Source: Candidatus Dojkabacteria bacterium (GTDB lineage Bacteria > Patescibacteriota > Dojkabacteria > SC72 > JAFGCJ01). From it: a DNA stretch of 64,000 nucleotides. The translations under genes were made by a program, and so were the position numbers. Shown here in pieces: positions 1-64,000 of this stretch. Under the pieces are notes generated by a model. It saw nothing but the letters and a program-made list of their open reading frames with translations. It made no database searches and was not told the origin of the DNA. Numbering within the stretch: position 1 is the first letter of the stretch; the number at the start of each line of letters is the position of its first letter. The stretch is from assembly GCA_016932785.1 (NCBI GenBank), contig JAFGCJ010000002.1:145777-209776 (forward strand). The letters run 5' to 3'.

Positions 1-166
1 GAGTCCCAAGTACTAAAAAGTGAGTACTTTTACTGACACAAAAAGAATTTCTGTTACTTTTGGGCCGGTTCCGGTCCCAGGGACTGAATTATATAGGTCG
101 AAATTTTGAAAGATCCTATCGTGAAAACACTGTGATAATAGTACAAACTATATCCTAAGGCCTACA

Positions 167-252
167 TGCCGAGGACAGGATTTGAACCTGCACAGGCTTA
201 ACGCCCACTACCACCTCAAGGTAGCGTGTCTGCCAAATTCCACCACCTCGGC
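167..252 (-). tRNA. tRNA-Leu (anticodon GAG), class II with long variable arm
   Basis: The reverse complement reads GCCGAGG-TG-GTG..CAC-G-CTACC-TTGAGGT-GGTAG-(long variable arm)-GCAGG-TTCAAAT-CCTGT-CCTCGGC-A. It has a 7-bp acceptor stem, U33, anticodon GAG and G37, and is 86 nt long. Confidence 0.85.
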
Positions 253-286
253 TTTAAGTCTAAAGATTCTACCACAAAGAGCAAGC

Positions 287-2128
287 TTATTCTCTATCAA
301 AGTGCACTTCAATATCTTTTTTCTCTAGACGCCAAACAATCGGGCGTCCGTGAGGACAGCTATAAGAGTTTGCACAATTCAGAAGGTTTTTAACTAAATT
401 AAGGCTTTCCTCATCCGAAAGTTTTTGATTCATGCGAACAGACGAATGGCAGGCCATAGTAGCTATGACTGATGATTTAAACTTGTCATCAAGAATCTCG
501 TCCTTATCTTTGAACTCCTCGACATCTCTGATTTCTTCGATTACAGACATAAACACAGCAGCGTGATCGGCATCGGACAGTATCGAGGGTACTCCTGCAA
601 GATCAACACCCTCCTCAACCTTAAGAATAAAACCTAATTTCTCAAAAAAACCAACATTTTCCTTAACAAATTCTATATCAGATTTTCCAATTTCAACCGA
701 TAACGGCGATAACAGATTTTGCACCTCCACTTTCTTCTTTGAATATTCTTCAATAAGAGTCTCAAAACGGATTCTCTCGGCAGCAGCATGTTGATCGACA
801 ATCCAAAGTTCCTCACCAACGGATGCTACTATATATCTACTCATAAACTGTCTTGCGGCAGTAACCTCATCAGAACTAGGCTCGCTATCTTTATCAAACT
901 TCGCGAATCCTGAATCATCCGCATTAACTGGATGATCCTGAAGCAACATTCTAGAAAACTCCATTGATTGCCTTACGCCATACTTTTTTCCAACAACATA
1001 GGTGTCATCTCCAGATTCTTCATCTTTCTCAAGATGACCGATGTTGCTTATTACACCGTCTTTTCTAAAACGATGATATTCGTCACTTTCAATGTTTTTG
1101 CCTAGATTTTCTTCATATGCGGCCTTAACGGATTTTTCTACGGCCGAATATATTCTAAAAGGGTTAGCAAATTTAACTTCTGTTTTTCTAGGATGTACAT
1201 TAACATCGACGCCATCCGGGGGGAGATTGATAGCAATAACAAACGGTACTCTCATTCCATCAGGAATAAACCTTGATGCTCCTACTGTAACTGCTTTCGC
1301 TATTCCGTTGTCCCAGACAGGTCTTCCATTCACATAAATAAATTGACTCGAAACCTTTCCTCCATGATGTTTGGGATGACCCACTACACCGCCAACGGTT
1401 ATTCCTTCTCCATCATAGAAAAGACCTACAAAATCAAGTCCTTTGATTACTTCAGATAAGCGTTGCGGATGGATCGTGCCTGCGCCAACTTCTGTAACTG
1501 ATGGAAGATTGTACACCTCCCTATCGTCAACTTGAAACACAAAATGAATTTGCGGATTAATCAAAGAGACAGGAATAAAAGTATCCAAGAGCTTTCTGTA
1601 TTCAGTACGGGGTGTTTTTAGAAACTTACGGCGTGCCGGAACATTATAAAAAAGGTCCTCGATAACTACTGTAGTACCAAAGTCCCTCGATACGACCTCC
1701 TCCGAAATTTTTTCTCCCCCCTCTATACTTATTTGAGTAGCTTGAATTGTATTTTGGCCGCTTTCGGAATAGTCAACAGAAGCCAAACTTGCAATTCTAA
1801 CCTTCGAAACAGAAGCTATCGATGCCAGGGCTTCACCTCGAAAGCCAAGAGTTTCAACTTTATTAAGGTCAGAAATTTTCTCAATCTTCGAGGTTGTATG
1901 GGGCTGGATTGAAAGGGAAAGATCTGAAGGAGACATTCCAACTCCATTATCCTGAACCTCTATTCTTTTTATACCTCCTTGATGTACACGAATGGTTATC
2001 TTTGTTGCACCGGCATCTATCGCATTATCAAGTAGCTCCTTAAGAACAGATGCGGGGCGTTCTACAACTTCCCCAGCAGCTATTTGATCTATTAGTTTTT
2101 GATCAAGTTTCTTTATTATATTGGGCAT
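287..2128 (-). CDS. mutL: DNA mismatch repair protein MutL
   Basis: 613 aa. The N-terminal GHKL ATPase motifs are present (IAAGEVVERPASVLKELLDNAIDAGA, GFRGEAL). The C-terminal dimerisation region ends in CPHGRP. Confidence 0.95.
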   Translation of the reverse strand: MPNIIKKLDQKLIDQIAAGEVVERPASVLKELLDNAIDAGATKITIRVHQGGIKRIEVQDNGVGMSPSDLSLSIQPHTTSKIEKISDLNKVETLGFRGEALASIASVSKVRIASLASVDYSESGQNTIQATQISIEGGEKISEEVVSRDFGTTVVIEDLFYNVPARRKFLKTPRTEYRKLLDTFIPVSLINPQIHFVFQVDDREVYNLPSVTEVGAGTIHPQRLSEVIKGLDFVGLFYDGEGITVGGVVGHPKHHGGKVSSQFIYVNGRPVWDNGIAKAVTVGASRFIPDGMRVPFVIAINLPPDGVDVNVHPRKTEVKFANPFRIYSAVEKSVKAAYEENLGKNIESDEYHRFRKDGVISNIGHLEKDEESGDDTYVVGKKYGVRQSMEFSRMLLQDHPVNADDSGFAKFDKDSEPSSDEVTAARQFMSRYIVASVGEELWIVDQHAAAERIRFETLIEEYSKKKVEVQNLLSPLSVEIGKSDIEFVKENVGFFEKLGFILKVEEGVDLAGVPSILSDADHAAVFMSVIEEIRDVEEFKDKDEILDDKFKSSVIATMACHSSVRMNQKLSDEESLNLVKNLLNCANSYSCPHGRPIVWRLEKKDIEVHFDRE

Positions 2129-2279
2129 GCGATAAGCATTTTACCACATACAATATCGATCCAGAATATATGGATGAAATCACCTCAGACCCGAATATTA
2201 CCCTAAGTTACCGTTTTCGTCTCGTTATTATAATAAAATATGACAACTCAAAACCGAAAATTCAAAATCATATGCTAAA

Positions 2280-4250
2280 ATGACACACATGTCAGATTTC
2301 AAACTCAAATCACCCTACAAACCAAGTCCAGCTCAGCAAAAGGCCATAGATGAGATTACTGAGCATTTGGATAAGGGCAAGAATGATGTAGTACTTCTCG
2401 GTGTCACTGGAAGCGGAAAAACATTCACCATGGCAAATGTCATTGCAAACCTCAACAGGCCTACCCTAGTCTTGTCACACAATAAAACCCTTGCTGCACA
2501 GTTATACGAGGAATACACAGATTTTTTCCCAGATAACTCAGTAAAATACTTCGTTTCTTACTATGACTACTATCAACCAGAGGCCTACGTGCCAAGCAAA
2601 GATCTTTTTATTGAAAAAGAGGCGGACATCAATCGCGAAATTGAAAGACACCGTCTGTCAGCCATGAATTCGGTTATTAAGCGTCGTGACACTGTTGTCG
2701 TAGCTTCCGTCTCCTGTATCTACAATATCGGAAAACCAGAAGACTATGAAAATCTTTCCGAAATGGTAGAAATCGACAAGGAAATAAGCCTCTCCAAGCT
2801 ACTTCAGCGCCTGGCTATACTTCAATATGGCAGAGGAGATTACGATTTCATGCCTGGATCATTTAGGCTGAAAGGTGATGTTCTAGAGATATTTCCTCCA
2901 TACGAAGATTATTCAATTCGTGTCGAACTGTTTGGTGACAAAATAGAGAAAATATCAACATTGGATCCGATGACAGGAATGACTATCTCAGAAGAACAGA
3001 GTATAGAAGTTTTTCCAGCAAAAAGTTACGTTGCCTCCCCAGAAATCATCAAAGAAAAAACACAAGAAATAATAAAAGACCTCAAAGATCGTCTTGAATA
3101 CTTTGAGAAAGCAGGCAAACATCTAGAAGCAGAAAGACTCAAACAACGGACCATGTACGATGTTGAGATGCTCGAAAACACCGGATTTTGTGCCGGTATA
3201 GAGAACTATTCAAGATATTTTGATGGAAGAAAACCAGGTGAGCCGCCCTTTACACTACTTGATTATTTTCCTAAAGATTATTTATTTATCATTGATGAAT
3301 CCCATATGACTGTCCCCCAGGTACGAGGGATGTTCGGTGGAGATAGAGCCCGTAAAGAAACACTTGTAGAATACGGTTTCAGACTTCCTTCAGCCTTAGA
3401 CAACAGGCCTCTGAATTTCGAAGAATTTCTAACACACCTGAATCAGACTGTTTATACTTCAGCTACACCCGCCGAGTGGGAACGACAGAGAAGCAAGAAT
3501 GCAATTGTTGAACAAGTAATACGTCCCACTGGTCTTCTCGATCCTACAGTCGAAATCCGCCCCACCAAAAACCAAATTGACGACGTAATTGAAGAAGTCA
3601 AAAAGAATACTGACAATAAACAACGAACCCTGATTACAACTCTTACTAAACGAATGGCAGAGGATCTCTCAAACTATCTTAAGGAAATGGACATAAAGGC
3701 AGCTTATCTTCACTCCGACATCGACACAGTCGAACGAATCGACATCCTGAGAGATTTACGACTAGGCGCATACGATGTTGTGGTAGGGATAAACCTTCTT
3801 CGAGAAGGAATTGATCTACCAGAAGTCTCATTAGTAATAATTCTGGACGCAGATAAAGAAGGATTCCTGCGCGCCGAGACAAGTCTTGTCCAGACAATCG
3901 GAAGAGCTGCGCGCCATAAAGATGCCAGAGCAATTATGTATGCAGATAAGATTACAGACTCAATGAAATCGGCCATTGGCGAGACCAACCGAAGACGCAA
4001 GATTCAAACGGAATATAACGAGAAACACGGGATCACTCCAGAAAGCATCAAGAAGGATATCCGTGAAGCCTGGGGTAAAAAGGAAGATAAAGAAGTTGAT
4101 AAAGACAAACTATCAAAAGTGCCCAAAACCGAACTTAAAAGAAACATTAAGATGCTTGAAGAAAAGATGTATCTTGCCGCAAGGAATTTGGATTTCGAAG
4201 AGGCAGCGGAATTACGAGACAAAATAAAGGTTATGAAGCAGATAATGTGA
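2280..4250 (+). CDS. uvrB: Excinuclease ABC subunit B (UvrB)
   Basis: 656 aa. It has Walker A GVTGSGKTFT, the DESH box (IIDESHMTVPQ), helicase motifs and a C-terminal UVR domain (LDFEEAAELRDKI). Confidence 0.97.
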   Translation: MTHMSDFKLKSPYKPSPAQQKAIDEITEHLDKGKNDVVLLGVTGSGKTFTMANVIANLNRPTLVLSHNKTLAAQLYEEYTDFFPDNSVKYFVSYYDYYQPEAYVPSKDLFIEKEADINREIERHRLSAMNSVIKRRDTVVVASVSCIYNIGKPEDYENLSEMVEIDKEISLSKLLQRLAILQYGRGDYDFMPGSFRLKGDVLEIFPPYEDYSIRVELFGDKIEKISTLDPMTGMTISEEQSIEVFPAKSYVASPEIIKEKTQEIIKDLKDRLEYFEKAGKHLEAERLKQRTMYDVEMLENTGFCAGIENYSRYFDGRKPGEPPFTLLDYFPKDYLFIIDESHMTVPQVRGMFGGDRARKETLVEYGFRLPSALDNRPLNFEEFLTHLNQTVYTSATPAEWERQRSKNAIVEQVIRPTGLLDPTVEIRPTKNQIDDVIEEVKKNTDNKQRTLITTLTKRMAEDLSNYLKEMDIKAAYLHSDIDTVERIDILRDLRLGAYDVVVGINLLREGIDLPEVSLVIILDADKEGFLRAETSLVQTIGRAARHKDARAIMYADKITDSMKSAIGETNRRRKIQTEYNEKHGITPESIKKDIREAWGKKEDKEVDKDKLSKVPKTELKRNIKMLEEKMYLAARNLDFEEAAELRDKIKVMKQIM

Positions 4251-4268
4251 GGTTACACTAGTATTAAG

Positions 4269-5048
4269 CTAGAGCGTCAATTTATATGAAACTAGTTTAA
4301 AGGGATTACCCATATCTGTACTTGCAACAATTGTAAATGCCGTAGCTTTTATTTTTTTACCTGCTACTTGTTCATCTGGTTCTCTAACCAAAGCATTCAC
4401 CCGTCCTTCAAAATCAGGAAAGAAGCCTGATATATTCCTTACCATTTCATGACCGGTCCTGGGCAGCCAAGGCCTAACGAAATCTTCTCCATGTAACTGA
4501 CGGTGTTTAGTTCTATACCTTACTCCAACAACTCCCGAGACTGACACAATATCTAATAACGATGCTCCCGCTTTAACATGTGGATAAATTACCCTTAAAA
4601 TATCATCGAACGAGTAGTCACCAAGAGCAAGATGACATGCCGTTATTCCAAGCTCAGGACTTCGAGATACAAATCCAAGACAGTCAGCAACATAAGGTAA
4701 AATAAGCAATCCTCTATCCATTGAATAAAAACGAACCCCGGTTGGGAGAATTCTCAAGCAACCACTATATTCGTTTACAATGGTAGAGAGTTTTCTAACT
4801 ACTTTGCCCTCAGGTATATGATCGTACTTGTAGCGTTCAAGATCTGCTACTAACGAATCAAACGTTCCATCGAAAGGATACTCTTCTACTCTATCGGGTT
4901 GCAACCAAACACTATCAAAGGCTACTAGCATCTCGTCGGGAACATCCTCCAATGGTTGACAAACATGAGGATCAACATTTGCAATGTGTCCTGCTTTGGG
5001 CATAATTTCAGACAAATCGATTTGTGCTGGTGAAGATTTCGAAATCAT
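4269..5048 (-). CDS. hypothetical protein (no family recognised)
   Basis: A 259-aa ORF fills the gap between uvrB and tRNA-Gln. It has no competing ORF and no signal peptide or TM segment. I recognised no motif. Confidence 0.5.
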   Translation of the reverse strand: MISKSSPAQIDLSEIMPKAGHIANVDPHVCQPLEDVPDEMLVAFDSVWLQPDRVEEYPFDGTFDSLVADLERYKYDHIPEGKVVRKLSTIVNEYSGCLRILPTGVRFYSMDRGLLILPYVADCLGFVSRSPELGITACHLALGDYSFDDILRVIYPHVKAGASLLDIVSVSGVVGVRYRTKHRQLHGEDFVRPWLPRTGHEMVRNISGFFPDFEGRVNALVREPDEQVAGKKIKATAFTIVASTDMGNPFKLVSYKLTL

Positions 5049-5154
5049 ACAAAATAATTATATTAGCGCCACATTATAACACACTATAGGGTCCTGACTA
5101 CAGACCAATCAAAAATTAGAAGCATTCCTGTGGTAAAATCTTTTCAATAATGTC

Positions 5155-5225
5155 TGCGGGATCGTCTAATGGTAGGACGACGGCCTTTGAAGCCGCTAAT
5201 CCAGGTTCGAATCCTGGTCCCGCAA
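5155..5225 (+). tRNA. tRNA-Gln (anticodon UUG)
   Basis: TGCGGGA-TC-GTCT-AATGGTA-GGAC-G-ACGGC-CTTTGAA-GCCGC-TAAT-CCAGG-TTCGAAT-CCTGG-TCCCGCA-A. The U1:A72 pair is typical of bacterial tRNA-Gln. It has U33, anticodon TTG and A37. Confidence 0.85.
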
Positions 5226-5305
5226 TATTTGAAAAGTCGAATTTGGTTCGAGCCACGTAATTAAGGTAAAAGTTGAGTGGGTTCGAGCCTTGTCCATGAA
5301 AGGTT

Positions 5306-6220
5306 ATGAAAAACAGCAAACACATAACAACCTCAAAATATGATGACTCACAGTATGATAATGTTATAGAGTTTTTAGGTGAGTTATATAGATTAGATCC
5401 GGAACATCCCTACTGGTTACCAGGAAGATGGGAATATGCGGCATATCTGGTTAGTCCTTTGTATTTAAGCCGAGGCAAACCAGATTGGAGGAAAACAATT
5501 CGTTTATGGAAAGACGAAAAAAATATTGTAGGTATAATCCACTCTGAAAATCCCAACGAAAATTATTATATTCATTTACATCCTGAATACGAGTATATAA
5601 GAGAGGAAATGATAGAATGGGCTGAAAAAAGTACTCCATTCAAAAAGATCCAAATTTGGCTAAATGAAGAAGACTCATCTTCAGAGAAGATCCTAAATAA
5701 CAGAGGATTTACCCTATTAGACAAGTCCTATGACTATCTCAATTGGCGTGATTTATCAAAATATGAACCCAGTATTGAAATTCCTGATAAATACAGTTTC
5801 TGCTCCCTGGTTGATGATACATACCTTGAAAGCAAAATCGATTGTGCGGCAAAAGCATTTAATTCAAAAAAGGTTCCGAAGAGTGTATACAAATTTATGC
5901 AAACAGCACCTTCATACAAAAGAGCATATGATTTTTTTATTCTCTATAAAGAAAAAGTTGTATCCTTATGCATTGTATGGCTTGATAAAGAGAACAATCT
6001 TGGTTATATTGAACCGGTTGCTACTCATCCGGAATTTCAACGACAGGGACTGGGAAAGGCTATTCTAAATTATGCAATGAAGCAACTAAAAGAGGATCAA
6101 ATCTCTTATGCATATGTAGGGGCCAGTGGGAACGACAGAAAATCTTTTTATTTTAAAGCTGGATTTACTAAATCAGTTGCGTTACGTCCTTGGAAAAAGA
6201 ATCTCCGGAAGAATCTGTAA
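5306..6220 (+). CDS. GNAT-family N-acetyltransferase
   Basis: 304 aa. The C-terminal acetyl-CoA binding motif is VATHPEFQRQGLGKAILNYA (Q/RxxGxG/A). Confidence 0.75.
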   Translation: MKNSKHITTSKYDDSQYDNVIEFLGELYRLDPEHPYWLPGRWEYAAYLVSPLYLSRGKPDWRKTIRLWKDEKNIVGIIHSENPNENYYIHLHPEYEYIREEMIEWAEKSTPFKKIQIWLNEEDSSSEKILNNRGFTLLDKSYDYLNWRDLSKYEPSIEIPDKYSFCSLVDDTYLESKIDCAAKAFNSKKVPKSVYKFMQTAPSYKRAYDFFILYKEKVVSLCIVWLDKENNLGYIEPVATHPEFQRQGLGKAILNYAMKQLKEDQISYAYVGASGNDRKSFYFKAGFTKSVALRPWKKNLRKNL

Positions 6221-6350
6221 TCGCTACAGACAATGAGATCAAACGACTGAAGCTACGACCCAAGATTACACTGTTTCCTTGGGAAGTTGCTGAAGACGAA
6301 CTAAGAGAGGCCAATAGCTGAATATCGTATTAAAAATAAATCCATCACTA

Positions 6351-6917
6351 ATGGAGAAACTATTAAAGTTCACCCAGTTCTACCATAAGTTCCAGCAAAC
6401 CAAAAGGCTTATTTATGCAACAGGCGAGAATCGTCATGAAAATGACTCTGAACACAGTTTTCAGGTAGCACTAACATGTTGGTATCTGATTTCAAGATAC
6501 CAACTCAATCTCAATCTAGAGAAGGTCCTCAAATATGCAATTATCCATGATCTACCCGAAGTATTTGCTGGAGATTTCTACTTTGACATTAATTCAAAGA
6601 AACGAGGTAAGAAAGAAGCCTTGGAGAAAGAAGCAATAAAAAATATTTCAAAAAGATTCCCCGAATACTCAGATCTATCTGAGCTTCTCGAATCATATAA
6701 CTCACAATCTGACAAAGAAGCGAAATTTGTTAATTCCGTAGAAAAGCTTATCCCAGTAATCAACATTTACTTGGATAACGGCAGGATATGGAAAGAAGAA
6801 GGAATGAAAATGAAAACAATCTTTGGTAACAGGGATCGAAAAATTAATTCGGACATACCAAAGAAATTATGGGAAGAGCTCAAACCTATAATCGCAAACT
6901 CAGGTCTTCTTAAATGA
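6351..6917 (+). CDS. HD-domain phosphohydrolase (YfbR-like 5'-nucleotidase fold)
   Basis: 188 aa. The H...HD...D metal motif is present (ENDSEHSFQVA ... IIHDLPEVFAGD). Confidence 0.75.
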   Translation: MEKLLKFTQFYHKFQQTKRLIYATGENRHENDSEHSFQVALTCWYLISRYQLNLNLEKVLKYAIIHDLPEVFAGDFYFDINSKKRGKKEALEKEAIKNISKRFPEYSDLSELLESYNSQSDKEAKFVNSVEKLIPVINIYLDNGRIWKEEGMKMKTIFGNRDRKINSDIPKKLWEELKPIIANSGLLK

Positions 6918-6940
6918 AATTAAATTTTTAGGGACCAGTA

Positions 6941-7339
6941 ATGGCACAACAACTAAATCCAAAAGACTTTACTGAAATTATGGGAGCATATTCACATGGA
7001 CTAAAAGTAGACATTGGAGACAGCGAAATGATTTTCGTAACAGGTCAAATAGCAATGGATAAAAACGGAAATGCCATTGCTCCAAATGATATTACTGCAC
7101 AAGCAGAATTTATTTTCAAAAATATCCAAAAAATTCTTGATGAGGGCGGAGCAACTATCGATGATGTGGTGAAAGCAGTGATTTATGTCACAAGCATGAG
7201 TGATTTTAAGGAAATCTCGGCTGTCCGAAACAAGTACTTTGGAAAGGCCAAACCAGTAAGCACTTTAGTCGAGATTAATAAAACAGTTAAAGATGGATGT
7301 AATCTTGAGATTGAAGTTATAGCTATAAGAAAGAAGTAA
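6941..7339 (+). CDS. RidA/YjgF-family reactive intermediate deaminase
   Basis: 132 aa. GAYSHG...IFVTGQIA...VKAVIYV...LEIEVIA is the typical YjgF/RidA pattern, and the length fits. Confidence 0.85.
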   Translation: MAQQLNPKDFTEIMGAYSHGLKVDIGDSEMIFVTGQIAMDKNGNAIAPNDITAQAEFIFKNIQKILDEGGATIDDVVKAVIYVTSMSDFKEISAVRNKYFGKAKPVSTLVEINKTVKDGCNLEIEVIAIRKK

Positions 7340-7578
7340 CCCTCTATAAATTGATCACCTCGAATCCTGACTCTCCCCTATTGATCTCTATCGTTTTGCC
7401 CTCAATATTGTGGTACAGCAGACCATCTTCTTTTACCACAGTTCGAACTATTTCGAGAGCTTTTTCAGCAGGAACCTCTGCAAGATCCCAATCAGGAGAA
7501 TCCACATGAGCTATTCTTTACTCACACTTCAAAAATAGTATAATGTATCCCGTACCTGCCTAATATTATTGCGAAACA

Positions 7579-9711
7579 ATGCCCAAATCAGATAACTCCC
7601 TTGAAAACCTTTTTAATCCTGAATCAATAGCCATAATCGGCGTCTCGAAAGATCCAGACAAGATCGGATCGATAATATATTCCAACATCTGCGAGAACAA
7701 ATTTCCAGGAAGAGTTTATCTTGTTAATCCCAAACACAAAGAACTTTATGGTCACACAGTCTATGAATCGGTTAAATCAATTCCAGAACAGGTAGACCTT
7801 GCCTGCATATCAGTACCAGCACCAATCGTCGAAGCGGTAATAGATGACTGTATAGAGAAAGACGTCAAAGCAGCAATAATAATATCGGCAGGGTTTAGCG
7901 AGACAGGAGAGCAAGGCACTGCGCTTGAAGAAAAAATAGCCCAAAAAGCTAACAAGGCAGGACTTAGAATCCTCGGTCCCAACTGTTTAGGCATGATGAA
8001 CCCCTCAAAGCGACTAAACGCTTCATTTGCAGCTTCCTCCCCTCTTGAAGGAAATATAGCGTTTTTGTCTCAATCTGGGGCTTTCTGCACAGCAGTTCTT
8101 GATATGTCGCTCGATAAAAATCTAGGCTTTTCACATTTCGTTTCACTGGGCAATAAGGCAGATATTGAGGAAACAGAATTAATAGAATATTTTTGCGATG
8201 AGAAAAAGGTCAATGTTATCGGAGCATATCTTGAGGAAGTAGCCAATGGCCAACGACTCATTCAAATAGCAAAAAAGACAGCCAAACCGATCGTAGTTTT
8301 CAAACCCGGTGAAAGCTCAGAGGCCAAAAAGGCTATATCTTCACATACCGGATCCCTAGCTGGCTCAGCAGAGACTATTGAAACAGCATTTAAACAGGCA
8401 GGAATAGTACAAGTCAGACGAGTTCACCAGATGTTTAATGTTATGATGGCATTTTCCTGGAGCAAACCACTTAAAGGAAACCGTATTGCAGTTGTAACAA
8501 ATGCCGGAGGTCCTGGAATCATTGCTACAGACGATATAGTCGATTCCGGCCTAAAGATGGCTGAAATCTCTCAAACTTCAAAGAAACTTATTGAAGAACA
8601 TCTTCCTTCTACCGCAAGCGTCATTAATCCAATTGACGTTATAGGTGACGCTCTAGCCGAAAGGTATAAGCTTCCAATAGAGGTACTCGCCGAAGACGAG
8701 AATGTAGATGCAATTTTAGTTGTCCTTACACCTCAACTGGTCACTCAGATAGAAGACACTGCAAAACTTATTATCAACACAGCAAAACTATCAGATAAAC
8801 CGATTTTTCCTGTGTTTCTTGGTGGAAAATATGTCTCATTTGGCCTTCATAGACTGTACGACTTCAAAATTCCTGCATTTCAATATATTAGCGATGCGGT
8901 AGATGCTCTCTCATTAATGTACAAATACTATAAAACAGAAGAGAATCTTGCAAAAAAGAAATCCCTGGATTTCAAGACTCTCAGGCGCAAAGGCGAATAC
9001 GAGCTTGAGATTGCTGCCGGAACTAAGGAAACTACTACAGCCCTCCCCGAACCCATGGTACAGAATATAGCTGAGGAGTTTGGTATCGATACGCCGCATC
9101 AGCAAGTCGTAACAACTGTCGACGAGGCACTAGAATTTGGAAACAAGCAATATCCGGTTGTTATTAAGGCCACAACAGAGGATTTCGAACATAAAACAGA
9201 ATACCGTGCGATCCATTTAGACATTCACACAGATAAAAAACTTCGAGAAAAATATTTTGAACTCGAGGAATTGCTGAAGGAGAAGCTCAGAATCCCCAAT
9301 CCCAAAATCCTTATCCAGGAACAAATACAATTTAAAGAAGAATTTTTCCTAGGTTCTAAAAGAGACGGAGATTCTGATGTTTATGAGACAGAAGACATCG
9401 GGTTCGGTCATATCATAGCTCTTGGTAAAGGAGGAATTTATACTGAGACCTACAAAGACATTAATTACTTTCTTGTCCCCGCAAGTGATCTAGAAATCGA
9501 AGATGCGCTCAAACAAACCAAAATCTGGAAAATTATAAAGGGAACAAGAGGCCAAAAGCCACTTGCTTACAAGGCCATAATCAATACTATTCAAAAGGTA
9601 CAGAAAATGTTGCTCACCTACCCTCAGATCGAGAGCTTGGATCTAAATCCAATCCTGGTAACCAAAGACCGAGCAGTCGCCGTAGATATCAAAATCTTCA
9701 CAAAGAAATAG
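7579..9711 (+). CDS. Acetate--CoA ligase (ADP-forming), fused alpha/beta
   Basis: 710 aa. The N-terminal CoA-binding fold is present (SIAIIGVSKDPDKIG, GPNCLGMMNP), with the catalytic-His loop SSHTGSLAGS and a C-terminal ATP-grasp half. Confidence 0.85.
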   Translation: MPKSDNSLENLFNPESIAIIGVSKDPDKIGSIIYSNICENKFPGRVYLVNPKHKELYGHTVYESVKSIPEQVDLACISVPAPIVEAVIDDCIEKDVKAAIIISAGFSETGEQGTALEEKIAQKANKAGLRILGPNCLGMMNPSKRLNASFAASSPLEGNIAFLSQSGAFCTAVLDMSLDKNLGFSHFVSLGNKADIEETELIEYFCDEKKVNVIGAYLEEVANGQRLIQIAKKTAKPIVVFKPGESSEAKKAISSHTGSLAGSAETIETAFKQAGIVQVRRVHQMFNVMMAFSWSKPLKGNRIAVVTNAGGPGIIATDDIVDSGLKMAEISQTSKKLIEEHLPSTASVINPIDVIGDALAERYKLPIEVLAEDENVDAILVVLTPQLVTQIEDTAKLIINTAKLSDKPIFPVFLGGKYVSFGLHRLYDFKIPAFQYISDAVDALSLMYKYYKTEENLAKKKSLDFKTLRRKGEYELEIAAGTKETTTALPEPMVQNIAEEFGIDTPHQQVVTTVDEALEFGNKQYPVVIKATTEDFEHKTEYRAIHLDIHTDKKLREKYFELEELLKEKLRIPNPKILIQEQIQFKEEFFLGSKRDGDSDVYETEDIGFGHIIALGKGGIYTETYKDINYFLVPASDLEIEDALKQTKIWKIIKGTRGQKPLAYKAIINTIQKVQKMLLTYPQIESLDLNPILVTKDRAVAVDIKIFTKK

Positions 9712-9754
9712 AGTCTTTATCATTTCGCCGTACAAATGCTAAAATCTTATTCAA

Positions 9755-10351
9755 ATGATCTATTTCATTGTTCAGAAAATTAAAAGATTTCGATGGCTAC
9801 TAATCTTTGTCAGCTATATTTTTACACTAAAATACAGACTTTTTAAAAGCAATCGCGTTCATTTCGGTTCGAACTTCATTACAAATTGGAAATTGAGAAT
9901 CCAAGGACCAGGCAAAGCTATTTTGGGCAATAATGTAATTGCAGGTGCTCATGAAGAACCGAATATATTCTCAACATTTGACAGGGATGCCACTATAGAG
10001 ATTGGAGATAACTGTAGATTAAATGGTGCTCACTTCCAATCTAGAAAAGGCATCAAAATCGGAAACAGCTGCATCATCGGATCTGCATTATTAGTTGATA
10101 CCGATCACCACAGTGTCAGATCGGACAGAATGACAAACCCCAATTCGCCAGTTCTATCCAAACCAATAGAAATCGGAAACAATGTATGGATAGCCGGCCA
10201 CGCAACTATTCTGAAAGGAGTAACTATAGGAAATAACTCCGTAGTGGGTTTTGGATCTGTTGTCGCCAGTGATGTACCCCAAGACTCGATAGTCGCAGGA
10301 AATCCGGCAAAAGTAATCGGAAAGGTTCCGATGGTATCTGGAACCATCTAA
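9755..10351 (+). CDS. Hexapeptide-repeat (LbH) acyl/acetyltransferase
   Basis: 198 aa. It has repeated [LIV]-G-x-x-x-x hexapeptides (IEIGNNVWIAGHATILKGVTIGNNSVVGFGSVV) and the tail AGNPAKVIG. Confidence 0.75.
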   Translation: MIYFIVQKIKRFRWLLIFVSYIFTLKYRLFKSNRVHFGSNFITNWKLRIQGPGKAILGNNVIAGAHEEPNIFSTFDRDATIEIGDNCRLNGAHFQSRKGIKIGNSCIIGSALLVDTDHHSVRSDRMTNPNSPVLSKPIEIGNNVWIAGHATILKGVTIGNNSVVGFGSVVASDVPQDSIVAGNPAKVIGKVPMVSGTI

Positions 10352-10368
10352 TTTCTAAATATATTTTA

Positions 10369-11109
10369 ATGAAGCATTCAATAATAGGAGATGACATGCA
10401 GGCACTGATCCTAGATCTCGATAAAGGAGAACAGATCTTTGCTGAAGCAGGATCAATGATGTACATGAAGGGTTCAGTAGAAATCGATGCTGAAATGAAG
10501 GGCGGATTTCTCGGCGGCGTCAAACGTCTCTTACAAAGAGAAAGTCTGTTCCTCGTAAGATTTGACAGCACCGGCGACGACGCAGAGGTTGCTTTTGCAC
10601 CTCCATATCCAGGACATATTAAACACGTAGAGATGAATGGAAATACATTAGTATGTCAAAAAGATGCATTCATTTGCTCAGTTGGGAATATCGAGTCAGA
10701 TATAACATTTGTAAAGAGACTCGGGTTCGGATTCTTCGGAGGCGAAGGATTTATCCTACAAAAGATCACAGGAAAGGGAGACCTGTTTATTCATGCAGGA
10801 GGCAATTTCGTAGAAAAAGAACTTGCAGAAAACGAAGAGATAAAGGTTGATACCGGATGTATAGTAGCCATGGATGAAAGTGTCGACTATGATATTAAAT
10901 CTGTAGGCAACATAAAAACAAGCATTTTCGCTGGCGAAGGGTTATTTGTTGCTCATCTGAAGGGACCAGGGAAAGTGTGGCTTCAGACTCTTCCTTTCTC
11001 AAGAATGGCTGAAAAAATAGCGAGTGCGGTAGGGCGATCAAAAGGTGAAAGCCGAGGAGCTGCAGGAGTAGGAGGAGAGATCTTCAAATCGATTGTGAGC
11101 GGTCATTAG
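10369..11109 (+). CDS. AIM24/DUF124 (TIGR00266-like) family protein
   Basis: 246 aa. The pattern (LDLDKGEQIFAEAGSMMYM ... GEGFILQKITGKGDLFIHAGG ... GPGKVWLQTLP) matches my memory of the AIM24 family. Confidence 0.65.
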   Translation: MKHSIIGDDMQALILDLDKGEQIFAEAGSMMYMKGSVEIDAEMKGGFLGGVKRLLQRESLFLVRFDSTGDDAEVAFAPPYPGHIKHVEMNGNTLVCQKDAFICSVGNIESDITFVKRLGFGFFGGEGFILQKITGKGDLFIHAGGNFVEKELAENEEIKVDTGCIVAMDESVDYDIKSVGNIKTSIFAGEGLFVAHLKGPGKVWLQTLPFSRMAEKIASAVGRSKGESRGAAGVGGEIFKSIVSGH

Positions 11110-11960
11110 AAATTCTCTTCAGGAGACCCTCCCAAGAGGTTTCCAGCTCTTGCCGCCTCGAACAGAAAACTGAACGCATAACCCGCATATTTTTTATGAA
11201 TTCCTTGTGCGCAACTCTGTTGCTCTGAGTATTTTGTACTACAATCAATTCCGTAGATTTGACCAAAAATTCTTTTTGTCCAAACATCAATTGGAACCCT
11301 CTCAAGTCTATTATAGGCAAAAAGAAGGACACAATCTGCAATTTTGTCGCCAACTCCATACAAACCAGTTAGTTCCTCATGAGCCGCCTGACTCTCCAAA
11401 TCATTGAGTGAATCAAGAAAATTCGAATCTGCAACACATTTGGCTGCTGATATTATGTACTTACCACGGAAACCTACACCTGCCTTCATAATTTCTTTTT
11501 CGGTAAGTCCAGCTAGGACTTCGGGTCTAGGAAAAGAATAGTAGCTATCCCCTATTTCCTCTCCCCAGAGTTTACTCATTTTTTCGATCTGTCCACGGAT
11601 GTTCCTGATGCTATTATTTGCAGAATCGATAAAAGAAATCAGCATCTCATAAGGTTCCTGACGGAGAATCCGATATCCGCTAAAGTCTTCAAGAGTTTTT
11701 TTAACATTTATATCCTCTGAAATTTCTGCAAGAACCTTTTCATAGTCTTCATCAATTGCAAGATAGTGCGAAAGGAGATCTCTACTAATCTCACCTTCAA
11801 TAACATCAACTGAAAGCCCAGCCGGCGTTCCTTCCACCTTTACGACGGAATTCCCTACAACACCAACATATTTAGATCCCAATTTATTCCATCTAAATGC
11901 CTGCCCAGAAAGCAGAGTTCTTTCCAGAGAATAGTTTTTTACTTGAAAGAAATGCTTCAT
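11106..11960 (-). CDS. 8-oxoguanine DNA glycosylase/AP lyase (Ogg, HhH-GPD)
   Basis: 284 aa. The N-terminus has LLSGQAFRW. The HhH-GPD element YGVGDKIADCVLLF carries the catalytic Lys, followed by the VPIDVW Asp. Confidence 0.75.
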   Translation of the reverse strand: MKHFFQVKNYSLERTLLSGQAFRWNKLGSKYVGVVGNSVVKVEGTPAGLSVDVIEGEISRDLLSHYLAIDEDYEKVLAEISEDINVKKTLEDFSGYRILRQEPYEMLISFIDSANNSIRNIRGQIEKMSKLWGEEIGDSYYSFPRPEVLAGLTEKEIMKAGVGFRGKYIISAAKCVADSNFLDSLNDLESQAAHEELTGLYGVGDKIADCVLLFAYNRLERVPIDVWTKRIFGQIYGIDCSTKYSEQQSCAQGIHKKYAGYAFSFLFEAARAGNLLGGSPEENF

Positions 11961-12127
11961 CTCTATAAAAAAACGTTAAAAGTTGTCAGCAGACCTATTT
12001 TCCTAGATAAAAGGTCTACCAAAATTTCGCATTAAATATTATCTATAATATAAACAATATTCAAAGAATTGACACAGGTACTATACCACTATTAGGATGT
12101 ATCTATCAAAACTGCTCAACTCCGATA

Positions 12128-13927
12128 ATGGCTTACTACAACTCTTCAAAAGTCGACTCTGTCGATCTGATAAATAAGTACTTGGAAGAACTTGACTGGC
12201 AGGTAAAACAGGATGCCAATGTTTCCTACTCGTTTCCCGGTCTAATGAACTACTTAGCCGAAGATCTGATAAAGAGATACTCTCTTATTCACCTACTTCC
12301 GCCAAAAGCCGCACAAGCCCACAATGACGGCGACATATATATTCATGACCTTGGCAAGAACATTGTGGGATACTGTTCAGGATGGGATCTCAGGCGAATT
12401 CTTAAGGAAGGACTTACTGGTATCCCAGACAAAACATCAGCAGGTCCGGCGAAACATTTTCAAACAGCAATAGATCACGCGGCTAGATTCATTCTCATTG
12501 TATGCAATGAATGGGCAGGAGCACAGGCACTATCATCTATTGATACCCTACTTGCTCCTTTCATTTTTTATGATAATTTAACATTCAAGGCAATTAAAAG
12601 CGGTATCCAGAGTTTTATGTATAATCTCGGCATATCGACCAGATATGGGGGGCAGGTCCCATTTTCTAACATAACTCTGGATTGGACTGTTCCTGAAGAT
12701 CTAAAAGATGAACCGGTTATCATAGGAGGTAAGACAATCGACCGGACATATGGTGAATTCCAAAGAGAGATGGACCTATTTAACAAGGCACTAATAGAAG
12801 TCTACATGGAGGGAGACTACCTGGGCCAGCCATTCTCATTTCCAATACCAACTTACAACATCACCAAGGATTTTGATTGGGATAGCCCTAACGCTGATCT
12901 TCTTTTTGAAATGACTGCAAAATACGGAAACCCATACTTTCAAAATTTTGTTAACTCTGATCTAAAACCAACAGATGTTAGAGCCATGTGTTGCAGATTA
13001 CAAATGGACATGACACAACTAGTAAAAAAGACTGGCGGACACTGGGCAACCGGGGCTTCGACAGGTTCAGTAGGAGTAGTCGACATTAACATCCCAAGAA
13101 TTGCATACACATCAAAGGGCTCAGAAAAGACATTCTTCAAAGAAGTCGATAAGAATATGGACATAGCAAAAGACGTCCTGGAGCACAAAAGGAAAATAAT
13201 TCAGGAAAATCTAGAAAGAGGTTTAATACCATATACCAAACGCTACCTTGGCTCATTTGATCGTCACTTTTCAACCATAGGACTTATTGGCGTAAATGAG
13301 GCAATTGAGAACATGTTCAGCGAGAACATAGCATCAGAAAAAGGGAGAAAGTTTGCATTGAAAATCCTCAATCATATGAAAGATCGGCTCGTGAAGTTTC
13401 AGAAGGAAACCGACAATCTATACAACCTTGAGGCCACTCCAAACGAAAGCGCAAGTTATATGCTAGCAAAGAAAGACCGAGAGAAATTTTCGAAGATCAA
13501 GACTGCAGGGAACGGAACCCCGTATTATACAAACTCAACATACCTACCCGTTGGCTACACAGACGACGTATTTGAAGCATTAGATCTACAGGAGGAATTG
13601 CAAAGCGCATACACCGGTGGAACAGTGTTCCATGTATTTATGGGAGAAAGACTTGCCAACGCACAGGAATGCAAGGCGTTAGTCAAGAAGATATCACATA
13701 ACTACAAACTCCCATATTTTTCAATTACTCCGACCTTTTCTGTTTGTCCGGACCACGGATATATAAAAGGAGAAGCCCCAAAATGCCCCAACAAAGATAA
13801 GAACGGCAGAACATGCAAGCAAAAGCCTCTTGTATACTCACGCGTTGTGGGATACTATAGACCCGTCCAACAATGGAACAAGGGTAAATCTCAGGAATTT
13901 AAAGAACGAAAGACTTATAAATGTTAA
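12128..13927 (+). CDS. nrdD: Anaerobic ribonucleoside-triphosphate reductase, paralog 1 (no ATP-cone)
   Basis: 599 aa. It has the MCCRLQ active-site region. The C-terminal glycyl-radical motif is SRVVGYYRPVQQWNKGK, preceded by CPDH..KCP..TC. Confidence 0.9.
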   Translation: MAYYNSSKVDSVDLINKYLEELDWQVKQDANVSYSFPGLMNYLAEDLIKRYSLIHLLPPKAAQAHNDGDIYIHDLGKNIVGYCSGWDLRRILKEGLTGIPDKTSAGPAKHFQTAIDHAARFILIVCNEWAGAQALSSIDTLLAPFIFYDNLTFKAIKSGIQSFMYNLGISTRYGGQVPFSNITLDWTVPEDLKDEPVIIGGKTIDRTYGEFQREMDLFNKALIEVYMEGDYLGQPFSFPIPTYNITKDFDWDSPNADLLFEMTAKYGNPYFQNFVNSDLKPTDVRAMCCRLQMDMTQLVKKTGGHWATGASTGSVGVVDINIPRIAYTSKGSEKTFFKEVDKNMDIAKDVLEHKRKIIQENLERGLIPYTKRYLGSFDRHFSTIGLIGVNEAIENMFSENIASEKGRKFALKILNHMKDRLVKFQKETDNLYNLEATPNESASYMLAKKDREKFSKIKTAGNGTPYYTNSTYLPVGYTDDVFEALDLQEELQSAYTGGTVFHVFMGERLANAQECKALVKKISHNYKLPYFSITPTFSVCPDHGYIKGEAPKCPNKDKNGRTCKQKPLVYSRVVGYYRPVQQWNKGKSQEFKERKTYKC

Positions 13928-13938
13928 CCCGTTAAACC

Positions 13939-16062
13939 ATGTCACCCTTAGATAGCAAGAAGAAAATTGAAAAAAGAGATGGACAGATTGTGAATTTCGA
14001 CAGGAGCAAAATTATTGTCGCAATTCAGAAGGCAATGCGGGCCGTAGGATTCAAAGACTTCAGAAAAGCGGACACCGTAGCTACTGATGTAGAAAAAGAA
14101 TTAAAAAAAGATTACTTTGATAAAAGCAAAATTCCAACAGTCGAAAACATTCAAGATCTCGTCGAAAAATACCTTATTCTCAACCGACTTCCCGATGTTG
14201 CCAAGTCATATATTCTTTATAGAGACCTACACTCTAGAATTAGAAATATTAACGATTTTGTAGACATCGCCACCCTTACAGAGGAATATATAAACACTTC
14301 CGATTGGAAAACCAAAGAAAATTCATCAATAGATTACTCTCTTTCTGGCTTATACAACCATATCCAGAGAACTATTGGCGAAATTTACTGGCTAAATAGG
14401 ATTTTCGATGAAGAAATCCGAAAATTGAATGAAAATAATGATTTTCATATACATAAACTTGCAGCAATAAGCGCTTATTGTGCAGGCTGGGACCTGATGG
14501 ATCTGCTCGTATCAGGCTTCGGAGGCGTCCCACGGAAGCTCTCCTGCTCTCCTCCAAAGCATTTTTCCACTGCCTTATCCCAATTAGTTAACTTTCTCTT
14601 CACCCTCTCGAACGAGACCCCAGAAGGGGCCGTAGCAGTTTCAAGCCTTGATACCCTAATTGCACCTTTTATTTACTACGATAAGCTAACAGAAAAACAG
14701 GTACACCAACATATACAAGAGTTCATTTTCAATATAAACGTACCCACCAAGGTTGGCGGACAGGCCCCATTTACAAACGTAACCTTAGATCTAGAATGTC
14801 CTTCACATCTTAAAGAGGAACCCGTCGTGATCGGAGGAAAAACCATGGACAGAAAATACGGAGAATTCCAAAAAGAAATGGATATGTTTAACAAGCATTT
14901 TGCCCAAGTAATTATGGCGGGCGACAGCTCGGGGAGAGTTTTCTCTTTTCCGATTCCAACCTACAATATTACAAAAGACTTTAACTGGGACAACAAAATC
15001 CTCAATCCTATTTGGGAGATGACAGCGAAATATGGTACTCCCTACTTTGCTAATTTCGTTAACAGCGACATGCATCCCGATGATGTACGCTCTATGTGCT
15101 GCAGACTTCAAATCGACAAAAGAGAATTACAAAAAAGAGGAGGAGGCTATTTTGGAGCAAATCCTCTAACCGGAAGTATCGGCTATGTCACAATCAATTT
15201 ACCGCGTTTAGGATATCTTTACAAAGGAAAGAAAAAAGAACTGTATGAGAGGCTGGAATATCTCATGGAAAAAGCCGCTGAGAGCCTTATTATAAAGAGG
15301 AAGACCCTCGAGAAACTTACCGACCAGGGTTTATATCCATACTCAAAACATTATCTTAGAAGTGTAAAGCAGAGAACTGGAGAATACTGGGGAAATCACT
15401 TTAATACAATAGGAATTATTGGGATGAACGAATGTTGCCTGAACTACAATGGAAAGGATCTAACAACAAAGGAGGGCCAAACGTTTGCTATCGAGATGAT
15501 AGATTTTATGAATCAGAAGCTCAAGGAGTTTCAGAAAGAGCATGGTCAGATGTATAATCTTGAAGCTTCTCCAGCTGAGGGCACATCATACAGACTCGCC
15601 CGGGCTGATAAGAAAAAATACTCCGATATAATTGTCGCCAACGAAAAAGACTATCAGGAAAATGGTGCCGAACCATACTATACAAATTCAACACAACTAC
15701 CAGTTGGTTTTACAGATGACATATTCTCAGCTTTAGATTTGCAGGACGAATTACAGAGCAAATATACTGGTGGAACTGTTTTTCATGGATTTCTTGGTGA
15801 GAGGCTTCCAGACATAGCAACAACCAAAAGCCTCGTTAAGAAGATATCCAAACACTATAGACTACCCTATTTTACAATCACTCCAACATTTTCCATTTGC
15901 CCAGAAGATGGATATCTATCAGGTGAAGTATGGACCTGCCCAAAGTGCCAAGGAGAATGTGAAGTTTACTCACGTATTGTAGGAAAGATTCATCCCGTCC
16001 AAAACTGGAACGCGGGAAAGCGATCAGAATTCAAGGAAAGACGAACATTCCAATCCTGCTAA
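13939..16062 (+). CDS. nrdD: Anaerobic ribonucleoside-triphosphate reductase, paralog 2 (with N-terminal ATP-cone)
   Basis: 707 aa. The N-terminal ATP-cone is IEKRDGQIVNFDRSKI. The sequence is collinear with paralog 1 (FSFPIPTYNITKDF, MCCRLQ). The C-terminus reads CPEDG..CPKCQGEC..SRIVGKIHPVQNWNAGK. Confidence 0.9.
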   Translation: MSPLDSKKKIEKRDGQIVNFDRSKIIVAIQKAMRAVGFKDFRKADTVATDVEKELKKDYFDKSKIPTVENIQDLVEKYLILNRLPDVAKSYILYRDLHSRIRNINDFVDIATLTEEYINTSDWKTKENSSIDYSLSGLYNHIQRTIGEIYWLNRIFDEEIRKLNENNDFHIHKLAAISAYCAGWDLMDLLVSGFGGVPRKLSCSPPKHFSTALSQLVNFLFTLSNETPEGAVAVSSLDTLIAPFIYYDKLTEKQVHQHIQEFIFNINVPTKVGGQAPFTNVTLDLECPSHLKEEPVVIGGKTMDRKYGEFQKEMDMFNKHFAQVIMAGDSSGRVFSFPIPTYNITKDFNWDNKILNPIWEMTAKYGTPYFANFVNSDMHPDDVRSMCCRLQIDKRELQKRGGGYFGANPLTGSIGYVTINLPRLGYLYKGKKKELYERLEYLMEKAAESLIIKRKTLEKLTDQGLYPYSKHYLRSVKQRTGEYWGNHFNTIGIIGMNECCLNYNGKDLTTKEGQTFAIEMIDFMNQKLKEFQKEHGQMYNLEASPAEGTSYRLARADKKKYSDIIVANEKDYQENGAEPYYTNSTQLPVGFTDDIFSALDLQDELQSKYTGGTVFHGFLGERLPDIATTKSLVKKISKHYRLPYFTITPTFSICPEDGYLSGEVWTCPKCQGECEVYSRIVGKIHPVQNWNAGKRSEFKERRTFQSC

Positions 16063-16063
16063 A

Positions 16064-16771
16064 ATGAAATTCTACGGTCTAAAAAAAGTAACACTAATTG
16101 ATTATCCTGGCAAAATTGCCTGTACACTTTTTACACACGGATGTAATTTCAGATGTCCTTTCTGTCATAACCCTGAGCTTGTAATTCAAAAACCAGATAA
16201 CAAAAACTCAATAAGCAGTAATCGCGTACTAAATTTCTTATCAAAAAGAAAAGGGAAACTTGATGGAGTTGTCCTTACTGGAGGAGAGCCTCTGCTTGGA
16301 TTCGCTGATATGATACCGTTCATCAGAGAAGTCAAGAAACTTGGTTTTTTCGTTAAGATTGACACAAACGGTACAAGTCCTAGTGCTGTAGAGCAATTAA
16401 TAAAGAAGAAACTTGTGGATTTTTTTGCAGTAGATTACAAATGTACTCCTCAGAACTATGAAATAATGCATGCAAGTTCAAACGACTTTGATTCCTTCAT
16501 GAAGACACTCTCAATCATTGTTGACTCAGGAATAACACACGAAATAAGAACCACGGTAGTACGAGGTTTGCATGACGAAAACGAGATTAAAGAGATGATG
16601 CCTTTAATAAGAGGTGTTGAGAAATATGTTATCCAGAACTTTGTTCCAAGCAAAACAATTGATCCAGATTATGCCAATTTAAAAGGATTTACTCACAACG
16701 AACTTGAAGTTTTATTAAAAATAGCCAAAAGAACAGTAAAAAATACCGAGATAAGAAATGACTTCGAGTAG
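16064..16771 (+). CDS. nrdG: Anaerobic RNR activating enzyme (radical SAM)
   Basis: 235 aa. It has the CNFRCPFCHN CxxxCxxC cluster and GGEP. It starts 1 nt after the nrdD-2 stop. Confidence 0.85.
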   Translation: MKFYGLKKVTLIDYPGKIACTLFTHGCNFRCPFCHNPELVIQKPDNKNSISSNRVLNFLSKRKGKLDGVVLTGGEPLLGFADMIPFIREVKKLGFFVKIDTNGTSPSAVEQLIKKKLVDFFAVDYKCTPQNYEIMHASSNDFDSFMKTLSIIVDSGITHEIRTTVVRGLHDENEIKEMMPLIRGVEKYVIQNFVPSKTIDPDYANLKGFTHNELEVLLKIAKRTVKNTEIRNDFE

Positions 16772-16788
16772 AATACATCCTCAAGACT

Positions 16789-17880
16789 CTATAAACTCAT
16801 TGCCAACAATATTCCAGCCAATCCTGCCCCTATCGCAATGAAATAAAATCTCATCACAATCTTTTCCTGGCTCCAACCAAGAACTTCAAAGTGATGGTGT
16901 ATTGGAGCCATTTTAAATATCTTCTTCAGGAGAAAAACAGAAGAAAGCCATTGAAGAATGCTGGAAAGAACCTCCGCTACAAAAATAAATCCTATTATAG
17001 GCGTAATCAAGGATCGTTCTGTCAGCATTGCAACATATACGAACAGCATACCTAGAGGAATAGTTCCTATATCTCCCATTTCAACACGCGCAGGAGGAAT
17101 ATTAAAGTAATAAAACGTTAGTTCTGATCCAACAATTAGCATGCAAAAGAGAGAAACACTTTCATAACCTAACATGGCGGCAAGAATACCCATAAGTGCA
17201 AAACCTATTGCGTGGGTGCCAGCCGAGAGAGCATCGAGCCCGTCGGTAACAGAAAATCCCATGGAAAAAAGCACCAATAAACATGAGTTCACAACAACAG
17301 AAAACCATCCCAGATCGACTATGCCAACGATTGGAATCCACATCTCTCCTCCAAACCCAAGATAGAAAAGGTAAGCTATCAAAACTGATAGCAGAATCTC
17401 AAAAAAAAGCTTCTGTGAAGCCCTCATTCCAGTCTGATAGCTACCTGCTTCATCAACCGAGCCAGTAAAGACCCTGGCAGGCCAAGTAATATAGCGAAAC
17501 AAAGTCCAAGTAAAAAAGTTACGGTATATTATCGGATTAACTTTTTCATAAACTTCTACATTGTTTCTTTTCTCTCTAGAAAAAACATTCATGAAATCGT
17601 CCACAAAACCAAGTCCCCCGCCCAAACCAAAGATTATAACGGGAATATATCCAAGTTTCTGGTAAAGACCAAGAACAAAATAAAGCGATATAACAGAGAT
17701 TAAGATCATTAATCCTCCCATGACTGGCACCCCAATCTTTTTTTTACGTTCCTTTATCACCTGATCTACTTCGTCTTTTCCTTTCTGACGAAATTTCAGA
17801 CTGTAAAGAATGTTTATTATCGCTGGTGCAATAAAGAAGGTTGCCACCAGTGAGAGTAATATATACTGAATCTGTTTCAT
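16789..17880 (-). CDS. mraY: Phospho-N-acetylmuramoyl-pentapeptide transferase MraY
   Basis: 363 aa and polytopic. Motifs include VPVMGG, DDFMNV, TDGLDAL and APIHHHFE. Confidence 0.9.
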   Translation of the reverse strand: MKQIQYILLSLVATFFIAPAIINILYSLKFRQKGKDEVDQVIKERKKKIGVPVMGGLMILISVISLYFVLGLYQKLGYIPVIIFGLGGGLGFVDDFMNVFSREKRNNVEVYEKVNPIIYRNFFTWTLFRYITWPARVFTGSVDEAGSYQTGMRASQKLFFEILLSVLIAYLFYLGFGGEMWIPIVGIVDLGWFSVVVNSCLLVLFSMGFSVTDGLDALSAGTHAIGFALMGILAAMLGYESVSLFCMLIVGSELTFYYFNIPPARVEMGDIGTIPLGMLFVYVAMLTERSLITPIIGFIFVAEVLSSILQWLSSVFLLKKIFKMAPIHHHFEVLGWSQEKIVMRFYFIAIGAGLAGILLAMSL

Positions 17881-17885
17881 AATTT

Positions 17886-19370
17886 CTATATATTATATAT
17901 ATCAGGTAGATCGTTCTCCAGCACAACTACCGATGGGATGAGATTTCTCGCAAGTATCTCATCATAACAGGATGCTATATCCTTTATAAGAACGATATTT
18001 TCATCAGGATAACCTGCTTTTTTCAGGCCACTTCTAAGACCTCTTATTCTGTCATTATCTTCTTCTTTTCCAAGCAGAATTACTAAATTGATATCATCAG
18101 TGACAAGAGATCCTAGCTTTTCGTGTACCTTATATTCGATATCTCCTAACTCAAAAATCCCAGGGGTAACAAGAACCTTGTAAGAAGCCTCAAATAGCTT
18201 CAACGTCTCAAGGGTTTGTTTAAAACTTTCAGGATTTGAGCTATATCCGTTATTTATAGTAACTATACCCGTACCTTGATCTATTACCTGCATTCTGCTT
18301 TCAATAGGCTCCAGATCAGCCACAGCACTGACAATATCATTTGCAGATACTCCAAACTCTTTAGCAACTGCTATTGCTCCAAGTATATTGGTAATATTTC
18401 CTGTCCCAATGAGTTTAGTTTGAGCTTCGACAGTTTCAGATCCCAACTTTATCTGAAATCTCGTTCCATCCTTGGTCATTTCCATTATTCTTCCATCATA
18501 TCTTCCCGCACTGTTAAGTCCATATCCAATAACCTCGAGTCGGCCCAAATCTTTTTCTCTATCGAAAATTTCCTTAACATGCCGATTGGATACATTCAAA
18601 AATGCCTTTGAGCCGTCACTAAGTCCCTCAAGAATCTCAGATTTGGCTTTAATTGTATTTTCAAGCGAGCCAAATTTCTCGTAATGCATAGTTGTAATTC
18701 CCGTTAAAACAGCAAAGTCCGGAGGAAACGCGCGACACAGTTCTTCTATCTCTCCAATACAATAGGCTCCCATCTCAACCAAGAAGACCTCAATCTCTTC
18801 GTTCAAATATTCCATTACATCAGATACAAATCCGAGTTTAAACTTTGCCTGGGCTATACCAAAAAGAGTATTATAGCTTTTCGGGGTAGCATATACTTTG
18901 AATTTTTTCTCTAAAAGTACAGAAATGAAATGCTTCGTCGACGTTTTTCCAAAACTACCTGTTAATCCGATAACCTTCATACCCATTTTCTTAAGACTCT
19001 GAACCCTCTTTCTGGACATCCTTATTACAATGTTCCTATTAATTTTTTCACGTGGCGACACAATGTAGTAAGCAATAATAATATAGACCCACGGTGCAAC
19101 CAGGAAAAACCCCGTAAAAATAGCTAAAACAGCCCAAAGTTTCAGCAGACCACAAATCAAACCCAAAAAAACGAAAACCAGTACTGACACAACAAATAAA
19201 AGTTTCGCCCTAAATGTCCAATCCAGTCTTCTTATCTTTTCAACATTCCAAGGGACAGGATTACGAATTATGAGACGAAGAAAGCGACCAACAACATACT
19301 CCTCCGACTGAAATAAATATAAAAATGATCTAAGGAAAAAGAGATTTTTAAGAATTTCTATTATTTTCAA
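17886..19370 (-). CDS. murF: Mur ligase (MurF-like UDP-MurNAc-tripeptide--D-Ala-D-Ala ligase) with N-terminal membrane segment
   Basis: 494 aa. The P-loop GLTGSFGKTSTK lies at about residue 135. It is preceded by hydrophobic stretches (LLFVVSVLVFVFLGLICGLL, VLAIFTGFFLVAPWVYIIIAYYIV). The gene lies next to mraY and ddl. Confidence 0.8.
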   Translation of the reverse strand: MKIIEILKNLFFLRSFLYLFQSEEYVVGRFLRLIIRNPVPWNVEKIRRLDWTFRAKLLFVVSVLVFVFLGLICGLLKLWAVLAIFTGFFLVAPWVYIIIAYYIVSPREKINRNIVIRMSRKRVQSLKKMGMKVIGLTGSFGKTSTKHFISVLLEKKFKVYATPKSYNTLFGIAQAKFKLGFVSDVMEYLNEEIEVFLVEMGAYCIGEIEELCRAFPPDFAVLTGITTMHYEKFGSLENTIKAKSEILEGLSDGSKAFLNVSNRHVKEIFDREKDLGRLEVIGYGLNSAGRYDGRIMEMTKDGTRFQIKLGSETVEAQTKLIGTGNITNILGAIAVAKEFGVSANDIVSAVADLEPIESRMQVIDQGTGIVTINNGYSSNPESFKQTLETLKLFEASYKVLVTPGIFELGDIEYKVHEKLGSLVTDDINLVILLGKEEDNDRIRGLRSGLKKAGYPDENIVLIKDIASCYDEILARNLIPSVVVLENDLPDIYNI

Positions 19371-20112
19371 TAAATTCCTTGACTAACTTAAAAAATATCT
19401 CTGGATAGTCCATAAAGGCAAAGTGTCCCGCACCCTTAATAATTTTGAGTTTAGATCCCTCTATTTCACGTGACATTTCAACACCATCAATGAGAGGAGT
19501 CTGAGAATCAGCATCACCCCAAATCAATAATGTAGGTATTTTAATTTCTTTTAAAATATGCCTTATGTCTTCACTGATTATTTTTCGAAAACTTTCCTTC
19601 ATCTCTCCAGACTGCAACTCATCTTCTGAGGCAATGAGGGATAGAAATTTCTCTCTTCTAGCAACATTTCTTCCAAATCCACCCAGCAATCCAAGTATAA
19701 ACTTTCCTATTTTTGCAAGAATAACCTTAAGAGTGACGCCCAGATAGAATCTTTTATAACCGGCACTTCCCGTAAGGACAAGCTCTTTCGCCAAGTGATA
19801 TTTAGCCTGCAAAATCAAGGCAACCTTACCTCCCAGAGAATGACCAAGAATTATCGGCCTTTCGATTTCTAGTTCTTCAAGAAATTTCTGAACAAGTTCT
19901 GCATAATACTCTGAATCTATGATCTCCCCTGGTATATCGCTCCCGCCAAATCCTGGTAAAGAAATAACAAAAACCTGAAGGCCCATACTAACAAGATCAG
20001 GAACATACTGAGCCCATGGCTCAGGTCCACCCCAGCCATGGATGAGAATTAACCTCTCACCTTGACCAAACACATCATATTGAACGTTTAGACCTTTGAA
20101 TTCAAAAATCAT
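19348..20112 (-). CDS. Alpha/beta-fold hydrolase
   Basis: 254 aa. It has the HGWGG oxyanion region, the nucleophile elbow GHSLGG and a late GAGHF His motif. It overlaps ddl (1 nt) and murF (23 nt). Confidence 0.75.
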   Translation of the reverse strand: MIFEFKGLNVQYDVFGQGERLILIHGWGGPEPWAQYVPDLVSMGLQVFVISLPGFGGSDIPGEIIDSEYYAELVQKFLEELEIERPIILGHSLGGKVALILQAKYHLAKELVLTGSAGYKRFYLGVTLKVILAKIGKFILGLLGGFGRNVARREKFLSLIASEDELQSGEMKESFRKIISEDIRHILKEIKIPTLLIWGDADSQTPLIDGVEMSREIEGSKLKIIKGAGHFAFMDYPEIFFKLVKEFIENNRNS

Positions 20113-21194
20113 TATCTTGGCCCCACTTTTTTCTCGAACGCTTCGATAGATAGTTCAATAATCCTGTCAAAAAAATCCCCCGGTCCCATTCCTGCTTCAG
20201 CTGCCTGATGAAAAACCATAGTAGAAGGAGTTACACCCGGCAATGTATTCGGTTCTAAAATTATAAGCTTTCCATCTTTCCAGAAAGCATCAATTCTGCT
20301 ATAAACACTTAGTTCCATAGCCTTGTACGCTTTAACAAATTCAGCTTTTACTTTCTCAACAGTACCCTCGTCCATTCCAGTCGGAGGAGTAATCATTGAA
20401 GCATCACCTGGAAGAAACTTCTCTTCCACCGTAAGGAAATCACCTTTTTTGGGTGTTTCAGTTGGGGTCAAAGCCTCAGGATTATCATTTCCAATAATTG
20501 TACAGGTAATCTCCTGAGCATCAATAAACTCCTCAATCAAAATGAGAATATCCCAATTCAAAGCCTCATCAATTGCCTTCCTAAGCTCCTTCTGATCTTT
20601 CACCTTGGCAACGGCTGTGCTGCATCCCTCTCGGCTGGGTTTAACTATCATGGGATAGTTAAATTCACCTTCGATCGTCTTAATTATTGTCTCAGGATCA
20701 TCCTCATAATCTTCTTGAATTACCGGCATATGCTTTGGAACGTTAAGTCCTGCACCCTTAAGAACCTTTCTCTGATAATACTTATCCATTCCAATTGCTG
20801 CACCGATTATCCCGGGACCATTATATGGAATACCCAGAAACTCCAATAAGCCTTGAAGTGCTCCATCTTCTACAAACTTCCCATGAAGACCAAGAAATGC
20901 TATCTCGATATGATCCGGCAATTCCTGATAGGTAAGATTTTGTGCCCCCTGATTCTCAAGCTCTCCTTGGATGTCTTCTGTCGTATTCATCCAAAGCAGC
21001 GCCTCATTGATAATCCAAAATTTCAAGTCAGTACTGACAAAAATCGGAATCTTCTCATACTTTGAGTCATCCAAACTATTGTAAATATGTCTCCCACTTT
21101 CAAGCGAGATCTCACGCTCTGACGAAGGTCCCCCCATCATTACTCCGACCTTTATCTTGCTATTTTCATCCTTCAATTTTTCTGACAAAGTCAT
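20112..21194 (-). CDS. ddl: D-alanine--D-alanine ligase
   Basis: 360 aa ATP-grasp protein. Motifs include VGVMMGGPSSEREISLESG, LHGKFVEDGALQGLLE and LEPNTLPGVTPSSM. Confidence 0.9.
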   Translation of the reverse strand: MTLSEKLKDENSKIKVGVMMGGPSSEREISLESGRHIYNSLDDSKYEKIPIFVSTDLKFWIINEALLWMNTTEDIQGELENQGAQNLTYQELPDHIEIAFLGLHGKFVEDGALQGLLEFLGIPYNGPGIIGAAIGMDKYYQRKVLKGAGLNVPKHMPVIQEDYEDDPETIIKTIEGEFNYPMIVKPSREGCSTAVAKVKDQKELRKAIDEALNWDILILIEEFIDAQEITCTIIGNDNPEALTPTETPKKGDFLTVEEKFLPGDASMITPPTGMDEGTVEKVKAEFVKAYKAMELSVYSRIDAFWKDGKLIILEPNTLPGVTPSTMVFHQAAEAGMGPGDFFDRIIELSIEAFEKKVGPR

Positions 21195-21211
21195 CGGTTA
21201 TTACAGAGAAT

Positions 21212-22402
21212 TTATTGCAAAGTTCCTTTTTTCTTCGAATGCTCATCTACTGCCAGATTTATTATCATGGTAATCAGACCTCGAGGCGATATTCCTGCCT
21301 TGACCTTTCCTCCTTTAATGGCAGAAGACTTACCTCCAATGCCTTTTGTTCCACCAAACTTTAGTTCAGATCGAGATGCTTGCTGGAACACATACGATGA
21401 TGGAACCATTATAGTACCAGTATGAGGTTCACTAACATAAACTTCATTATCGACGACAAACCCGTCTACACGCCCATAACCTTTTATACCAAGAGTCTCA
21501 TAAACTCTAACAGCAGTTTCTTTTACTTTTTCCACCATTTCGTCAGAAACTCTAGGAGGTGTGTGATACTGAGCCTTTCCAGGCATATACTTACTCTCGT
21601 AGGTGTGAATTTCGCCTTCAAATTCGACTTCCGTTGGCGTCATTGCAGAAGGATTTTTATTCCCAAGCACAACACACATAAACTCAACACCATCAACAAA
21701 CTCCTCTGCCAAAATTTCCTTATCCCATTTAAAGGCTTCTTCCACAGCTTTCTCGAGGCTATTCCTATCCTTAGCAAATGATACACCGACACTGGATCCT
21801 TCTCTTGTCGGTTTCACAACAACAGGGTAATTCAAATTAGACTCAATATTTTTTACAATTTCATTATTTTTCTTCTCGTCTTCCCAATCATTGGAATAAA
21901 AACAGACATCCTTGGGAACGGTAACCCCAATTCTAGAAAGAATCTGCTTTGTGACACGCTTGTGCATACAAACGGCCGATGGAAGAATTCCTGAGCCGGT
22001 ATAAGGTATCTTAAGAAGTTCAAGCAGCCCTTGTATAGCTCCGTCCTCACCATATTTCCCCAGTAGAGCAATAAACATTACATCTACAATTTCGTTCAGT
22101 TTTTCATACTTGATCTCCTCGGCTTCTCCAAGACGGGACTCGACATCTTCGGTTTTGTTCTGAATTACAAGCTTATCTGGAATCCTATAAACCCTGGCAT
22201 CTGACGCCATATATAAAGGAATCGCGTCAAATTGGCTCCTATCCACAAGCGAATACACATACCTACCGGTAGCAAGAGAAATCTCCTTCTCTGCTGATAA
22301 TCCGCCAAAAATAACCCCTACTTTTATCTTTTCATTACTATCTCCCATAACTACTAGGTTAGATATTATATCAAAAGCCTGTTTGGGACAACTGTATATC
22401 AT
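21212..22402 (-). CDS. Ddl-like ATP-grasp ligase, divergent paralog with C-terminal extension
   Basis: 396 aa. It is collinear with ddl (VGVIFGGLSAEKEISLATG, LLGKYGEDGAIQGLLE), but the Mg/ATP loop reads SEPHTGTIMVPSS. It carries an extra tail of about 45 aa rich in Gly and Lys. The true start may be the internal M at 22348. Confidence 0.75.
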   Translation of the reverse strand: MIYSCPKQAFDIISNLVVMGDSNEKIKVGVIFGGLSAEKEISLATGRYVYSLVDRSQFDAIPLYMASDARVYRIPDKLVIQNKTEDVESRLGEAEEIKYEKLNEIVDVMFIALLGKYGEDGAIQGLLELLKIPYTGSGILPSAVCMHKRVTKQILSRIGVTVPKDVCFYSNDWEDEKKNNEIVKNIESNLNYPVVVKPTREGSSVGVSFAKDRNSLEKAVEEAFKWDKEILAEEFVDGVEFMCVVLGNKNPSAMTPTEVEFEGEIHTYESKYMPGKAQYHTPPRVSDEMVEKVKETAVRVYETLGIKGYGRVDGFVVDNEVYVSEPHTGTIMVPSSYVFQQASRSELKFGGTKGIGGKSSAIKGGKVKAGISPRGLITMIINLAVDEHSKKKGTLQ

Positions 22403-22435
22403 ACAACGGCTCTTATGAGCCTACATTACAAGGAA

Positions 22436-22984
22436 TTATTCCAAAACAGTTTTCATCTTTCTACGGATTCTGTGAAGTTTGGTGGCCACATTTGACTCAG
22501 AAAGCCCCATCCTCTCAGAAATATCACGATTACTTAATCTTTCAAAATACTTAAAATACAGGAGATACTGATCCTCGCTTTCAAATGAAGCAATTATATT
22601 AAAAAGCTCCTTTTCTCTTTCATTATGTAGTACATCCTCCTCAAGGTCAGAAACCGCCATTTTTTCAGTTCCAATTTCCTCCTTCAAGCTAGTTCTTTTA
22701 TCCTTCTTATCACTGCGATAATAGTCGTAAACAGTATTTCTGGCTATCCGAAAAATCCAACATCCAAAACTAACTCCCTTCCACTTGAACTGGCTTATCT
22801 TCGTCATTGCCTTTTCGAAAACCTTTGAAGTAAGATCCTCTGCTATCTCCCTGTCGGAGACTTTTTTCAAAATGAAGCTCTCAACCTTATCTTTATAAAT
22901 TACATAAAGGTCTCCGAAGTGTTTCCTGTTTTTCTGAGCTCTTCGAACAAGCTTTTTTTCTTTTTCAATATCTTTATTAATCAT
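22436..22984 (-). CDS. RNA polymerase sigma-70 family (ECF-type) sigma factor
   Basis: 182 aa. It has a region 2-like segment (FGDLYVIYKDKVESFILKK ... WIFRIARNTVYDYYR) and the region 4 HTH (LSNRDISERMGLSESNVATKLHRIRRKM). Confidence 0.8.
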   Translation of the reverse strand: MINKDIEKEKKLVRRAQKNRKHFGDLYVIYKDKVESFILKKVSDREIAEDLTSKVFEKAMTKISQFKWKGVSFGCWIFRIARNTVYDYYRSDKKDKRTSLKEEIGTEKMAVSDLEEDVLHNEREKELFNIIASFESEDQYLLYFKYFERLSNRDISERMGLSESNVATKLHRIRRKMKTVLE

Positions 22985-23769
22985 GAAACTCTTTGAATAA
23001 ATCTTTCGACTTCAATTTCTGTTCTAATAAGGCTATCTTGAATTTTCCTTGTTTTGATGCCCAAACTTGCGAGAGTAGCGCAACTCATAGCTATCGGCAT
23101 ATACATAAACTCACCGCGTTGCAAGGCATAAAACCTGAAGCTTCTAACCGAATCTGTTTGATTCAAGTTTCTAATCTTTACATCCATGGCAGTACCATTT
23201 TCAGATTCAGAAAAATCGACTATCTGAAAATTAGCAATTTTCTCATTGCCCACTGTAACTACTTTCCGGCCCGCCTTATCAGATAAATTCAGTGACCCAG
23301 CTGCATTAGACGGAAGAACCACAATATCTTTTGTATTACTACAAAGCAGTTTCTCCAAGTATCTAAGCTTTAGGTCAGCATTAACCAAAATAGATATCTC
23401 TGGTTTCAGTATATCCAGCCAATAAGAAGCTATATCCTTTTTGAAAGTATTCATCTGAAGAATTGTCCACGTAAAATTCCTTCTTCCAAAAGCAAGTCTC
23501 AGTATATTTCTAATTAGTAGTAACAACCACTGTGCAGAAGTATGATGAACATCCTCCTCTCCAAGAATAGACAATGGAATTGAAAAGTCCCAAAAAGGTC
23601 TTTCAAGCTGCCACCTGACAACATATTCAGAAAGCATCATCTGCCCCAGAATTTCTCCTGTAAGCTTGGTTCCATGGATTCCAGCAACAACAATAATTTT
23701 CATCCCATGCTTCTTTATAGACCACCGCGAGAGAAGCTTGAGAATATGCCTCAAAACTTTTCTTAACAT
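22981..23769 (-). CDS. Truncated MurF-like protein with degenerate P-loop (probable pseudoenzyme)
   Basis: 262 aa. The N-terminus (ILKLLSRWSIKKHGMKIIVVAGIHGTKLTGEILG ... FSIPLSILG) mimics the MurF N-terminus, P-loop and NxxGxPLT region. GxxGKT is replaced by GIHGTK, and the C-terminal Mur ligase domain is absent. An ATGA overlap links it to the sigma gene. Confidence 0.55.
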   Translation of the reverse strand: MLRKVLRHILKLLSRWSIKKHGMKIIVVAGIHGTKLTGEILGQMMLSEYVVRWQLERPFWDFSIPLSILGEEDVHHTSAQWLLLLIRNILRLAFGRRNFTWTILQMNTFKKDIASYWLDILKPEISILVNADLKLRYLEKLLCSNTKDIVVLPSNAAGSLNLSDKAGRKVVTVGNEKIANFQIVDFSESENGTAMDVKIRNLNQTDSVRSFRFYALQRGEFMYMPIAMSCATLASLGIKTRKIQDSLIRTEIEVERFIQRVS

Positions 23770-23816
23770 AGTGAAATTTTACAAACATATACGAACTATA
23801 TCAATCCGATCTCGTT

Positions 23817-25598
23817 TTATTCCGGAGCAATTCCAAGTTCCATAGCAATATTTTTATAGATATTTACCCAGACAGGTACCGCAGTCAAAGCTGCATAGGT
23901 ACTTGTCTGAGGTTCTTCCAACCTTACAATCATTATCATTTTGGCTCCGTGCACCGGAGAAAACCCAACAAACGTTGTGTTTGTCCTATCTTCGTAATAT
24001 CCATATTCATCTTCTAAAGGAATCTGAGCCGTACCGGTTTTCCCGGCTATACTGTAGTTTGAAAGGGTCTGCCTAAAGTATAAGCTTCCGTCCCCCTCTT
24101 TTACGACGGTCTCCATCATACTTTGAACCTCTCTCGCTGTTTCAACAGAAATCGGTTGACTTGCAACCTCGGGCTCTATTTCTATATGTTCTTTATCATC
24201 GTAAAGCTCCTTAACCAGATATGGACGCATCCTGGTTCCATCGTTAGCAATAGTAGAGACAGCTGATACGATTTGAAGTGGCGTGGCAGAAATCATTTGT
24301 CCAAAAGAAGACGATGCTAAGTCAAGCTCTGTCCAGTAACCCAGTGGTTTAAGATAACTTGTAGCTTCGTCCTGTAGTCCAATACCGACAAATTCACCAA
24401 TTCCAAACTCTTGAAGATAATAGTAGTTTCTGTCGATTCCAACCTCAAGACCTATTTTGATAGCACAGACATTATTTGAGTATTTTAGTACATCTCTAGG
24501 CTTAAGATCTCCATCAGGAAGCTTATCCCAAGTATATAAAGTCTTATCATAGATCTTTATATACCCAGTATCGTCAGTACATACAGTGTCTGGGGTAATC
24601 CTTTCATCTTCCAGAGCCATAGATAGCGTAAGAACTTTGTTTACCGATCCATACTCATAAACATCTGATACAGCTTTGTTTTTGAAATTTTCTGGATTAT
24701 CTTCCTGCCAATAAAAATTCGGGTCGTAGCTTGGATAGTTTGCCATAGCAATAATCTCTCCGGTTTTAGGATCGAGAACTATAGCTGAGCCACTTTTAGC
24801 CTTGTGCTCTTTAACCCCCTCTTCAAGATACTTCTCAACTCTTGCCTGAATACTAGGGACTATTGTTAAAACAATATTCTTACCTTCTCTCGGAACAACT
24901 GGATCGTACTCTCCAGTCATAATAACGTTGCCTTTAGAGTCCTTCTCTTCATACTTGAAACCTTCCTGACCCAAGAGATCACCGGCATAATAGCCCTCCA
25001 AACCATACCTCCCAACATCGTTTCCGTCCTCATCTTTTCCAACAAACCCCAGGATATGGCTGGCTAGACGACCGTCAGGGTAAATTCGTTTTTCTTCTTT
25101 TTCAAAATGTATTCCGAATAAGGCCTTCTGTTCTATTTCTTTCTTAACCTCATTAGTAACAGCATGCTTAAGCGGAACATATCTAAATCCCTCTACCAAA
25201 GCTTCATCCATCTCATCCGGATCAATATCAAGTATCTCAGAAAGAGTGTTAACAAATTTATCTCTATTTTCTTCAAACTGTTTTCTATCTTGTTCCTCAG
25301 CACTAACTGAAGCATAAACGCCCCAGACAGGTTCATCTACCGCAAGAACGGATCCATCGGCTGTATATATCGTCCCTCTAGATGTTGGAAGTCTACTTTC
25401 CTCAACGACCTGAGCTCTCGCAAGATCACTCAATCTATCATGCTCAATTATCTGCCACCTATACATCTGAAATATCAGCCCACCAACAAATGCTGGGAAT
25501 ATTACAAGAACAAGTACCAAATATCTCCAGTTGAAATCCCTGGATTTGCTTTTATTCTTTTCCCGTCCAGAATCACGAGATAAAATTGACCTATTCAT
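23817..25598 (-). CDS. ftsI: Penicillin-binding protein 2/FtsI-type transpeptidase
   Basis: 593 aa with an N-terminal TM segment. It has SxxK (GSVNKV) and KTGTA. It sits directly after ftsL in the dcw cluster. Confidence 0.9.
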   Translation of the reverse strand: MNRSILSRDSGREKNKSKSRDFNWRYLVLVLVIFPAFVGGLIFQMYRWQIIEHDRLSDLARAQVVEESRLPTSRGTIYTADGSVLAVDEPVWGVYASVSAEEQDRKQFEENRDKFVNTLSEILDIDPDEMDEALVEGFRYVPLKHAVTNEVKKEIEQKALFGIHFEKEEKRIYPDGRLASHILGFVGKDEDGNDVGRYGLEGYYAGDLLGQEGFKYEEKDSKGNVIMTGEYDPVVPREGKNIVLTIVPSIQARVEKYLEEGVKEHKAKSGSAIVLDPKTGEIIAMANYPSYDPNFYWQEDNPENFKNKAVSDVYEYGSVNKVLTLSMALEDERITPDTVCTDDTGYIKIYDKTLYTWDKLPDGDLKPRDVLKYSNNVCAIKIGLEVGIDRNYYYLQEFGIGEFVGIGLQDEATSYLKPLGYWTELDLASSSFGQMISATPLQIVSAVSTIANDGTRMRPYLVKELYDDKEHIEIEPEVASQPISVETAREVQSMMETVVKEGDGSLYFRQTLSNYSIAGKTGTAQIPLEDEYGYYEDRTNTTFVGFSPVHGAKMIMIVRLEEPQTSTYAALTAVPVWVNIYKNIAMELGIAPE

Positions 25599-25989
25599 TT
25601 CCAGAATTATAACTCAGGTCAGCAGTTGTAGACGTAGGTTCCAGATATATTACCTTTTCAGCTCTCTTCATTTCTAAATCTTTTTCCGACCTTGCTTTTA
25701 TTATAGACATTGAAGAATACTTCGCTATTTCATGTTCTATCTTTCTATTTTCTTCGATAAGCATTTCCTTTTCCTGATTTAGTCTCCTAAGTTCCTTACC
25801 TCTAGGACTCAGAACAGATACAATAACAAGCTGCACAACACAAAATGCAAGAACAACAGCTACAAAAACACCGACTGATAATGTAGGAACCGAAAAACCT
25901 TTCTTTAAATTGTTAGCGGAGGTCTCATCCATTTTTCCCCTATTTTGGAGCATGAACTTAAGTTTCCTCCTTAGACAGGAAATCTTCAT
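25591..25989 (-). CDS. ftsL: FtsL-like cell division protein
   Basis: 132 aa. It has a single TM segment (VGVFVAVVLAFCVVQLVIVSVL) followed by a coiled-coil-like segment. It lies between rsmH and ftsI. Confidence 0.6.
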   Translation of the reverse strand: MKISCLRRKLKFMLQNRGKMDETSANNLKKGFSVPTLSVGVFVAVVLAFCVVQLVIVSVLSPRGKELRRLNQEKEMLIEENRKIEHEIAKYSSMSIIKARSEKDLEMKRAEKVIYLEPTSTTADLSYNSGNE

Positions 25990-26006
25990 TTGGGCAGTTT
26001 TAATAT

Positions 26007-26936
26007 TTAATTTTTTCTCACAGCCCTAAGCTTCGCACTGCGAGCTCTAGGGTTTGATTCAATTTCGGTTTTTTCCGGTACCTCAGGCTTTCTCGTAATA
26101 ACCTCAACTTCTCCTTTCGTCTCCCATTCAGAAAACACATTCTTAACAATCCTATCCTCCAGAGAGTGATAGGAGACAACTACAACAGTACACCCTCGCT
26201 TAGCCAACGAAAGGGCCGAATTTAACCCTTGACTTAGGCTCAACAACTCATCATTAACTGCTATTCGCAAGGCTTGAAAAGTACGCCTTGCAGGATGTTT
26301 CGAGCCCTTTCGGTAGCCGGCCGGTACATTCTTACGGATAATTTCAACTAATTCACCTGAAGTCATATCTTTATAATCATTTTCATTCAACCAATGCTTC
26401 ACTCCTCTAGCTATTCTTTTCGCGAATCTCTCCTCACCATATTCCTGGATTATCTTCTCCAGCTGTTTCGCTCCGGCAACTTTTAGTAAGTCCGTAGCTC
26501 TAACACCCAGAGATTTATCCATTCTCATATCAAGTACTTCATTCCTTAGATAGCTAAAACCCCTCAATCCATTATCAATTTGCCTGGAGGACATTCCAAG
26601 ATCATAGACAATTCCATCAACTTTCTTGAGCTTCAGGTCATTAATTATTTCTTTAATATCTCTGAAATTACCTTTAACAAGATGCCAATTACCACTTTTA
26701 AGTTTCACCTTATACCTGCTAGTAACAAAATCTATTGAGTCCTGATCCAAATCTATACTTACCAACGTGCCGTCTGGACTCAATTTTCTAAGTATTTCAA
26801 TACTGTAACCACCGTCCCCCAACGTACAATCAACGTAAACACCATCGGGTTTGATTTCAAGATATTCAAGAATTTTTTTTAAAAGAACTGGTTTATGTAT
26901 TACTCTTTGTTCTGTTTCAGCCTGCTTTTTGTTCAT
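26007..26936 (-). CDS. rsmH: 16S rRNA (cytosine1402-N4)-methyltransferase RsmH
   Basis: 309 aa. Motifs include HKPVLL, DCTLGDGGYS, DLGMSS and SYHSLEDR. Confidence 0.95.
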   Translation of the reverse strand: MNKKQAETEQRVIHKPVLLKKILEYLEIKPDGVYVDCTLGDGGYSIEILRKLSPDGTLVSIDLDQDSIDFVTSRYKVKLKSGNWHLVKGNFRDIKEIINDLKLKKVDGIVYDLGMSSRQIDNGLRGFSYLRNEVLDMRMDKSLGVRATDLLKVAGAKQLEKIIQEYGEERFAKRIARGVKHWLNENDYKDMTSGELVEIIRKNVPAGYRKGSKHPARRTFQALRIAVNDELLSLSQGLNSALSLAKRGCTVVVVSYHSLEDRIVKNVFSEWETKGEVEVITRKPEVPEKTEIESNPRARSAKLRAVRKN

Positions 26937-27376
26937 TCCTGTTGTCCACGAATTACTTCCGCAATTTCCTGAGCTATATCTTCCCCGTTTTCCTTCACAT
27001 ACTCCTCATGCTCACGCCACTGTTCATCGCTCCAAATCTCAACCCAATTAACTAGCCCGAGAAAAACAGCTTCCTTGCTTAACCCCGAAAATTCTACTAA
27101 CCCTTTGGGAACAACGAATCTTCCTTGAGTATCAAGATCAACCTCGTGAGCGCCAGCAAGCAAAAACCTTCCAGCATCCCGAATTTTTCTATCAATAAAG
27201 GTACCTTGTGTTATCTCCTTGGTTATCACTTCCCATCTTTTCTGATCGACTGCTATAAGACACCCCTCATATCCCCTAGTAACAATAAGTTTGTCTCCCA
27301 TCTCATTGCGAAACTGCTTTGGAAAGGCCACACGATTTTTCTCCCCAACCTTGCTTTTATATTGACCTATTATCAT
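26933..27376 (-). CDS. mraZ: Transcriptional regulator MraZ
   Basis: 147 aa. It has two SpoVT/AbrB-like repeats with the DxxxR-type motifs (GEKNRVAFPKQFR and DTQGRFVVPKGL). It is the first gene of the dcw cluster. Confidence 0.9.
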   Translation of the reverse strand: MIIGQYKSKVGEKNRVAFPKQFRNEMGDKLIVTRGYEGCLIAVDQKRWEVITKEITQGTFIDRKIRDAGRFLLAGAHEVDLDTQGRFVVPKGLVEFSGLSKEAVFLGLVNWVEIWSDEQWREHEEYVKENGEDIAQEIAEVIRGQQE

Positions 27377-27423
27377 TTTTTAGTATTTTCGGGAATTTTA
27401 TTTTATAGAGCTATTCTATCATC

Positions 27424-27453
27424 ATTCACCACCATTCACCACTATTCACCACC
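27424..27453 (-). promoter_or_regulatory. Three 10-bp direct repeats (GGTGGTGAAT / AGTGGTGAAT / GGTGGTGAAT), candidate MraZ operator
   Basis: The plus strand reads attcaccacc-attcaccact-attcaccacc. The repeats lie 48-77 nt upstream of the mraZ start. A TATAAA -10-like hexamer (27402-27407, minus strand) lies between the repeats and the gene. Confidence 0.6.
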
Positions 27454-27716
27454 CAGAGTAGCACAGGAATATAGGACTTGTCAAATCCCAAAACAAGATA
27501 AGAAAATAGCCGAAGACAACAGGCCTTATAAGAAGAAAAACCTTCCGCTAACAGCAAAATATGGACAATAATTTATTCGTTACAAAACCGATTAAAAAAC
27601 GTATAGAAATAAGGATGCTAGGAAAACCCGTAAATTATGGTTATATTCTATTTAATATCAATACAGGACATAAATTAATAGACTATAACTAATGAATTAT
27701 ATATAATGAACCAGAA

Positions 27717-30700
27717 ATGAAATACCGCTACAAAGTTACAAACGCCAGAAATTCTGGTAATAGAATAACCAAATCCGTTCACGGACGTGGCTCAAAATCA
27801 TTCAAATATCGCAAGATTAAACGGTACAGTCCATCGAGGAAAAAATCCCCCGCATGGAAATTCGGTTCACTTAAGAAACTGGGTGGCCCTAAATTCAAAA
27901 AAACCGCAAGTAAAGTACTCGGCGTCTTTCTTGGTATTGGGGTCCTTGTGACAATTGGCGTTTCTATCTTTGTAGGAGCAACACTTGCCAGCATCAAGAA
28001 ATCCCTTCCAGGGCCAAACGAACTAATAGACTGGGAATCAGCCGAAAGTACAGAAATCTATGATCGCGGCGGTCCAGACGATGGTGAGTTACTGTATACA
28101 ATATATGGTGATCAGAACAGAGAATTTGTAGATATCGAAGAAATTCCCAACGAAACGAAATGGGCACTTCTTGCTGCAGAAGATGTCGAATTTTATGATC
28201 ACAAAGGACTTGATATTCCAGGAATTATTAAAGCCGCCTATCAAAATATTGTACTCAACCAAACCCGTGGTGCCAGTACAATAAGTCAGCAGCTCGTAAG
28301 AAACACCCTTCTATTCAAAATTTTGGGTGATCAAGCTTACGAAAGAACTCTTACTCGAAAGGCAAAAGAGGCACTGATTACTATGCAACTCGAACAAACG
28401 ATGACCAAAGATGAAATTCTCCAGATGTACATGAATGAGATACCTCTCGGTGGTACCAACTACGGATATCAAGCGGCATCGAAGGCATACTTTGGAAAAG
28501 ATGTAAGCGAGTTATCACTAGCCGAAAGTGCTCTTCTTGCAGGTCTCATACAAGCTCCTGGAGCTTACTCTCCTCTTTTTGGAAGTAATCCTGAGGATGC
28601 TGTAGAAAGACAGCATTTCGTGCTCGACCAAATGTATGAAAAACGGGATTATATTCAAAAGACATCGAAAAAGCACGGCGAAGAAATCGTGATTACCAAG
28701 GAAATGATCGAAGAGGCAAAAAACGAAGAGATCATTTATAAAGAAGCAGAACTTGATATCCCAGCCCCACACTTTGTTTTCTATGTAAAACAACTTCTCA
28801 TTGAAAAGTACGGAATTGACCGTGTCCAAAGAGGAGGTTTAAAGGTCACGACTACCTTGGATTCTGATTTACAGAAAATAGCCGAAGAAGAAATTAAGGC
28901 TGGAGTTAATAAATACCGTGCACCCTACAATGTATATAACGGCGGCATGGTAGTAATAGATCCACGGACAGGTCAGATTATGTCCATGGTCGGGTCCTAC
29001 GATTACAATACGCAAGACGAGTCAGGTAAGATTGATGGAAAGGTAAACGTAACAACTGCACTCCGTCAAATGGGTTCCTCAGTTAAGCCTTATACATACC
29101 TTACTGCATTTCACAAGGGCTACAGCCCTGCACTACTGACACCAGATATTCCTTTCAATTTCGGTTATAAAGCCAAAAACTGGGATGGCCAATATAAGGG
29201 CCTAATGCTTGCACGCCAGGCACTTGTTGAATCAAGAAACATACCGGCACTTTACACTATGGATCTTATAGGAGGTCCTGACGAATTCATCAAAACAGCA
29301 GAAACCCTTGGTATAACAACTCTTACGGAACGAGATAGATACGGGCTAAGTCTCACACTTGGCGCAGGCGAGATGAAGCTGCTTGAGCACACAGCCGCAT
29401 TCGGAGCTTTTGCGAACGGCGGTAAGATGCATCCAACAACACCATTTCTCAAGGTTGAAACATCAAAAGGAGAGGTACTTGAAGAATGGAAAGAAGAAGA
29501 CACAAAGCAGGTTTGGGACGAGAAAGAAATATATCTTCTGAACTGGACACTATGCGATATAGGAAATCAGGGTCGTATTTTCGCACAAAATTATAAGGTC
29601 GGAGACCAACGGCTTTGCGGTAAGACCGGAACAACCGACGGTCCAAGAGACTTATCCACTATTCTTTACTACCCGAATCTTGTTGTAGGAGTATGGGTAG
29701 GAAATAACAACAACGCCGAAACAATAGGTTCAGGAGGCCAAGCATGGAGTACAACAGTACCTCTTCCTATGGCACATTCATTCATGTCACGCGTAATTGG
29801 TAGATTTGGAAAAGCATGGTACTCCCGTCCTTCAGGAATAGTCTCAGGATCTGTTTGTAAAGATACAGGACTTCTCGCCAAATCAGGAAGTAGCTGCTCT
29901 AAGGTATCCTCTGTGTTCATTCAGGGTCATTTACCAGCTGTCGACAATTCATATACAGAAAAACCTATTTGTAAAGAAACAGGAAAAGTTGCAACCAACG
30001 AATCAGAGGCAAAGGCGCTTGGACTAATTGAATATAAAACATATCTAAAAATCACACTACCCATAGCAAAACATCAATCAGCCCTTGACTCATGGCTAAG
30101 TAAGAACAGTAAATATGGCTCAATTACGGCTATACCGGATTCAGCCATATGTCCGCTTCATCTAGGCCCTGATAACGCACCAACAATAAGCTTTACTTCG
30201 CCATCCTCAGGTAGTACTTACAACCAGGGAGATTCAGTAAACCTTAGCGTATCTATACAATCACTTAACGGAGTAAGCAAAGTTGAATACTTCTTCGACG
30301 GCAGTTCAATAGGAACCAAGACCAGTTCACCATACTCAATGACATACGATATTTCTTCTTCAGCCGCAATTGGATCACATTCCTTTACCGCCAAAGTTAC
30401 AGATAACGATGGCAAGTCAGGACAGGGATATGTTTCCATATCAGTTACATCACCATCCCCCACAATCTCAATCACAATGACGAGCCCAGGAGATGGATCT
30501 ACAATATCTCTTCCTCAAACAGTATCTGCGACAATAGACGGAAGCTATAGTACTGTTTCAAGCCTGAAATTCCGAGTAATCGGACCAACCACTAAGGAAA
30601 TAACAGCATCATCTTCGGATGGCGGTAGAAACTGGTCAGCATCACTTACCGGCCTAAGTGCGGGATCGTATCAGATATACGCGGTTGCACAAGCAGGCGG

Positions 30701-30743
30701 CGATACTTATAACAGTAATTGGATTAACGTAACGGTTGAGTAG
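27717..30743 (+). CDS. Class A penicillin-binding protein (GT51 glycosyltransferase + transpeptidase) with C-terminal Ig-like repeats
   Basis: 1008 aa. It has an N-terminal TM segment and GT51 motifs (AAEDVEFYDHKGLD, RGASTISQQLVRN). The transpeptidase motifs are SSVKP and KTGTTD. The last 186 aa form two repeat-like, Ser/Thr-rich beta-type modules. Confidence 0.9.
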   Translation: MKYRYKVTNARNSGNRITKSVHGRGSKSFKYRKIKRYSPSRKKSPAWKFGSLKKLGGPKFKKTASKVLGVFLGIGVLVTIGVSIFVGATLASIKKSLPGPNELIDWESAESTEIYDRGGPDDGELLYTIYGDQNREFVDIEEIPNETKWALLAAEDVEFYDHKGLDIPGIIKAAYQNIVLNQTRGASTISQQLVRNTLLFKILGDQAYERTLTRKAKEALITMQLEQTMTKDEILQMYMNEIPLGGTNYGYQAASKAYFGKDVSELSLAESALLAGLIQAPGAYSPLFGSNPEDAVERQHFVLDQMYEKRDYIQKTSKKHGEEIVITKEMIEEAKNEEIIYKEAELDIPAPHFVFYVKQLLIEKYGIDRVQRGGLKVTTTLDSDLQKIAEEEIKAGVNKYRAPYNVYNGGMVVIDPRTGQIMSMVGSYDYNTQDESGKIDGKVNVTTALRQMGSSVKPYTYLTAFHKGYSPALLTPDIPFNFGYKAKNWDGQYKGLMLARQALVESRNIPALYTMDLIGGPDEFIKTAETLGITTLTERDRYGLSLTLGAGEMKLLEHTAAFGAFANGGKMHPTTPFLKVETSKGEVLEEWKEEDTKQVWDEKEIYLLNWTLCDIGNQGRIFAQNYKVGDQRLCGKTGTTDGPRDLSTILYYPNLVVGVWVGNNNNAETIGSGGQAWSTTVPLPMAHSFMSRVIGRFGKAWYSRPSGIVSGSVCKDTGLLAKSGSSCSKVSSVFIQGHLPAVDNSYTEKPICKETGKVATNESEAKALGLIEYKTYLKITLPIAKHQSALDSWLSKNSKYGSITAIPDSAICPLHLGPDNAPTISFTSPSSGSTYNQGDSVNLSVSIQSLNGVSKVEYFFDGSSIGTKTSSPYSMTYDISSSAAIGSHSFTAKVTDNDGKSGQGYVSISVTSPSPTISITMTSPGDGSTISLPQTVSATIDGSYSTVSSLKFRVIGPTTKEITASSSDGGRNWSASLTGLSAGSYQIYAVAQAGGDTYNSNWINVTVE

Positions 30744-30744
30744 A

Positions 30745-33207
30745 CTAACCGTCTAGCTTACCTTTAACAGCTCTCTCAATATTCTTTATTATTTTCTCGC
30801 GTAATGTATCAATATCGTCTTCCTTAAGTGTTTTCTTGTTACTCTGCATTGTTACAGTAACCGTCGTCTTTTTCTTTCCTGAATTTTTCTTATCAATATA
30901 TATGTCCTTACAGGTAACACTGCGTACCAGATTATCCTTACTTTCAATCCCCAGAATTGCTTCACGAATTGCCTTATACTGAACGTCAGAATCAGTAATA
31001 AAGCAGAAATCATGTTCCACAGATGGGTACCTTGACGGTTCAATGTAATCAGGAAAATCCTGTATATATTGATTAATACCGTCCAATCTAATCTCGAAGG
31101 CACTTGTTCCCTCAGGCACATTCATCTCTCCTGTTGTATCAAAGTCAACCTGTCCAATAATCCCGGCGAGATCTCCTTCGACATAAACAAACGCCGTTCT
31201 ACCAGGATGATAAGAATTCAAAGCATATTCAATCCACTCCGGCATCTTTCCTGGAGTTGCCTTTCCAAGCTGTTCAAAATCCCAGCTGGAAATATTCAAT
31301 GCCTTCAACAAAGACTCAAGATAAAGCTTTGCATGATAAAAAGATTCCGAATGAGCCAAGCACAGATGAACAGGTTCCTCTGGCAGCTGACCTTTTGGCA
31401 ACTTCTTGCCGTGGACCATATCTATTTCAAAAAGTGTGACCTCTTGCCTATTCTTAAAATTCAAGGCAACCTTTTCCAACACAGAAGGAAGAAGAACTGG
31501 ACGCATGTACTCAAGATCAGGAGAAAGAGCATTGACCAATCTATAATATCCTTCTAGCCCTAGACCACACTTTTTATACAAATCTTCTCCTACAAACGCG
31601 TATGTATAAATCTCGTTAGCGCCAAGACTCTTTAGAGCGTCTTTCACTCTGATTCTTTTTTCTCGTGTTTTGTTATGAGATACAGGATGGATTTTTCTTG
31701 TAGGTAAAGTGGTTTCCAACCTATCGTAGCCATAAATCCTAACGATCTCCTCAGCTATATCTTCTGGTATATTCAAATCTTTTCTAAACGTCGGAATCCT
31801 GACCGAGAAAATCTTCGACTTTTCGTCTTGATCCACAGCCAGGCACAATCTATGAAGGATATCTTTCATTTCCTTATCAGAAATATCCGCTCCGATTCGT
31901 TTTCTTAAGTAGTCAGGATCAACAGAAACAGAGTGCTCTTTTACCGGTTCCTTATAATCATCATAGATTTGCGAGGCTAGAGTACCCCCAGAAAGCTCCT
32001 CTATCATCTGTATTCCCTTATACAAAACAGGCTCACAAAGGTTAGGATCAAGTCCCTTGGAAAATCGTGTCACAGCCTCAGAGAAGATACCAGTCTTCAT
32101 AGATGTTCTGCGAATATTGTACATGTCAAGATTTTCTACCTGAAAAACAACTTTTCTTGTATCATCAGAAATTTCAGTATCTTTTCCTCCCATGACTCCC
32201 GCTATACCGATAGGATTTGCACTATCAGCGATAACAATGGTGTCATCATAAAGTTCCACAAGTTGACCATCTATTGTTGTGATTTTCTCACCTGCTTTAG
32301 CCAATCTTATAACAATATTTACTCCGTCTTTGAAGCCTGGGTCCTTAGTAGTTATTTTATCGTAATCAAATGCATGATTAGGCTGTCCCACCTCAAGCAT
32401 AAGATAATTAGAAATATCGACTATATTATTCACAGGATGTATTCCCATCTTGGAGAGACGTATCTGCATCCATTTAGGGGAAGGCTTCACATCAACATTT
32501 TCGATGACAACACAGGTATATCTTGCACATAGAGCTTCAGCATTATTTTCAAGATTTATCTTGTACTTATTTTTGGTAGCTTTGGGTTTAATAAGATCAG
32601 GGTTATACAACCACTCCGGAGGATCAAACTTTGTCGCCTGAATTGCAGATACTTCTCGAGCAATACCAACAACAGAGAAGGTATCCGGTCTATGAGTAAG
32701 AGCTTTATTCTTAATTTCAAGTATTGGGTCCACAAGATCCATAACCTGTTCAAATGCAGAACCTGTTTTGGTTTCCTGAGGCACAGTGTAAACAGTAGTA
32801 TGATCATAATTAAGGCCAATCTCCCTTCCCGAAGGAATCATACCTTCGGAATCAACACCCTTGATATTTGTTTTTTCCACCTTTACTGGGTCTCCGGTCT
32901 CGGCAGATTCCGGAACAATAAGGCCAGGCTTAAGGTAAGGTACCTTGTCGCCAACCTTAACCGGACACTTCTGTACAACAACTGTCTTTTTTGACTTCCC
33001 AACATCTATAACTAAAACCAAAAGGTTGCTGCTTTCGGGATGATCTTTAACTTCAAGAACCTTTGCCACAATAATACCTTTGTAGTTATCACCAAAATTT
33101 TCGATACTTTCAGCTTCGGTAAGAGAAACAGATACTCTCTCCTTAAGCTCTTCTGGAGGAAGCTTTATCTCTGTAAATTCTTTTACCCAATTTAGTGATA
33201 TTTTCAT
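30745..33207 (-). CDS. pheT: Phenylalanine--tRNA ligase beta subunit
   Basis: 820 aa. It begins MKISLNWVKEF and has the N-terminal tRNA-binding OB fold. The B3/4 and B5 regions and the C-terminal FDX-ACB-like domain are present. The stop of pheS overlaps its start. Confidence 0.9.
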   Translation of the reverse strand: MKISLNWVKEFTEIKLPPEELKERVSVSLTEAESIENFGDNYKGIIVAKVLEVKDHPESSNLLVLVIDVGKSKKTVVVQKCPVKVGDKVPYLKPGLIVPESAETGDPVKVEKTNIKGVDSEGMIPSGREIGLNYDHTTVYTVPQETKTGSAFEQVMDLVDPILEIKNKALTHRPDTFSVVGIAREVSAIQATKFDPPEWLYNPDLIKPKATKNKYKINLENNAEALCARYTCVVIENVDVKPSPKWMQIRLSKMGIHPVNNIVDISNYLMLEVGQPNHAFDYDKITTKDPGFKDGVNIVIRLAKAGEKITTIDGQLVELYDDTIVIADSANPIGIAGVMGGKDTEISDDTRKVVFQVENLDMYNIRRTSMKTGIFSEAVTRFSKGLDPNLCEPVLYKGIQMIEELSGGTLASQIYDDYKEPVKEHSVSVDPDYLRKRIGADISDKEMKDILHRLCLAVDQDEKSKIFSVRIPTFRKDLNIPEDIAEEIVRIYGYDRLETTLPTRKIHPVSHNKTREKRIRVKDALKSLGANEIYTYAFVGEDLYKKCGLGLEGYYRLVNALSPDLEYMRPVLLPSVLEKVALNFKNRQEVTLFEIDMVHGKKLPKGQLPEEPVHLCLAHSESFYHAKLYLESLLKALNISSWDFEQLGKATPGKMPEWIEYALNSYHPGRTAFVYVEGDLAGIIGQVDFDTTGEMNVPEGTSAFEIRLDGINQYIQDFPDYIEPSRYPSVEHDFCFITDSDVQYKAIREAILGIESKDNLVRSVTCKDIYIDKKNSGKKKTTVTVTMQSNKKTLKEDDIDTLREKIIKNIERAVKGKLDG

Positions 33208-35036
33208 TTAAACTGTTCCAGAAAATTAAGATCCCCACAATGTATCCTTCTAATATCTTCAATTTGAGCCCCAAGCATTACCAGCCTATCGAAACCAAGC
33301 CCCCATGCAAAACCAGAGTATTCTTTTGGGTCAAGACCACCTTCTCTCAACACATTTGGATGAACAGGGCCACATGGTACAAGCTCAATCCAACCGGAAT
33401 AACCGCAGAAAGGACAACCTTTTTGACCACATACAAGACACTCCACCATAAATTCAAGACCTGGCTCAACAAAAGGGAAATACGAAGGCTGTATTCTATA
33501 CTTAACGTCCTTTCCATAAAAGGCATTCATGAATTCAGATAAAGTACCAATAAGATCAGTGAGAGTAATTCCTTTGTCCACATATATACCTTCTACCTGA
33601 TAAAAGGTGTGTTCATGACTTGCATCAGTAGCTTCGTTCCTAAAACACTTACCGACAACGACCTCTCTTATGGGAGGAGGAACATTTTTCATTATCCTGT
33701 TCTGCATTGCTGAGGTATGAGTTATTGGAATAAGGCCCTCCTCAGTCCAAAAGGTGTCCCACAAATCTCTTGCAGGATGGCCCTCAGGAATATTAAGTGC
33801 CTCAAATACGTAGTAATCATTGTCCAATTGCCTGGCTTCTGTAACATGAAAGCCCATGGTTTCAAATATTTCAAGGGCCTTCTCTCCAATTTGGGTGATC
33901 GGATGTAGAGTGCCGGAACCCGAGATTAGCTTAGGCATTTTTTTAACAGGAGTGTTTGCTGCAAACGGAGCAGTAATATCTATCTGCTCTTCGGTCAGTA
34001 CCTTACCCTGCCTTTGTCTTGTCTCTCTTTTCTTTAATGTTTCTAGATTTTCCCTAACTCTACCCTCAAGAGCATGCACCTGAATTCCAAAATCGGCACG
34101 GAATTTCTTATCTTTACTTCCAATTGTCCTAAGAAGCGCCTTGACAAGACCTTTCTTCCCAAGATACTTCGTTTTAAGTTTAGAAAAACTCATATCTGTT
34201 TTGATAGAAAAATCCTTTCTCATCTGCATATAAGCATCTTTGATTTCGGGGAATTCTATCTCAACTGTTTTCTTCTTTCCCGAAGCCTTCTGAGTAGATG
34301 GCTGTATCTCAACAGAATAGTTTATCTTCAATGTGTCATCCGTTTTTTCAAGCTCACCGATCACTACCTTTCCCACCTCAGAAGTCTTCATAACCAGCGT
34401 ACCTCCATCAGGAATACCAACATTATCTCCAATTGAAACAACCCTTAATGGTTTATTCTCAGGAAGCTTAGGAGGAACCCACCGCGACTTTTTCGCAATT
34501 TCTTCGCCCGAAACAAATTCTATACTGATGTCAAGATCGGATTTAATGATTTGGGAAATTTTATCAGTTAAAGCACTCTTTAGATCAGACGGAATATCTC
34601 CCAAAACTTTATACTCCACATATGCGTTCTTTCCATGTGAACCTTTAACTGCCTTCAATAAATTTGGTGAAAGATTCATGATGAACAATGCTTCCTCAAC
34701 AAGATGACCCGCTGAATGAACAATCATATTCTTATACCTTCGGTCCCAATCTATCTCACAATTTACCTCAGCACCTTCATGAACGTCTCCAGTGACCTTC
34801 CCATAATGGATAATATCACTTCCTACAAGCTTTACTTCTTTTACATCAACCCTGCCGTCTTCTGAAGTAATAGTGCCTTGATCACAAGGCTGTCCACCTC
34901 CCTCAGGATAAAAAACTGTATCTTCCAATATAAAGCCTTGTCTACCCCCATCAACTGTAATCTCCTTAACCTTAGTGTTCAGGCTTTTTGCGTAAGCATC
35001 TTTAAGATATGTTGGAACTTGATTCATCGCAGGCAT
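33204..35036 (-). CDS. pheS: Phenylalanine--tRNA ligase alpha subunit fused to an N-terminal AlaX/tRNA_SAD-like domain
   Basis: 610 aa. The C-terminal part, about 350 aa, is canonical PheS (KYLGKKG, FRNEATDASHEHTFYQVEG, GFAWGLGFDRL). The N-terminal part, about 250 aa, resembles AlaX-type editing domains (FYPEGGGQPCDQG, HSAGHL). Confidence 0.9.
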   Translation of the reverse strand: MPAMNQVPTYLKDAYAKSLNTKVKEITVDGGRQGFILEDTVFYPEGGGQPCDQGTITSEDGRVDVKEVKLVGSDIIHYGKVTGDVHEGAEVNCEIDWDRRYKNMIVHSAGHLVEEALFIMNLSPNLLKAVKGSHGKNAYVEYKVLGDIPSDLKSALTDKISQIIKSDLDISIEFVSGEEIAKKSRWVPPKLPENKPLRVVSIGDNVGIPDGGTLVMKTSEVGKVVIGELEKTDDTLKINYSVEIQPSTQKASGKKKTVEIEFPEIKDAYMQMRKDFSIKTDMSFSKLKTKYLGKKGLVKALLRTIGSKDKKFRADFGIQVHALEGRVRENLETLKKRETRQRQGKVLTEEQIDITAPFAANTPVKKMPKLISGSGTLHPITQIGEKALEIFETMGFHVTEARQLDNDYYVFEALNIPEGHPARDLWDTFWTEEGLIPITHTSAMQNRIMKNVPPPIREVVVGKCFRNEATDASHEHTFYQVEGIYVDKGITLTDLIGTLSEFMNAFYGKDVKYRIQPSYFPFVEPGLEFMVECLVCGQKGCPFCGYSGWIELVPCGPVHPNVLREGGLDPKEYSGFAWGLGFDRLVMLGAQIEDIRRIHCGDLNFLEQFK

Positions 35037-35065
35037 AGTCTAAATTATAGCGCCTGGACCCGAAA

Positions 35066-35410
35066 TTAGGAATTGGCAAATTCAACCAATTGACTAAAGG
35101 TCTCAGGATAGATCACAGCTAATTCCGCCAACACGTGACGGTTAAGCTTTACATCTTTTTCCCTGAGATTGTGATAAAACTTTGAATAGGTTGTTCCATG
35201 TTCTCGGGCAGCAGCATTTATCCTGGAAATCCAAATCCTTCGGAAATCATTCAACCTTTTCTTTCTGTCATTATAAGAATACTGACCAGCATGAAGATAA
35301 GCCTCATGAGCAACCTTATAAAGCTTGCTTTTGGTCATTCGATAACCCTTATTGGCTTTAAGAACCTTCTTATGTCTTCTTCTTGTTACAGTTCCACCCT
35401 TAACTCTCAC
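35066..35410 (-). CDS. rplT: 50S ribosomal protein L20
   Basis: 114 aa, beginning MRVKGGTVTRRRHKKVLKANKGYR. Confidence 0.95.
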   Translation of the reverse strand: MRVKGGTVTRRRHKKVLKANKGYRMTKSKLYKVAHEAYLHAGQYSYNDRKKRLNDFRRIWISRINAAAREHGTTYSKFYHNLREKDVKLNRHVLAELAVIYPETFSQLVEFANS

Positions 35411-35411
35411 T

Positions 35412-35621
35412 TTAGCTACCGATTAACTTAGAAATTCTTTTTTCATCTGCCTTGGATACCTTGTGACTTGGAAGAACCCTATGCTTTCTTCTTGTCGTCC
35501 TTTTTGTCTTTAGATGTCCCTGTCTGCTTTTGTTGTAAAGAATCTTTGCGCCCTTTCCTCCCCTTGGCTTTGTCTTCTTGAACCTCTTTGCTGCTGTCTT
35601 GTTGGTTTTTAGCTTTGGCAT
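35412..35621 (-). CDS. rpmI: 50S ribosomal protein L35
   Basis: The internal start gives MPKLKTNKTAAKRFKKT..., 69 aa. The longer 92-aa ORF in the track has an implausible N-terminal extension. Confidence 0.9.
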   Translation of the reverse strand: MPKLKTNKTAAKRFKKTKPRGGKGAKILYNKSRQGHLKTKRTTRRKHRVLPSHKVSKADEKRISKLIGS

Positions 35622-36234
35622 AAGTTTTTTTACCTTTCTCATCGGGAGACTCAGACGACTGTGTCTTCCCGCTAAACCCTTTAAATACAATAGAAATCCG
35701 TCTTCCTTCGAAAGACGGTTTGGAATCGATAGTACTATACTCAGAAAGTGCTGTCAACAATTCGTTTAGAAGGTCCTTTGATTGTTCTACAGGTGTACGT
35801 CCCTTGCGAGTCACAGTCACTTTAACATTATGGCCCTTGTCAAGAAACTCTTTTGCACGTTTCAAAAGCCTATCTCTATCTGCAGTGTCTATAAAAGTTC
35901 CAAATCTAACCTCTTTCAACTCTTTTTGCTTATGTTTCCTGGCATTTTTCTCTTTCTTCTTCTGCTGATATATGAATTTCGACCAAGACATGATTTTGCA
36001 TACAGGAGGACTTGCTTTAGGTGCAACCTCAATCAGATCGAGATCCGCCTTCTTTGCCAAAGACATAGCCTCTTCTATGGGAACAATACCATGGTTCTCA
36101 CCTTCTGCATCAATGAGCTGAACCTCCTTGCTCCTTATGAATTCGTTCTTATTGTACTTGTGTCTCCAAGTTCCTCTAGTATAGTCACGACCTCTATTGT
36201 AGCTCCTTCTGGAATAGTATCTATTTCCCGCCAT
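35479..36234 (-). CDS. infC: Translation initiation factor IF-3 with Lys-rich C-terminal extension
   Basis: 251 aa. The core is IRSKEVQLIDAEGENHGIVPIEEAMSLAKKADLDLIEVAPKASPPVCKIM ... GRRISIVFK. The frame then stays open for about 60 more codons and overlaps rpmI out of frame. Confidence 0.85.
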   Translation of the reverse strand: MAGNRYYSRRSYNRGRDYTRGTWRHKYNKNEFIRSKEVQLIDAEGENHGIVPIEEAMSLAKKADLDLIEVAPKASPPVCKIMSWSKFIYQQKKKEKNARKHKQKELKEVRFGTFIDTADRDRLLKRAKEFLDKGHNVKVTVTRKGRTPVEQSKDLLNELLTALSEYSTIDSKPSFEGRRISIVFKGFSGKTQSSESPDEKGKKTYAKAKNQQDSSKEVQEDKAKGRKGRKDSLQQKQTGTSKDKKDDKKKA

Positions 36235-37990
36235 TTTCTTTTGTTTCTATCTCCTTTTTAATTGAAGTAATAAACTCATCCAAATCTACCATTCCGGTAT
36301 CCTTCTTACCATGAGGGCGAACGGAAACTGTACCATTTTCCTCCTCTTTATCTCCAACCACAAGAACATAGGGAATTTTTTCAATTTCTGCGTTTCTAAT
36401 TCTAGATTGCATCGTTTCACTTCTACTATCAACTGTAACAGAAATTCCGTTTTTTTCCAACCTTTGCTTGGCTTCATGAGAATATTTCTCATGTTTATCC
36501 GATATTGGGATTACTCGAACCTGTTCAGGCGCGAGCCATAGAGGAAAAACTCCCCCATAATTCTCAATCAAAATACCCAGAAACCTCTCTATTGAACCAT
36601 AAACAACCCGATGAATCATTATCGGTCTCTGTTTTTCGCCAGATTCATCGGTATACTCAAGGTTGAAATTCTCAGGTTGAGCAAAATCAAGCTGGATAGT
36701 ACCACATTGCCATGTTCTTCCCATAGAATCTGCAAGATGAAAATCAAACTTAGGTCCATAGAATGCTCCATCTCCTTCATTTATCTTCGAAACAATTCCC
36801 TCTTCCTTCAACACCTCCTTCATTATTTTCTCTGCGGTCTCCCAAACCTCATCCGATCCAATCGATTTCTCAGGTCTGGTGGACAGTTCTATATGATGAA
36901 CTTCAAGACCGAAGGTTTTGTAAAAGTCCAGACACAGATGTATAACCTCCTTAAGCTCGCTCTTAGTTTGCTCAGGAGTACAGAAAATGTGTGCATCATC
37001 CTGAGTAAATTCTCTAACTCTAAGTAAGCCGTGAGTTTCGCCGGAGCTTTCATACCTGTTTACAACACCTATTTCCCCCACTCTTAAAGGGAGTTCCTTA
37101 TATGAGTGCTGTCTTGTATTGTAGATGAGCATCCCGCCATTACAGTTCATTGGTTTTACTGCATAGTTGTAATCGTCTGAATCGAACGTTTTAGCAAGAT
37201 ATATTTTCTCTGCATAGTTATCCAAGTGGCCGCTTCTCTTCCAGACTTCCTTAGTCATTAGAACAGGCGTTCGAACCTCTACGTAACCTTTCGCATAGTG
37301 AACCTCACGCCAGTATTCGATAAGTCTATTAATAATCGCCAACCCTCTAGGATGCCAAAAAGCATTGCCAGGACTCTCCTCATGAAAAGAGAAAAGATCC
37401 ATCTGTTTACCAAGTATCCTATGATCCACTGCTTTCAATTTCTCTTGAAGTTCTACAAAATCATCTAATTCCTTCTGATTCTCAAATGCAAGAGCATAGA
37501 TTCTCTGCAACATAGGTTTGTTTTCATCACCTCTCCAATAGGCACCAGCTATTCGATCAAGTTTCACTGCACCAATCTGCCCTGTTCTCTCAAGATGAGG
37601 GCCTCTGCACATATCCATAAAATCATCACTGCCGGTAACATAGAAGCTTATCTTCTTGTCAGGAATATCTTTAAGCAAATCAGCCTTATAATTTTGGCCA
37701 GACTTCTTAAAGTATTCTTCAGTCTCTTCCCGGGACATAAATTTCTGTTCAAAAGGAAGATCTGCCTTAATTATCTTCTTCATTTCGGCTTCAATTTTCG
37801 GAAGGTCCTCTTCCTTCAGGGGACGGGGAAGATCGAAATCATAGTAGAACCCATTCTCAATGGCCGGTCCTATCCCAAGCTTGGCATCTGGAAAAAGCTT
37901 CAAAACTGCCTGCGCCATGACGTGGGATGCAGAATGTCTCATGGTCTCAAGTTTTTCTTGTTTGTTTTTGTTACCTTTTTTGTCGCTCAT
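36221..37990 (-). CDS. thrS: Threonine--tRNA ligase (no TGS domain)
   Basis: 589 aa. It has the tRNA_SAD motifs HSASH and CRGPH. Class II motifs are present (RYESSGETHGLLRVREFTQDDAH), followed by a C-terminal anticodon-binding domain. Confidence 0.95.
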   Translation of the reverse strand: MSDKKGNKNKQEKLETMRHSASHVMAQAVLKLFPDAKLGIGPAIENGFYYDFDLPRPLKEEDLPKIEAEMKKIIKADLPFEQKFMSREETEEYFKKSGQNYKADLLKDIPDKKISFYVTGSDDFMDMCRGPHLERTGQIGAVKLDRIAGAYWRGDENKPMLQRIYALAFENQKELDDFVELQEKLKAVDHRILGKQMDLFSFHEESPGNAFWHPRGLAIINRLIEYWREVHYAKGYVEVRTPVLMTKEVWKRSGHLDNYAEKIYLAKTFDSDDYNYAVKPMNCNGGMLIYNTRQHSYKELPLRVGEIGVVNRYESSGETHGLLRVREFTQDDAHIFCTPEQTKSELKEVIHLCLDFYKTFGLEVHHIELSTRPEKSIGSDEVWETAEKIMKEVLKEEGIVSKINEGDGAFYGPKFDFHLADSMGRTWQCGTIQLDFAQPENFNLEYTDESGEKQRPIMIHRVVYGSIERFLGILIENYGGVFPLWLAPEQVRVIPISDKHEKYSHEAKQRLEKNGISVTVDSRSETMQSRIRNAEIEKIPYVLVVGDKEEENGTVSVRPHGKKDTGMVDLDEFITSIKKEIETKENGGK

Positions 37991-38192
37991 ATCAATATAT
38001 ACTCAAATAAATCCTATCGGTTAATTATCCAGGGAAAATAGTTGTTTCAAAAGGATGTCGGGTAAACGACCTTAACGATGTTCTGATCTGTTTCATTTGT
38101 CTTAATGAGTTTGTACATAAAAAGATTCGTATTAAGTACTCACAAAAGCCAGTTTATCAATTCTAGAGAAAATGTCAAACAAGACCTAGGGT

Positions 38193-39116
38193 CTAGCCTA
38201 AGTCCATTTTTTTATCCCCTGATTTCTCATGAGCAGATAAATTGGCAATAATACTTGCGAGAATTATAAGTCCTCCACCAACCAAAGTAATAAACGAAGG
38301 TTTTTCGCCAAACACTATGAATCCAAATACAATGGCAAAAACAATTTCCATAGGCATCAAGAGACTACCTATTTGTGCCTCCACAAAACGAAATCCCAAG
38401 ACAATGAAGTTTGAACCTACAACATTCGTCAGCGCAAATCCGACTATGGCAAGCCAGCCCCAGTCGGGCTTGAAACTCGGAAGATCTTCTCCAACAATCA
38501 ATCCTCCAAATAACGCAATTGTAATTCCAAAGATCGCATCGATAAAAAGCATCTGAGGACTCGAATAGTTCCCAGAAATCTTCTTGGAGAAAGCTGTCCA
38601 AAAGCCAGTCAGAGACCCGCTTAGAAGCCCCATAAAGAGATATGGAAGATCATTTGTCTTTATACTAAAGGAAAATATTGTAAACAAACCAGCTACCACG
38701 AGAGCAAAAGCAACAATCTTAGCAATATTCATTTTTTCCTTGAAAAAGATCCAACCGACAAGCCAGCCTCCCATAATTGTTGCGGAATAGATAATTATAT
38801 ATGTAGTACCAATCGGAAGATGGTTAAAAACAATGAAAGAAAAAATAGTAGTACTAGTACCGCTTAGTCCCCATAAAATAAGCCACTTGATATCTGCCTT
38901 TCGAATTCTCTTCCACAGCTTCCGTGAAAGAAGCAAAGCGACTCCATAAATTAATAACAACACAATATTTCTTACCCAATTCTGTGAAAATGGACCAAAG
39001 CTTTCGCCGATAATTCTTGACCACACTCCAAACAGTCCATACGCCATGGTACTAATAAGAATAAAAGTGGAACCCCTAAAAACACCCTGAGACTTATTTT
39101 TTTGACTCGCCGACAT
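38193..39116 (-). CDS. EamA/DMT-superfamily transporter
   Basis: 307 aa with about 10 hydrophobic segments arranged as two EamA-like halves. Confidence 0.8.
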   Translation of the reverse strand: MSASQKNKSQGVFRGSTFILISTMAYGLFGVWSRIIGESFGPFSQNWVRNIVLLLIYGVALLLSRKLWKRIRKADIKWLILWGLSGTSTTIFSFIVFNHLPIGTTYIIIYSATIMGGWLVGWIFFKEKMNIAKIVAFALVVAGLFTIFSFSIKTNDLPYLFMGLLSGSLTGFWTAFSKKISGNYSSPQMLFIDAIFGITIALFGGLIVGEDLPSFKPDWGWLAIVGFALTNVVGSNFIVLGFRFVEAQIGSLLMPMEIVFAIVFGFIVFGEKPSFITLVGGGLIILASIIANLSAHEKSGDKKMDLG

Positions 39117-39164
39117 TTAGCAAGCGTAAAATTTACATAGACAAAAATCAACATAAAACCGAGC

Positions 39165-40898
39165 TTAATGTATAGCGGACTTCTTATCTTTGAGAAAATT
39201 TCTCCAATCTTCAATCAATCCGACAATAGTCATTATCGGATAGTCTACAACTACAGTGAAAAACACACTAAAAATATTGTATTCTTTCCACTTCGATGCG
39301 AGCCATTGCCCAAGCTTGGCAAGAGGAATAGAGAATATATCGATCAGGAAATCTGCCGCCCCTGCGTTCTCTTCAATGGTAACTTCTTTCGCCTTCTGTC
39401 TTATAACCAATGCCGCAAATACGATTATCGCTATGTTTGCTGTGTCCACATATAGAGATGTCCATGGAACCTTTGCAATATAGAACAAATAAAAAACAAG
39501 ACCAAACGAAACAACCGTCACGATAAAATAGGAAAACCCGAACAGCAGATTTATAAATGTCTTGCCTTTCTTATTAAACTGGACCTCATAAGTATCCAGA
39601 TCATCGGTTACATATATTATTTTCCTGATTTCCTCCAGAACACGTTCAAAGTTATCTTTCCTTGTAGGTCTAATTGTTATAACAAGTAAAAACATCAGGA
39701 CTGTAGGAATCATTATGTCAACGACAACAGCAATCGGGCTGAAATGCCCGTAGAACAGTGCTGCAAGCGGAACCTCAAACACAAACAAGCTCAAACCTCC
39801 AGCCAAAAATATCGAAAGAGTAGAATAAATTGCAGACCGGGTCAGTCTTGATTTAAGAGTCGAAAGCCTCTCATCATAGGCTTTTCTTATAACATCCCTC
39901 AACCTTTCCCAATCAGAACAAACATCCTCAAAATGAAGTTTCTCACTAGAAATATAGCTGAGAGCATCTCCCAATACCAGATACGCAGCATCGTATTTCT
40001 CACAAACTTTATAGAACTCTGCCCCTCTCTTATCAGAAAGATAATCTTCAATTTCCTTCCAGACACCGACAGAATTCGCCGCTATTTCTCTAATTAGCGA
40101 GTTGGGGTCACTTATCCACTTCGGATATTTGTACTTCAAAATGTTATAGCTGATTATCGGATCATCTAAATTATAAAGAGTTCTTTGAACGGCAATATAT
40201 GTAAGGATCACTCTGTCTTCTGCCGAAACGTAGTTGTCAGGGAGGAGCTTGAGTCTTTTGTTTATCATGTTAGTCATAAAATTCATCATCCCGTTCTCTT
40301 TCAACGGCGGACTCAATATCTCCTCTATCTCACAGGCGGCCACTTCAAGAATCCAGTTATAGAAATTTACCCTGGTTTTTACCGCCAACGGCCCGACATT
40401 ATTATTATTCAGAATATAAATATACTTATTCAGGGCAGCAGTTACATGTGCAATCTTAGTCTTTGGAATCTTGTCGTTAGGCAAATGACCTCCTCTAATA
40501 ATTTCCATTACCAAAGGTTCAGCAAGATTCTCACCAGTTGCACCAGGCAGAACATCAATACCAGAAATCTTAGAGATCATACTTCTTTTAAGAGAACGCT
40601 CTATTGCCATCCTACGGATAAGATGCTCATCTTTCCAATCGATGATCTGCCGGATTTTCTCGTATACAACAGCTACACGAGAGGCAAGCTCATCAACATG
40701 AATTGGAGAGACAGTATCTTTACTTTCGAATTCTCTTACACGGTTATAATAACCGAGAAGTTCAGAAAATTCTGGAACAAGATTTACATCTCTCTTAACA
40801 GTGCTTAATTGCTCACTTTCCTCTTCATTTTTTTCTAAGGATACATCACCGTCCATAACGCGAATTATACCAAGATGATAAGGTAAGGTGTAAATCAA
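39165..40898 (-). CDS. Large membrane protein of unknown function
   Basis: 577 aa. A soluble N-terminal region of about 340 aa is followed by at least 4 hydrophobic helices (IYSTLSIFLAGGLSLFVF, AVVVDIMIPTVLMFLLVITI, LLFGFSYFIVTVVSFGLVFYLFYI, IAIIVFAALVI). It is co-directional with LemA and DUF2207. The start may be the internal M at 40856. Confidence 0.6.
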   Translation of the reverse strand: MIYTLPYHLGIIRVMDGDVSLEKNEEESEQLSTVKRDVNLVPEFSELLGYYNRVREFESKDTVSPIHVDELASRVAVVYEKIRQIIDWKDEHLIRRMAIERSLKRSMISKISGIDVLPGATGENLAEPLVMEIIRGGHLPNDKIPKTKIAHVTAALNKYIYILNNNNVGPLAVKTRVNFYNWILEVAACEIEEILSPPLKENGMMNFMTNMINKRLKLLPDNYVSAEDRVILTYIAVQRTLYNLDDPIISYNILKYKYPKWISDPNSLIREIAANSVGVWKEIEDYLSDKRGAEFYKVCEKYDAAYLVLGDALSYISSEKLHFEDVCSDWERLRDVIRKAYDERLSTLKSRLTRSAIYSTLSIFLAGGLSLFVFEVPLAALFYGHFSPIAVVVDIMIPTVLMFLLVITIRPTRKDNFERVLEEIRKIIYVTDDLDTYEVQFNKKGKTFINLLFGFSYFIVTVVSFGLVFYLFYIAKVPWTSLYVDTANIAIIVFAALVIRQKAKEVTIEENAGAADFLIDIFSIPLAKLGQWLASKWKEYNIFSVFFTVVVDYPIMTIVGLIEDWRNFLKDKKSAIH

Positions 40899-40926
40899 AA
40901 ATTAGGTGCTAAAAATGCTCATCGGA

Positions 40927-42966
40927 CTAACTCATTCCGCCGCCACCACCGCCACCACCGCCGCCACTAAAACCTCCGCTAAATCCTCCACCACCACTCC
41001 ATCCGCCTCCACTTGAGGAACCTGAAGAGCTAGGAGTTGATGCCATTACTCCACTAACTGACCTATTCATTCTGGTAATAGACTGAGTGAACAAAGTAGG
41101 ACTAAACGAGCCACTGCCATAACCTTCGTACCATTCCGGTGGTTCATCATAGATGTCCTTGAAATTCATGGCCCATTCATTTTCCACACCGAAAACCATA
41201 GCATATGGGAGATATCGCTCAAAAGTCTGAGGTGTAAGCTTCTGCACACGAAATCTTTCAGCCGTGTGAAGATACATACGAAATCCTTTACATTTTTCAT
41301 AAAGTTCCGTCCCCTTCTTTGTTTTAGATGGCATAAAAAAGCTCAGAACTATCTTCAATACTCCGGACAAAGCAATCATCGGACCACACGTGAAAACGCT
41401 AAATATGGACAATCCGGTCAAAAGAATTCCTCCGAAAAGCATAGCAAACCCAATTCCCAAGTGTTTTCCTCTGACTTTGTCAGGACGTTTCTCGAAATAG
41501 TCGCGTTTTTGCATTTCTTCATAAATCGCATTCCTTATGCCAGGAAGTTTTTTATAGAACTTATTCTTCAGGTCCTTCGTTTTAATACGCTCCTTTTGAC
41601 CGAAAATATCGTTTAAAATACGAACTTCCATATTACCGAGAACTTTGTAGTTAATCTTGTTCCCCTTTTTGGATACACCACTTTCAAAATCCTTCAGTTT
41701 GATAAGCTCATACTCCTTCTTTTTGTATTCCTTAATCTTAATAAAACCCCTAACCGCAGCATTTATTATTGTTGACGTTATGTCTACTAGATGAACACGT
41801 TCATCTTTTATAGAACCAACAACAACAGGAGAGATACCTCCTGGAGGATGAAACCACGGCACAACAGTACTCCCTCTTCCAATATCTCTGCCCTTCTTAA
41901 GGTAATTACTGACAACAAAATACAGAAGTACCAAACCTCCTATACAGGACAAAGCATTTATGCTTACGAGACCAGCAATCATCAATTTCCGTGCATCAGT
42001 CATCTCAAGTTCGACAGCGAGGTCCTTAGTCTCTCCAGGCTCAAAATCAAGAAGCATCTCCTCAGAATGATATCCAGATGCCTCAAACCTCACTCGCCTT
42101 TCACCAGGAATAATTCCGTCAATCACATCATTCCTCAAATACATCTGAACATTATCAACATATATTTCCTGGTTTTTGGGTTTTAGATCAAGTCTCATTC
42201 CCGAATATTCATGAACAACACCTTTTGGGAACTTGACCAGAGCTGTAAAGTCCGAATATGCAGGGATAAAATTTGTGTCCAAAGTCAAAGTATGACTATA
42301 CTGATCATACGCCCAGTTATAGCTTCCAAAGTTCCCGTAGACAACAACATCCTCATCATCGATATCCACATCTTTAGGAAAGATTATTCGAGCCTCCGGA
42401 TTTTCTATACGATAATCTCTATCCCAGTAAAAAATATTCCAATAGAAAAGATCATAGGTGTCAAAATACCCGATTCCACCGAAAACCCTATACTTTATTG
42501 TCCAAGATAGTGTCTCATCATTGAACTTCCTCCCATTAGGTGCATATTCCCACAAAATCTTCATCCGCTCTTCACTGTTCTCATATACAGTACTAATCTC
42601 ATATTCATCCTCGCTAAGTTGCCTACCATGTTCATCAAGAACCTCCAATATCTCTATAGTTGAAAACCCTCCGCACTGGAGACTAGGATCAGCCTTACAC
42701 TTCTCATAATTTTCATCGTCAGTCAGGGTTATACTCCTCCAAACTCGATGGTACTCCCCCGTTGCTCTATAGGTGATTTTCTCAGTAACGTCAAAAGAGG
42801 AGTCCTCATTTATTTCAACCTCAACATCGTACCCATCGATATATAGTGAGTCCTGAGCCTGTACCGGCAAAGGGGGTCTCGCCAAAAGAAAAATGTAGGA
42901 GCTAATAACAAGCCCAGTCCCACACAGGAATCTTTTCAATATACTTCTTATATTGATATCACTCAT
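40927..42966 (-). CDS. DUF2207-like membrane protein with Gly-rich C-terminus
   Basis: 679 aa. It has an N-terminal signal/TM segment, an extracytoplasmic beta-rich domain and central TM helices. The tail reads SSGGGWSGGGGFSGGFSGGGGGGGGGG. It lies immediately downstream of lemA, the usual pairing. Confidence 0.7.
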   Translation of the reverse strand: MSDINIRSILKRFLCGTGLVISSYIFLLARPPLPVQAQDSLYIDGYDVEVEINEDSSFDVTEKITYRATGEYHRVWRSITLTDDENYEKCKADPSLQCGGFSTIEILEVLDEHGRQLSEDEYEISTVYENSEERMKILWEYAPNGRKFNDETLSWTIKYRVFGGIGYFDTYDLFYWNIFYWDRDYRIENPEARIIFPKDVDIDDEDVVVYGNFGSYNWAYDQYSHTLTLDTNFIPAYSDFTALVKFPKGVVHEYSGMRLDLKPKNQEIYVDNVQMYLRNDVIDGIIPGERRVRFEASGYHSEEMLLDFEPGETKDLAVELEMTDARKLMIAGLVSINALSCIGGLVLLYFVVSNYLKKGRDIGRGSTVVPWFHPPGGISPVVVGSIKDERVHLVDITSTIINAAVRGFIKIKEYKKKEYELIKLKDFESGVSKKGNKINYKVLGNMEVRILNDIFGQKERIKTKDLKNKFYKKLPGIRNAIYEEMQKRDYFEKRPDKVRGKHLGIGFAMLFGGILLTGLSIFSVFTCGPMIALSGVLKIVLSFFMPSKTKKGTELYEKCKGFRMYLHTAERFRVQKLTPQTFERYLPYAMVFGVENEWAMNFKDIYDEPPEWYEGYGSGSFSPTLFTQSITRMNRSVSGVMASTPSSSGSSSGGGWSGGGGFSGGFSGGGGGGGGGGMS

Positions 42967-42980
42967 TTCTAATGTCTCAA

Positions 42981-43553
42981 CTACTCAGACTTTTCCGAGA
43001 AATCTACTTTTACATTTTCCCTCTCACCACTTGCAGCTTCAAAGAATTCTCTTGTCTTGAAATTCATTATTGAAGCGACAAGACTTGCAGGAAAGACCAT
43101 TATCTTGGTATTGAAGTCCCGAACTGCTCCGTTGTAATACCGGCGTGCCCCTTGAACTTCGTCTTCAATAGCGCTCAACTCATCCTGGAGTTTATTAAAA
43201 CTGGAATCAGCTTTAAGTTCAGGATAGTTCTCGGCAACAGCAAAGACCGTTTTCAATGTCGCCGCAAGCTCTGTCTCAGCTTTACCTTTACTATCAGGCC
43301 CTTCTGCTTGCATTGCTGAAGTTCTGAGCTGAGCAACTTTCTCAAACAATCCTTTCTCGTGTTTCGCATATCCCTTCACCGTTTCAACAAGATTAGGAAT
43401 AAGGTCATACCTACGCTTAAGTTGTACATCAATACCACTCCATGCCTCATCAACTAATATCTTCAGTTTTGTAAGGCTGTTATAAAGAGAAACAGCATAA
43501 ACGGCAACCGCGGCAATAACTACCAGAGGAATACACAGTAAGACCCAAATCAT
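42981..43553 (-). CDS. LemA family protein
   Basis: 190 aa with an N-terminal TM segment. The LemA core is YNSLTKLKILVDEAWSGIDVQLKRRYDLIPNLVETVKGYAKHE ... RRYYNGAVRDFN. Confidence 0.85.
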   Translation of the reverse strand: MIWVLLCIPLVVIAAVAVYAVSLYNSLTKLKILVDEAWSGIDVQLKRRYDLIPNLVETVKGYAKHEKGLFEKVAQLRTSAMQAEGPDSKGKAETELAATLKTVFAVAENYPELKADSSFNKLQDELSAIEDEVQGARRYYNGAVRDFNTKIMVFPASLVASIMNFKTREFFEAASGERENVKVDFSEKSE

Positions 43554-43658
43554 GAAAGTAGGGGAATTTAAAATTTATATATTTTAACTATATTTTTTTA
43601 GTGATGTCTTGTCAACAACAATTTTCCTTTCTGCGCCCTTTAGGGTAAGATTTCTGCA

Positions 43659-44447
43659 GTGAAAAAATACTTTGAAATACTAAAAATAAAAATCAATTCC
43701 ACAATAACCGAAAAGGAGATCATTCTAATATGGTCGTTCTCCAGTTTCATAATACTATTAGGAAGCATAGCCTTCTGGACATCAAGCGGGACTACTCAAA
43801 TCGGCAGCTACACAAACAGGTCAATACCCGCCTATCATATCTATATCTTTGCTGTTAGAGAGATTGTCCAGTGGCTGGTTTTCTGGGAAATCTATGGAGA
43901 CATTCGGGATGGACGGATTTCAAACGTCCTTTTGAAGCCAATAAGCTATCTTCGAATGAAGATCCTCGGGGAACTTGGTTACCACGTTGTCTCAGCTGTA
44001 ATAAGTTCCATCGTTATAACCGCTCTCGTGTTACTTACTTACAGATCTCTTGATTTTGATGTAAGTACATCCAGCCTTCTACTCTCAGTGGTGGCCTTTC
44101 CCATTTCAATTGCAGTGACATTTCTCCTAAACTTCATTATCGGATGCGCAACTTTCTTCTGGACAGAATCATATTTTCTCGAACAACTCTACTGGATAAT
44201 TACAGCTACGTTCGGCGGTGCATATGTTCCCATAGCTCTGTATCCAGATAAAATAGCTACAATTCTTGGTTTTTCGCCATTTAGATACACATATTCGTTC
44301 CCCGCAGAAATAGCATTCAGAAAGCTCGACAACGCTGGCCTAGTTTTGGGAATGACATTGGGAATCATCTGGGTGATAGTACTATATTTTCTAGCTAAAC
44401 TGATTTGGAAGGCAGGTCTGAAGAAATACTCGGCCTTCGGAACATGA
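43659..44447 (+). CDS. ABC-2-type (DUF990-like) transporter permease
   Basis: 262 aa with a GTG start and about 6 TM segments. Its length and N-terminal pattern resemble the paired ABC-2 family permeases. Confidence 0.55.
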   Translation: MKKYFEILKIKINSTITEKEIILIWSFSSFIILLGSIAFWTSSGTTQIGSYTNRSIPAYHIYIFAVREIVQWLVFWEIYGDIRDGRISNVLLKPISYLRMKILGELGYHVVSAVISSIVITALVLLTYRSLDFDVSTSSLLLSVVAFPISIAVTFLLNFIIGCATFFWTESYFLEQLYWIITATFGGAYVPIALYPDKIATILGFSPFRYTYSFPAEIAFRKLDNAGLVLGMTLGIIWVIVLYFLAKLIWKAGLKKYSAFGT

Positions 44448-45229
44448 AAAGATACCTTAGACTCTACAGAGAAATAATAATCTTCTGCCTAAAGAGGGAA
44501 ATAGAGTTCAGGTTGAACTTTTTGCTTAACGTTTTTGCCTTTTCTCTATGGACAATTAGTGGATATGTTGTAACTCTTGTTGCTTATGGATACTCAGGAT
44601 CTTTCGCCGGATGGGATGAAAAGCAAATGCTGCTATTTATAACAATCTTTAACTTGGCAAACAGTCTTCTAAAATTTTCTTTATACAATAATTTGACACA
44701 TTTTTCGGAAAAAATGAGGTCAGGTGATTTCGATGCAATCCTGCTTAAACCAGTATCAGCAAGGTTCACAATTTCCGCTTCACGAGTTAGATTTGAGCAG
44801 ATCCCTAGAACAATCGTTTTTGTTGTTTTAATAATAGTATTTGGACTTCAAGCCAATCCGCATATGAATTTCTTCAATATTTTCTTTGGATTTCTTACGA
44901 TCATAATAGGAATATTCGCAATGTACAATTTTCTGTTTATAATCGCCTGCTACGCCCTATGGAAACCCAGAGTTTGGAATACTTTTTCCATAATTGAATC
45001 GGTAGAAGAGCTTTCAGACAAACCAAGAAATATGTATAAAGGAATAATGTTCTATATTGTCACAATACTTCCTCTAGCCGCTTTTTCGACAATTCCGGCA
45101 AAATTCTTCCTGGGAGAAGGTTCAGTACCACTGTTTATTGAAAGTTTAGGACTGATGCTGGTTTTCTTTTACCTCTCAAATATTGTCTGGAAGGCAGGAC
45201 TGAAGCACTACGAAAGCGCTTCATCATAG
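44444..45229 (+). CDS. ABC-2-type (DUF990-like) transporter permease, second subunit
   Basis: The start at MKRYLRLYREIIIFCLKREIEFRLNFLLN forms an ATGA overlap with the upstream stop. The protein has about 6 TM segments. Confidence 0.55.
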   Translation: MKRYLRLYREIIIFCLKREIEFRLNFLLNVFAFSLWTISGYVVTLVAYGYSGSFAGWDEKQMLLFITIFNLANSLLKFSLYNNLTHFSEKMRSGDFDAILLKPVSARFTISASRVRFEQIPRTIVFVVLIIVFGLQANPHMNFFNIFFGFLTIIIGIFAMYNFLFIIACYALWKPRVWNTFSIIESVEELSDKPRNMYKGIMFYIVTILPLAAFSTIPAKFFLGEGSVPLFIESLGLMLVFFYLSNIVWKAGLKHYESASS

Positions 45230-45301
45230 TCTGATAAGCTGATTCCTTTTTCCAGTAATTTCCACGAAAAATCCACAATTTTCATATATAATTGAGTAAC
45301 A

Positions 45302-45964
45302 ATGAAAATATTACTGGTAGAAGACAGCAAAGAACTACTCGAAGCTATGGCGCAGGCACTAATTGACGAGGGCTACACGGTAGATCAGGCCCAGGATGGT
45401 AATAAAGGCTATGAGTACGCAATGGTTAACGGATACGACATACTCATCCTCGATCTAAATCTCCCAAATAAATCCGGATATGAAATCGCAAAAGCATTCA
45501 GAAAAGACAATTCTACAACTCCAATTATGGCTGTAACAGCAAGAGATGCTTTACCAGACAAATTAAAAGGCTTTGATCTTGGATTTGATGATTACCTCAC
45601 AAAGCCATTTGAAATACCTGAGCTTATGGCCCGAGTTCGTGCCCTGATAAGGAGATCCAAACCGAACAAAAAGAAAGTAATTGAGACACACAATTTGAAA
45701 ATAGACTCACAAAGCAGAAAAGTGATGGAAGGAAAGAAAGAGATAGATCTTACCAAGACAGAATTTAACATTCTAGAATATTTAGTAAGACATCAAGGCC
45801 TTGTAGTGGAAAACGGTAAACTTATTGAAGCTATTTGGGGTGAAGATGCTGACCTTCTAGACCCTCCTGTTAGATCCCATGTGAAGAACCTTCGTAAAAA
45901 AATTGGAGATGATAATATGACAATAATAAAAACCGTTCCCGGGGTTGGTTACATTATTGAGTAG
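45302..45964 (+). CDS. OmpR-family response regulator
   Basis: 220 aa. The receiver domain is present (ILLVEDS, ILILDLNLP, KPF). A winged-helix output domain follows (TKTEFNILEYLVRHQG, VPGVGYIIE). Confidence 0.9.
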   Translation: MKILLVEDSKELLEAMAQALIDEGYTVDQAQDGNKGYEYAMVNGYDILILDLNLPNKSGYEIAKAFRKDNSTTPIMAVTARDALPDKLKGFDLGFDDYLTKPFEIPELMARVRALIRRSKPNKKKVIETHNLKIDSQSRKVMEGKKEIDLTKTEFNILEYLVRHQGLVVENGKLIEAIWGEDADLLDPPVRSHVKNLRKKIGDDNMTIIKTVPGVGYIIE

Positions 45965-45968
45965 AAAT

Positions 45969-47120
45969 ATGTTCAGAACTTTAAAGATAAAATTCACAAT
46001 AGCATTTTCAGCGACCCTCACGGTCGCAATTCTAATCTTGGCTAACCTACTTTATATTTTCGGCGTTGTACAACCTGCACCCGAGCTTACACTGGACGAA
46101 CTGCAAGACATAACTACGCACAGGCCGCAGATACATAAATACCTCGAAGATAACCCTGAGATCGAGAATCTTGTAGAAATCGGCTCAATTGTAAGAGAGA
46201 AGCAACGGCAAAGATATACTGTTACACTCATAGTTATAACTGTACCCGCTATAGTCCTCTCTACTGTGGCAGCATACGCTCTCGCATCCTATCTCGTAAA
46301 ACCAATAGAAGATCTTGCATCTATCCTCTCAAGCCTCAATACTTGGGATGTCTCCAAGAGAGTACCTGAACAAAAAAGTTCAGAAGAAATCGAAGCATTG
46401 ATTACTTCATTTAATAATCTTCTCGAAGAACTCGAAAAGTCATTTCGGACACAAGAAAACTTCATACAAGATGCAGCACACGAGTTAAGAACCCCCATCG
46501 CGGCAACGAAGGCCACCCTACAGGTATTTAAGAATAAGAAAGACCCCACAAAAGATGAATATAAGCAGTTGGTTGAAACCGTCGAAAGCCTGAACTCTCA
46601 ACTGGTAAGACTGAATGAAGCCTTGCTATTTTTGAATAGAAAAGGACCTGATAGAGGCAAGTTCATTAAAATTAATATTAATGAACTCCTAGAAGAGGTT
46701 CTTGAGAGCCTGTCTTCAATATCGAAAACAGAGAACGTTTCCATTCAGTTTAATCCAAAAGGTAAGAAAAAGGTCAATGCCAACCCCGAAAAGCTTGCCC
46801 GCGCACTACAAAATATAGTTGAAAACGCAATCAAATACTCCAAAAAAGATAAAGGAAAAGTTACAATAACAACCGCTGATAAAGACAAGTCTATAGAAAT
46901 CACAATCAAGGACAACGGAATTGGAATACCAAAGAAAGACCTTCCAAATATATTTGACAGATTTTATCGCGGCGCAAATGTCCATGACAGATCAGCCGAC
47001 GGCAGCGGTCTCGGACTCTCAATTGTAAAGAAGATCGTGGAAGATCACTCAGGAGAAATCAGCGTATCAAGCAGAAAAAACAGAGGCACCACCTTCAAAA
47101 TATCCCTTCCCAAAGTCTAA
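45969..47120 (+). CDS. Sensor histidine kinase
   Basis: It has two TM segments and a HAMP-like linker. Kinase motifs are the H-box AAHELRTPI, N-box NIVENAIKYS, G1 DNGIGIP and G2 GSGLGLSIV. I prefer the ATG at 45969, 5 nt after the response regulator stop, to the track start at 45945. Confidence 0.85.
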   Translation: MFRTLKIKFTIAFSATLTVAILILANLLYIFGVVQPAPELTLDELQDITTHRPQIHKYLEDNPEIENLVEIGSIVREKQRQRYTVTLIVITVPAIVLSTVAAYALASYLVKPIEDLASILSSLNTWDVSKRVPEQKSSEEIEALITSFNNLLEELEKSFRTQENFIQDAAHELRTPIAATKATLQVFKNKKDPTKDEYKQLVETVESLNSQLVRLNEALLFLNRKGPDRGKFIKININELLEEVLESLSSISKTENVSIQFNPKGKKKVNANPEKLARALQNIVENAIKYSKKDKGKVTITTADKDKSIEITIKDNGIGIPKKDLPNIFDRFYRGANVHDRSADGSGLGLSIVKKIVEDHSGEISVSSRKNRGTTFKISLPKV

Positions 47121-47252
47121 ATTCCATTTCACACAAAATCCACATATCAGAGCGTAAACTGGTTTTAATTTAAATTCTAAACTAGTTTAATATGATATAG
47201 ATTGCCTCATATTCATTCTGACCTAGTTTTATCTTAATTAAGTTAAATTCCA

Positions 47253-47891
47253 ATGAAGAAAACACATAAAACCATAATTGTAGCAGTTGCAGCCGTAGGA
47301 ACACTTATAGGTGGAGCTCTTTTGGCCGGAAAGGCACTTGCTCAAATGGAGGAGTCAAATACTATTCTCTCTCGTGCGGCAGAAATTCTCGGGATGGATG
47401 AAGACAAGATCACCTCCGCTTTCACCACCGCTAGAAACGAGCGCATTGACCAGATGCTGGAGGATGGTGAGATTACTGAAGAACAGGCGGATAGGATGAA
47501 GGAGAACGACTTCATGTTCGGGATGGGAGGACACAGAGGTCCAGGTGGTCCAATGGGCCTAGGAAGAATAGAGGATCTTGCTGAATACCTCGCTATGGAT
47601 AGAGCAGATCTGATCGAACAGTGGAAAGATGCTGATAACCTTGCCACCGTAATAGAAGCCAAAGGAAAATCTGTTGATAATGTGAAGCAGTATCTTCTCG
47701 AAAAACTTGGAGAGCATCTCGATGAAATGGTGGCTGATGAAAAAATCACCGAAGACCAGGCCGCCGAAAGATTGGAAAACGCTGAAGAACACCTTGACGA
47801 ATTCTTAAATGACATGTCGGCTCCACCCAAAGGCCATCCTGGAAACGGCGGATTCGGACTAAACAACAAACTGGAAGAAGAGTCTGAATAA
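47253..47891 (+). CDS. Secreted acidic helical protein with two xTExQA motifs
   Basis: 212 aa with a signal peptide (KTIIVAVAAVGTLIGGALLAGKALA). It has repeated GEITEEQADRMKEN / EKITEDQAAERLEN motifs and a Gly/Pro linker. It lies directly downstream of the two-component system. Confidence 0.6.
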   Translation: MKKTHKTIIVAVAAVGTLIGGALLAGKALAQMEESNTILSRAAEILGMDEDKITSAFTTARNERIDQMLEDGEITEEQADRMKENDFMFGMGGHRGPGGPMGLGRIEDLAEYLAMDRADLIEQWKDADNLATVIEAKGKSVDNVKQYLLEKLGEHLDEMVADEKITEDQAAERLENAEEHLDEFLNDMSAPPKGHPGNGGFGLNNKLEEESE

Positions 47892-47913
47892 AACACATAC
47901 AAGGATAGGTCAG

Positions 47914-47945
47914 AGAGCCAGGTCTTGTACCTGGCTCTTTTTTTT
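47914..47945 (+). terminator. Rho-independent terminator
   Basis: A perfect 10-bp stem agagccaggt/acctggctct (47914-47923 / 47929-47938) has the 5-nt loop cttgt. The T-run begins inside the last stem base and extends to 47945. It starts 23 nt after the stop at 47891. Confidence 0.75.
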
Positions 47946-47959
47946 ACAGAAAACCTACG

Positions 47960-48481
47960 TTACTTATCCCTTTTGCTCTCATCTTCAGCACTATCATACT
48001 TCCCCTCCCACTCGTCTACCTTCTCCCCTTTGATTTTCTTATCAACCATTTCTATTTCCTCAGAGAGACCCGGCACAAATTCATAGTCGCCAATCTGATA
48101 CCCCTCAATCCATGCGAATTCGGTCAACTCATCAGCAAGAGTTACATCACCTGATTCATAATCACAATAAAAACTAAGTATCAAAGTGGGGATACCATCT
48201 GAGCGGATATAAGCAAGACTCAAGAGATACCTAATATTCTTCACTTCAATACCAGTTTCCTCTCTAATCTCACGTTTAAGCTGTTCTTCTAGAACATTGT
48301 ACCAGCTATCTCCAGTATCTTTGTCCCGAGAAGTATAATCTGAACTTCGAAGCTTACCACCGGGGACAGTCCAGAGACCAGGAAATGCGGCCTCGCTCTC
48401 ACTACGCTTTGTTATCAAGTATTTACCATCTTTAATAATAATTCCTGTAGTTACTACATAGTGAGATTTATCATCTTGCAT
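47960..48481 (-). CDS. NUDIX hydrolase
   Basis: The Nudix box is ...LKREIREETGIEV. The start chosen is MQDDKSHYVVTTGIII (ATG at 48481). The track ORF extends to 48505. Confidence 0.8.
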   Translation of the reverse strand: MQDDKSHYVVTTGIIIKDGKYLITKRSESEAAFPGLWTVPGGKLRSSDYTSRDKDTGDSWYNVLEEQLKREIREETGIEVKNIRYLLSLAYIRSDGIPTLILSFYCDYESGDVTLADELTEFAWIEGYQIGDYEFVPGLSEEIEMVDKKIKGEKVDEWEGKYDSAEDESKRDK

Positions 48482-48584
48482 GATATAGATAATACACCTG
48501 AGCAAACCTTAAAATCCAGAGTACAACCAAAAAAAAAGAAACACCCCTGAAAAACGACCAAAAATGTAGTAAAATAAATGCTAC

Positions 48585-49253
48585 ATGACAAAGTTACCTC
48601 GTGAATTCTACATCAGAGATACTGTAACTGTCGCAAAAGAACTTCTCGGAAAGTCACTGACTAGAGCCACAAAAGAAGGCATAACAACAGGAATAATTGT
48701 CGAGACTGAGGCATACAAAGGCAAGGATGACCCCGCCAGCCATTTCTATAGCAACAAGATTACTGACAAAACCAAAATCGGCTACGAGCAAGGCGGATTA
48801 GCCTATGTCTACAGTATTTATGGCGTGTACTACTGCCTAGGCATTGTTACCGAAAAGAAGTTCGAGCCAGGTGCAGTTCTTGTCCGAGCGGTTGAACCCA
48901 AGGCTGGAATACAGCTAATGGCAGAAAGAAGAGGATTCCCTCCAATGGAACCAAATCTAGAGAAAAAAGTCTGCAGTGGCCCTTCCAAGTTGTGTCAGGC
49001 ATTTGCAATTGACAAATCTCTTTACGGGGAGAATCTAACGGGTGATTCGCTATGGGTAAGTGAAGGAAAATTGGAACCTACTGATTCGGAAATAGCTTCA
49101 AGCATAAGAGTAGGAATTGATTACACCAAAAAAGGATCGGAATATAAGTGGCGATTCTTTATGAAAGACAACCCATTTATTTCTGTAAGCAAGGTAACCG
49201 AAAAACCGGCCAGGAAAGAGGAACGCTCAATATTTCACCAATCACAGGATTAA
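48585..49253 (+). CDS. DNA-3-methyladenine glycosylase (AAG/Mpg family)
   Basis: 222 aa. The sequence FYIRDTVTVAKELLGKSL ... GIIVETEAYKGKDDPASHFY ... VRAVEP is the typical AAG-family pattern. Confidence 0.85.
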   Translation: MTKLPREFYIRDTVTVAKELLGKSLTRATKEGITTGIIVETEAYKGKDDPASHFYSNKITDKTKIGYEQGGLAYVYSIYGVYYCLGIVTEKKFEPGAVLVRAVEPKAGIQLMAERRGFPPMEPNLEKKVCSGPSKLCQAFAIDKSLYGENLTGDSLWVSEGKLEPTDSEIASSIRVGIDYTKKGSEYKWRFFMKDNPFISVSKVTEKPARKEERSIFHQSQD

Positions 49254-49807
49254 TCTCTAGATAACGGACTACCCTCAACAAGCGCAGAAATACCAAACCC
49301 GCAGCTAGCAACCTCTGAATGAAACCTCTCGGCAATTACAAGCTTTCCTGCATTTATTTCAGGTATACCTGAAGAATCGGTAATAGTATGTGAAAGTAAT
49401 TCTGTAGTAAGATCTCTACCACAAACACACCCCAAAAAAGAAAGCGCGTTCTGAACAAACACACCCATTCCAATCTGAGTTTCAAAATCTATCTTGGGAA
49501 CAAGAAGACCAAGTTGGGTGTCTCTTTGATTAGCATGTGCAATATAGCACAAGTCATAAATAAAAACTGCATCTGGTTCAAGTTTTGTATACTCAAAGTA
49601 ACCAAGATGATCTGTCCATTTTATGGGATTAGGCTGGAAAGTTCTCACGAAAGCGGCAAACAGGACATCATTTGGACGGTTTAGAGCCACCCAATCAGAA
49701 AAAACTGTCATTAAATCTATTCTAAAAAGGGCCTCTTTGATAGGAGTATCGTAGATGTCAGGTCTATTCGTATGAGGGTTTTCCAGTATGTATTTTCCCG
49801 GTTGCAT
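49250..49807 (-). CDS. hypothetical protein
   Basis: 185-aa ORF with host-like composition. It is the last gene before the high-GC island. I recognised no motif. Confidence 0.5.
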   Translation of the reverse strand: MQPGKYILENPHTNRPDIYDTPIKEALFRIDLMTVFSDWVALNRPNDVLFAAFVRTFQPNPIKWTDHLGYFEYTKLEPDAVFIYDLCYIAHANQRDTQLGLLVPKIDFETQIGMGVFVQNALSFLGCVCGRDLTTELLSHTITDSSGIPEINAGKLVIAERFHSEVASCGFGISALVEGSPLSRD

Positions 49808-50011
49808 AGGAATATTTTATCAGAAACTATAAGATATTTGTATCTCATATTATGTTATGAATATAGGATTTGTTGACTTCGTGGCCGTGTGTGTTACCGT
49901 AGCCTAACAACAAAATTGACTATTGCTGCTCAAAAATATATAATAACTATAGGATGTTCCAACAGGGTTCTTCGTTCGTTTAATAAGTCATAAGAGGTTT
50001 TTATAGCAACC

Positions 50012-50085
50012 TTTTATGACCTATTAATATAGGTCTGGTATGTATGACCACCTACTCAGGTTGTCATATTACCGTTCTTTAACAA
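50012..50085 (+). promoter_or_regulatory. Upstream element copy A: TTTTATGACCTAT-palindrome ... GTTCTTTAACAA
   Basis: The palindrome gacctat-taat-ataggtc lies at 50018-50035. After 38 nt comes gttctttaacaa at 50074-50085, which ends 167 nt before the ATG at 50253. A related copy lies at 52334-52411. Confidence 0.45.
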
Positions 50086-50252
50086 CTAGGTTTAGGGATT
50101 CCTATCCTTACTGGAACTGAGGACCCCGTTTTGATCAAATTTCAATTTTAGTAGAGTGAATTTGGGCAGAACGGGGTCTTTACCCTTAGGGATGGGAAAA
50201 ATGGAAATGTCTGTTAAGACAAAAATTCTCGTTTAAGAAAAGGAGACAAGCG

Positions 50253-52193
50253 ATGAAAAACGTAAGATTATGCCTTTTGCTAGCGGTAATCGCTAGCCTA
50301 CTCTTGACCGCGATTCCTTCACAGGGAGTCGCATCGGCGGAACAGATGGTACCGCCGTCTTTAGTGAAGGCAAATTTCTCGCAGGATGGTGGCGAATGGG
50401 TCGATGAGTTTAAGTACTGGGACGAGTCCATGAATACAATGACCTATCTTGCTGCCGATGCAAATCAGAGAATGCTGCCTGATGTTGGAGCACTCTCGAC
50501 CGTCTCAATGTCGACGGCTGATCTCCCGCCATATGCATATGCGGGAGTCCAGGTCTGGGCTGGTCCTGGCACCTTCCATGGTGGCCAAGCCGCCAGCAAC
50601 GCCCTCGTCGACGATATCGATGGGGACGGCGACCTGGAAGTAGTATTCACAGGCCTGGCAACAGGTCCCGTGTATGCAGGTCACCACGATGGAACACAAG
50701 TCGCCGGATGGCCAGATAGCAACGGCACCGGAGCTGGGTACTGCAATATGACCCAATTCGACGAAAGCCCCGAAATGGAGGTCTTCTGCGCCTACTGGGG
50801 CGGCGAACAGATTGCACGCCTCGGTGATGGCAGCGTCATGCCCGGATGGCCCCGAACGGGTTCGAACTTCCACTCCACTCCGTTCAGCGCGTGGGATGTA
50901 GATGGCGATTCCACAGACGAGGTATTCGGTGGTGAGGAGGACTGGTCGCTCCACGGCTACAACGGTGATGGAACCGTAGTCGCAGGATGGCCAGTCTGGA
51001 CATACGGAAGTCAGGAACTTCACACGCCAATGATGACAGGTGACGGCAGGATTTACTCCACGAGCGGGTCAACAACAAGCGGAGTGAAGCTAGAGGGTTT
51101 CAACCCCAACGGGACAAGTATCGCAGGATACCCTCGTACCTTCTCAAAAGGGCTTGTTGATACCTTCTTGGCAGGATGGTTCGAAGAAGACGAGCTGAAC
51201 ACTGTCTTCGTCGCCAAGGAGAACAGCTACCCCTGGGACCTAATAGTCCACCGACTGGATGACGAAGCTACAACGCAGTGGACAGCATACGCACCTACAG
51301 TCCCCTACGGGACTGCTCCGGTCGTGGCGGACCTTGATTGCGACAATGATCCGGAAATTATGATCCAGACGGAGGACCGCCTTACCGTACTGAAATCCGA
51401 CGGGTCGATTGCCCCAGAATGGCCGAGGATCTGGAACGACGACATGTACTGGCTAAACAACGCCAGCCCTGTAGTAGGAGATGTAAACGGTGATGGATGG
51501 CCAGATGTGGTCGTCGTTATCAGCTCCTACTCCTACCTCCACTCTGGGTATCTCCGGATCTTTGATAGAAACGGGGAGATACTCTACAACGTCGAACTTC
51601 CTAACTTGGGAGGTGGGGGAGTTCCATACGTCGGAGATCTTGATGGCGACGGAACGACCGAGATCATTGTCATATGCGATTACTGGGACGGGAACTCAGG
51701 CTACAAGGACAAGGTCTACTTCTTCAGGTTCCCGAATAGTGGGCACTCAAGTCCACCGCAATGGTCTCAGTTCGGGCATGATTCCAAGCACACGGGAATC
51801 TGGACTCCTCAGGAGTGCAACTTCGCACCGAACCTTACGATGACCAAATCCGTTAAGATCCCCAGAAATCCGGCCGAGCCTGGCGACGTGTTGACATTCA
51901 CAATCACAATTAGCAACACAGGTACAACAGCAAACGACGTCAGCGTCATCGACAACCTGCCGGAGCCACTCTTAGGAACTGACCTTTCATGGACAGGGAC
52001 TATCACTTCCGGCTCCGAGCTAACCTGGGTGATAACAACAACTGTAGGCGAATTTGAACCTAGGACCTTCGGCCAGATCATCACCAACACAGCGAGCTAC
52101 TCGTATACGCTCGGATCCGGCGAGGTCTCTGCCAACTTTACCGTCGCGAACCCGCGACGCCTCTACCTCCCACTCGCTCTCAAGGGAGAGTAG
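50253..52193 (+). CDS. Secreted FG-GAP/VCBS-repeat beta-propeller protein with C-terminal DUF11-like domain
   Basis: 646 aa with a signal peptide (LCLLLAVIASLLLTAIPSQGVASA). It has five Ca-binding-type repeats (DIDGDGDLEVV, DVDGDSTDEVF, DLDCDNDPEIM, DVNGDGWPDVVV, DLDGDGTTEIIV). The DUF11-like segment is EPGDVLTFTITISNTGTTANDVSVIDNLP. A strong SD, aaaggaga, precedes the gene. Confidence 0.8.
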   Translation: MKNVRLCLLLAVIASLLLTAIPSQGVASAEQMVPPSLVKANFSQDGGEWVDEFKYWDESMNTMTYLAADANQRMLPDVGALSTVSMSTADLPPYAYAGVQVWAGPGTFHGGQAASNALVDDIDGDGDLEVVFTGLATGPVYAGHHDGTQVAGWPDSNGTGAGYCNMTQFDESPEMEVFCAYWGGEQIARLGDGSVMPGWPRTGSNFHSTPFSAWDVDGDSTDEVFGGEEDWSLHGYNGDGTVVAGWPVWTYGSQELHTPMMTGDGRIYSTSGSTTSGVKLEGFNPNGTSIAGYPRTFSKGLVDTFLAGWFEEDELNTVFVAKENSYPWDLIVHRLDDEATTQWTAYAPTVPYGTAPVVADLDCDNDPEIMIQTEDRLTVLKSDGSIAPEWPRIWNDDMYWLNNASPVVGDVNGDGWPDVVVVISSYSYLHSGYLRIFDRNGEILYNVELPNLGGGGVPYVGDLDGDGTTEIIVICDYWDGNSGYKDKVYFFRFPNSGHSSPPQWSQFGHDSKHTGIWTPQECNFAPNLTMTKSVKIPRNPAEPGDVLTFTITISNTGTTANDVSVIDNLPEPLLGTDLSWTGTITSGSELTWVITTTVGEFEPRTFGQIITNTASYSYTLGSGEVSANFTVANPRRLYLPLALKGE

Positions 52194-52240
52194 AAAAACA
52201 AAGTAATCTATTGAGAGCAACCCATCCCTAGACCTAGGCC

Positions 52241-52287
52241 GGGAGAGAACGAATGTGGACCACAAATCCATACAATCGTTCTCTCCC
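52241..52287 (+). other. Perfect 12-bp inverted repeat (stem-loop, possible terminator without U-tail)
   Basis: gggagagaacga (52241-52252) pairs with tcgttctctccc (52276-52287) around a 23-nt loop. The structure starts 48 nt after the FG-GAP gene stop. Confidence 0.4.
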
Positions 52288-52333
52288 GCTAGTGTCAATT
52301 AATAGCTTATAAGAGACCATCTACTAATACTGG

Positions 52334-52411
52334 TTTTTTATAACCTATTAAAAAATAATAGGTTTGTGTCTGATTTTCCTATCGGGGAAATTAGACCAAG
52401 TTCTTTAACAA
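52334..52411 (+). promoter_or_regulatory. Upstream element copy B: TTTTTTATAACCTAT-palindrome ... GTTCTTTAACAA
   Basis: The palindrome aacctatta-aaaaa-taataggtt lies at 52342-52364. After 35 nt comes gttctttaacaa at 52400-52411, which ends 213 nt before the ATG at 52625. Confidence 0.45.
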
Positions 52412-52624
52412 TCCAAAGAGCAAAACCTAGGATTTTGCCTTGATAACAGACGGTCAGGTGAACTAGAGCTATAAAATTGCCGCTATAGTATAGCTTTGAT
52501 TCACCTGTCCTCTGTAAGATCTCGGCAAGGACTTTTTAGAGGTTTTAAATTCAACGGAGATACAGGTAGGCAGCCCCGCATTGGGGGCCAAAAGAATAAT
52601 TGTAGATGGTCAAGGAGGACCGAA

Positions 52625-53527
52625 ATGAAAAGGACACATGTTTTACTAGTATCAGCTATTGTACTGATGATGGCGATTCTGGCCTGCGGGCCAACAGGAT
52701 CACCACCAGCGGCAACCCAATTACAGGAATCAACCTCGGCACCCGTACCGATAGTGAAACCGACCGAGATTCTAACGGCCACTCCAGCAAAGGTCGACTT
52801 TATCATTGAGTGGTCAGAAGAGTTTCGGGCATTGAGTCCTCAAGAGCATGATCTGCTGAAAGATTACTACCCCATGGACACAGAAGTTACAGTTCCAGAA
52901 CTGTTCGAACCTTCGGCACTCGTGGGAATCAGAATCGCAGAGGATGGGCACCCACTGGTCGCCGGTTACAGTCTCCTCGGCACCGAGGAAGGGCTTTGGG
53001 TCGTTTCAGAGAAACATGTACTAGACGGAGGACACCCGGAAATTGCTTTATACGCCCCCCAACTTGGGATAGTAACCTTAGACCCCGACTTCGAGAACCC
53101 AACAGATTCACCAAGAGTCATCGGGTTCAAAGCGGACTTCCAGATACCGGAACATTGGGTGGTAGCGACCTTACCTGTCTCTCGAACAGTAAAGGGCGAC
53201 ACGGTCGCCTTCCCGACCAAGACGGGCAGGTGGTCGGTCGGGTATGTCGTAGGAGAATGCATATCCATCGATGACGAGGGAAACTGCCTCTTCGGCGTCT
53301 CACTTGGCGAAATCGACGTCAGCGGGTGGGCCTGCCAAAGTGACAGCGGCAAGCCAACGCTGAGATTCGACGCGACCACCTATGAAATAACCAATAAAGT
53401 CATGGGCTACTTGGCCGCCGCACCTAGCGAAGAAATCCTAGAGGACATGAAGGACGCTGGCGTCAAATGCCAGCAGTATAATGACCTCTGGTGCTGCAAC
53501 TTCTATGTTGCGGCATATTCAAACTAA
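52625..53527 (+). CDS. Lipoprotein with a chymotrypsin-like Ser motif (possible S1-type peptidase)
   Basis: The start at MKRTHVLLVSAIVLMMAILAC has a lipobox (ILAC) and is preceded by the SD aaggagga. It has GWACQSDSGKPT, which resembles GDSGGP, and an earlier SEKHVLDGGH. The track ORF from 52496 (TTG) has an implausible N-terminus. Confidence 0.6.
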   Translation: MKRTHVLLVSAIVLMMAILACGPTGSPPAATQLQESTSAPVPIVKPTEILTATPAKVDFIIEWSEEFRALSPQEHDLLKDYYPMDTEVTVPELFEPSALVGIRIAEDGHPLVAGYSLLGTEEGLWVVSEKHVLDGGHPEIALYAPQLGIVTLDPDFENPTDSPRVIGFKADFQIPEHWVVATLPVSRTVKGDTVAFPTKTGRWSVGYVVGECISIDDEGNCLFGVSLGEIDVSGWACQSDSGKPTLRFDATTYEITNKVMGYLAAAPSEEILEDMKDAGVKCQQYNDLWCCNFYVAAYSN

Positions 53528-53550
53528 CCTCTCACAGAATAAAGCTCTTT

Positions 53551-53603
53551 GGATTTCATCAGCGAGCCTGAAGGCTCACAAGCACTCGGGCTCGCTGAAA
53601 TCC
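53551..53603 (+). other. Imperfect long hairpin downstream of lipoprotein gene
   Basis: ggatttca-tca-gcgagcc pairs with ggctcgctgaaatcc (8+7 bp, 3-nt bulge, 20-nt loop). It starts 24 nt after the stop at 53527. There is no U-tail. Confidence 0.3.
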
Positions 53604-53764
53604 AATATAACCCCAGAAATAACTACAATTTCACAATTTTCAACACCTATAAAAAAACTAACTGGATTTATTATAAAGAAACCCCAGGTGCATCATTTCT
53701 ATCAAAAGAACACAATGCTGACGCACCTGGAGTAGTATAGTTAGCAAATTCAAAACTCAGTTTT

Positions 53765-54691
53765 CTATGGTATCTTGTCGAGATCCCCCATATGCGGGAA
53801 TTCACGAATTTCTTCGAAATTCACCATGTCCCAGAGAAAGACATTGAAGACTGTCAGCCCTGGTTCAGAGTAATCCATCTGAACTCCTCGGGCACCTTCA
53901 ATATCTTGGAACCAGGAAGCAAACTGATCTCCGTTTCGGATGTTCGGAAAAACCATTACACTACCCGAGACATCGATTATTGCTCGAAACCTTCCCTCGT
54001 TCTCGAATAGTGTTTGTAACGACTGATTTATGGCAAGCATCTCGACCTGCTCGCCATCAGAAACACAAGAAACGGTTGTACTTATGCCCCCTCTCTCAAG
54101 TGCCAGTACACTCTGGGCCACGTACTGGCGATAAAGCCACCACGTAACCAGTTCCTTAATCAGTACACTAGCCTGAGCGTCGGTAGGTTTCCCATCAGGC
54201 GTCCGACTAATATATATCGTCGGCGCCACGTAGGAGTAAATCCTTACGCCCGACAGATACTCGACCGGGATCAGCGGAATGCCGCTAGGAGAGACCTCCC
54301 AGCCTACCCCTCTTTCCAGCTCCTCACTATTGCGAAAGAACCGATACGGGATATAGCCGTACTGAAACTCCGTCACCGTACACGGAGTCGGACTCGTACC
54401 TTTTGGATCGCGGAAAGTTATAAGACCAGAGATTTGCCCCGACTCCATAGTGCCGGTCAGAACAATTTCCGCTCCCAGATTCGGGATCCGGTAATCTGAC
54501 AGTACAATATCCTGATCAAAGGACATGTATGCATCCTCAACAATCTTTCTGAGCTCGGGATTCTCGATCATCTCGAGCCCTCGGGCGTACAGATTTTCTA
54601 TGTACCTCTGATCACCCCCAAAACAACATCCTGGAGCAAAAACAACTGACAAAACAACAATAGTCGTCAACCACAAGCATTTCGTCTTCAT
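53765..54691 (-). CDS. Lipoprotein of unknown function
   Basis: The start at MKTKCLWLTTIVVLSVVFAPGCC has a lipobox-like APGC and is preceded by aaaaaggagac. It encodes 308 aa. I recognised no enzymatic motif. Confidence 0.6.
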   Translation of the reverse strand: MKTKCLWLTTIVVLSVVFAPGCCFGGDQRYIENLYARGLEMIENPELRKIVEDAYMSFDQDIVLSDYRIPNLGAEIVLTGTMESGQISGLITFRDPKGTSPTPCTVTEFQYGYIPYRFFRNSEELERGVGWEVSPSGIPLIPVEYLSGVRIYSYVAPTIYISRTPDGKPTDAQASVLIKELVTWWLYRQYVAQSVLALERGGISTTVSCVSDGEQVEMLAINQSLQTLFENEGRFRAIIDVSGSVMVFPNIRNGDQFASWFQDIEGARGVQMDYSEPGLTVFNVFLWDMVNFEEIREFPHMGDLDKIP

Positions 54692-55040
54692 TTTTCGGTC
54701 TCCTTTTTCCCTTTTACTAGAATTTTGAGTTTTGTAATGAGCCAATCCTATAGTATATCATATTCAACACATGGTAAAACACTTTTTCAGCTACTTTTCA
54801 TCATTATTATCACCCGCCTTTTCACCAAATTCCGCTCCCAACTCACTCTATATAGCCTCGCAAGCCCTGATGCATTGAACAAAACGACAACTGTTTCAAA
54901 TTCAGCATTACCAACTATAGTCAGCCAATCAATTAATACTCGCGAAAGCCCCTCACTTCAGGACAATATCAGTGAGAAAAATTAAAAGGTATTAAATCCC
55001 CATCATCCCATAATTACAAACAGAAAGCTTCTTAATCCCC

Positions 55041-56117
55041 TTAAATACCCTGGGGTTCTTCCTCAAATCTCCTACGAAGATATCTTTCCTCACCGACCGA
55101 AGATGTACTAAGAACACTTTGTTCCTTCCCAGGAAAATCAACAAATCCCGGTATTCTTTCAAAAATAGCTCTAGACTCGGGCCAGGTATACCCAAGCCTA
55201 TCAAGTAGTACTGCCGCTTGATAACGAAGAAGCGCATCGTAAATCCTTCCCTCACCTACCTCTTGTTCAATACGAGGAAGTTCAATAGAAAGATCCCTTA
55301 CTAATTTTTCAGCAATCATATCTCTCAACAAATTCCTAGCTGCGTCATCACGTCCGGAAAGTCTATCCACAGCTGTTGGAATCACAGCCATCCATTTCTG
55401 AAAGTCCCGACTTGCTATATCGATAGCATTTTCTCTCGAACCGTATATAGAATGATAAAGTGGAAACAATGACGAACTTTCTTCTCCTGTTGCAACAAAA
55501 CTTCTGATAGCATCTGTAGCTAAAAGTCTTCGCAGGTAACCTCTATCGGCTTCAGAAAGCTGATCTCCAAGCAAACCCTCTATTGTCCAAAAATACACTT
55601 CATTAGTTTCATGTAATCCTGCGCTTGAGGTTAGTTCAAAATCCAAAAAACCAACAATCAAGCGTGACCCCCTGAGCAGATCACGACGGACATGAGCAAT
55701 ATCAGACCAAACTTCTGGAACACCTACATCCTTATATTTACTCTCTCCAGAACGCATGGCACTACTGAAAGTTCCAAGAAAGGCATAATCCAGCAGATCT
55801 TTATCTGGTTTCTCAATTATTGAACACACAACAGGAATCCAAAATCCTCTCATATCCGCAAGGTCTGTACACAACGCCTTGTAGGCATGTCCTTCTGTAG
55901 CAGGATCTTGAAAAACAGATGCTCTATCAAGAAACAGGAACCTTGCATCTGCAGCCCCTCTTGCCGTCTCAACTAGGTCATGATATGCCGGACCGTAAGC
56001 ATACTCCTTTGCTGGCTTCTCCCCCTGGAATTCTGAGATATAAGCTTCAAAGGAGGACCTTTCTTCCCCTCCTGTACAAAAATCTGGCCTTTCAGCAAAT
56101 GGATTTTCTGATGACAT
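55041..56117 (-). CDS. hypothetical cytoplasmic protein (orphan)
   Basis: 358-aa ORF with no signal peptide or TM segment and intermediate GC. I recognised no motif. Confidence 0.55.
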   Translation of the reverse strand: MSSENPFAERPDFCTGGEERSSFEAYISEFQGEKPAKEYAYGPAYHDLVETARGAADARFLFLDRASVFQDPATEGHAYKALCTDLADMRGFWIPVVCSIIEKPDKDLLDYAFLGTFSSAMRSGESKYKDVGVPEVWSDIAHVRRDLLRGSRLIVGFLDFELTSSAGLHETNEVYFWTIEGLLGDQLSEADRGYLRRLLATDAIRSFVATGEESSSLFPLYHSIYGSRENAIDIASRDFQKWMAVIPTAVDRLSGRDDAARNLLRDMIAEKLVRDLSIELPRIEQEVGEGRIYDALLRYQAAVLLDRLGYTWPESRAIFERIPGFVDFPGKEQSVLSTSSVGEERYLRRRFEEEPQGI

Positions 56118-56243
56118 GTGATATCGGCATCATCTTAGATATATCTGCCCGGAATTCTACACTATAAGATATAACGGGGCAAGAAGATTTTACATGATAT
56201 ACTACCTTCAGACACAATAATCCTAAATTCAAACAACTACCAA

Positions 56244-56585
56244 ATGAAAGTAATCAAGAAAAACGAAGCAAACGATTTTGAAAACAGCAGCACATGCTGG
56301 GGCAAAGAATATCAACATGGAGACAATGATATGGGCATCGCCCTCATTGAAATCAAAGGAAGATATCCGGAAAAAGGCAACTGCATGAATACAAAATGCA
56401 AAGAATTGGTGTACGTAACTAAAGGAAAGGTGAAAATCGTCAAGGGAGATGAATTTCACGAATTGGAGACCGGAGACTCAGTTTTTATATATCCTAATGA
56501 GAAATACTACTGGGAAGGAGATTGTGAAATGGCAATAATTTGTTCACCGGTGTTTGATCACAGGCAGCATAAGATTTTGGAATAA
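56244..56585 (+). CDS. Cupin-domain protein
   Basis: 113 aa. It has the single-domain cupin pattern (KGRYPEKGNCMNTKCKELVYVTKGKVKIV ... GDSVFIYPNEKYYWEG). Confidence 0.7.
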   Translation: MKVIKKNEANDFENSSTCWGKEYQHGDNDMGIALIEIKGRYPEKGNCMNTKCKELVYVTKGKVKIVKGDEFHELETGDSVFIYPNEKYYWEGDCEMAIICSPVFDHRQHKILE

Positions 56586-56689
56586 GGGGGATTTCTAGTA
56601 AAAAGGGAAAACATCACAAGATAGATCACTTCTTTAACTGAAGCCAGAAGGCAATTTTCCTGTTTTAGTAACCTAACACCCTGCCAGAA

Positions 56690-57508
56690 CTATTTACCAG
56701 ACTTCTCCCTCTCTACTGTACCCTTATCAGTATCCAGTATATAAAAGTCGGTAACACGAGAGTAATCATCATCATTATAGATATAGTAGCTGACCTCTAT
56801 TTGATATTCATTTCCTGAGCCTTTTTCTGTAATTCTCGGAGCAGAGGTATCATCGCTTTGATAATTTTCAAGAGTAAATATGTGTTCAAACTGGCCTGAT
56901 TCCATATCCAGCCTCCAGATTCCTCCTACATCATAATAGGCTTCGTGTATTACAGTCATGAATTTCTCACATGCTTCATCTGCAGGAGTAGGACAGCCGG
57001 CAGGAAAGATGTCAAAATAGAAGTATATGTCGTCGTCGGCACTTATTAGTTCGACCTCTCCGATCAGAATTCGCCTTCCGAACAAATCCACAAAATCAAG
57101 GACGTACTCTTTACCGTCTTCAGGCTTCACAATAAATTCACCGCTGGTCCCATCTTCATCAGACGTCCTGTATTCAAATATTGAACCCTCAGAATCACTA
57201 CCCTGGGATTCTTCCTCCGAATCAGACCTATCATCACCGGTTTCTTCATCCGCCTCAGAACTCTTTGAGTCCTCATCACTAGATTGCTCCTTATCTGTGT
57301 CGGTCCTTGACTCATCTCCGCTATTCAGGCTCGAATAAAAATAGACAATTCCTGCACAGGCAAGAGAAATTGTGAAAAATAATGCCAAAAGGATTAAAGG
57401 AACAATGAGTTTCCTATTGAAAGGACACGACCTGGTTTCCTCTTTGGGATCTTTAAGAGGTTTACTAGAAGATTTCTTTTCGGTTTTGCTCGGCATAGGA
57501 TTTTTCAC
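56690..57508 (-). CDS. Membrane-anchored protein with acidic Ser/Asp/Glu-rich linker
   Basis: 272 aa. A Lys-rich N-terminus is followed by one TM segment (LIVPLILLALFFTISLACAGIVYFY). Then come a low-complexity acidic stretch of about 60 aa and a C-terminal domain of about 150 aa. Confidence 0.55.
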   Translation of the reverse strand: MKNPMPSKTEKKSSSKPLKDPKEETRSCPFNRKLIVPLILLALFFTISLACAGIVYFYSSLNSGDESRTDTDKEQSSDEDSKSSEADEETGDDRSDSEEESQGSDSEGSIFEYRTSDEDGTSGEFIVKPEDGKEYVLDFVDLFGRRILIGEVELISADDDIYFYFDIFPAGCPTPADEACEKFMTVIHEAYYDVGGIWRLDMESGQFEHIFTLENYQSDDTSAPRITEKGSGNEYQIEVSYYIYNDDDYSRVTDFYILDTDKGTVEREKSGK

Positions 57509-57587
57509 TATAAAAGCTTAACTGTACTTATTTATACAAGAAAAATGATGGAGTGTATAGGTTCGAAAGTGAGTATGCCTAAAAGGA

Positions 57588-58058
57588 TTAAAAGGAAATA
57601 TATTCTTTCCAGTCCTTATTCCTCTCCATTTCTTCCGATATTAGCTTTCTGAATACATCGACGATTGCGGTGTTGTAGTGGTCTGCATACCATTCGACAA
57701 ATTCGTTTTCCATAGGGTCAAGGCGAACGGGATGAGTTCGTTTGATCATTTTCTTTACTCTGGAAATGAATCTCTTGACTATTTGCTCAAGTATTTCGTG
57801 GTTGTATTCTATGTAGAGAAATTTCGTAGAGGATTTCTGAAAGGCTTCAAGGACTACTGAGCTTTTGCGGTCACGTCCTTCTTTATAGAGAGCAAGGACT
57901 GGTTTACCGAGGGATTGAGCTCGGCCAAGGATAAAGGCGAGTCCGTCAGAGTACATAGAGAGTTCGATTATTATGACATCGTTGTGACGGAGAATTTTGT
58001 CGATTCTCTTTACGGTTTGGTCAGGATACTTTTTGTTGTTGTCAGCACGTAAACCGGC
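57588..58058 (-). pseudogene. 5'-decayed nucleoside 2-deoxyribosyltransferase-like gene
   Basis: The ATG ORF spans 57588-57956. Its frame stays open for 34 more codons, up to an in-frame TGA at 58059-58061, with no ATG/GTG/TTG. The combined sequence ...HNDVIIIELSMYSDGLAFILGRAQSLGKPVLALY fits the central strand-loop-helix of NDT-like folds, so the ATG falls inside a structural element. Confidence 0.4.
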
Positions 58059-58162
58059 TCAAATCCCTATATAGTAAACCTAATCAACATCTCTGGACTA
58101 TATTTATTGACTTATTTATGTTTTATATGTAACATACCAATGATAATATTTTTATCAAAATA

Positions 58163-58708
58163 ATGAATCAGCAGAAGAGAGAAAATCCACAAATAAGGCA
58201 AGAAGATACATCGTGGGGCTTTGTTTGCTCAAATGGATGGGCTTCACTTAATTACTACTTCTCCGACAAATCCTTCAAGAAATTGACCGAAATAGAGAAA
58301 CTTAGGATACTTTCAAAAAGTCTCGAGGCGGTTTCAAAATTGATGCTAGAAAAAGGATACATTAAATTCTTGTCGACATCAGATATTTCTAAGCTTTATG
58401 GAAAGAGTAGACAGTATTGGGAAAGATTATTAAAAGAAGGAAGACTACCGTACCAACAAACATCTGCCGGAAAAATTACTCTCAACCTATGGGTTGAAGG
58501 ATTTCTCGAGGGCAACAAAAATTACACGAGCAAAATGAATTGGGCAAGGAGTCTTATTATCAAAAAACACAAACTAACTAACAAGGACTCAGGTTTCGTT
58601 ATGTGTCCTAATTGCAACAGAAAATCACTGGGGTATAACTATAACAGAGGAACACATATAAACGCTTCCTGCACAAGGTGCAGGTTTAGAATTGACACCC
58701 AAGAATAA
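58163..58708 (+). CDS. DNA-binding protein: excisionase/MerR-like HTH plus C-terminal zinc ribbon
   Basis: 181 aa. The HTH-like segment is LSTSDISKLYGKSRQYWERLLKEGRLPYQQTSAGKI. The C-terminus has CPNC-x21-CTRC. Confidence 0.55.
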   Translation: MNQQKRENPQIRQEDTSWGFVCSNGWASLNYYFSDKSFKKLTEIEKLRILSKSLEAVSKLMLEKGYIKFLSTSDISKLYGKSRQYWERLLKEGRLPYQQTSAGKITLNLWVEGFLEGNKNYTSKMNWARSLIIKKHKLTNKDSGFVMCPNCNRKSLGYNYNRGTHINASCTRCRFRIDTQE

Positions 58709-58731
58709 TTATCTACCTTCTTTTTAGTCAC

Positions 58732-59967
58732 ATGCCAACCCCAAAAGAAGAAAACAAAATAATATCTAGAGATTTAAGGTTTAGCATAATATTAGACACA
58801 TGTTGCCTTGCATTCACAAAAGGTACAACGATCAAGGAAAAGGCGGAAAACGTAAAAAACAAATTTCTAAAGAAAAAAAATCTAGAAATCGAATTTTGCA
58901 TACCTGAGGTTGTAAAAATAGAGCTACAAAAATTTTTCTGGAATCAGGTATTAGAGACCTATAAAAAATATGACGATTCAGCAACAAAACTTAAAAACCT
59001 TCTTGACAAAACCTTCTCAGCTAAATCCAAGCCCAATAAGAAAGAAGTCCTAGAGATAGTGGTAAAGACCCTTAATCTTTTGGATTTTAGAATCCTCATA
59101 AATCGAGACAAAATAGAACCAGATTGTCTCCTCGATGAGGCATGCTGGAAAAAACCACCCTTTAACGTCCCTTCAGAAAAAAATAGTAGAACAATTGGTA
59201 TCGAAGACTATTTCATATTTAAAACTATCGAGTACGAAGCTACAGCGAACAAGGACGATAATAAGGAGCTCATATTTGTCACAGCGGACAACATCTTCAA
59301 AGAAGCAATAGAGACTAACATTAAAGATATAACCGTTGAAACTTCTATCGATGAAGCAGCCTCATTTGTTAATGTTAGACATAAGAATAATTCCAAACTG
59401 TTTGCAAAAACAATTATTAACAATGCAGACAAACAAATTGACAGAATTCTAGAAAACCCCAAGAACGAAATTGCCATTGAGCTCCTCACACAGATACGCA
59501 AATATTTTGACGGCCCTAATATCTCCGGTCTTGGCTTATCTGCAGCCTATTCTTCTTGGCATCCCGTTACAGGAGAATATAATTTTTACAAATCTGATCC
59601 GATAATTAAACAAATTGAAGACGAAAACAAATACATCTGGAAGTCGGTTTTCAGATGCTCCCAAGAGCTTGAAGCAACATCTCGACCTAAAACTGGAGGA
59701 TATGGTTATATTGAAGACCCGCAACCATTCACACCTCGAGTAAAATACCAAGTAGATTTACCAGTTTTTTGGAAGTCAACTATCGACAAAAAAGGAAACT
59801 TATATAATGTTAAACTTTTAAAAACAGGTAAACCAGAAATCATATCAAAATATATATGGCCTCAAGACGAAATGGATAAAAGTTTCCCAGACACGGATTC
59901 TACAGCATCCGGACAACCTCTTGAAGAGATTCCAAAACTAAATCTGTCCACGCACCTTAGGAATTGA
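58732..59967 (+). CDS. PIN-like nuclease domain protein with unknown C-terminal half
   Basis: 411 aa. Four acidic positions follow PIN order: IILDTCCL, IPEVVKIELQ, IGIEDYFIF and LIFVTADNIF. The remaining ~210 aa are unrecognised. The gene starts 23 nt after the HTH gene. Confidence 0.55.
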   Translation: MPTPKEENKIISRDLRFSIILDTCCLAFTKGTTIKEKAENVKNKFLKKKNLEIEFCIPEVVKIELQKFFWNQVLETYKKYDDSATKLKNLLDKTFSAKSKPNKKEVLEIVVKTLNLLDFRILINRDKIEPDCLLDEACWKKPPFNVPSEKNSRTIGIEDYFIFKTIEYEATANKDDNKELIFVTADNIFKEAIETNIKDITVETSIDEAASFVNVRHKNNSKLFAKTIINNADKQIDRILENPKNEIAIELLTQIRKYFDGPNISGLGLSAAYSSWHPVTGEYNFYKSDPIIKQIEDENKYIWKSVFRCSQELEATSRPKTGGYGYIEDPQPFTPRVKYQVDLPVFWKSTIDKKGNLYNVKLLKTGKPEIISKYIWPQDEMDKSFPDTDSTASGQPLEEIPKLNLSTHLRN

Positions 59968-60349
59968 GAATTGTACACAAAGTATCGAAACAGGAATAAA
60001 TAGAAATACAACAAAGATAAAAAAAGATATTTTTACATTCAAAACCCAAAACGATAATAACAAATACTACATTTACAAAAGAAACAGCAACTATGCTATT
60101 TTCTTAGGTGAAATTCTTGGGCTCAATTTCAAGGGAGAAGTTACTCAACATTCTGATAATGACAAGTACATAATTCCAAGTGGCCCTATATCACCGAAGG
60201 AGGGCCGTCGATTAAATATCAGCTCTTCTACGCAGCTGTTTGGCAGCGTAATACCTCCTATACATGCAACAAAGAGCATCGTTCACCCAACAGTTCCTTA
60301 TCCAAAGTACGTTCCAAACAGCTATACTCCAAAACTAGCTTTTTTCCTC

Positions 60350-61162
60350 ATGCGTAACAAATTGATTCCCCCAGGATTCACTATTTTTTCTAAAGAGGAC
60401 TACTGGCAAGCAATTAATGTTTTCTTAAAAAGAGATCTCGTACCCCGCATGAAGTTTCCTTTCAAATCTGGACTTTCAGAACAAAGGCTTATTTACTGCA
60501 AACAAGAAGCTTTCAACCTTTCAAAGTGTATCAATTGGGATAGAATATCCAGAGTTGGATTAGTCTTGGAAGCTAATGTAATAAACACTGTTAAAAGCTC
60601 GAATCCTAAGTCATACACAACAGCAACTATAGAGCTAGACAGATATAAATACAGCTATATAGGAGAACAAATCATAAAAGAAGAGAAAATACCAGGAGTA
60701 GAATATCTTACAAAATTCAGAATAGTAAAAGGACAGGTGAAAAAATTATACTCTCTTGTATCCAATGACCTTAAACCACTTGTAGACAAAACTATGCTAG
60801 TACATCATGCCTTCCGTCTTCTACCACACTTTATATGTTCAAGATTTAATTTTAACTTTATCTATGGTCAGATCGAAACTTGGTCTAAAAAAGGATCTAG
60901 TAGACACTCAACAGATATTTATTTTACAGAGCAAACATTTCGACCAGGCAGAGCAACAGGAGGAGTCCTACTTTCAGTTAAGGAATTTCTTCTTAATCCT
61001 GGCATAAGGTATATTTCAGCTGAATCATCCACGCATTTCGGCAAAAAATACCCCAAGCAATATCGTTACAATTCGAAAATATTCTTCGATGGTATCGATC
61101 CCTATTATGGTCCAACACAATGCTGGGCTATTTTAAACTCTATAAAATATCTATCACAATAA
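60350..61162 (+). CDS. hypothetical protein; frame is open from 59942, so the true product may be up to 406 aa
   Basis: From the first ATG the product is 270 aa. The same frame has no stop for 136 codons upstream, back to the TAA at 59939-59941, and no ATG/GTG/TTG in that stretch. The extension translates to protein-like sequence (DIFTFKTQNDNNKYYIYKRNSNYAIFLGEILGLNFKGEV...). Confidence 0.55.
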   Translation: MRNKLIPPGFTIFSKEDYWQAINVFLKRDLVPRMKFPFKSGLSEQRLIYCKQEAFNLSKCINWDRISRVGLVLEANVINTVKSSNPKSYTTATIELDRYKYSYIGEQIIKEEKIPGVEYLTKFRIVKGQVKKLYSLVSNDLKPLVDKTMLVHHAFRLLPHFICSRFNFNFIYGQIETWSKKGSSRHSTDIYFTEQTFRPGRATGGVLLSVKEFLLNPGIRYISAESSTHFGKKYPKQYRYNSKIFFDGIDPYYGPTQCWAILNSIKYLSQ

Positions 61163-61387
61163 AACTAGTTAGTAATACCTCTTGAAAAACCAAGAGCGTT
61201 CACCCCATTTCCCACCTAGCCAACTCATCACCCCCTTCCCCTTACCCAGAATTTCATAACCCACTATTAAATTCCATTATTATTTTGGCCCAAAGAAGAT
61301 ATAAGGGGATATTCACAACAAACAGTATTTCAAGAATTAGCAAGTTCATAATCACAGTACAAATACTACCCTACGGAATAAAAAATT

Positions 61388-62122
61388 CTACTCCCCGCAA
61401 AAGCCGATCATCCTATTCAATATTTGCACTTGTGCCACAGTAAACCTGCCACAGGCAATACCCTCTTTCACACTTCGTATGATATCACCGCGAAGAGCAC
61501 TCGAGTCGCTTGCTATCCATCTCATACATACGGCTGTAACCCTCTGCATTATCGGGGCTACCGCGTCACCTAAATGATCTATTTCAAGCTTACCAGCAGC
61601 CAACATCCCTAGAACCACTCTCGCTTTCCTCGCATGAGGAAGACCATATCCATCCGGATATGGCTCGGCATTACCCAAAATCGTATCGGTTACAACATAA
61701 GCAATGTCTGGACTGACGAATTTCCCGGTCGCAAGTGCCCTTGCCGCTGATATTATCCAAGTAGCCTTATCCTCTGAATCAAACCTGTTCTCTGGATCAT
61801 CTATAACACAAAAAGCCACATAACCCGCGCTCGACAGAAGTTCTTGACCGTATCTTAATGCTTCAGGTTTAAGCGCCCCTGAGAGAGCAAACTTGAAAAT
61901 TTCCCCAGAAAGTTTTGTTGAGCGCTCATCAACAGGACTCATCGCTACTTTTGCAAGTGCGTTTATTGCTGCTGCCGGATGAACCTCTTTAAGGTCGCCA
62001 GCTTCAATTCCCTCCCTAACAGTCGCAATATAATACGGTGACATCGAATCACAGGCCGTAATACCAGTCACTGCATCCGCAGTAGAAAGGGTACTTAAAT
62101 CAATTTTGGGATTCTCTGACAT
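61388..62122 (-). CDS. hypothetical protein, paralog A of a tandem pair
   Basis: 244 aa. It aligns by eye with the upstream 241-aa ORF (GITAC..SPYYIATVREGIEAGD vs GIKAC..PRYVSSVRDGIETGD). It has no TM segment or signal peptide. Confidence 0.6.
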   Translation of the reverse strand: MSENPKIDLSTLSTADAVTGITACDSMSPYYIATVREGIEAGDLKEVHPAAAINALAKVAMSPVDERSTKLSGEIFKFALSGALKPEALRYGQELLSSAGYVAFCVIDDPENRFDSEDKATWIISAARALATGKFVSPDIAYVVTDTILGNAEPYPDGYGLPHARKARVVLGMLAAGKLEIDHLGDAVAPIMQRVTAVCMRWIASDSSALRGDIIRSVKEGIACGRFTVAQVQILNRMIGFCGE

Positions 62123-62140
62123 AGCAACTTAATACTAATC

Positions 62141-62866
62141 TTAAGCTCCGGGAGACCTATAAACATCAATCAGCTCCCTTATTCTCTCTTCCTGTCTCTG
62201 ATTAAACACTTTTTCTCCAAGTCCCATCTCTAAATCATTAATATGATTCCCTCGATTGTAACTATCCGCCTTAATCCATGCAGCATATGTATCTATGACA
62301 CCAGTCATAATGATATCACGCATATTGTCAGAACAACTAAGTTTATGTTTACCACAGCAAAGTTCCGCTACTAAATAACTTGCAATAATTGAAAATGGCA
62401 TCCCACCTCTTGAACGTGAAGCTGTCAACAAAGCGTCGGCAAGAACATATAAAGTTTCCTCACTTGTATATCTCTGCTCCTTTATTGCATCAACAGAAAC
62501 TGAAGCAGCACGAGCCCTGACGTCCGGATCACCTAAGGTATCTATAACAAGGGAAGAAGCAAGATATACCGAACGATCGAGCAGATGCTCACTGAAGGTT
62601 TCCGCCTCTTCAGGCATATCACCGCCAAGAAAATCCAAAAAAAGATTCCTTGCTGTTACCGTAGTCGGATTATAAACATCAAGATTAGCAACGCTAAAAA
62701 GAGCTTTCGCAATAGGCTCGGGTTCTATGTCCTGCATATCTCCAGTCTCAATGCCATCTCTTACAGAAGAAACATACCTCGGTCCATCATTACCGCAGGC
62801 TTTAATACCGTTTTCAACCTCCTGAGTTGTAAATTGATCAAGAGAAAAAGGTTTTTCGTCATACAT
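62141..62866 (-). CDS. hypothetical protein, paralog B of a tandem pair
   Basis: 241 aa, 18 nt upstream of paralog A on the same strand, with shared N-terminal and central motifs. Confidence 0.6.
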   Translation of the reverse strand: MYDEKPFSLDQFTTQEVENGIKACGNDGPRYVSSVRDGIETGDMQDIEPEPIAKALFSVANLDVYNPTTVTARNLFLDFLGGDMPEEAETFSEHLLDRSVYLASSLVIDTLGDPDVRARAASVSVDAIKEQRYTSEETLYVLADALLTASRSRGGMPFSIIASYLVAELCCGKHKLSCSDNMRDIIMTGVIDTYAAWIKADSYNRGNHINDLEMGLGEKVFNQRQEERIRELIDVYRSPGA

Positions 62867-62965
62867 AATACAAAAAGGTTAAATAATTTATACTATAAGT
62901 GCTATTGTAACGCAAAAGATATTACTAAACAACCCATAGTCATCATCATGTTAACTTCGAAACAA

Positions 62966-62974
62966 TGCTATAAT
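62966..62974 (+). promoter_or_regulatory. Extended -10 promoter element TGcTATAAT
   Basis: A perfect TATAAT at 62969-62974 is preceded by TG at 62966-62967. It lies 45 nt upstream of the NUDIX gene ATG at 63019. Confidence 0.4.
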
Positions 62975-63018
62975 TTTCCCAATCTGGAGATTAAATAAAA
63001 TATCCAACCCCAAATTTC

Positions 63019-63459
63019 ATGTCCAAAAGAACTGACCTGCCCCAGATAGCTTCCTACATACTTCTCGAAAAAGATAACAAAATTCTCCTTATCAGACGCT
63101 ACAATACCGGCTGGCACGACGGCGACTTCACCCTACCCGCCGGCCACGTAAAGTCGGGCGAATCTGCTTTACAAACCTCTATCCGGGAAGCTAAAGAAGA
63201 AATTGGAGTCACAATAATACCAGAAGACACGGAGCTGGCTCATATAATTCACCGCAATAAAGAACCCGACAATCCCGAATATATTGATTTCTATTTTAAA
63301 GTAAAAAACTGGGATGGCGAGATTAAACTCGGAGAATCCTGCGATAAATGCGACTGGTTTGAACTGCAGAAGCTGCCTGAAAACATTATCCCGGTTGTAA
63401 AAACGGTTTTACTGAGAATAAAAGAAGGTATTAAGTACTCGGAGGACGGGTGGAGATAG
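63019..63459 (+). CDS. NUDIX hydrolase
   Basis: 146 aa with a canonical Nudix box, GHVKSGESALQTSIREAKEEIGV (Gx5Ex7REx2EExG). Confidence 0.85.
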   Translation: MSKRTDLPQIASYILLEKDNKILLIRRYNTGWHDGDFTLPAGHVKSGESALQTSIREAKEEIGVTIIPEDTELAHIIHRNKEPDNPEYIDFYFKVKNWDGEIKLGESCDKCDWFELQKLPENIIPVVKTVLLRIKEGIKYSEDGWR

Positions 63460-63571
63460 CCAGAAGTGACGTTAGTTCGAATCGGTTAGCAGGTAAGCGG
63501 ACCGGCCAAAGTGTAGTAGAAGAGTTTTCAGAATGAGGGTTGGCGGCCCTTATTAGGTTTTTCTCTGTGAC

Positions 63572-63934
63572 TCAGTGTGGTGGAGCCCGAAATTCGGGCT
63601 TCCTGTAGACCTTCACGGGATACGGGCTCTCAACCCATCCCTCTTCCAGGTGCATATACAGCACAGGAATTTCTTCACCATCATCGAGATATTTTACAAC
63701 TATCGGGTCTCCCCAATACGTTGTGCAGTACTCATCTCCTTGAGGCCCTTCCTCGGCCAACAGAATCGTAATTTCCTGGCCTTCCCCGATATTGACGACA
63801 ATTTCATCGCCGATATCGGGATAAAACCCCGCGTCCGACTCGAAGCGGCCCACCAGTCTCTTTGACGAAAACTGGCCCGTAAAAGCCATGTAGGGGACCA
63901 TAACTAGCGCAACGAAAGCCAAAACAGCCAACAC
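63572..63934 (-). CDS. hypothetical membrane-anchored protein (5' end uncertain)
   Basis: 120 aa from a GTG start, with an N-terminal hydrophobic helix LAVLAFVALVMVPYMAF. The frame stays open upstream to the window edge, so the true start may lie outside the window. Confidence 0.45.
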   Translation of the reverse strand: MLAVLAFVALVMVPYMAFTGQFSSKRLVGRFESDAGFYPDIGDEIVVNIGEGQEITILLAEEGPQGDEYCTTYWGDPIVVKYLDDGEEIPVLYMHLEEGWVESPYPVKVYRKPEFRAPPH

Positions 63935-64000
63935 TGCCCAGAAAATTCTTGTCCTAGACCTTCCGGAGGGATTCCTCGAAAAAATATTGAACCCTCCCCA

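Follow-up and report, generated by a model that had tools for sequence, protein, structure and literature searches.

Introduction

ECF sigma factors are usually restrained by anti-sigma factors that are helical and for the most part membrane-bound, and in most ECF/anti-sigma pairs the sigma gene comes first and is followed by that of the partner. In class I pairs such as SigW-RsiW and SigE-ChrR, the ECF gene is co-transcribed and coupled with one conserved non-sigma partner, which has a helical domain (ASD/ZAS), often with an HxxxCxxC motif, and usually a membrane span. In Bacillus subtilis, the nucleotide-binding-fold anti-sigma factors SpoIIAB and RsbW are encoded just upstream of SigF and SigB; they are soluble GHKL kinases paired with group 3 sigma factors, their translation is coupled to that of the sigma gene, and an anti-anti-sigma gene lies further upstream. 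In the same organism, spoIIGA-sigE-sigG adjoin the dcw cluster at its ftsZ end, and the gene of the regulator SpoIIGA, a membrane protease, immediately precedes those of the group 3 sporulation sigma factors. The dcw cluster is the most conserved gene cluster of bacteria, and the members of the CPR radiation combine very small genomes with a small number of regulators.

A Mur ligase fold recruited to bacterial-type RNA polymerase has been described in PAP11, which contacts the beta' clamp toe via inserts in its C-terminal domain (PMC11561172). This eukaryotic, nuclear-encoded protein retains three Mur domains and originated independently, from MurE.

In the 64-kb stretch of DNA analyzed here (hereafter the window), from a Candidatus Dojkabacteria bacterium, a 262-aa, catalytically dead paralogue of MurF (hereafter X) is encoded directly before an ECF-type sigma factor inside the dcw cluster. 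We propose that the two genes form a module in which X controls the sigma factor as a cytoplasmic regulator, an explanation to which we would give slightly less than an even chance. Like the class I pairs, the X-sigma pair combines an ECF gene with one conserved, coupled and apparently co-transcribed non-sigma partner; nevertheless, the gene for X comes before the sigma gene, and X itself is of the Rossmann-like Mur ligase fold and lacks both a zinc motif and a membrane segment. The partner-then-sigma order, the coupled translation and a soluble partner from a nucleotide-binding enzyme fold are shared with SpoIIAB-SigF and RsbW-SigB, from which the pair differs in its Mur ligase fold, its degenerate P-loop, its ECF-type sigma factor and the absence of a third conserved gene. 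As with spoIIGA-sigE-sigG, a sigma gene stands beside division and cell-wall genes with a putative dedicated regulator directly upstream, but the X-sigma pair has ftsI on one side and murE or ddl on the other, and a dead ligase takes the place of the protease. The likeness to PAP11, in which a Mur ligase fold is joined to a bacterial-type transcription machine, is proposed and an analogy only; X derives from MurF and lacks the C-terminal domain, which sets it apart from PAP11-type proteins, and the Foldseek match between the two (E=5.4e-9) holds at the level of the fold only.

Results

Gene Context of the X-Sigma Pair

The dcw genes of the window were found in the order mraZ-rsmH-ftsL-ftsI-X-sigma-ddl-ddl-hydrolase-murF-mraY. 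The gene for X (22981..23769, minus strand) was preceded by ftsI (23817..25598, minus strand), which encodes a PBP transpeptidase with the Pfam domains PBP_dimer and Transpeptidase, and the translation of the X open reading frame starts with MLRKVLRHILKLLSRWSIKKHGMKIIVVAGIHGTKLTGE and later reads FWDFSIPLSILGEE. The sigma gene (22436..22984, minus strand) was followed by the two ddl genes (21212-22402 and 20112-21194). Its product, a protein of 182 aa, contained the domains sigma2 and sigma4 only (Sigma70_r2, PF04542, 54.4 bits, E=1e-14; Sigma70_r4_2, PF08281, 38.9 bits, E=7e-10) and scored 92.7 bits against TIGR02937 (sigma70-ECF), the cutoff of which is 42.9; by domains, size and threshold it is an ECF-type (group 4) factor of the sigma-70 family. 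The stop codon of X and the start codon of sigma overlapped by 4 nt (22981..22984, minus strand; tcat on the plus strand), and these bases agreed with the ATGA overlap described in the original prediction.

Besides X, the only Mur ligase match in the 64-kb window was the genuine MurF (17886..19370, minus strand; Pfam Mur_ligase_M, 114 bits, and Mur_ligase_C; TIGR01143, 193.5 bits), in which the P-loop GSFGKTST is intact and the central and C-terminal domains are present. A hydrophobic N-terminal extension of this protein was conserved with locus L002. The reading of X as one part of a split MurF was ruled out by this intact MurF in the genome and by the catalytic residues missing from X.

Homology of X to MurF

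The thresholds of the Mur families in Pfam and NCBIfam were not reached by X: no Pfam family was found at E<=1, PF02875 and PF08245 included, and the best NCBIfam match was MurE NF001126 (E=0.084), with 11.4 bits against a cutoff of 373. The search of the X sequence against PDB chains yielded only spurious SH2-domain matches (E>0.4), with a profile of 13 close homologues MurE was matched once and weakly (E=0.13), and BLASTP against the window's own MurF aligned the N-terminal 68 residues only (E=0.004). With sequence searches this weak, the detection of the MurF homology required profile-profile and fold comparison.

When the X family was compared with CPR MurF by hhalign, residues 1-254 of X were aligned with E=5e-39 and a probability of about 100%, covering columns 8-280 of the 440-column MurF profile and ending where the C-terminal GRM motif starts. 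Furthermore, the AlphaFold2 model of X (pLDDT 84.3) gave 120 PDB matches at E<=1e-3 by Foldseek; the best 50 of these 120 were almost all Mur ligases, with MurF 4qf5_B on top (E=3.9e-11, TMq 0.68). These results established that X is homologous to MurF, as had been predicted for a 262-aa open reading frame between ftsI and ddl. A profile search also tied X to proteins of 400-450 aa that scored as MurF (TIGR01143, 298.7 bits, above the cutoff) and whose source names were MurF of Moranbacteria and Moraniibacteriota.

The domain content of X was reduced to an N-terminal helix and the central ATP-binding domain of Mur ligases. Both are homologous to those of the Patescibacteria form of MurF, which lacks the N-terminal domain, and follow in an equal order of secondary structures; the KH/KY-P-x-I-I-x-x-G strand, R52 with the PLxILG loop, and W81 are common to the two proteins. 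The protein is predicted to be soluble, as its maximum KD19 was 1.26 and it had no hydrophobic segment.

Loss of Catalytic Features

The P-loop of MurF has left a relic in X, G30-I-H-G33-T34-K35-L-T37-G-E39 (23653..23682, minus strand), at the site where CPR MurF reads G-S-V-G-K-T-S-T-K-E. The replacement of GxxGKT(S/T) by GIHGTKLT, noted from the start, agreed with the sequence and amounts to a swap of Lys and Thr. The canonical Lys was present in 31/31 CPR MurF long forms versus 10/118 short forms. Among close homologues of X, HGTKxTGE was (near-)invariant; in the wider family this region varied (GWYGTE, GDGQTS, GENSSS), which makes a common nucleotide ligand unlikely.

Conservation within the X family was highest in the loop F59-W-D-F-S-I-P-L-S-I-L-G70 (23560..23595, minus strand), the counterpart of YNNExGxPLxILG in MurF; the Asn and Gly that are invariant in MurF are replaced there, and W60, D61, P65 and G70 of X were invariant in alignment A3. 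N59 was found in 31/31 MurF sequences versus about none of the X sequences, and G63 of MurF was changed to S in 91 of the 118 short forms. The Mg-binding E105 is Q in X, and this Q was invariant in the close family; the equivalents of H134 and E147/K148 fell on a gap or on non-matching residues, and LNxDD of MurF was aligned to LPSN. Within the span of X, 13 columns are invariant in MurF, of which G30, G33, W81 and G174 are retained; the invariant residues lost are K, N, G, E, D, H, E(K), N and D.

X also lacked Mur_ligase_C (PF02875), the amino-acid-binding domain, and stopped at the position of the GRM motif, so that the predicted absence of the C-terminal Mur ligase domain held. Compared with MurF, X is thus devoid of this domain and of the Lys in the P-loop, Asn59, Gly63, the Glu and His that bind Mg, the Lys that is carbamylated and NxD, as well as of the domains which in a real MurF hold UDP and the incoming amino acid. 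Conversely, H21, R53, W60, S63 and W117 are conserved in X and are not features of MurF. As judged by these alignments, the catalytic features have been lost; having neither the C-terminal domain nor any of the polar catalytic residues, X cannot be an ATP-dependent amino-acid ligase.

An enzyme or nucleotide binder with a rearranged P-loop and a chemistry unlike that of MurF could still be imagined, at least in Dojkabacteria, because HGTKxTGE and RxQLExxFWDFSxPLxILG were invariant in 13 sequences of 39-48% identity, beyond what maintenance of the fold needs. Nevertheless, HGTKxTGE is not common to the wider family having the same sigma partner, X has neither the Mg ligands nor the carbamylated Lys nor any part of the C-terminal domain, and the Mur family thresholds were never reached; we regard such an activity as very unlikely.

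Conservation of X and Its Linkage to Sigma

The 13 close homologues of X (236-272 aa, 39-48% identity) shared 35 invariant columns. In an alignment of 98 sequences, the members of which were only 16-30% identical, R3, K20, H21, G30, E39, R52, P65, L66, G70, W81, W117 and P123 were conserved in at least 90%. The family had a length of about 250-295 aa, and full-length homologues of the same size were present in dozens of metagenomes; this conservation indicates purifying selection. The "truncated" remnant supposed at first to be peculiar to this genome is accordingly a conserved and widespread short form. The description of the family as "Patescibacteria-wide" rests on two named Dojkabacteria proteins, one Saccharibacteria-titled locus and the CPR names of the nearest full-length MurF relatives.

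In 29/29 informative loci, that is, those with enough downstream DNA (the window, L001-L010, L012, L014-L017, L019-L029 and L033-L035), X was directly followed by a highly conserved sigma factor of one orthogroup, and stop and start codons overlapped by 1-17 nt in about 20 of the 29 (about two thirds). Such overlaps suggest that X is made in a constant ratio to sigma in particular. The conservation of the gene pair in relatives, put forward originally as a check along with Mur-ligase homology on profile comparison, was borne out as the latter had been, whereas the idea that a sigma factor in the dcw cluster is an oddity had to be given up: a sigma gene at this position is the rule in the lineage and its relatives. 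Sigma paralogues of less than 40% identity never had X adjoining, and no sigma gene adjoined that of a 252-aa protein whose Mur_ligase_M signature is intact. No anti-sigma families were listed among the genes called beside the pair across the loci examined.

A decaying pseudogene or an artefact of ORF calling, with an ATGA overlap arising by chance, was also considered. The absence of a Pfam match and the label "hypothetical protein" everywhere would suit it, but same-size full-length homologues with invariant motifs in dozens of metagenomes, the confident structure model and the synteny kept in all the informative loci led to its rejection, and its probability is practically nil.

The pair was typically found among ftsI, murA, murE, murC and murB, with murE often directly 3' of sigma; depending on the locus, the gene 3' of sigma was ddl (window), murE, a MraY-like gene, nrdG or cofD. 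In L007 and L034 the pair had the opposite orientation to the dcw genes beside it, no ftsI preceded it in L029, no Mur gene followed it in L003, and in L033 it lay outside the dcw cluster, between a beta-lactamase-like gene and cofD. Strict adjacency and coupling, together with mobility of the pair as a unit, were therefore observed.

Pseudoenzymes often regulate their active relatives. Since murE directly follows sigma in many lineages, the sharing of a Mur operon could mean a role in the Mur pathway and not in sigma control, and this counts against the regulatory module. X would in that case serve the cytoplasmic Mur pathway as a scaffold or as a subunit without catalytic activity, docking on MurE, MurF or MraY, and sigma would merely share its operon. 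The derivation of X from MurF and the usual position of the pair among Mur genes fit this role, as does the assembly of Mur ligases with one another, of which the MurE-MurF complex 8f5d, among the Foldseek matches of X listed, is an example. However, the adjacency of X is stricter to sigma than to any Mur gene: ddl comes next in the window, L003 has no Mur gene after the pair and L033 no dcw genes nearby, the pair inverts as a unit, and the overlapping codons tie the stoichiometry of X to sigma. A scaffold role of this kind appears unlikely to us.

Promoters Upstream of mraZ and X

Upstream of mraZ, a sigma-70-type promoter (TTGACA and an extended -10) was followed by three GTGGTGA boxes, which presumably are MraZ sites. 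The best promoter-like site of the region near X, also of sigma-70 type, was TTGATA-17-TAAAAT (23776..23804, minus strand; 10/12), which ends 6 nt 5' of the X start codon. A TAnAAT hexamer ended 5-7 nt before the ATG of X in 7/7 close loci, and a -10-like hexamer was found just upstream of 13 of 26 X genes, against 3% at random positions. A promoter this close to the start of X would leave the mRNA of the X-sigma pair with no leader or hardly any. An ECF-type promoter was sought upstream of mraZ and X and was not found, the sites upstream of X being housekeeping-like -10 hexamers only, and this promoter search identified no regulon of sigma.

The seeming expression of the pair from a housekeeping-type promoter would also suit a positive co-factor of sigma or RNA polymerase, such as a stabilizer, chaperone or accessory subunit, in place of an inhibitor. 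The linkage evidence for such a co-factor is identical to that for the regulatory module, and the PAP11 chains 8r6s_Q, 9epc_Q and 8xzv_J were among the Foldseek matches of X (E=5e-9 to 1e-7). Nevertheless, the domain whose inserts carry the beta' contact of PAP11 is the one missing from X, the PAP11 match was not better than that of ordinary Mur ligases, and a contact of X with RNA polymerase is purely hypothetical; this role, too, has a low probability.

Discussion

The explanation favored here, a module in which X controls sigma, would have begun with the duplication of a Patescibacteria-type MurF that was already without the usual N-terminal domain, the copy keeping the N-terminal helix and the central nucleotide-binding domain only. 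X would be co-transcribed with sigma, probably from its own housekeeping-type promoter and on a nearly leaderless mRNA, and sigma would be translated by coupling to the stop codon of X, so that a fixed X:sigma ratio is expected. The most likely function would be that of an anti-sigma-like or adaptor partner: within the cytoplasm, soluble X would bind the ECF-type sigma factor and govern the access of this factor to RNA polymerase, in a module without an adjoining conventional anti-sigma gene. In this way, the activity of sigma would depend on how peptidoglycan-precursor synthesis stands in the cytoplasm, the link being either a ligand held in the relic of the active-site cleft or a contact of X with MurE, MurF or MraY. 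The physical binding of X to sigma, the direction of the regulation, its signal and its regulon are what we infer from the gene pair, and on this basis X is a candidate sigma-factor partner of a new kind.

Several features speak against this regulatory module. X is unlike the known anti-sigma domains (alpha/beta Mur fold, zinc motif absent, no Pfam match), and its position before sigma reverses the order of most ECF/anti-sigma pairs. A nucleotide ligand common to the family is doubtful given the variable P-loop region, and X lacks the domains by which MurF holds UDP and the amino acid. Additionally, neither an ECF-type promoter nor a regulon was found, and the main dcw promoter, that of mraZ, is sigma-70-like. 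A wider version, in which the X family would be an unrecognized class of MurF-derived cytoplasmic sigma regulators in many CPR lineages, the relic cleft or contacts with Mur enzymes reporting the precursor state to an ECF-type sigma factor that tunes cell-wall and division genes, is doubtful.

A literature search on the X-sigma pair (ECF, Mur ligase, CPR/Patescibacteria, dcw, sigma) found no publication, and the main text of the ECF reclassification paper mentions neither Mur ligases nor candidate phyla. If true, the use of a dead peptidoglycan ligase as a soluble sigma partner would be a novel solution and would link cytoplasmic precursor synthesis directly to transcription. A strictly conserved regulator pair in the dcw cluster of a small-genome radiation probably matters for growth or division. 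X could also represent a parallel, in bacteria, to the still unexplained MurE-like subunit of chloroplast RNA polymerase, and a sizeable "hypothetical" family would gain a name and a testable hypothesis. The homologues of X were annotated as "hypothetical protein" in all sources.

A Conserved Pair of X and a Sigma Factor Gene

The dcw cluster of the window comprises, in this order, mraZ (26933-27376), rsmH (26007-26936), an ftsL-like gene (25591-25989), ftsI (23817-25598), the 262-aa ORF X (22981-23769, minus strand), the 182-aa sigma gene (22436-22984, minus strand), two tandem ddl genes for D-Ala-D-Ala ligases of 396 and 360 aa (21212-22402 and 20112-21194, minus strand), an alpha/beta hydrolase gene (19348-20112, minus strand), murF (17886-19370, minus strand; 494 aa, TTG start) and mraY (16789-17880). 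The stop codon of X overlaps the sigma start codon in an ATGA at 22981-22984. The sigma protein contains Sigma70_r2 and Sigma70_r4_2 and scored 92.7 bits on the ECF superfamily model TIGR02937 (cutoff 42.9). The original prediction was correct in all of its sequence-level statements. An identical X protein has been deposited as a hypothetical protein of a Candidatus Dojkabacteria bacterium.

Homologous loci were gathered by exact-protein look-ups, one species-representative genome scan and one metagenome-contig scan, and each was annotated using the window proteins as queries. A same-strand sigma gene of one orthogroup directly followed X in 29/29 loci with enough downstream DNA (the window, L001-L010, L012, L014-L017, L019-L029 and L033-L035); L011, L013 and L018, whose sequence runs no more than 160 nt beyond the X stop, were uninformative and left out. 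Regions 2 and 4 of the sigma protein showed striking conservation among the loci. About 20 loci had an overlap of 1-17 nt between the 3' end of X and the start codon of the sigma gene, most commonly as ATGA or ATGAATAA. The proposed coupling of the two genes is thus a conserved feature. No anti-sigma family was listed for any gene in these loci; the pair is translationally coupled, without a conventional anti-sigma gene nearby.

The usual order in many lineages was ftsI-(murA)-X-sigma-murE, with a ddl or MraY-like gene instead of murE 3' of the sigma gene in Dojkabacteria-like loci. X and the sigma gene nevertheless behave as a unit: the pair was inverted relative to the flanking murE/murA/ftsI in L007 and L034, lacked ftsI ahead of it in L029, and in L033, remote from all dcw genes, was flanked by a beta-lactamase-like gene and cofD. 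Negative controls met expectation: sigma paralogues at 34-39% identity (L030, L031) had no adjoining X, and P0251 (L036), a 252-aa protein that keeps a detectable Mur_ligase_M domain, had no sigma neighbour.

Kinship of X With MurF

Ordinary searches overlooked the kinship of X with MurF, and more sensitive methods were unambiguous. The Pfam scan of X returned zero families at E<=1, the NCBIfam scan only a faint MurE match (E=0.084) and the PDB sequence search spurious SH2 matches; a profile of close homologues gave a single weak MurE match in the PDB (E=0.13), and BLASTP aligned only the first 68 residues of X with the window MurF (E=0.004). A profile built from 13 close X homologues was then searched against 1.84 billion representative proteins, yielding 676 proteins at E<=1e-3 and 155 at E<=1e-10, in two length classes of 230-300 and 400-450 aa. 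The longer class carries the canonical ITGSxGKT(S/T)TKE P-loop and YNNExGxPL loop and scores as MurF (P0103, 298.7 bits on TIGR01143, above cutoff); some of its members are named in their sources as MurF of Moranbacteria and Moraniibacteriota, and Campbellbacteria and "Patescibacteria group" bacteria account for others.

When 43 X-family and 28 MurF sequences were compared profile to profile, the result was a probability of about 100% (E=5e-39), X residues 1-254 aligning with MurF columns 8-280, that is, the N-terminal helix and central domain up to the GRM motif of the C-terminal domain. The AlphaFold2 model of X, from the 13-sequence alignment, was confident (mean pLDDT 84.3, pTM 0.84), and among the best 50 of its 120 Foldseek matches in the PDB almost all were Mur ligases, headed by MurF 4qf5_B (E=3.9e-11; TM 0.68 normalised to query). 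X is homologous to MurF, as had been proposed. The fold matches also included PAP11, a MurE-like subunit of the plastid polymerase, and in a rival explanation X would, like PAP11, be a positive co-factor at RNA polymerase; PAP11, however, contacts the beta' clamp through C-terminal-domain inserts (PMC11561172), which X lacks.

Loss of Catalytic Residues in a Conserved Family

The catalytic columns of 118 short, X-like sequences and 31 long forms (MurF of Patescibacteria) were compared one by one. The P-loop lysine was present in 31/31 long but 10/118 short forms, the carbamylated Lys in 28/31 and 14/118, and the Asn of the LNxDD motif in 31/31 and 27/118. The Asn of the YNN loop and the following Gly, both found in 31/31 long forms, were respectively kept in essentially no short form and replaced by Ser in 91/118. 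The Mg-binding Glu (31/31 long forms) was E in 55, Q in 29 and N in 15 short forms, and is an invariant Gln in the subfamily of the window X. Of the 13 MurF-invariant columns in the region spanned by X, it retains just the structural G30, G33, W81 and G174, and the C-terminal domain is wholly absent. The predicted loss of the nucleotide-binding P-loop motif and of that domain was confirmed; X shows none of the catalytic hallmarks of the Mur ligase family and, judging by these residues, cannot be a ligase. No hydrophobic segment was found in X, which should consequently be soluble. Since an intact MurF is encoded elsewhere in the same cluster, the possibility that X is half of a split enzyme was rejected.

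The 13 homologues (236-272 aa, 39-48% identity) have 35 invariant columns in common, including HGTKxTGE, RxQLExxFWDFSxPLxILG and NxxWxxxQxxT. X is therefore a conserved family and not the local truncation that had originally been supposed. A pseudogene is excluded. Across 98 members only 16-30% identical to the window X, R3, L10, K20, H21, G30, E39, R52, P65, L66, G70, W81, W117 and P123 were at least 90% conserved; H21, R53, W60, S63 and W117 are conserved positions specific to X, unlike MurF. In another rival explanation, X would be a residual enzyme or nucleotide binder in Dojkabacteria, where the rearranged HGTK loop is invariant, but over the wide family this region varies (GWYGTE, GDGQTS, GENSSS and others), so that a nucleotide ligand common to all is not to be expected. 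Databases label these proteins "hypothetical", apart from one JGI entry with a COG-style MurF name, and the taxonomic breadth of the family is based on few named records. In P0085 (286 aa), a MinD/ParA-like P-loop N-terminus precedes an X-like segment (profile positions 4-132 at residues 97-225); a fusion, or a chimera made in assembly, may account for this protein.

Expression Signals

Among sigma-70-like sites of the region, the best is TTGATA-17-TAAAAT (23804-23776, minus strand), which stops 6 nt short of the start codon of X. A TAnAAT hexamer (TAAAAT/TAGAAT) ends 5-7 nt before this codon in 7/7 close loci (window, L001-L005, L009), and 3-14 nt before it in 13/26 X genes, compared with 3% of random positions. 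No ECF-type promoter was found. These motifs suggest that the X-sigma transcript is leaderless or nearly so, from a housekeeping-type promoter inside the dcw cluster. Under a rival explanation, X would serve the Mur pathway as a scaffold, and the sigma gene would do no more than share its transcript.

Upstream of mraZ, the main dcw promoter is of sigma-70-like type as well; in the intergenic region between mraZ and the PBP1 gene (27377-27716), a TTGACA/extended -10 promoter conserved in L001-L005 precedes three GTGGTGA boxes at intervals of about 10 nt, presumably operator repeats for MraZ whose box sequence is peculiar to the lineage.

Interpretation and Comparison With Known Systems

X is a dead but selected MurF paralogue whose adjacency to one ECF-type sigma orthogroup is both strict and mobile, and the two genes very probably form a conserved functional module. 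What is said of X beyond homology and synteny, we infer. X would bind the sigma factor in the cytoplasm and control it; direct regulation of this kind is a tentative reading, with slightly less than an even chance. The signal would probably be tied to the synthesis of peptidoglycan precursors, given that the conserved residues still present lie clustered about the former substrate loop and given the genes with which the pair keeps company; that X itself senses a precursor seems rather unlikely.

The closest logic is that of ECF sigma/anti-sigma pairs. In SpoIIAB-SigF and RsbW-SigB, the gene immediately upstream of that for the sigma factor codes for its partner, a soluble protein of nucleotide-binding fold; the likeness lies in gene order, whereas fold and sigma class differ and the X-sigma pair has no third partner. 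Sigma genes beside dcw genes are not unprecedented, as spoIIGA-sigE-sigG lies beside ftsZ in B. subtilis. A literature search returned no description of a dead ligase paired with an ECF-type sigma factor in the interval from ftsI to murE.

Other Observations

Between the sigma gene and murF, the ddl pair and the alpha/beta hydrolase gene have overlapping or abutting ends, a layout that recurs in L002. In the window MurF, the usual domain 1 is replaced by an N-terminal extension of about 105 aa; over residues 1-55 the protein is conserved in the L002 orthologue, and two strongly hydrophobic stretches (about 49-78 and 80-106) suggest that it is membrane-anchored. A further MraY-like glycosyltransferase, divergent and 339-340 aa long, was encoded in L001 (11067-12086), L002 (9459-10481), L004 (11294-12316) and L005 (7307-8329), just 3' of the sigma gene in the last three; L002 also has a normal mraY, and its MraY-like copy fell short of the TIGR00445 cutoff of 192 with 88.8 bits.

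A related sigma gene without X, in L031 (1529-2080) and L032 (317-868), contains in-frame stop codons under table 11, suggesting stop-codon reassignment in that lineage. Two tandem paralogues of the anaerobic ribonucleotide reductase NrdD, 599 and 707 aa long (12128-13927 and 13939-16062, plus strand) are accompanied by nrdG (16064-16771), and L001 and L003 likewise have two tandem NrdD-like ORFs. Finally, PheS (33204-35036, minus strand), at 610 aa, is about twice the usual size, and its N-terminal piece matches the C-terminal part of the alanyl-tRNA synthetase model PF01411 (residues 23-99).

Follow-up and report, generated by a model that had tools for sequence, protein, structure and literature searches.

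An AlaX-M-type module with an altered zinc half-site fused to the PheRS alpha subunit of Dojkabacteria

We analyzed a 64,000-nucleotide stretch of DNA from Candidatus Dojkabacteria bacterium (hereafter, the window) and found its pheS gene to encode a 610-aa protein in which a complete AlaX-M-type module (aa 1–245) and a complete bacterial PheS are joined by a disordered linker of ~15 residues. Current thinking pairs each type of editing domain with the synthetase whose errors it corrects, AlaX-type domains going with AlaRS and ThrRS and B3/B4 with PheRS. From the conservation of the module and its repeated linkage to PheRS, we infer that it is still a hydrolase, a catalytic aminoacyl-tRNA deacylase dedicated to PheRS and tethered to a normal PheS for extra proofreading; we regard this reading as evenly balanced between right and wrong. 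In the literature, we found no description of a PheRS–AlaX fusion in any of the three kinds of linkage reported below.

Results

The fusion gene is an uninterrupted reading frame (Table 1) within a thrS-infC-rpmI-rplT-pheS-pheT operon of a tiny-genome bacterium (Dojkabacteria/CPR). The order thrS-infC-rpmI-rplT-pheST recurs in the related loci L006, L007, L008, L090, and L091, and the TGA stop of pheS overlaps the ATG start of pheT (ATGA). A preliminary description, made from the sequence alone, had proposed a fusion of PheS to an N-terminal AlaX/tRNA_SAD-type domain, and the motifs that it quoted are all present (Table 1), including KYLGKKGLVKALL at aa 290–302. The NCBI record of the same protein is a 607-aa PheS from Candidatus Dojkabacteria bacterium (P0121). 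Met codons 270 and 272 are possible internal starts of PheS, and a separate PheS made from them was unsupported as no Shine–Dalgarno-like sequence was found upstream of either. The ThrRS of the window has a tRNA_SAD domain of its own (Pfam). No alaS was found within the window, and no tRNA-Phe gene, sought for a G:U pair in the acceptor stem, was found in the window or in the relatives' loci examined.

Table 1. Features of the pheS fusion and its operon, in positions counted from the first letter of the window
Feature	Position	Strand	Residues or basis
pheS fusion ORF, 610 aa	33204..35036	-	ORF call on window
AlaX-M-type module, N-terminal beta-barrel + editing domain	34302..35036	-	aa 1-245
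Gly-rich loop FYPEGGGQPCDQG	34875..34913	-	aa 42-54
HxxxH motif HSAGH, H107 + H111	34704..34718	-	aa 107-111
His134 in clade motif KG.HG	34635..34637	-	48/48 fusions
PDGGTLV, counterpart of CxxxH half-site	34392..34412	-	aa 209-215; alignment to 2e1b
Hydrophilic Lys-rich linker	34251..34301	-	aa 246-262; AF2 pLDDT
PheS N-terminal coiled-coil arm	33993..34250	-	aa 263-348; Pfam + AF2 helices
PheS class II catalytic core + stop codon	33204..33992	-	aa 349-610; tRNA-synt_2d, TIGR00468
pheT, full-length beta subunit with B3/B4 editing domain	30745..33207	-	Pfam domains
rplT	35066-35410	-	ORF upstream of pheS, same operon
rpmI	35412-35621	-	ORF upstream of pheS, same operon
infC	35479-36234	-	ORF upstream of pheS, same operon
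thrS	36221-37990	-	ORF upstream of pheS, same operon; upstream block 35066..37990

In profile searches with Pfam and NCBIfam, the N-terminal region matched the C-terminal part of tRNA-synt_2c (aa 23–99, 1.3e-14) and AlaXM (NF040865; aa 10–231, 8.5e-37), the latter with 127.1 bits and thus below the curated equivalog cutoff of 300. The rest of the protein matched Phe_tRNA-synt_N (aa 286–339), tRNA-synt_2d (aa 373–609, 1.9e-78), and the pheS model TIGR00468 with 247.2 bits, above the cutoff of 237.45; by equivalog score, class II core, and coiled coil, it is a normal bacterial PheRS alpha subunit, as had been described. A phmmer search of the PDB matched the module to 2e1b (Pyrococcus horikoshii AlaX-M; 2e-14). 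The AF2 model of the module had a pLDDT of 92.5, and Foldseek placed it with the AlaX-M structures 2e1b, 9iuw, and 3kew and the same region of archaeal AlaRS (E of 1e-14 to 6e-18; TM of 0.72–0.80 when query-normalized and 0.84–0.88 when target-normalized), with chains of mL39 among the distant matches. The module is thus predicted to have the two-domain AlaX-M fold, a beta-barrel and an AlaRS/ThrRS-type editing domain. In the full-length AF2 model, the module and PheS are both well folded and joined by a short linker (pLDDT <50 at aa 248–258), after which helices form the PheS arm. Across the fusions, the intermodule region (aa 244–289 in the window, including the start of the PheS arm) varies from 27 to 68 aa with no sequence conservation, and the linker ends at the point where the N termini of unfused PheS start. 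Profiles, alignment to 2e1b, and predicted structure agree that the proposed fusion is genuine.

The adjacent PheT contains tRNA_bind, B3_4, B5, CLM, and FDX-ACB domains (Pfam), and so retains both the B3/B4 editing domain attributed to it earlier and all its tRNA-binding domains. It has intact QPNHAFD and GVMGGKDT editing signatures and retains N254, H265, G318, A356, and GVMGGxxT from the published list of editing-site residues (PMC3553970). Two deviations, R244H and E334Q, also occur in L090 and L091, the nearest relatives without the fusion. With the site intact and its deviations shared with unfused forms, we rejected the idea that the module compensates for degenerate PheT editing; because the site looks intact, no unmet editing need is evident. 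The window PheS is 64–72% identical to unfused Dojkabacteria PheS, and when close fused and unfused forms were compared, the only fusion-specific change in the core was an I/L difference at position 598. The Ala of GFAWG, the equivalent of E. coli A294, is kept, and a widened Phe pocket in the fused PheS was rejected on these grounds.

We assessed conservation in 48 full-length fusions, 42 of them within the best 120 hits and the others from further searches. The two His of the HxxxH motif are nearly invariant (H107 in 47 and H111 in all 48), as are G211 and T213 (48/48) and G212 (47/48). In the Gly-rich loop, which in the window begins FYPEGGGQ (aa 42–49), residues F42, Y43, P44, G46, G47, G48, Q49, P50, D52, and G54 are present in at least 90% of the fusions and are invariant in A1/A3. 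The CxxxH half-site of AlaX-M is absent: in the alignment to 2e1b, IPCGGTHV stands opposite IPDGGTLV, Cys being replaced by Asp (D210) and His by Leu (L214), as the preliminary description had noted. Position 210 is Asp in 42 of the 48 fusions and Cys in 6, while position 214 is Q in 26, L in 11, H in 6, I in 3, and M in the remaining 2; the six proteins with Cys210 also have the His. Ordinary stand-alone AlaX-M proteins also commonly have Asp in place of the Cys (QADGGTHV in many archaeal loci), and because DxxxH is frequent in otherwise canonical proteins, only the missing last His is unusual within the half-site. A further change affects the TGNQ motif, which has become KG.HG (KGSHG in the window). 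Its last-but-one residue, H134, stands where canonical AlaX-M proteins have Q, S, or A (Q in TGNQ itself) and is found in all 48 fusions and, whatever the residues at 210 and 214, in all members of the clade. Across AlaX-M relatives, the site forms a series of QCH, QDH, HCH, HDH, and HDQ.

The fusions share a mean pairwise identity of 41% in the module and 44% in the PheS core, and distances in one half track those in the other (Pearson 0.68). By these values, the module is under purifying selection and changes at much the same slow pace as the PheS core. The site had earlier been called half-degenerate and the module possibly inactive; the near-invariant pocket, the Asp shared by most fusions with Cys and His retained together in the others, and an evolution no faster than that of the core argue against both descriptions and point to a conserved variant of the zinc site, remodeled and not lost, in a module that is conserved and not decaying. 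Where E. coli AlaRS has R693, the residue behind G3:U70 dependence (PMC11260482), the whole clade shows a gap or a nonconserved residue; AlaX proteins without such a residue have a broad tRNA range and edit several Ser-charged tRNAs (PMC11260482). Cys-to-Ala mutants of AlaX and AlaRS are inactive (PMC11260482) and the fourth ligand is gone, so the module, with Asp and no last His, need not be active.

Full-length fusions were found on at least 48 independent contigs, with core identities of 35–73%; in a set of 1.84 billion representatives, they fall into about 12 clusters at 50% identity. All those carrying a source name are from Patescibacteria/Dojkabacteria, and three distant fusion-bearing contigs share the operon of the window. 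The module belongs to a Patescibacteria-centered AlaX-M subfamily that is linked to PheRS in three independent ways: as an N-terminal fusion to PheS (the window and L006–L010), as a C-terminal extension of PheT in three assemblies (L019/P0389, L093/P0394, and L094/P0395, the latter two 39–40% identical to the L019 protein), and as a separate gene between rplT and pheS (L014, with an alaX-like gene, a NUDIX gene, and pheS). Some of the PheT-fusion lineages have a short PheT without the B2 and B8 tRNA-binding domains. Many members are free-standing and away from pheST (L001, L004, L011, and L012); for P0023 and P0004, gene contexts ruled out free-standing members being pheST neighbors. The close relatives L090 and L091 have unfused PheS despite identical synteny. 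Given these unfused PheS and the free-standing forms, the module is neither obligatorily tied to PheRS nor indispensable. Fusion or operon linkage of the subfamily to other synthetases was not seen among the contexts examined, and a neighbor-joining tree of the module did not cleanly separate fused and free-standing forms. A scan of GTDB genomes for the pattern FYPxGGGQP gave at least 600 matches, several of them in MAGs whose titles (e.g., "uncultured Gammaproteobacteria") look unreliable; the closest fusions were not among the matches listed.

Discussion

Of the two roles first suggested for the module, tRNA binding and a new proofreading specificity, proofreading is favored by the way its residues are conserved and by its recurring linkage to PheRS. 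The enzyme consists of a complete AlaX-M-type module, a proposed deacylase, joined through a short flexible linker to the N terminus of PheS. In the remodeled active site, HxxxH, the Gly-rich loop, and GGT are kept, the change of TGNQ to KG.HG adds the invariant His134, the zinc Cys is replaced by Asp, and the fourth-ligand His by Q, L, I, or M; H107, H111, and D210, possibly with H134, would probably form the metal or general-base site. The choice of tRNA would not depend on G3:U70, the substrate being reached by the module being held on PheRS, and aminoacyl-tRNA-Phe leaving the alpha-subunit active site would receive extra proofreading beside the B3/B4 site of PheT. Our default guess for the residue removed is a small one, such as Ser, Gly, or Ala on tRNA-Phe, and a more novel alternative would be a Phe analogue not handled by B3/B4. 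Misactivation by PheRS is not known for the small residues on which AlaX enzymes act, a point against this reading.

A bolder version, possible although we lean clearly against it, makes the subfamily a PheRS-specific "third sieve" with a new amino-acid specificity, a rewired His-His-Asp(+His134) site, and delivery by tethering, at the alpha N terminus or the beta C terminus, in place of G3:U70 recognition. Its substrates might be misacylated tRNA-Phe that B3/B4 cannot clear or Ala or Ser put on tRNA-Phe by another synthetase, and PheRS in a part of the Candidate Phyla Radiation would then have two unrelated editing sites.

The module might instead be a generic trans-editing factor for Ser- and Gly-tRNA-Ala, and perhaps Ser-tRNA-Thr, that is merely coexpressed with PheRS and lacks any role specific to tRNA-Phe, the fusion providing only stoichiometric expression in a reduced genome. 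Its fold and most of its catalytic motifs are those of AlaX-M, free-standing members of the subfamily carry the same site in unrelated neighborhoods, and the activity of AlaX proteins lacking the R693-type residue on several Ser-charged tRNAs (PMC11260482) fits such a role. A generic factor would not, however, be expected to show three different linkages to PheRS (alpha N terminus, beta C terminus, and a gene inside the pheST operon) and none to another synthetase among the contexts examined, nor a replaced TGNQ motif on the substrate side. As the repeated linkage is hard to explain other than by a PheRS-specific partnership, we consider this alternative unlikely. We judge it quite improbable, too, that the module is catalytically dead and aids the binding of tRNA-Phe by PheRS as an appended domain, like that of apicomplexan TrpRS or like mL39. 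The AlaX-like domain (AXD) of Pf-WRS is required both to bind tRNA and for aminoacylation, with editing not thought to be among its roles (PMC3680381), mL39, a ThrRS-like mitoribosomal protein, is a distant structural match, the fourth zinc ligand is lost, and an added binding domain would suit the lineages with a short PheT. Yet the Pf-WRS AXD has all four site residues replaced (PMC3680381), whereas H107, H111, H134, D/C210, GGT, and the Gly-rich loop persist here although overall identity is only ~41%, a pattern expected of a catalytic pocket and not of a binding surface, and the window PheT lacks none of its tRNA-binding domains.

An assembly or annotation artefact, a missed stop or frameshift joining an alaX gene to pheS, was raised at the outset, and one relative, L014, does have an unfused arrangement. 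But the frame is continuous in the window and NCBI annotates the same product, the 48 full-length fusions come from NCBI, JGI, ENA, and Logan assemblies and the operon is conserved, and AF2 predicts two well-folded modules; the chance of an artefact is negligible, and the idea is refuted for practical purposes.

CPR bacteria have repeatedly and in different ways attached an AlaX-type module with a conserved, rewired pocket to PheRS. An active module would imply a phenylalanine-decoding error beyond the reach of the known PheRS editing site, and that the AlaX fold can do without the Cys and the final His of its "zinc-binding" signature; an inactive one would be the bacterial equivalent of the AlaX-like domain with which apicomplexan TrpRS binds tRNA. 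The results correct the current automatic annotation as "PheS" or "alanine--tRNA ligase-related protein" and offer a compact system for how trans-editing factors gain tRNA specificity through tethering.

Among known systems, the predicted two-domain fold is that of AlaX-M or type II AlaXp, as in P. horikoshii PH0108 (2e1b), P. furiosus (9iuw), and Clostridium perfringens (3kew), with which the module shares the Gly-rich loop, HxxxH, GGT, and a similar length (roughly 215–240 aa); it differs in its covalent fusion to PheS, in DGGTL at the half-site, in KGSHG for TGNQ, and in lacking an equivalent of E. coli AlaRS R693. The editing domains of AlaRS and ThrRS are likewise homologous hydrolytic domains in cis on a class II synthetase, but they edit the products of their own synthetase (Ser and Gly on tRNA-Ala, Ser on tRNA-Thr), whereas PheRS normally edits through the unrelated B3/B4 domain of its beta subunit. 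AlaRS and ThrRS are the sole entries with an AlaX domain in a 2024 catalogue of synthetase architectures (PMC11580382). The AXD of apicomplexan TrpRS is also an AlaX-family module attached through a flexible linker to the N terminus of a synthetase other than AlaRS or ThrRS (PMC3680381). The AXD is, however, of the short type I, has lost all four site residues, and is considered to function in tRNA binding only (PMC3680381), whereas the window module is of type II, with two domains, a strongly conserved pocket, and conserved HxxxH and D/C210. B3/B4 and its stand-alone relative CtdA resemble it in its proposed role, as post-transfer proofreading associated with PheRS, but have an unrelated fold and unrelated catalytic residues. 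B3/B4 acts on Tyr and m-Tyr; the AlaX-type module would give the same enzyme another hydrolytic site of a different kind.

Architecture of the fused protein

The fused pheS is the fifth gene of the cluster thrS-infC-rpmI-rplT-pheS-pheT, and its stop codon TGA shares bases with the pheT start codon (ATGA). The motifs that the preliminary description had quoted were all recovered at their positions in the ORF. Profile searches assigned aa 10-231 to an AlaX-M-like protein (NCBIfam NF040865, E 8.5e-37), with the C-terminal part of Pfam tRNA-synt_2c matching aa 23-99, and placed the PheS coiled-coil at aa 286-339 (Pfam/NCBIfam profiles) and the class II core at aa 373-609 (E 1.9e-78); the fusion scored above the TIGR00468 cut-off. 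The N-termini of unfused PheS proteins aligned exactly at the end of the linker, and the product thus joins an entire AlaX-M through a linker to an entire PheS. The region between the modules (aa 244-289 in the window's protein) is 27 to 68 residues long in the various fusions and is unconserved in sequence.

Among solved structures, aa 1-259 were closest to AlaX-M from Pyrococcus horikoshii and P. furiosus and to the corresponding segment of archaeal AlaRS. The AlphaFold prediction for aa 1-262 was confident (pLDDT 92.5) and superposed on AlaX-M structures with TM 0.72-0.88, which argues against the N-terminal region lacking the AlaX-like fold that had been proposed for it. The full-length model contained two well-folded modules with a linker of pLDDT < 50 at aa 248-258, and its low pTM (0.50) indicates that the modules have no fixed mutual orientation.

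Features of the window and of the compared loci
Feature	Location	Strand	Details
Fused pheS ORF	33204..35036	-	610 codons, uninterrupted frame
CxxC...CxxC motif in PheS core hairpin	33405-33440	-	aa 533-544
rplT-pheS spacer	35037-35065	-	29 nt
rpmI	35412-35621	-	
infC	35479-36234	-	251 aa
ThrRS gene	36221-37990	-	589 aa
PheT adjoining a fused PheS	L006:9839-11860		673 aa
PheT-AlaX fusion	L019:2096-4681		module C-terminal, after B3_4, B5, CLM
PheT-AlaX fusion P0394	L093:1013-3568		
PheT-AlaX fusion P0395	L094:1197-3743		
AlaX-like module and small NUDIX hydrolase gene directly after it	L014:3983-5052		
Small NUDIX hydrolase gene directly after AlaX-like module	L019:4674-5147		

Occurrence of the fusion

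NCBI annotates the same product as a 607-aa PheS of Candidatus Dojkabacteria bacterium (P0121). Full-length fusions of 566-634 aa made up 42 of the 120 best database matches and came from NCBI, JGI, ENA and Logan assemblies; together with proteins from further searches they formed a set of 48. When a library was clustered at 50% identity, the whole architecture was present in about 12 clusters, and the operon order was the same in three distant fusion-bearing contigs (L006, L007, L008). The continuous frame, the NCBI annotation, the 48 fusions and the retained operon rule out an assembly or annotation artefact. Two close relatives with identical synteny (L090, L091) encode an ordinary PheS of 351-357 aa, so the fusion is patchy within Dojkabacteria. 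Taxonomic placement relies on the few sources that carry a name: Dojkabacteria, Patescibacteria and Roizmanbacteria, with Shapirobacteria for a group of short PheT proteins. When only the N-terminal module was the query, a word-indexed search missed the window's own protein and the 50-58% identical fused relatives, which surfaced only with the full-length query; such searches can therefore overlook domains that are part of longer proteins.

A conserved variant of the putative metal site

Alignment to solved AlaX-M and archaeal AlaRS sequences placed IPDGGTLV of the window opposite IPCGGTHV. Across the 48 fusions, H107 was found in 47 and H111 in all, G211 and T213 in all and G212 in 47. Asp stood at position 210 in 42 fusions and Cys in the other 6. 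Position 214 varied (Q 26, L 11, H 6, I 3, M 2), and Cys210 occurred only together with His214. An additional His, H134 in the motif KG.HG, was present in 48/48 and stands where the TGNQ-type motif of canonical AlaX-M has Q, S or A. The replacement of the zinc Cys by Asp with the last His kept (e.g., QADGGTHV) is common in stand-alone archaeal and bacterial AlaX-M. For positions 134, 210 and 214, the sequence states form a series from Q-C-H through H-C-H or Q-D-H and H-D-H to H-D-(Q/L/I/M), in which the window is H-D-L.

With a mean pairwise identity of 41%, the module is roughly as well conserved as the essential PheS core (44%), and distances between pairs of fusions in one half of the protein correlated with those in the other (Pearson 0.68). 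Together with the residue conservation, this indicates purifying selection on a pocket and not decay. The site described earlier as "half-degenerate" is instead a conserved variant, with D/C210, H107, H111, H134 and GGT kept in 47-48 of the 48 fusions.

PheT, the PheS core and neighboring genes

The expected B3/B4 editing domain is borne out in the adjacent pheT, whose product keeps both editing signatures (QPNHAFD, GVMGGKDT) as well as N254, H265, G318 and A356 (residue list from PMC3553970). Its deviations, R244H and E334Q, are common to the unfused relatives L090 and L091, and the module is therefore not replacing a broken B3/B4. The PheS cores of near fused and near unfused proteins showed only a single I/L difference. 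We found no alaS and no second AlaX within the 64-kb window, and no tRNA-Phe gene in the window or the compared loci.

A hairpin in the PheS core contains a CxxC...CxxC motif (CLVCGQKGCPFC) that is at least 90% conserved in aligned Patescibacteria PheS, fused and unfused alike, and is probably a structural zinc knuckle. In the short rplT-pheS spacer, a TATAAT ends 9 nt before the pheS ATG and no obvious Shine-Dalgarno sequence is present, which suggests an internal transcript with a very short leader or coupling to rplT. Many Patescibacteria have a short PheT of ~565-665 aa (P0390-P0459) with no Pfam match for tRNA_bind (B2) or FDX-ACB (B8); a few bear NCBI names such as "beta subunit-related protein" (Shapirobacteria). 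The PheT beside the fused PheS of L006 lacks tRNA_bind and has a weak FDX-ACB match. In the window ThrRS, the HxxxH that belongs to the N2 editing domain (RHSASH, ~aa 18-23) follows very soon after the N-terminus; Pfam tRNA_SAD was found in it and the TGS domain was not, and the ThrRS of relatives is similarly short (584-607 aa). The infC product is long (IF3 in relatives, 163-224 aa): it is extended at the N-terminus by an Arg/Tyr-rich stretch and ends in a Lys-rich tail. The coding region of this tail runs ~140 nt past the likely start of rpmI (MPKLKTNK at 35621), in a different frame.

Linkage to PheRS and proposed function of the module

Closest to the module are free-standing proteins of ~240 aa with the same signature (P0004-P0031), and the two examined lie in unrelated neighborhoods. 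In L014, a 239-aa member of this Patescibacteria-centered KG.HG clade is encoded by a gene of its own, which lies between rplT and pheS. Three independent assemblies have an unfused pheS upstream of a PheT with the module fused to its C-terminus, where it occupies the usual place of the FDX-ACB anticodon-binding domain. P0394 and P0395 share 39-40% identity with the L019 protein, and one of the two is named by JGI [quoted passage not shown]. The AlaX parts of these proteins bear the clade signature (H[ST]AGH, KG.H, [PA]DGG[VI][HQ]V). The subfamily is thus tied to PheRS in three genetic arrangements; the neighbor-joining tree is too weak for a count of fusion events. A NUDIX gene follows the separate AlaX-like gene in L014 and the PheT C-terminal fusion in L019; module and NUDIX gene are possibly a conserved pair.

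The most likely reading, to which we give about an even chance, is that the module has stayed active as a deacylase and acts together with PheRS. This reading draws on a pocket conserved across sequences only ~41% identical, on three potential metal or general-base residues kept beside a new invariant His, and on repeated independent linkage to both PheRS subunits. The Arg equivalent to R693 of Escherichia coli AlaRS, reported to contact G3:U70 (PMC11260482), was missing throughout the clade, and its loss also speaks for this reading: the choice of tRNA may come from tethering to PheRS. Catalysis, the binding of a metal and the amino acid that would be removed are all inferred. One main rival, a generic Ser/Gly trans-editing factor merely coexpressed with PheRS, would fit the free-standing relatives and the broad tRNA range of AlaX proteins with another residue at the R693 position (PMC11260482), but in view of the linkage to both subunits we consider it unlikely. 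The other main rival, a catalytically inactive appendage that binds tRNA and resembles the AlaX-like domain of apicomplexan TrpRS, would fit the loss of the last His (Leu at position 214 in the window's protein); all four site residues are lost in the apicomplexan domain (PMC3680381), and with the pocket conserved here we hold such an appendage to be about equally unlikely.

Comparison with known systems

Each part is already known, be it bacterial PheS, the fold of AlaX-M or editing by B3/B4; the combination of AlaX-M with PheS appears not to have been known previously. A 2024 catalog of synthetase architectures lists the AlaX domain for AlaRS and ThrRS only (PMC11580382), and full-text literature searches found no paper on a PheRS-AlaX fusion. 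Compared with AlaX-M proper, the module has the fold, the Gly-loop and the HxxxH but lacks the CxxxH motif and the R693-type Arg and falls below the NCBIfam cut-off. On these grounds we class it with AlaX-M as a divergent subfamily, found here in a new architecture.

Follow-up and report, generated by a model that had tools for sequence, protein, structure and literature searches.

A DUF3182-family ATP-grasp gene with ATA at its expected start codon in a Candidatus Dojkabacteria genome

The window analyzed here is a 64,000-nucleotide stretch of Candidatus Dojkabacteria DNA. On its forward strand, a TAA at positions 59939 to 59941 is followed by an open frame of 406 codons that ends at a second TAA (61160 to 61162). 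The first 136 of these codons (59942 to 60349) include no stop and no ATG, GTG, or TTG, as the original prediction had stated and as both the sequence and its translation confirm; the ATG at 60350 is the first canonical start in the frame. Three gene models have been drawn at this one locus: a product of 270 residues from ATG 60350, called in the Logan collection (P0001); one of 406 residues from ATC 59942, in GenBank; and one of 381 residues from ATA 60017, to which the homologues point. The GenBank protein (P0153) begins MCPRTLGIEN and comprises the whole open frame, with the ATC read as methionine; the 406-codon frame is already annotated in full. The features of the locus are collected in Table 1.

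Table 1. Features at the DUF3182 locus, in coordinates of the window
Feature	Position	Strand	Basis
5'-truncated remnant of the ~192-aa partner gene	57591..58058	-	alignment A3, tblastn, Pfam
411-codon orphan ORF, GenBank hypothetical protein JW710_01700, stop TGA 59965-59967	58732..59967	+	sequence
ATC taken as start in GenBank, MBN2100591.1, 406 aa	59942..59944	+	cluster member P0153
25 stop-free codons before the ATA	59942..60016	+	no Pfam match, most homologues without a counterpart
CTT AGG A heptamer, in the frame of the upstream ORF, within the 26-nt overlap	59956..59962	+	Ty1-like +1 site, rejected
ATTGA, in-frame ATT overlapping the upstream TGA, proposed coupling site	59963..59967	+	sequence
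ATA codon at the homologues' Met1 position, inferred former ATG	60017..60019	+	alignment, tblastn
True N-terminal coding part, 111 codons	60017..60349	+	DUF3182 match, codon usage, model pLDDT
DUF3182-family ATP-grasp gene, 381 codons plus TAA, ATA at the start position	60017..61162	+	homologues
First canonical ATG, internal Met, residue 112 of the 381-aa protein	60350..60352	+	Logan gene call

The orphan ORF upstream had been labeled a PIN gene from its sequence. This label was not confirmed: the ORF matched only itself among 5.8 billion proteins, and searches of Pfam, NCBIfam, PADLOC, PHROGs, and the PDB sequences gave no match, to PIN or to any other entry. No PIN family appeared in Pfam even at E values up to 10 with half-length queries, and motifs such as IILDTC and FVTADN resemble PIN only to the eye. 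A single-sequence AlphaFold (AF2) model reached a pLDDT of 36, too poor for a fold search. A search for flanking repeats around the pair of HTH and orphan genes, as a sign of insertion, gave only short, chance-level matches.

From the local base composition, the probability of 136 codons without a stop is ∼1e-4, falling to ∼6e-7 when starts are also absent. In the 64-kb window, 44 open frames reach 200 codons or more; the second longest start-free leader among them is 39 codons, and every other long ORF there has a canonical start. The length of the stretch alone is not decisive, however, because a start-free open stretch of 138 codons also occurs at 54020 on the plus strand, antisense within the ORF at 53765 to 54745. 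It is homology, at the level of sequence, that decides the coding status: the 136-residue stretch by itself matches the Pfam family DUF3182 with 31.1 bits, against a gathering score of 26 (E = 1.5e-7, profile positions 18 to 107), and the earlier impression that the stretch is real protein is thus borne out.

Codon usage separates the stretch into two parts. Across the 111 codons before ATG 60350, the log-odds score is +0.23 per codon in frame and resembles that of the remainder of the gene; across the 25 codons before the ATA, it is −0.06. Coding-like usage therefore begins at 60017 and is absent before it. The 25 codons have neither a Pfam match nor a counterpart in most homologues, and an open run of this length has a probability of ∼0.18 at p(stop) = 0.066. 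They probably lie outside the protein and are open by chance, consisting of a spacer and the final 26 nt of the upstream ORF in a different reading frame. The other 111 codons of the supposed extension are genuine N-terminal sequence, an N-terminal domain and linker.

The complete 406-codon frame matches Pfam PF11379 (DUF3182) with 107.6 bits (cutoff, 26; E = 8e-31) over profile positions 19 to 349 of 354, in a single uninterrupted stretch, and the 381-codon frame has neither an internal stop nor a frameshift. A HMMER search of 1.84 billion representatives yielded 233 homologues, all of them stand-alone proteins and mostly of 350 to 420 aa; the near-full-length homologues among the matches listed span 350 to 472 aa. 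The window protein, at 381 aa and also stand-alone, fits the family in length and architecture but differs in its Met1 codon, which is ATA in place of a canonical start. Six residues are invariant in 92 sequences, the window's included (G76, K86, G120, K146, G181, and E185 in 381-aa numbering), and all six are kept in the window. Two of them, G76 (60242 to 60244) and K86 (60272 to 60274), lie in the 111-codon part, together with the near-invariant H90 (60284 to 60286); in 406-aa numbering, these are G101, K111, and H115. At conserved columns, the window protein stands at or close to the bottom of the family as a whole; within its own subfamily, its conservation score is low and inside the range. 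Identity to the nearest relatives is only ∼30%.

The original prediction had proposed modeling the protein with and without the extension. The AF2 model from 60017 is confident (pLDDT, 93.9; pTM, 0.93), and the N-terminal 111 residues are folded, at a pLDDT of 85 to 98. A Foldseek search with the model gave a probability of 1.00 to the pyruvate carboxylase BC domain, biotin carboxylase, the ATP-grasp peptide ligase 8ynd, and RimK, with TM scores of ∼0.5, normalized to the query. By its predicted structure, the window protein is a member of the ATP-grasp superfamily with the three-domain ATP-grasp fold, matching biotin carboxylase, the ATP-grasp peptide ligases, and RimK; with DUF3182, it shares the near-full profile and the invariant residues. 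DUF3182 was noted as a family of ATP-grasp fold by Burroughs, Zhang, and Aravind in 2015 (PMC4431377). An ATP-dependent ligase activity may be predicted from this membership.

These results bear on the model in which the functional product is the 270 residues from ATG 60350, the 111 codons before it being a relic. That ATG is the first canonical start and was the one used in the Logan gene call, but the product would cover only profile positions 112 to 349 of 354, lacking positions 1 to 111, G76, K86, H90, and the entire N-terminal ATP-grasp domain. Moreover, the 111 codons remain open and family-like, and the sequence ahead of the ATG, ...cttttttcctc, has no ribosome-binding motif. We regard this model as very improbable.

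The N termini of the homologues locate the start. In the HMMER alignments, residues 2 and 3 of many homologues align with query residues 27 and 28, and residue 1 of P0004, P0009, P0010, and P0012 falls exactly on 60017 in both the alignment and tblastn. Homologues searched by tblastn gave one HSP, from 60017 to ∼61130. The window sequence IKKDIFTF aligns with MSKDVITY, MKKEVVTY, MIKKVYTY, and MSRKIYTY of homologues, and among 91 homologues, the modal N-terminal length is the one that the window protein has when read from the ATA. At this position, the DNA of three homologue loci reads ATG TCA AAA GAT GTC ATT ACT TAC (L051), ATG AAT AGA AAA ATT TAT ACT ATC (L050), and ATG AAG AAA ATA TAC AAC TAT (L048). 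By sequence comparison, then, the ancestral start lay at 60017, and among the three gene models, only the 381-aa one agrees with the family. The original prediction had considered that orthologues might begin at 60350; the homologues begin ∼111 residues earlier. Its description of a gene without a canonical start holds, with ATA at the homologues' Met1 position. ATA decodes as Ile in this genome, where it aligns with Ile in UvrB, and there is no change of code.

The ancestral ATG is read from relatives of ∼30% identity because the collections searched contained no close orthologue: among 5.8 billion proteins, a word-indexed search matched nothing but the locus itself, and protein scans of JGI metagenome contigs and GTDB representative genome contigs found no relatives. 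A scan for promoters and terminators over 57400 to 61500 gave counts not above those of shuffled sequence, with nothing at 59968 to 60016.

One base, 60019, separates the ATA from an ATG, and it stands at the edge of an A7 run (60019 to 60025) in what is a metagenome-assembled genome. The ATA might thus have arisen as an error in sequencing or consensus calling, or from a minority variant that the assembler fixed, with the true genome carrying an ATG at 60017 and an ordinary gene. The GenBank contig is, however, identical base for base over 55350 to 64000 to the Logan contig SRR13394437_777369 (L001, from run SRR13394437), although both may derive from the same reads, and consensus substitution errors are rare at normal coverage. 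We consider such an error very unlikely, if slightly less so than a 270-residue product. Slippage in the A7 run was also considered as a way of rescuing a canonical start, and was rejected. From 59942 to 60019, ATG and GTG are absent from all frames, and the frames opened by the two TTG codons (59964 and 59971, neither in the DUF3182 frame) are closed by TAA and TAG ahead of the A7 run.

Three readings of the start-less frame had been offered in the original prediction: a noncanonical ATT, ATA, or ATC start, a lost start, and a frameshift fusion with the upstream protein. The first two survive; the fusion is unsupported. The related suggestion of translational coupling at ATTGA stands as to geometry, since the ATT at 59963 to 59965 does share its last T with the TGA of the upstream ORF, but not as to function: coupling is not supported, because a start at ATT 59963 would add 18 residues that are absent from homologues. 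The homologues' Met1 position is instead 49 nt downstream of the upstream stop.

For a fusion, either a programmed +1 frameshift at CTT AGG A or a frameshift mutation in a once-fused gene would have to join the 411-aa and DUF3182 proteins. The frames share 26 nt, with an offset of +1, and the heptamer within the overlap resembles known slip sites: the Ty1 heptamer is CUU AGG C, and the slip codon of prfB is CUU. A slippery site is therefore present in the overlap, but the other features of the prfB and Ty1 systems (a slow A-site codon, a stimulator, and a conserved fusion) are lacking. AGG, the A-site codon of this sole plausible +1 site, is not rare in this genome: it accounts for 0.97% of codons, ranks second among Arg codons, and outnumbers each CGN codon. 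Upstream of the CTT AGG A, there is no Shine-Dalgarno-like stimulator, and the 25 linking codons are not coding-like. An N-terminal fusion was seen in 0 of the 233 homologues, the longest among the matches listed being 472 aa, and Met1 of the homologues corresponds to a position 25 codons into the open frame. The upstream ORF is itself without any homologue, and the upstream neighbors vary among the five homologue loci with upstream context (MmeI, YibE_F, an integrase, a Mg-chelatase-like protein, and topoisomerase I). ATTGA thus imitates an ATGA stop/start overlap, as CTT AGG A does a known +1 heptamer, whereas homologue N termini, stand-alone architecture, and codon usage oppose the use of either in the window; of all the explanations weighed here, a frameshift is the one to which we give the least credence. 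Read-through of the TGA under genetic code 4 or 25 was also rejected: the upstream frame meets a TAG at 60001, twelve codons after TGA 59965, so no fusion results.

The neighborhood of the gene differs from that of its relatives. In six of six homologue loci, DUF3182 is flanked by a convergent partner gene of ∼192 aa, which encodes a protein with a nucleoside 2-deoxyribosyltransferase-like N-terminal part and a DUF6290/RelB-like C-terminal part. In the window, this partner is truncated and displaced. The remnant lacks the first ∼42 residues and has no start until ATG 57956; tblastn maps homologue residues 43 to 192 onto 58043 to 57600, with in-frame stops upstream, and Pfam recovers only positions 58 to 103 of 117 of the Nuc_deoxyrib_tr profile, plus DUF6290. 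It stands head-to-head with the DUF3182 gene, with two genes between them, where elsewhere the pairs are tail-to-tail. The two-gene module looks decayed in the window because the partner survives only as a 5'-truncated remnant.

We favor, with moderate confidence, loss of the start codon. The ancestral ATG would have become ATA, most simply by a G-to-A change at 60019, and with the AUG gone, the gene would be untranslated or translated to a few percent at most from the AUA or a neighboring AUH codon. In Escherichia coli, AUA initiates at ∼1 to 2% of the AUG level (bioRxiv 10.1101/063800). The most likely present state would be a young pseudogene within a decaying two-gene module; both the direction of the mutation, from ATG to ATA, and the present state of expression are inferred. 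Start-codon-loss pseudogenes occur in reduced or AT-biased bacterial genomes. The window gene is like them in that one GC-to-AT transition would have removed the ATG of an intact gene and that its neighbor in the same module is also damaged; unlike typical cases, it carries no further disabling mutation, so its pseudogene status is a deduction. With the 381-codon frame intact and the six invariant residues kept, the evidence of its death is limited to the start codon and the damaged partner; the head-to-head placement of that partner also tells against this reading.

For the same reasons, and because its conservation lies within the range of its subfamily, a functional but weakly initiated gene fits the data equally well. 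Such a gene would be active at a very low level, starting at ATA 60017 or at a neighboring AUH codon (ATT 60029, ATA 59996, ATC 59984, ATT 59963, or ATC 59942), perhaps helped by ribosomes fresh from termination at the upstream TGA. All 381 codons and every invariant residue are intact and the predicted fold is confident; the gene and the two ORFs before it share a strand, are separated by short gaps of 23 and 49 nt, and could be cotranscribed; and its GenBank entry is a protein that starts at an ATC. Near-cognate AUH codons initiate at 0.02 to 3% of AUG in E. coli, where infC and pcnB naturally start with AUU (bioRxiv 10.1101/063800). As in those genes, an AUH codon stands in the window exactly at the expected initiator position, aligned with the homologues' Met1, and low-level initiation is possible. 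Shine-Dalgarno motifs are rare in this genome, and its requirements for initiation context may therefore be unusual. Against this reading, no orthologue in the collections searched shows a conserved non-ATG start, the absence of canonical starts from long ORFs is not repeated elsewhere in the window, the obligate-looking partner is truncated, and the protein is at the divergent end of its subfamily. The AUU of infC is conserved and has a known autoregulatory role, whereas the context of the window's ATA suggests decay. We therefore hold a functional noncanonical start to be possible but rather unlikely. A more specific version is more doubtful still: that a selected, functional weak initiator, ATA 60017 or an AUH codon close to it, possibly fed by ribosomes terminating 49 nt upstream, holds a possibly harmful ATP-grasp enzyme at trace levels after loss of the partner. 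If true, it would show AUA initiation occurring naturally in this uncultured bacterium of the CPR; any expression from this codon would make it a rare documented bacterial AUA start, though nothing here requires expression.

Whether the start was lost or is weak, the explanation is an ordinary start-codon mutation or a weak nonstandard start, and a new mechanism of translation is without support. The main value of the locus is for annotation, and the gene itself may be a pseudogene; a long start-less open frame can be resolved through the N termini of distant homologues. Separately, DUF3182 forms a conserved tail-to-tail pair with a ∼192-aa protein whose N-terminal part is nucleoside-deoxyribosyltransferase-like and whose C-terminal part is ribbon-helix-helix-like, a pairing that may prove more useful, for assigning a function to DUF3182.

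The open frame begins after an in-frame TAA at 59939-59941 and runs for 136 codons (59942-60349) without a stop codon or an ATG, GTG, or TTG; ATG 60350 is the first canonical start, and the frame ends with TAA at 61160-61162. An upstream 411-codon ORF (58732-59967) terminates in TGA at 59965-59967, which is overlapped by an in-frame ATT at 59963-59965 to give ATTGA; sequence and translation thus bear out the original description. The claim that such a stretch is unlikely to arise by chance held in part. The local base composition gives a probability of ∼1e-4 for a stop-free run of this length, and across the window's 44 open frames with 200 codons or more the next-longest start-free leader is 39 codons, but length alone is not decisive, because a 138-codon stretch without stop or start (54020-54496, plus strand) lies antisense to ORF 53765-54745. 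Start-less open frames of ∼138 codons therefore also arise as shadows of opposite-strand genes.

The 406-codon frame matched Pfam DUF3182 (PF11379) in one stretch (107.6 bits, E = 8e-31), with residues 49-391 covering profile positions 19-349 of 354. The 136-residue extension alone scored 31.1 bits (E = 1.5e-7, profile 18-107), above the gathering threshold, which upholds the view that it is real protein-coding sequence; judged by homology, the stretch is coding. HMMER, run in full against 1.84 billion representative proteins, gave 233 homologues, and the near-full-length ones among the matches listed are stand-alone proteins of 350-472 residues with ∼25-31% identity. The existing GenBank annotation spans the full open frame; three conflicting gene models (406, 270, and 381 residues) exist for 59942-61162 on the plus strand.

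Coordinates of gene models, partner genes, and example genes preceded by a TATAAT-like hexamer (window positions, except for homologue loci with L numbers; in the hexamer rows the position is that of the gene)
Feature	Position	Strand	Details
GenBank MBN2100591.1, 'DUF3182 family protein'	start ATC 59942	+	406 residues, begins MCPRTLGIEN, whole open frame
Logan collection gene call	start ATG 60350	+	270 aa
Homologue-supported model	start 60017	+	381 aa
Partner, L048	5172-5756	-	
Partner, L050	5113-5691 and 7391-7966	-	
Partner, L051	5136-5720	-	
Partner, L053	4124-4717	-	
Partner, L054	4129-4707	-	
Partner, sole window copy, 5'-truncated	57591-58058	-	aligns to partner residues 43-192
TATAAT-like hexamer close to ATG	27717		
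TATAAT-like hexamer close to ATG	33204-35036	-	
TATAAT-like hexamer close to ATG	45302		
TATAAT-like hexamer close to ATG	23817-25598	-	

Homologue residues 2-3 pair with query residues 27-28 in many rows of the HMMER table, and the alignment places window I26-K-K-D-I-F-T-F opposite MSKDVITY, MKKEVVTY, MIKKVYTY, MSRKIYTY, and MNRKIYTI (homologues P0004, P0023, P0013, P0012, and P0009, respectively). With tblastn, residue 1 of P0004, P0009, P0010, and P0012 fell exactly on 60017, in a single unbroken HSP reaching ∼61130. The modal N-terminal length to a conserved aromatic position is eight residues in 91 homologues, and likewise eight in the window read from 60017. Orthologs starting at 60350 would have argued against the extension; homologue Met1 lies at 60017 instead, and by this homology the supported start position is 60017, not 59942 or 60350, which refines the existing annotation. 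Since Met1 falls on codon 60017-60019, true N-terminal sequence makes up 111 of the 136 codons, among them those for the family-invariant G101 and K111 and the near-invariant H115 (406-residue numbering). For the other 25 codons (59942-60016) most homologues offer no counterpart; this segment carries no Pfam signal and is neutral in codon usage (-0.06 per codon versus +0.23 across the next 111); 25 open codons are expected ∼18% of the time at p(stop) = 0.066. For homologue P0003 in locus L050 (3977-4003), the start that was called (ATG 4001, MPLG...) probably lies 8 codons too far downstream, since an ATG upstream in the same frame yields MNGNIYTY; the sequence read from it, MNGNIYTYMPLG, fits the N-terminal pattern of the family.

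DNA of the homologue loci has ATG at the position equivalent to 60017, where the window has ATA. A consensus error is a minor and very unlikely explanation; a Logan contig (run SRR13394437) equals the window base for base over 55350-64000, though both assemblies may derive from the same reads. Reassignment of ATA in this genome was ruled out, as ATA is an ordinary Ile codon in UvrB comparisons (opposite Ile in 75 of 119 cases, with Met outside the six commonest partners).

An AlphaFold2 model of 60017-61159, built on a 92-sequence alignment, gave a mean pLDDT of 93.9 and a pTM of 0.93, with pLDDT 85-98 over the first 111 residues. Foldseek matched it to ATP-grasp enzymes in the PDB (probability 1.00, TM ∼0.5), namely E. 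coli biotin carboxylase, the corresponding domain of pyruvate carboxylase, RimK, and the ATP-grasp peptide ligase 8ynd from Streptomyces; the predicted fold agrees with a published remark that counts DUF3182 as an ATP-grasp family (PMC4431377). In the model, the extension thus completes the domain, a point for which the original description had proposed structure prediction. The 270-residue product from ATG 60350 reaches profile positions 112-349 only and, in the model, would be missing the N-terminal domain as well as the invariant lysine of the linker; that this truncated form is the functional product is very unlikely.

Initiation at ATT 59963 by ATTGA coupling would add 18 residues absent from homologues, which give this proposal no support. 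Read-through of the TGA was ruled out as a route to a fusion because the upstream frame reaches TAG at 60001, and slippage on the A7 run (60019-60025) because no usable upstream start exists: ATG and GTG are absent in all frames between 59942 and 60019, and two out-of-frame TTGs meet stops first. The overlap of the two frames contains CTT AGG A, which we take to resemble the Ty1 +1 frameshift heptamer. A +1 frameshift there was rejected. Among Arg codons AGG ranks second in use (0.97% of codons), and the site has no Shine-Dalgarno-like stimulator ahead of it. None of the 233 homologues carries a fusion to a protein resembling the upstream one, and in the five homologue loci with upstream context examined the genes found there bear no relation to each other. 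On the same grounds, the suggested frameshift fusion of the upstream protein with the DUF3182 enzyme is a minor reading that we consider extremely unlikely. GenBank lists the upstream ORF as MBN2100590.1, 'hypothetical protein JW710_01700 [Candidatus Dojkabacteria bacterium]', carried on a contig of 598,548 bp; its earlier PIN label was confirmed by no library searched, nor by structure prediction.

In six of six homologue copies with downstream sequence (five loci), a gene of 191-197 residues follows the DUF3182 gene tail-to-tail, either overlapping it or at most about a dozen bases away. This partner gave sub-threshold matches to nucleoside 2-deoxyribosyltransferase, which its N-terminal part resembles; the C-terminal part of the window copy matches DUF6290/RelB-like (ribbon-helix-helix) profiles. 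Together the two genes look like a conserved but uncharacterised module. The window partner aligns only from residue 43, with stop codons immediately upstream and an internal ATG (57956) as its first start, so the first ∼42 residues have been lost. It stands head-to-head with the DUF3182 gene in a region of lower G+C (35% versus ∼40%), and two ORFs lie between them, one of the HTH/zinc-ribbon type and the 411-codon orphan. Directly downstream of the DUF3182 gene, the usual place of the partner, are adjacent ORFs of 244 and 241 residues (61388-62122 and 62141-62866, minus strand), similar in length and possibly paralogues, with no match in Pfam or NCBIfam.

The original observation stands, and a known, ordinary event accounts for it: the DUF3182 ATP-grasp gene carries ATA at the expected ATG. 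Its locus context points to decay. Both module genes are 5'-damaged but otherwise open, which suggests recent inactivation; in E. coli, AUA initiates at only ∼1-2% of the AUG level (bioRxiv 10.1101/063800). A young pseudogene is, somewhat cautiously, the most likely state. Over its 381 codons the frame remains intact, and every invariant residue is retained; the protein is the most divergent of the whole family set at conserved columns, yet inside the range of its own subfamily. Weak translation from a near-cognate start, the main alternative, is a distinctly less likely but real prospect.

The window is bacterial chromosome, since it encodes UvrB, MutL, PheS/PheT, a class A PBP, and NrdD; among species representatives, the UvrB is nearest to that of a Candidatus Saccharibacteria genome (68% identity). 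Very few window genes have a Shine-Dalgarno-like motif, and in many a TATAAT-like hexamer ends just ∼5-12 nt before the ATG, which together suggest that mRNAs of this CPR genome are leaderless or have very short leaders. Residues 23-99 of the 610-residue PheS homologue (33204-35036, minus strand) match the C-terminal end of the alanyl-tRNA synthetase core model (tRNA-synt_2c, E = 1.3e-14), an unusual N-terminal extension. Adjacent NrdD (anaerobic ribonucleotide reductase) paralogues (12128-13927 and 13939-16062, plus strand) each match the profile over its whole length, but an ATP-cone domain is present in the second alone. The region 50001-54000, which includes a 646-residue FG-GAP/DUF11 repeat protein (50253-52193), has a G+C content of 48-52% versus ∼40% elsewhere and may therefore be horizontally acquired.
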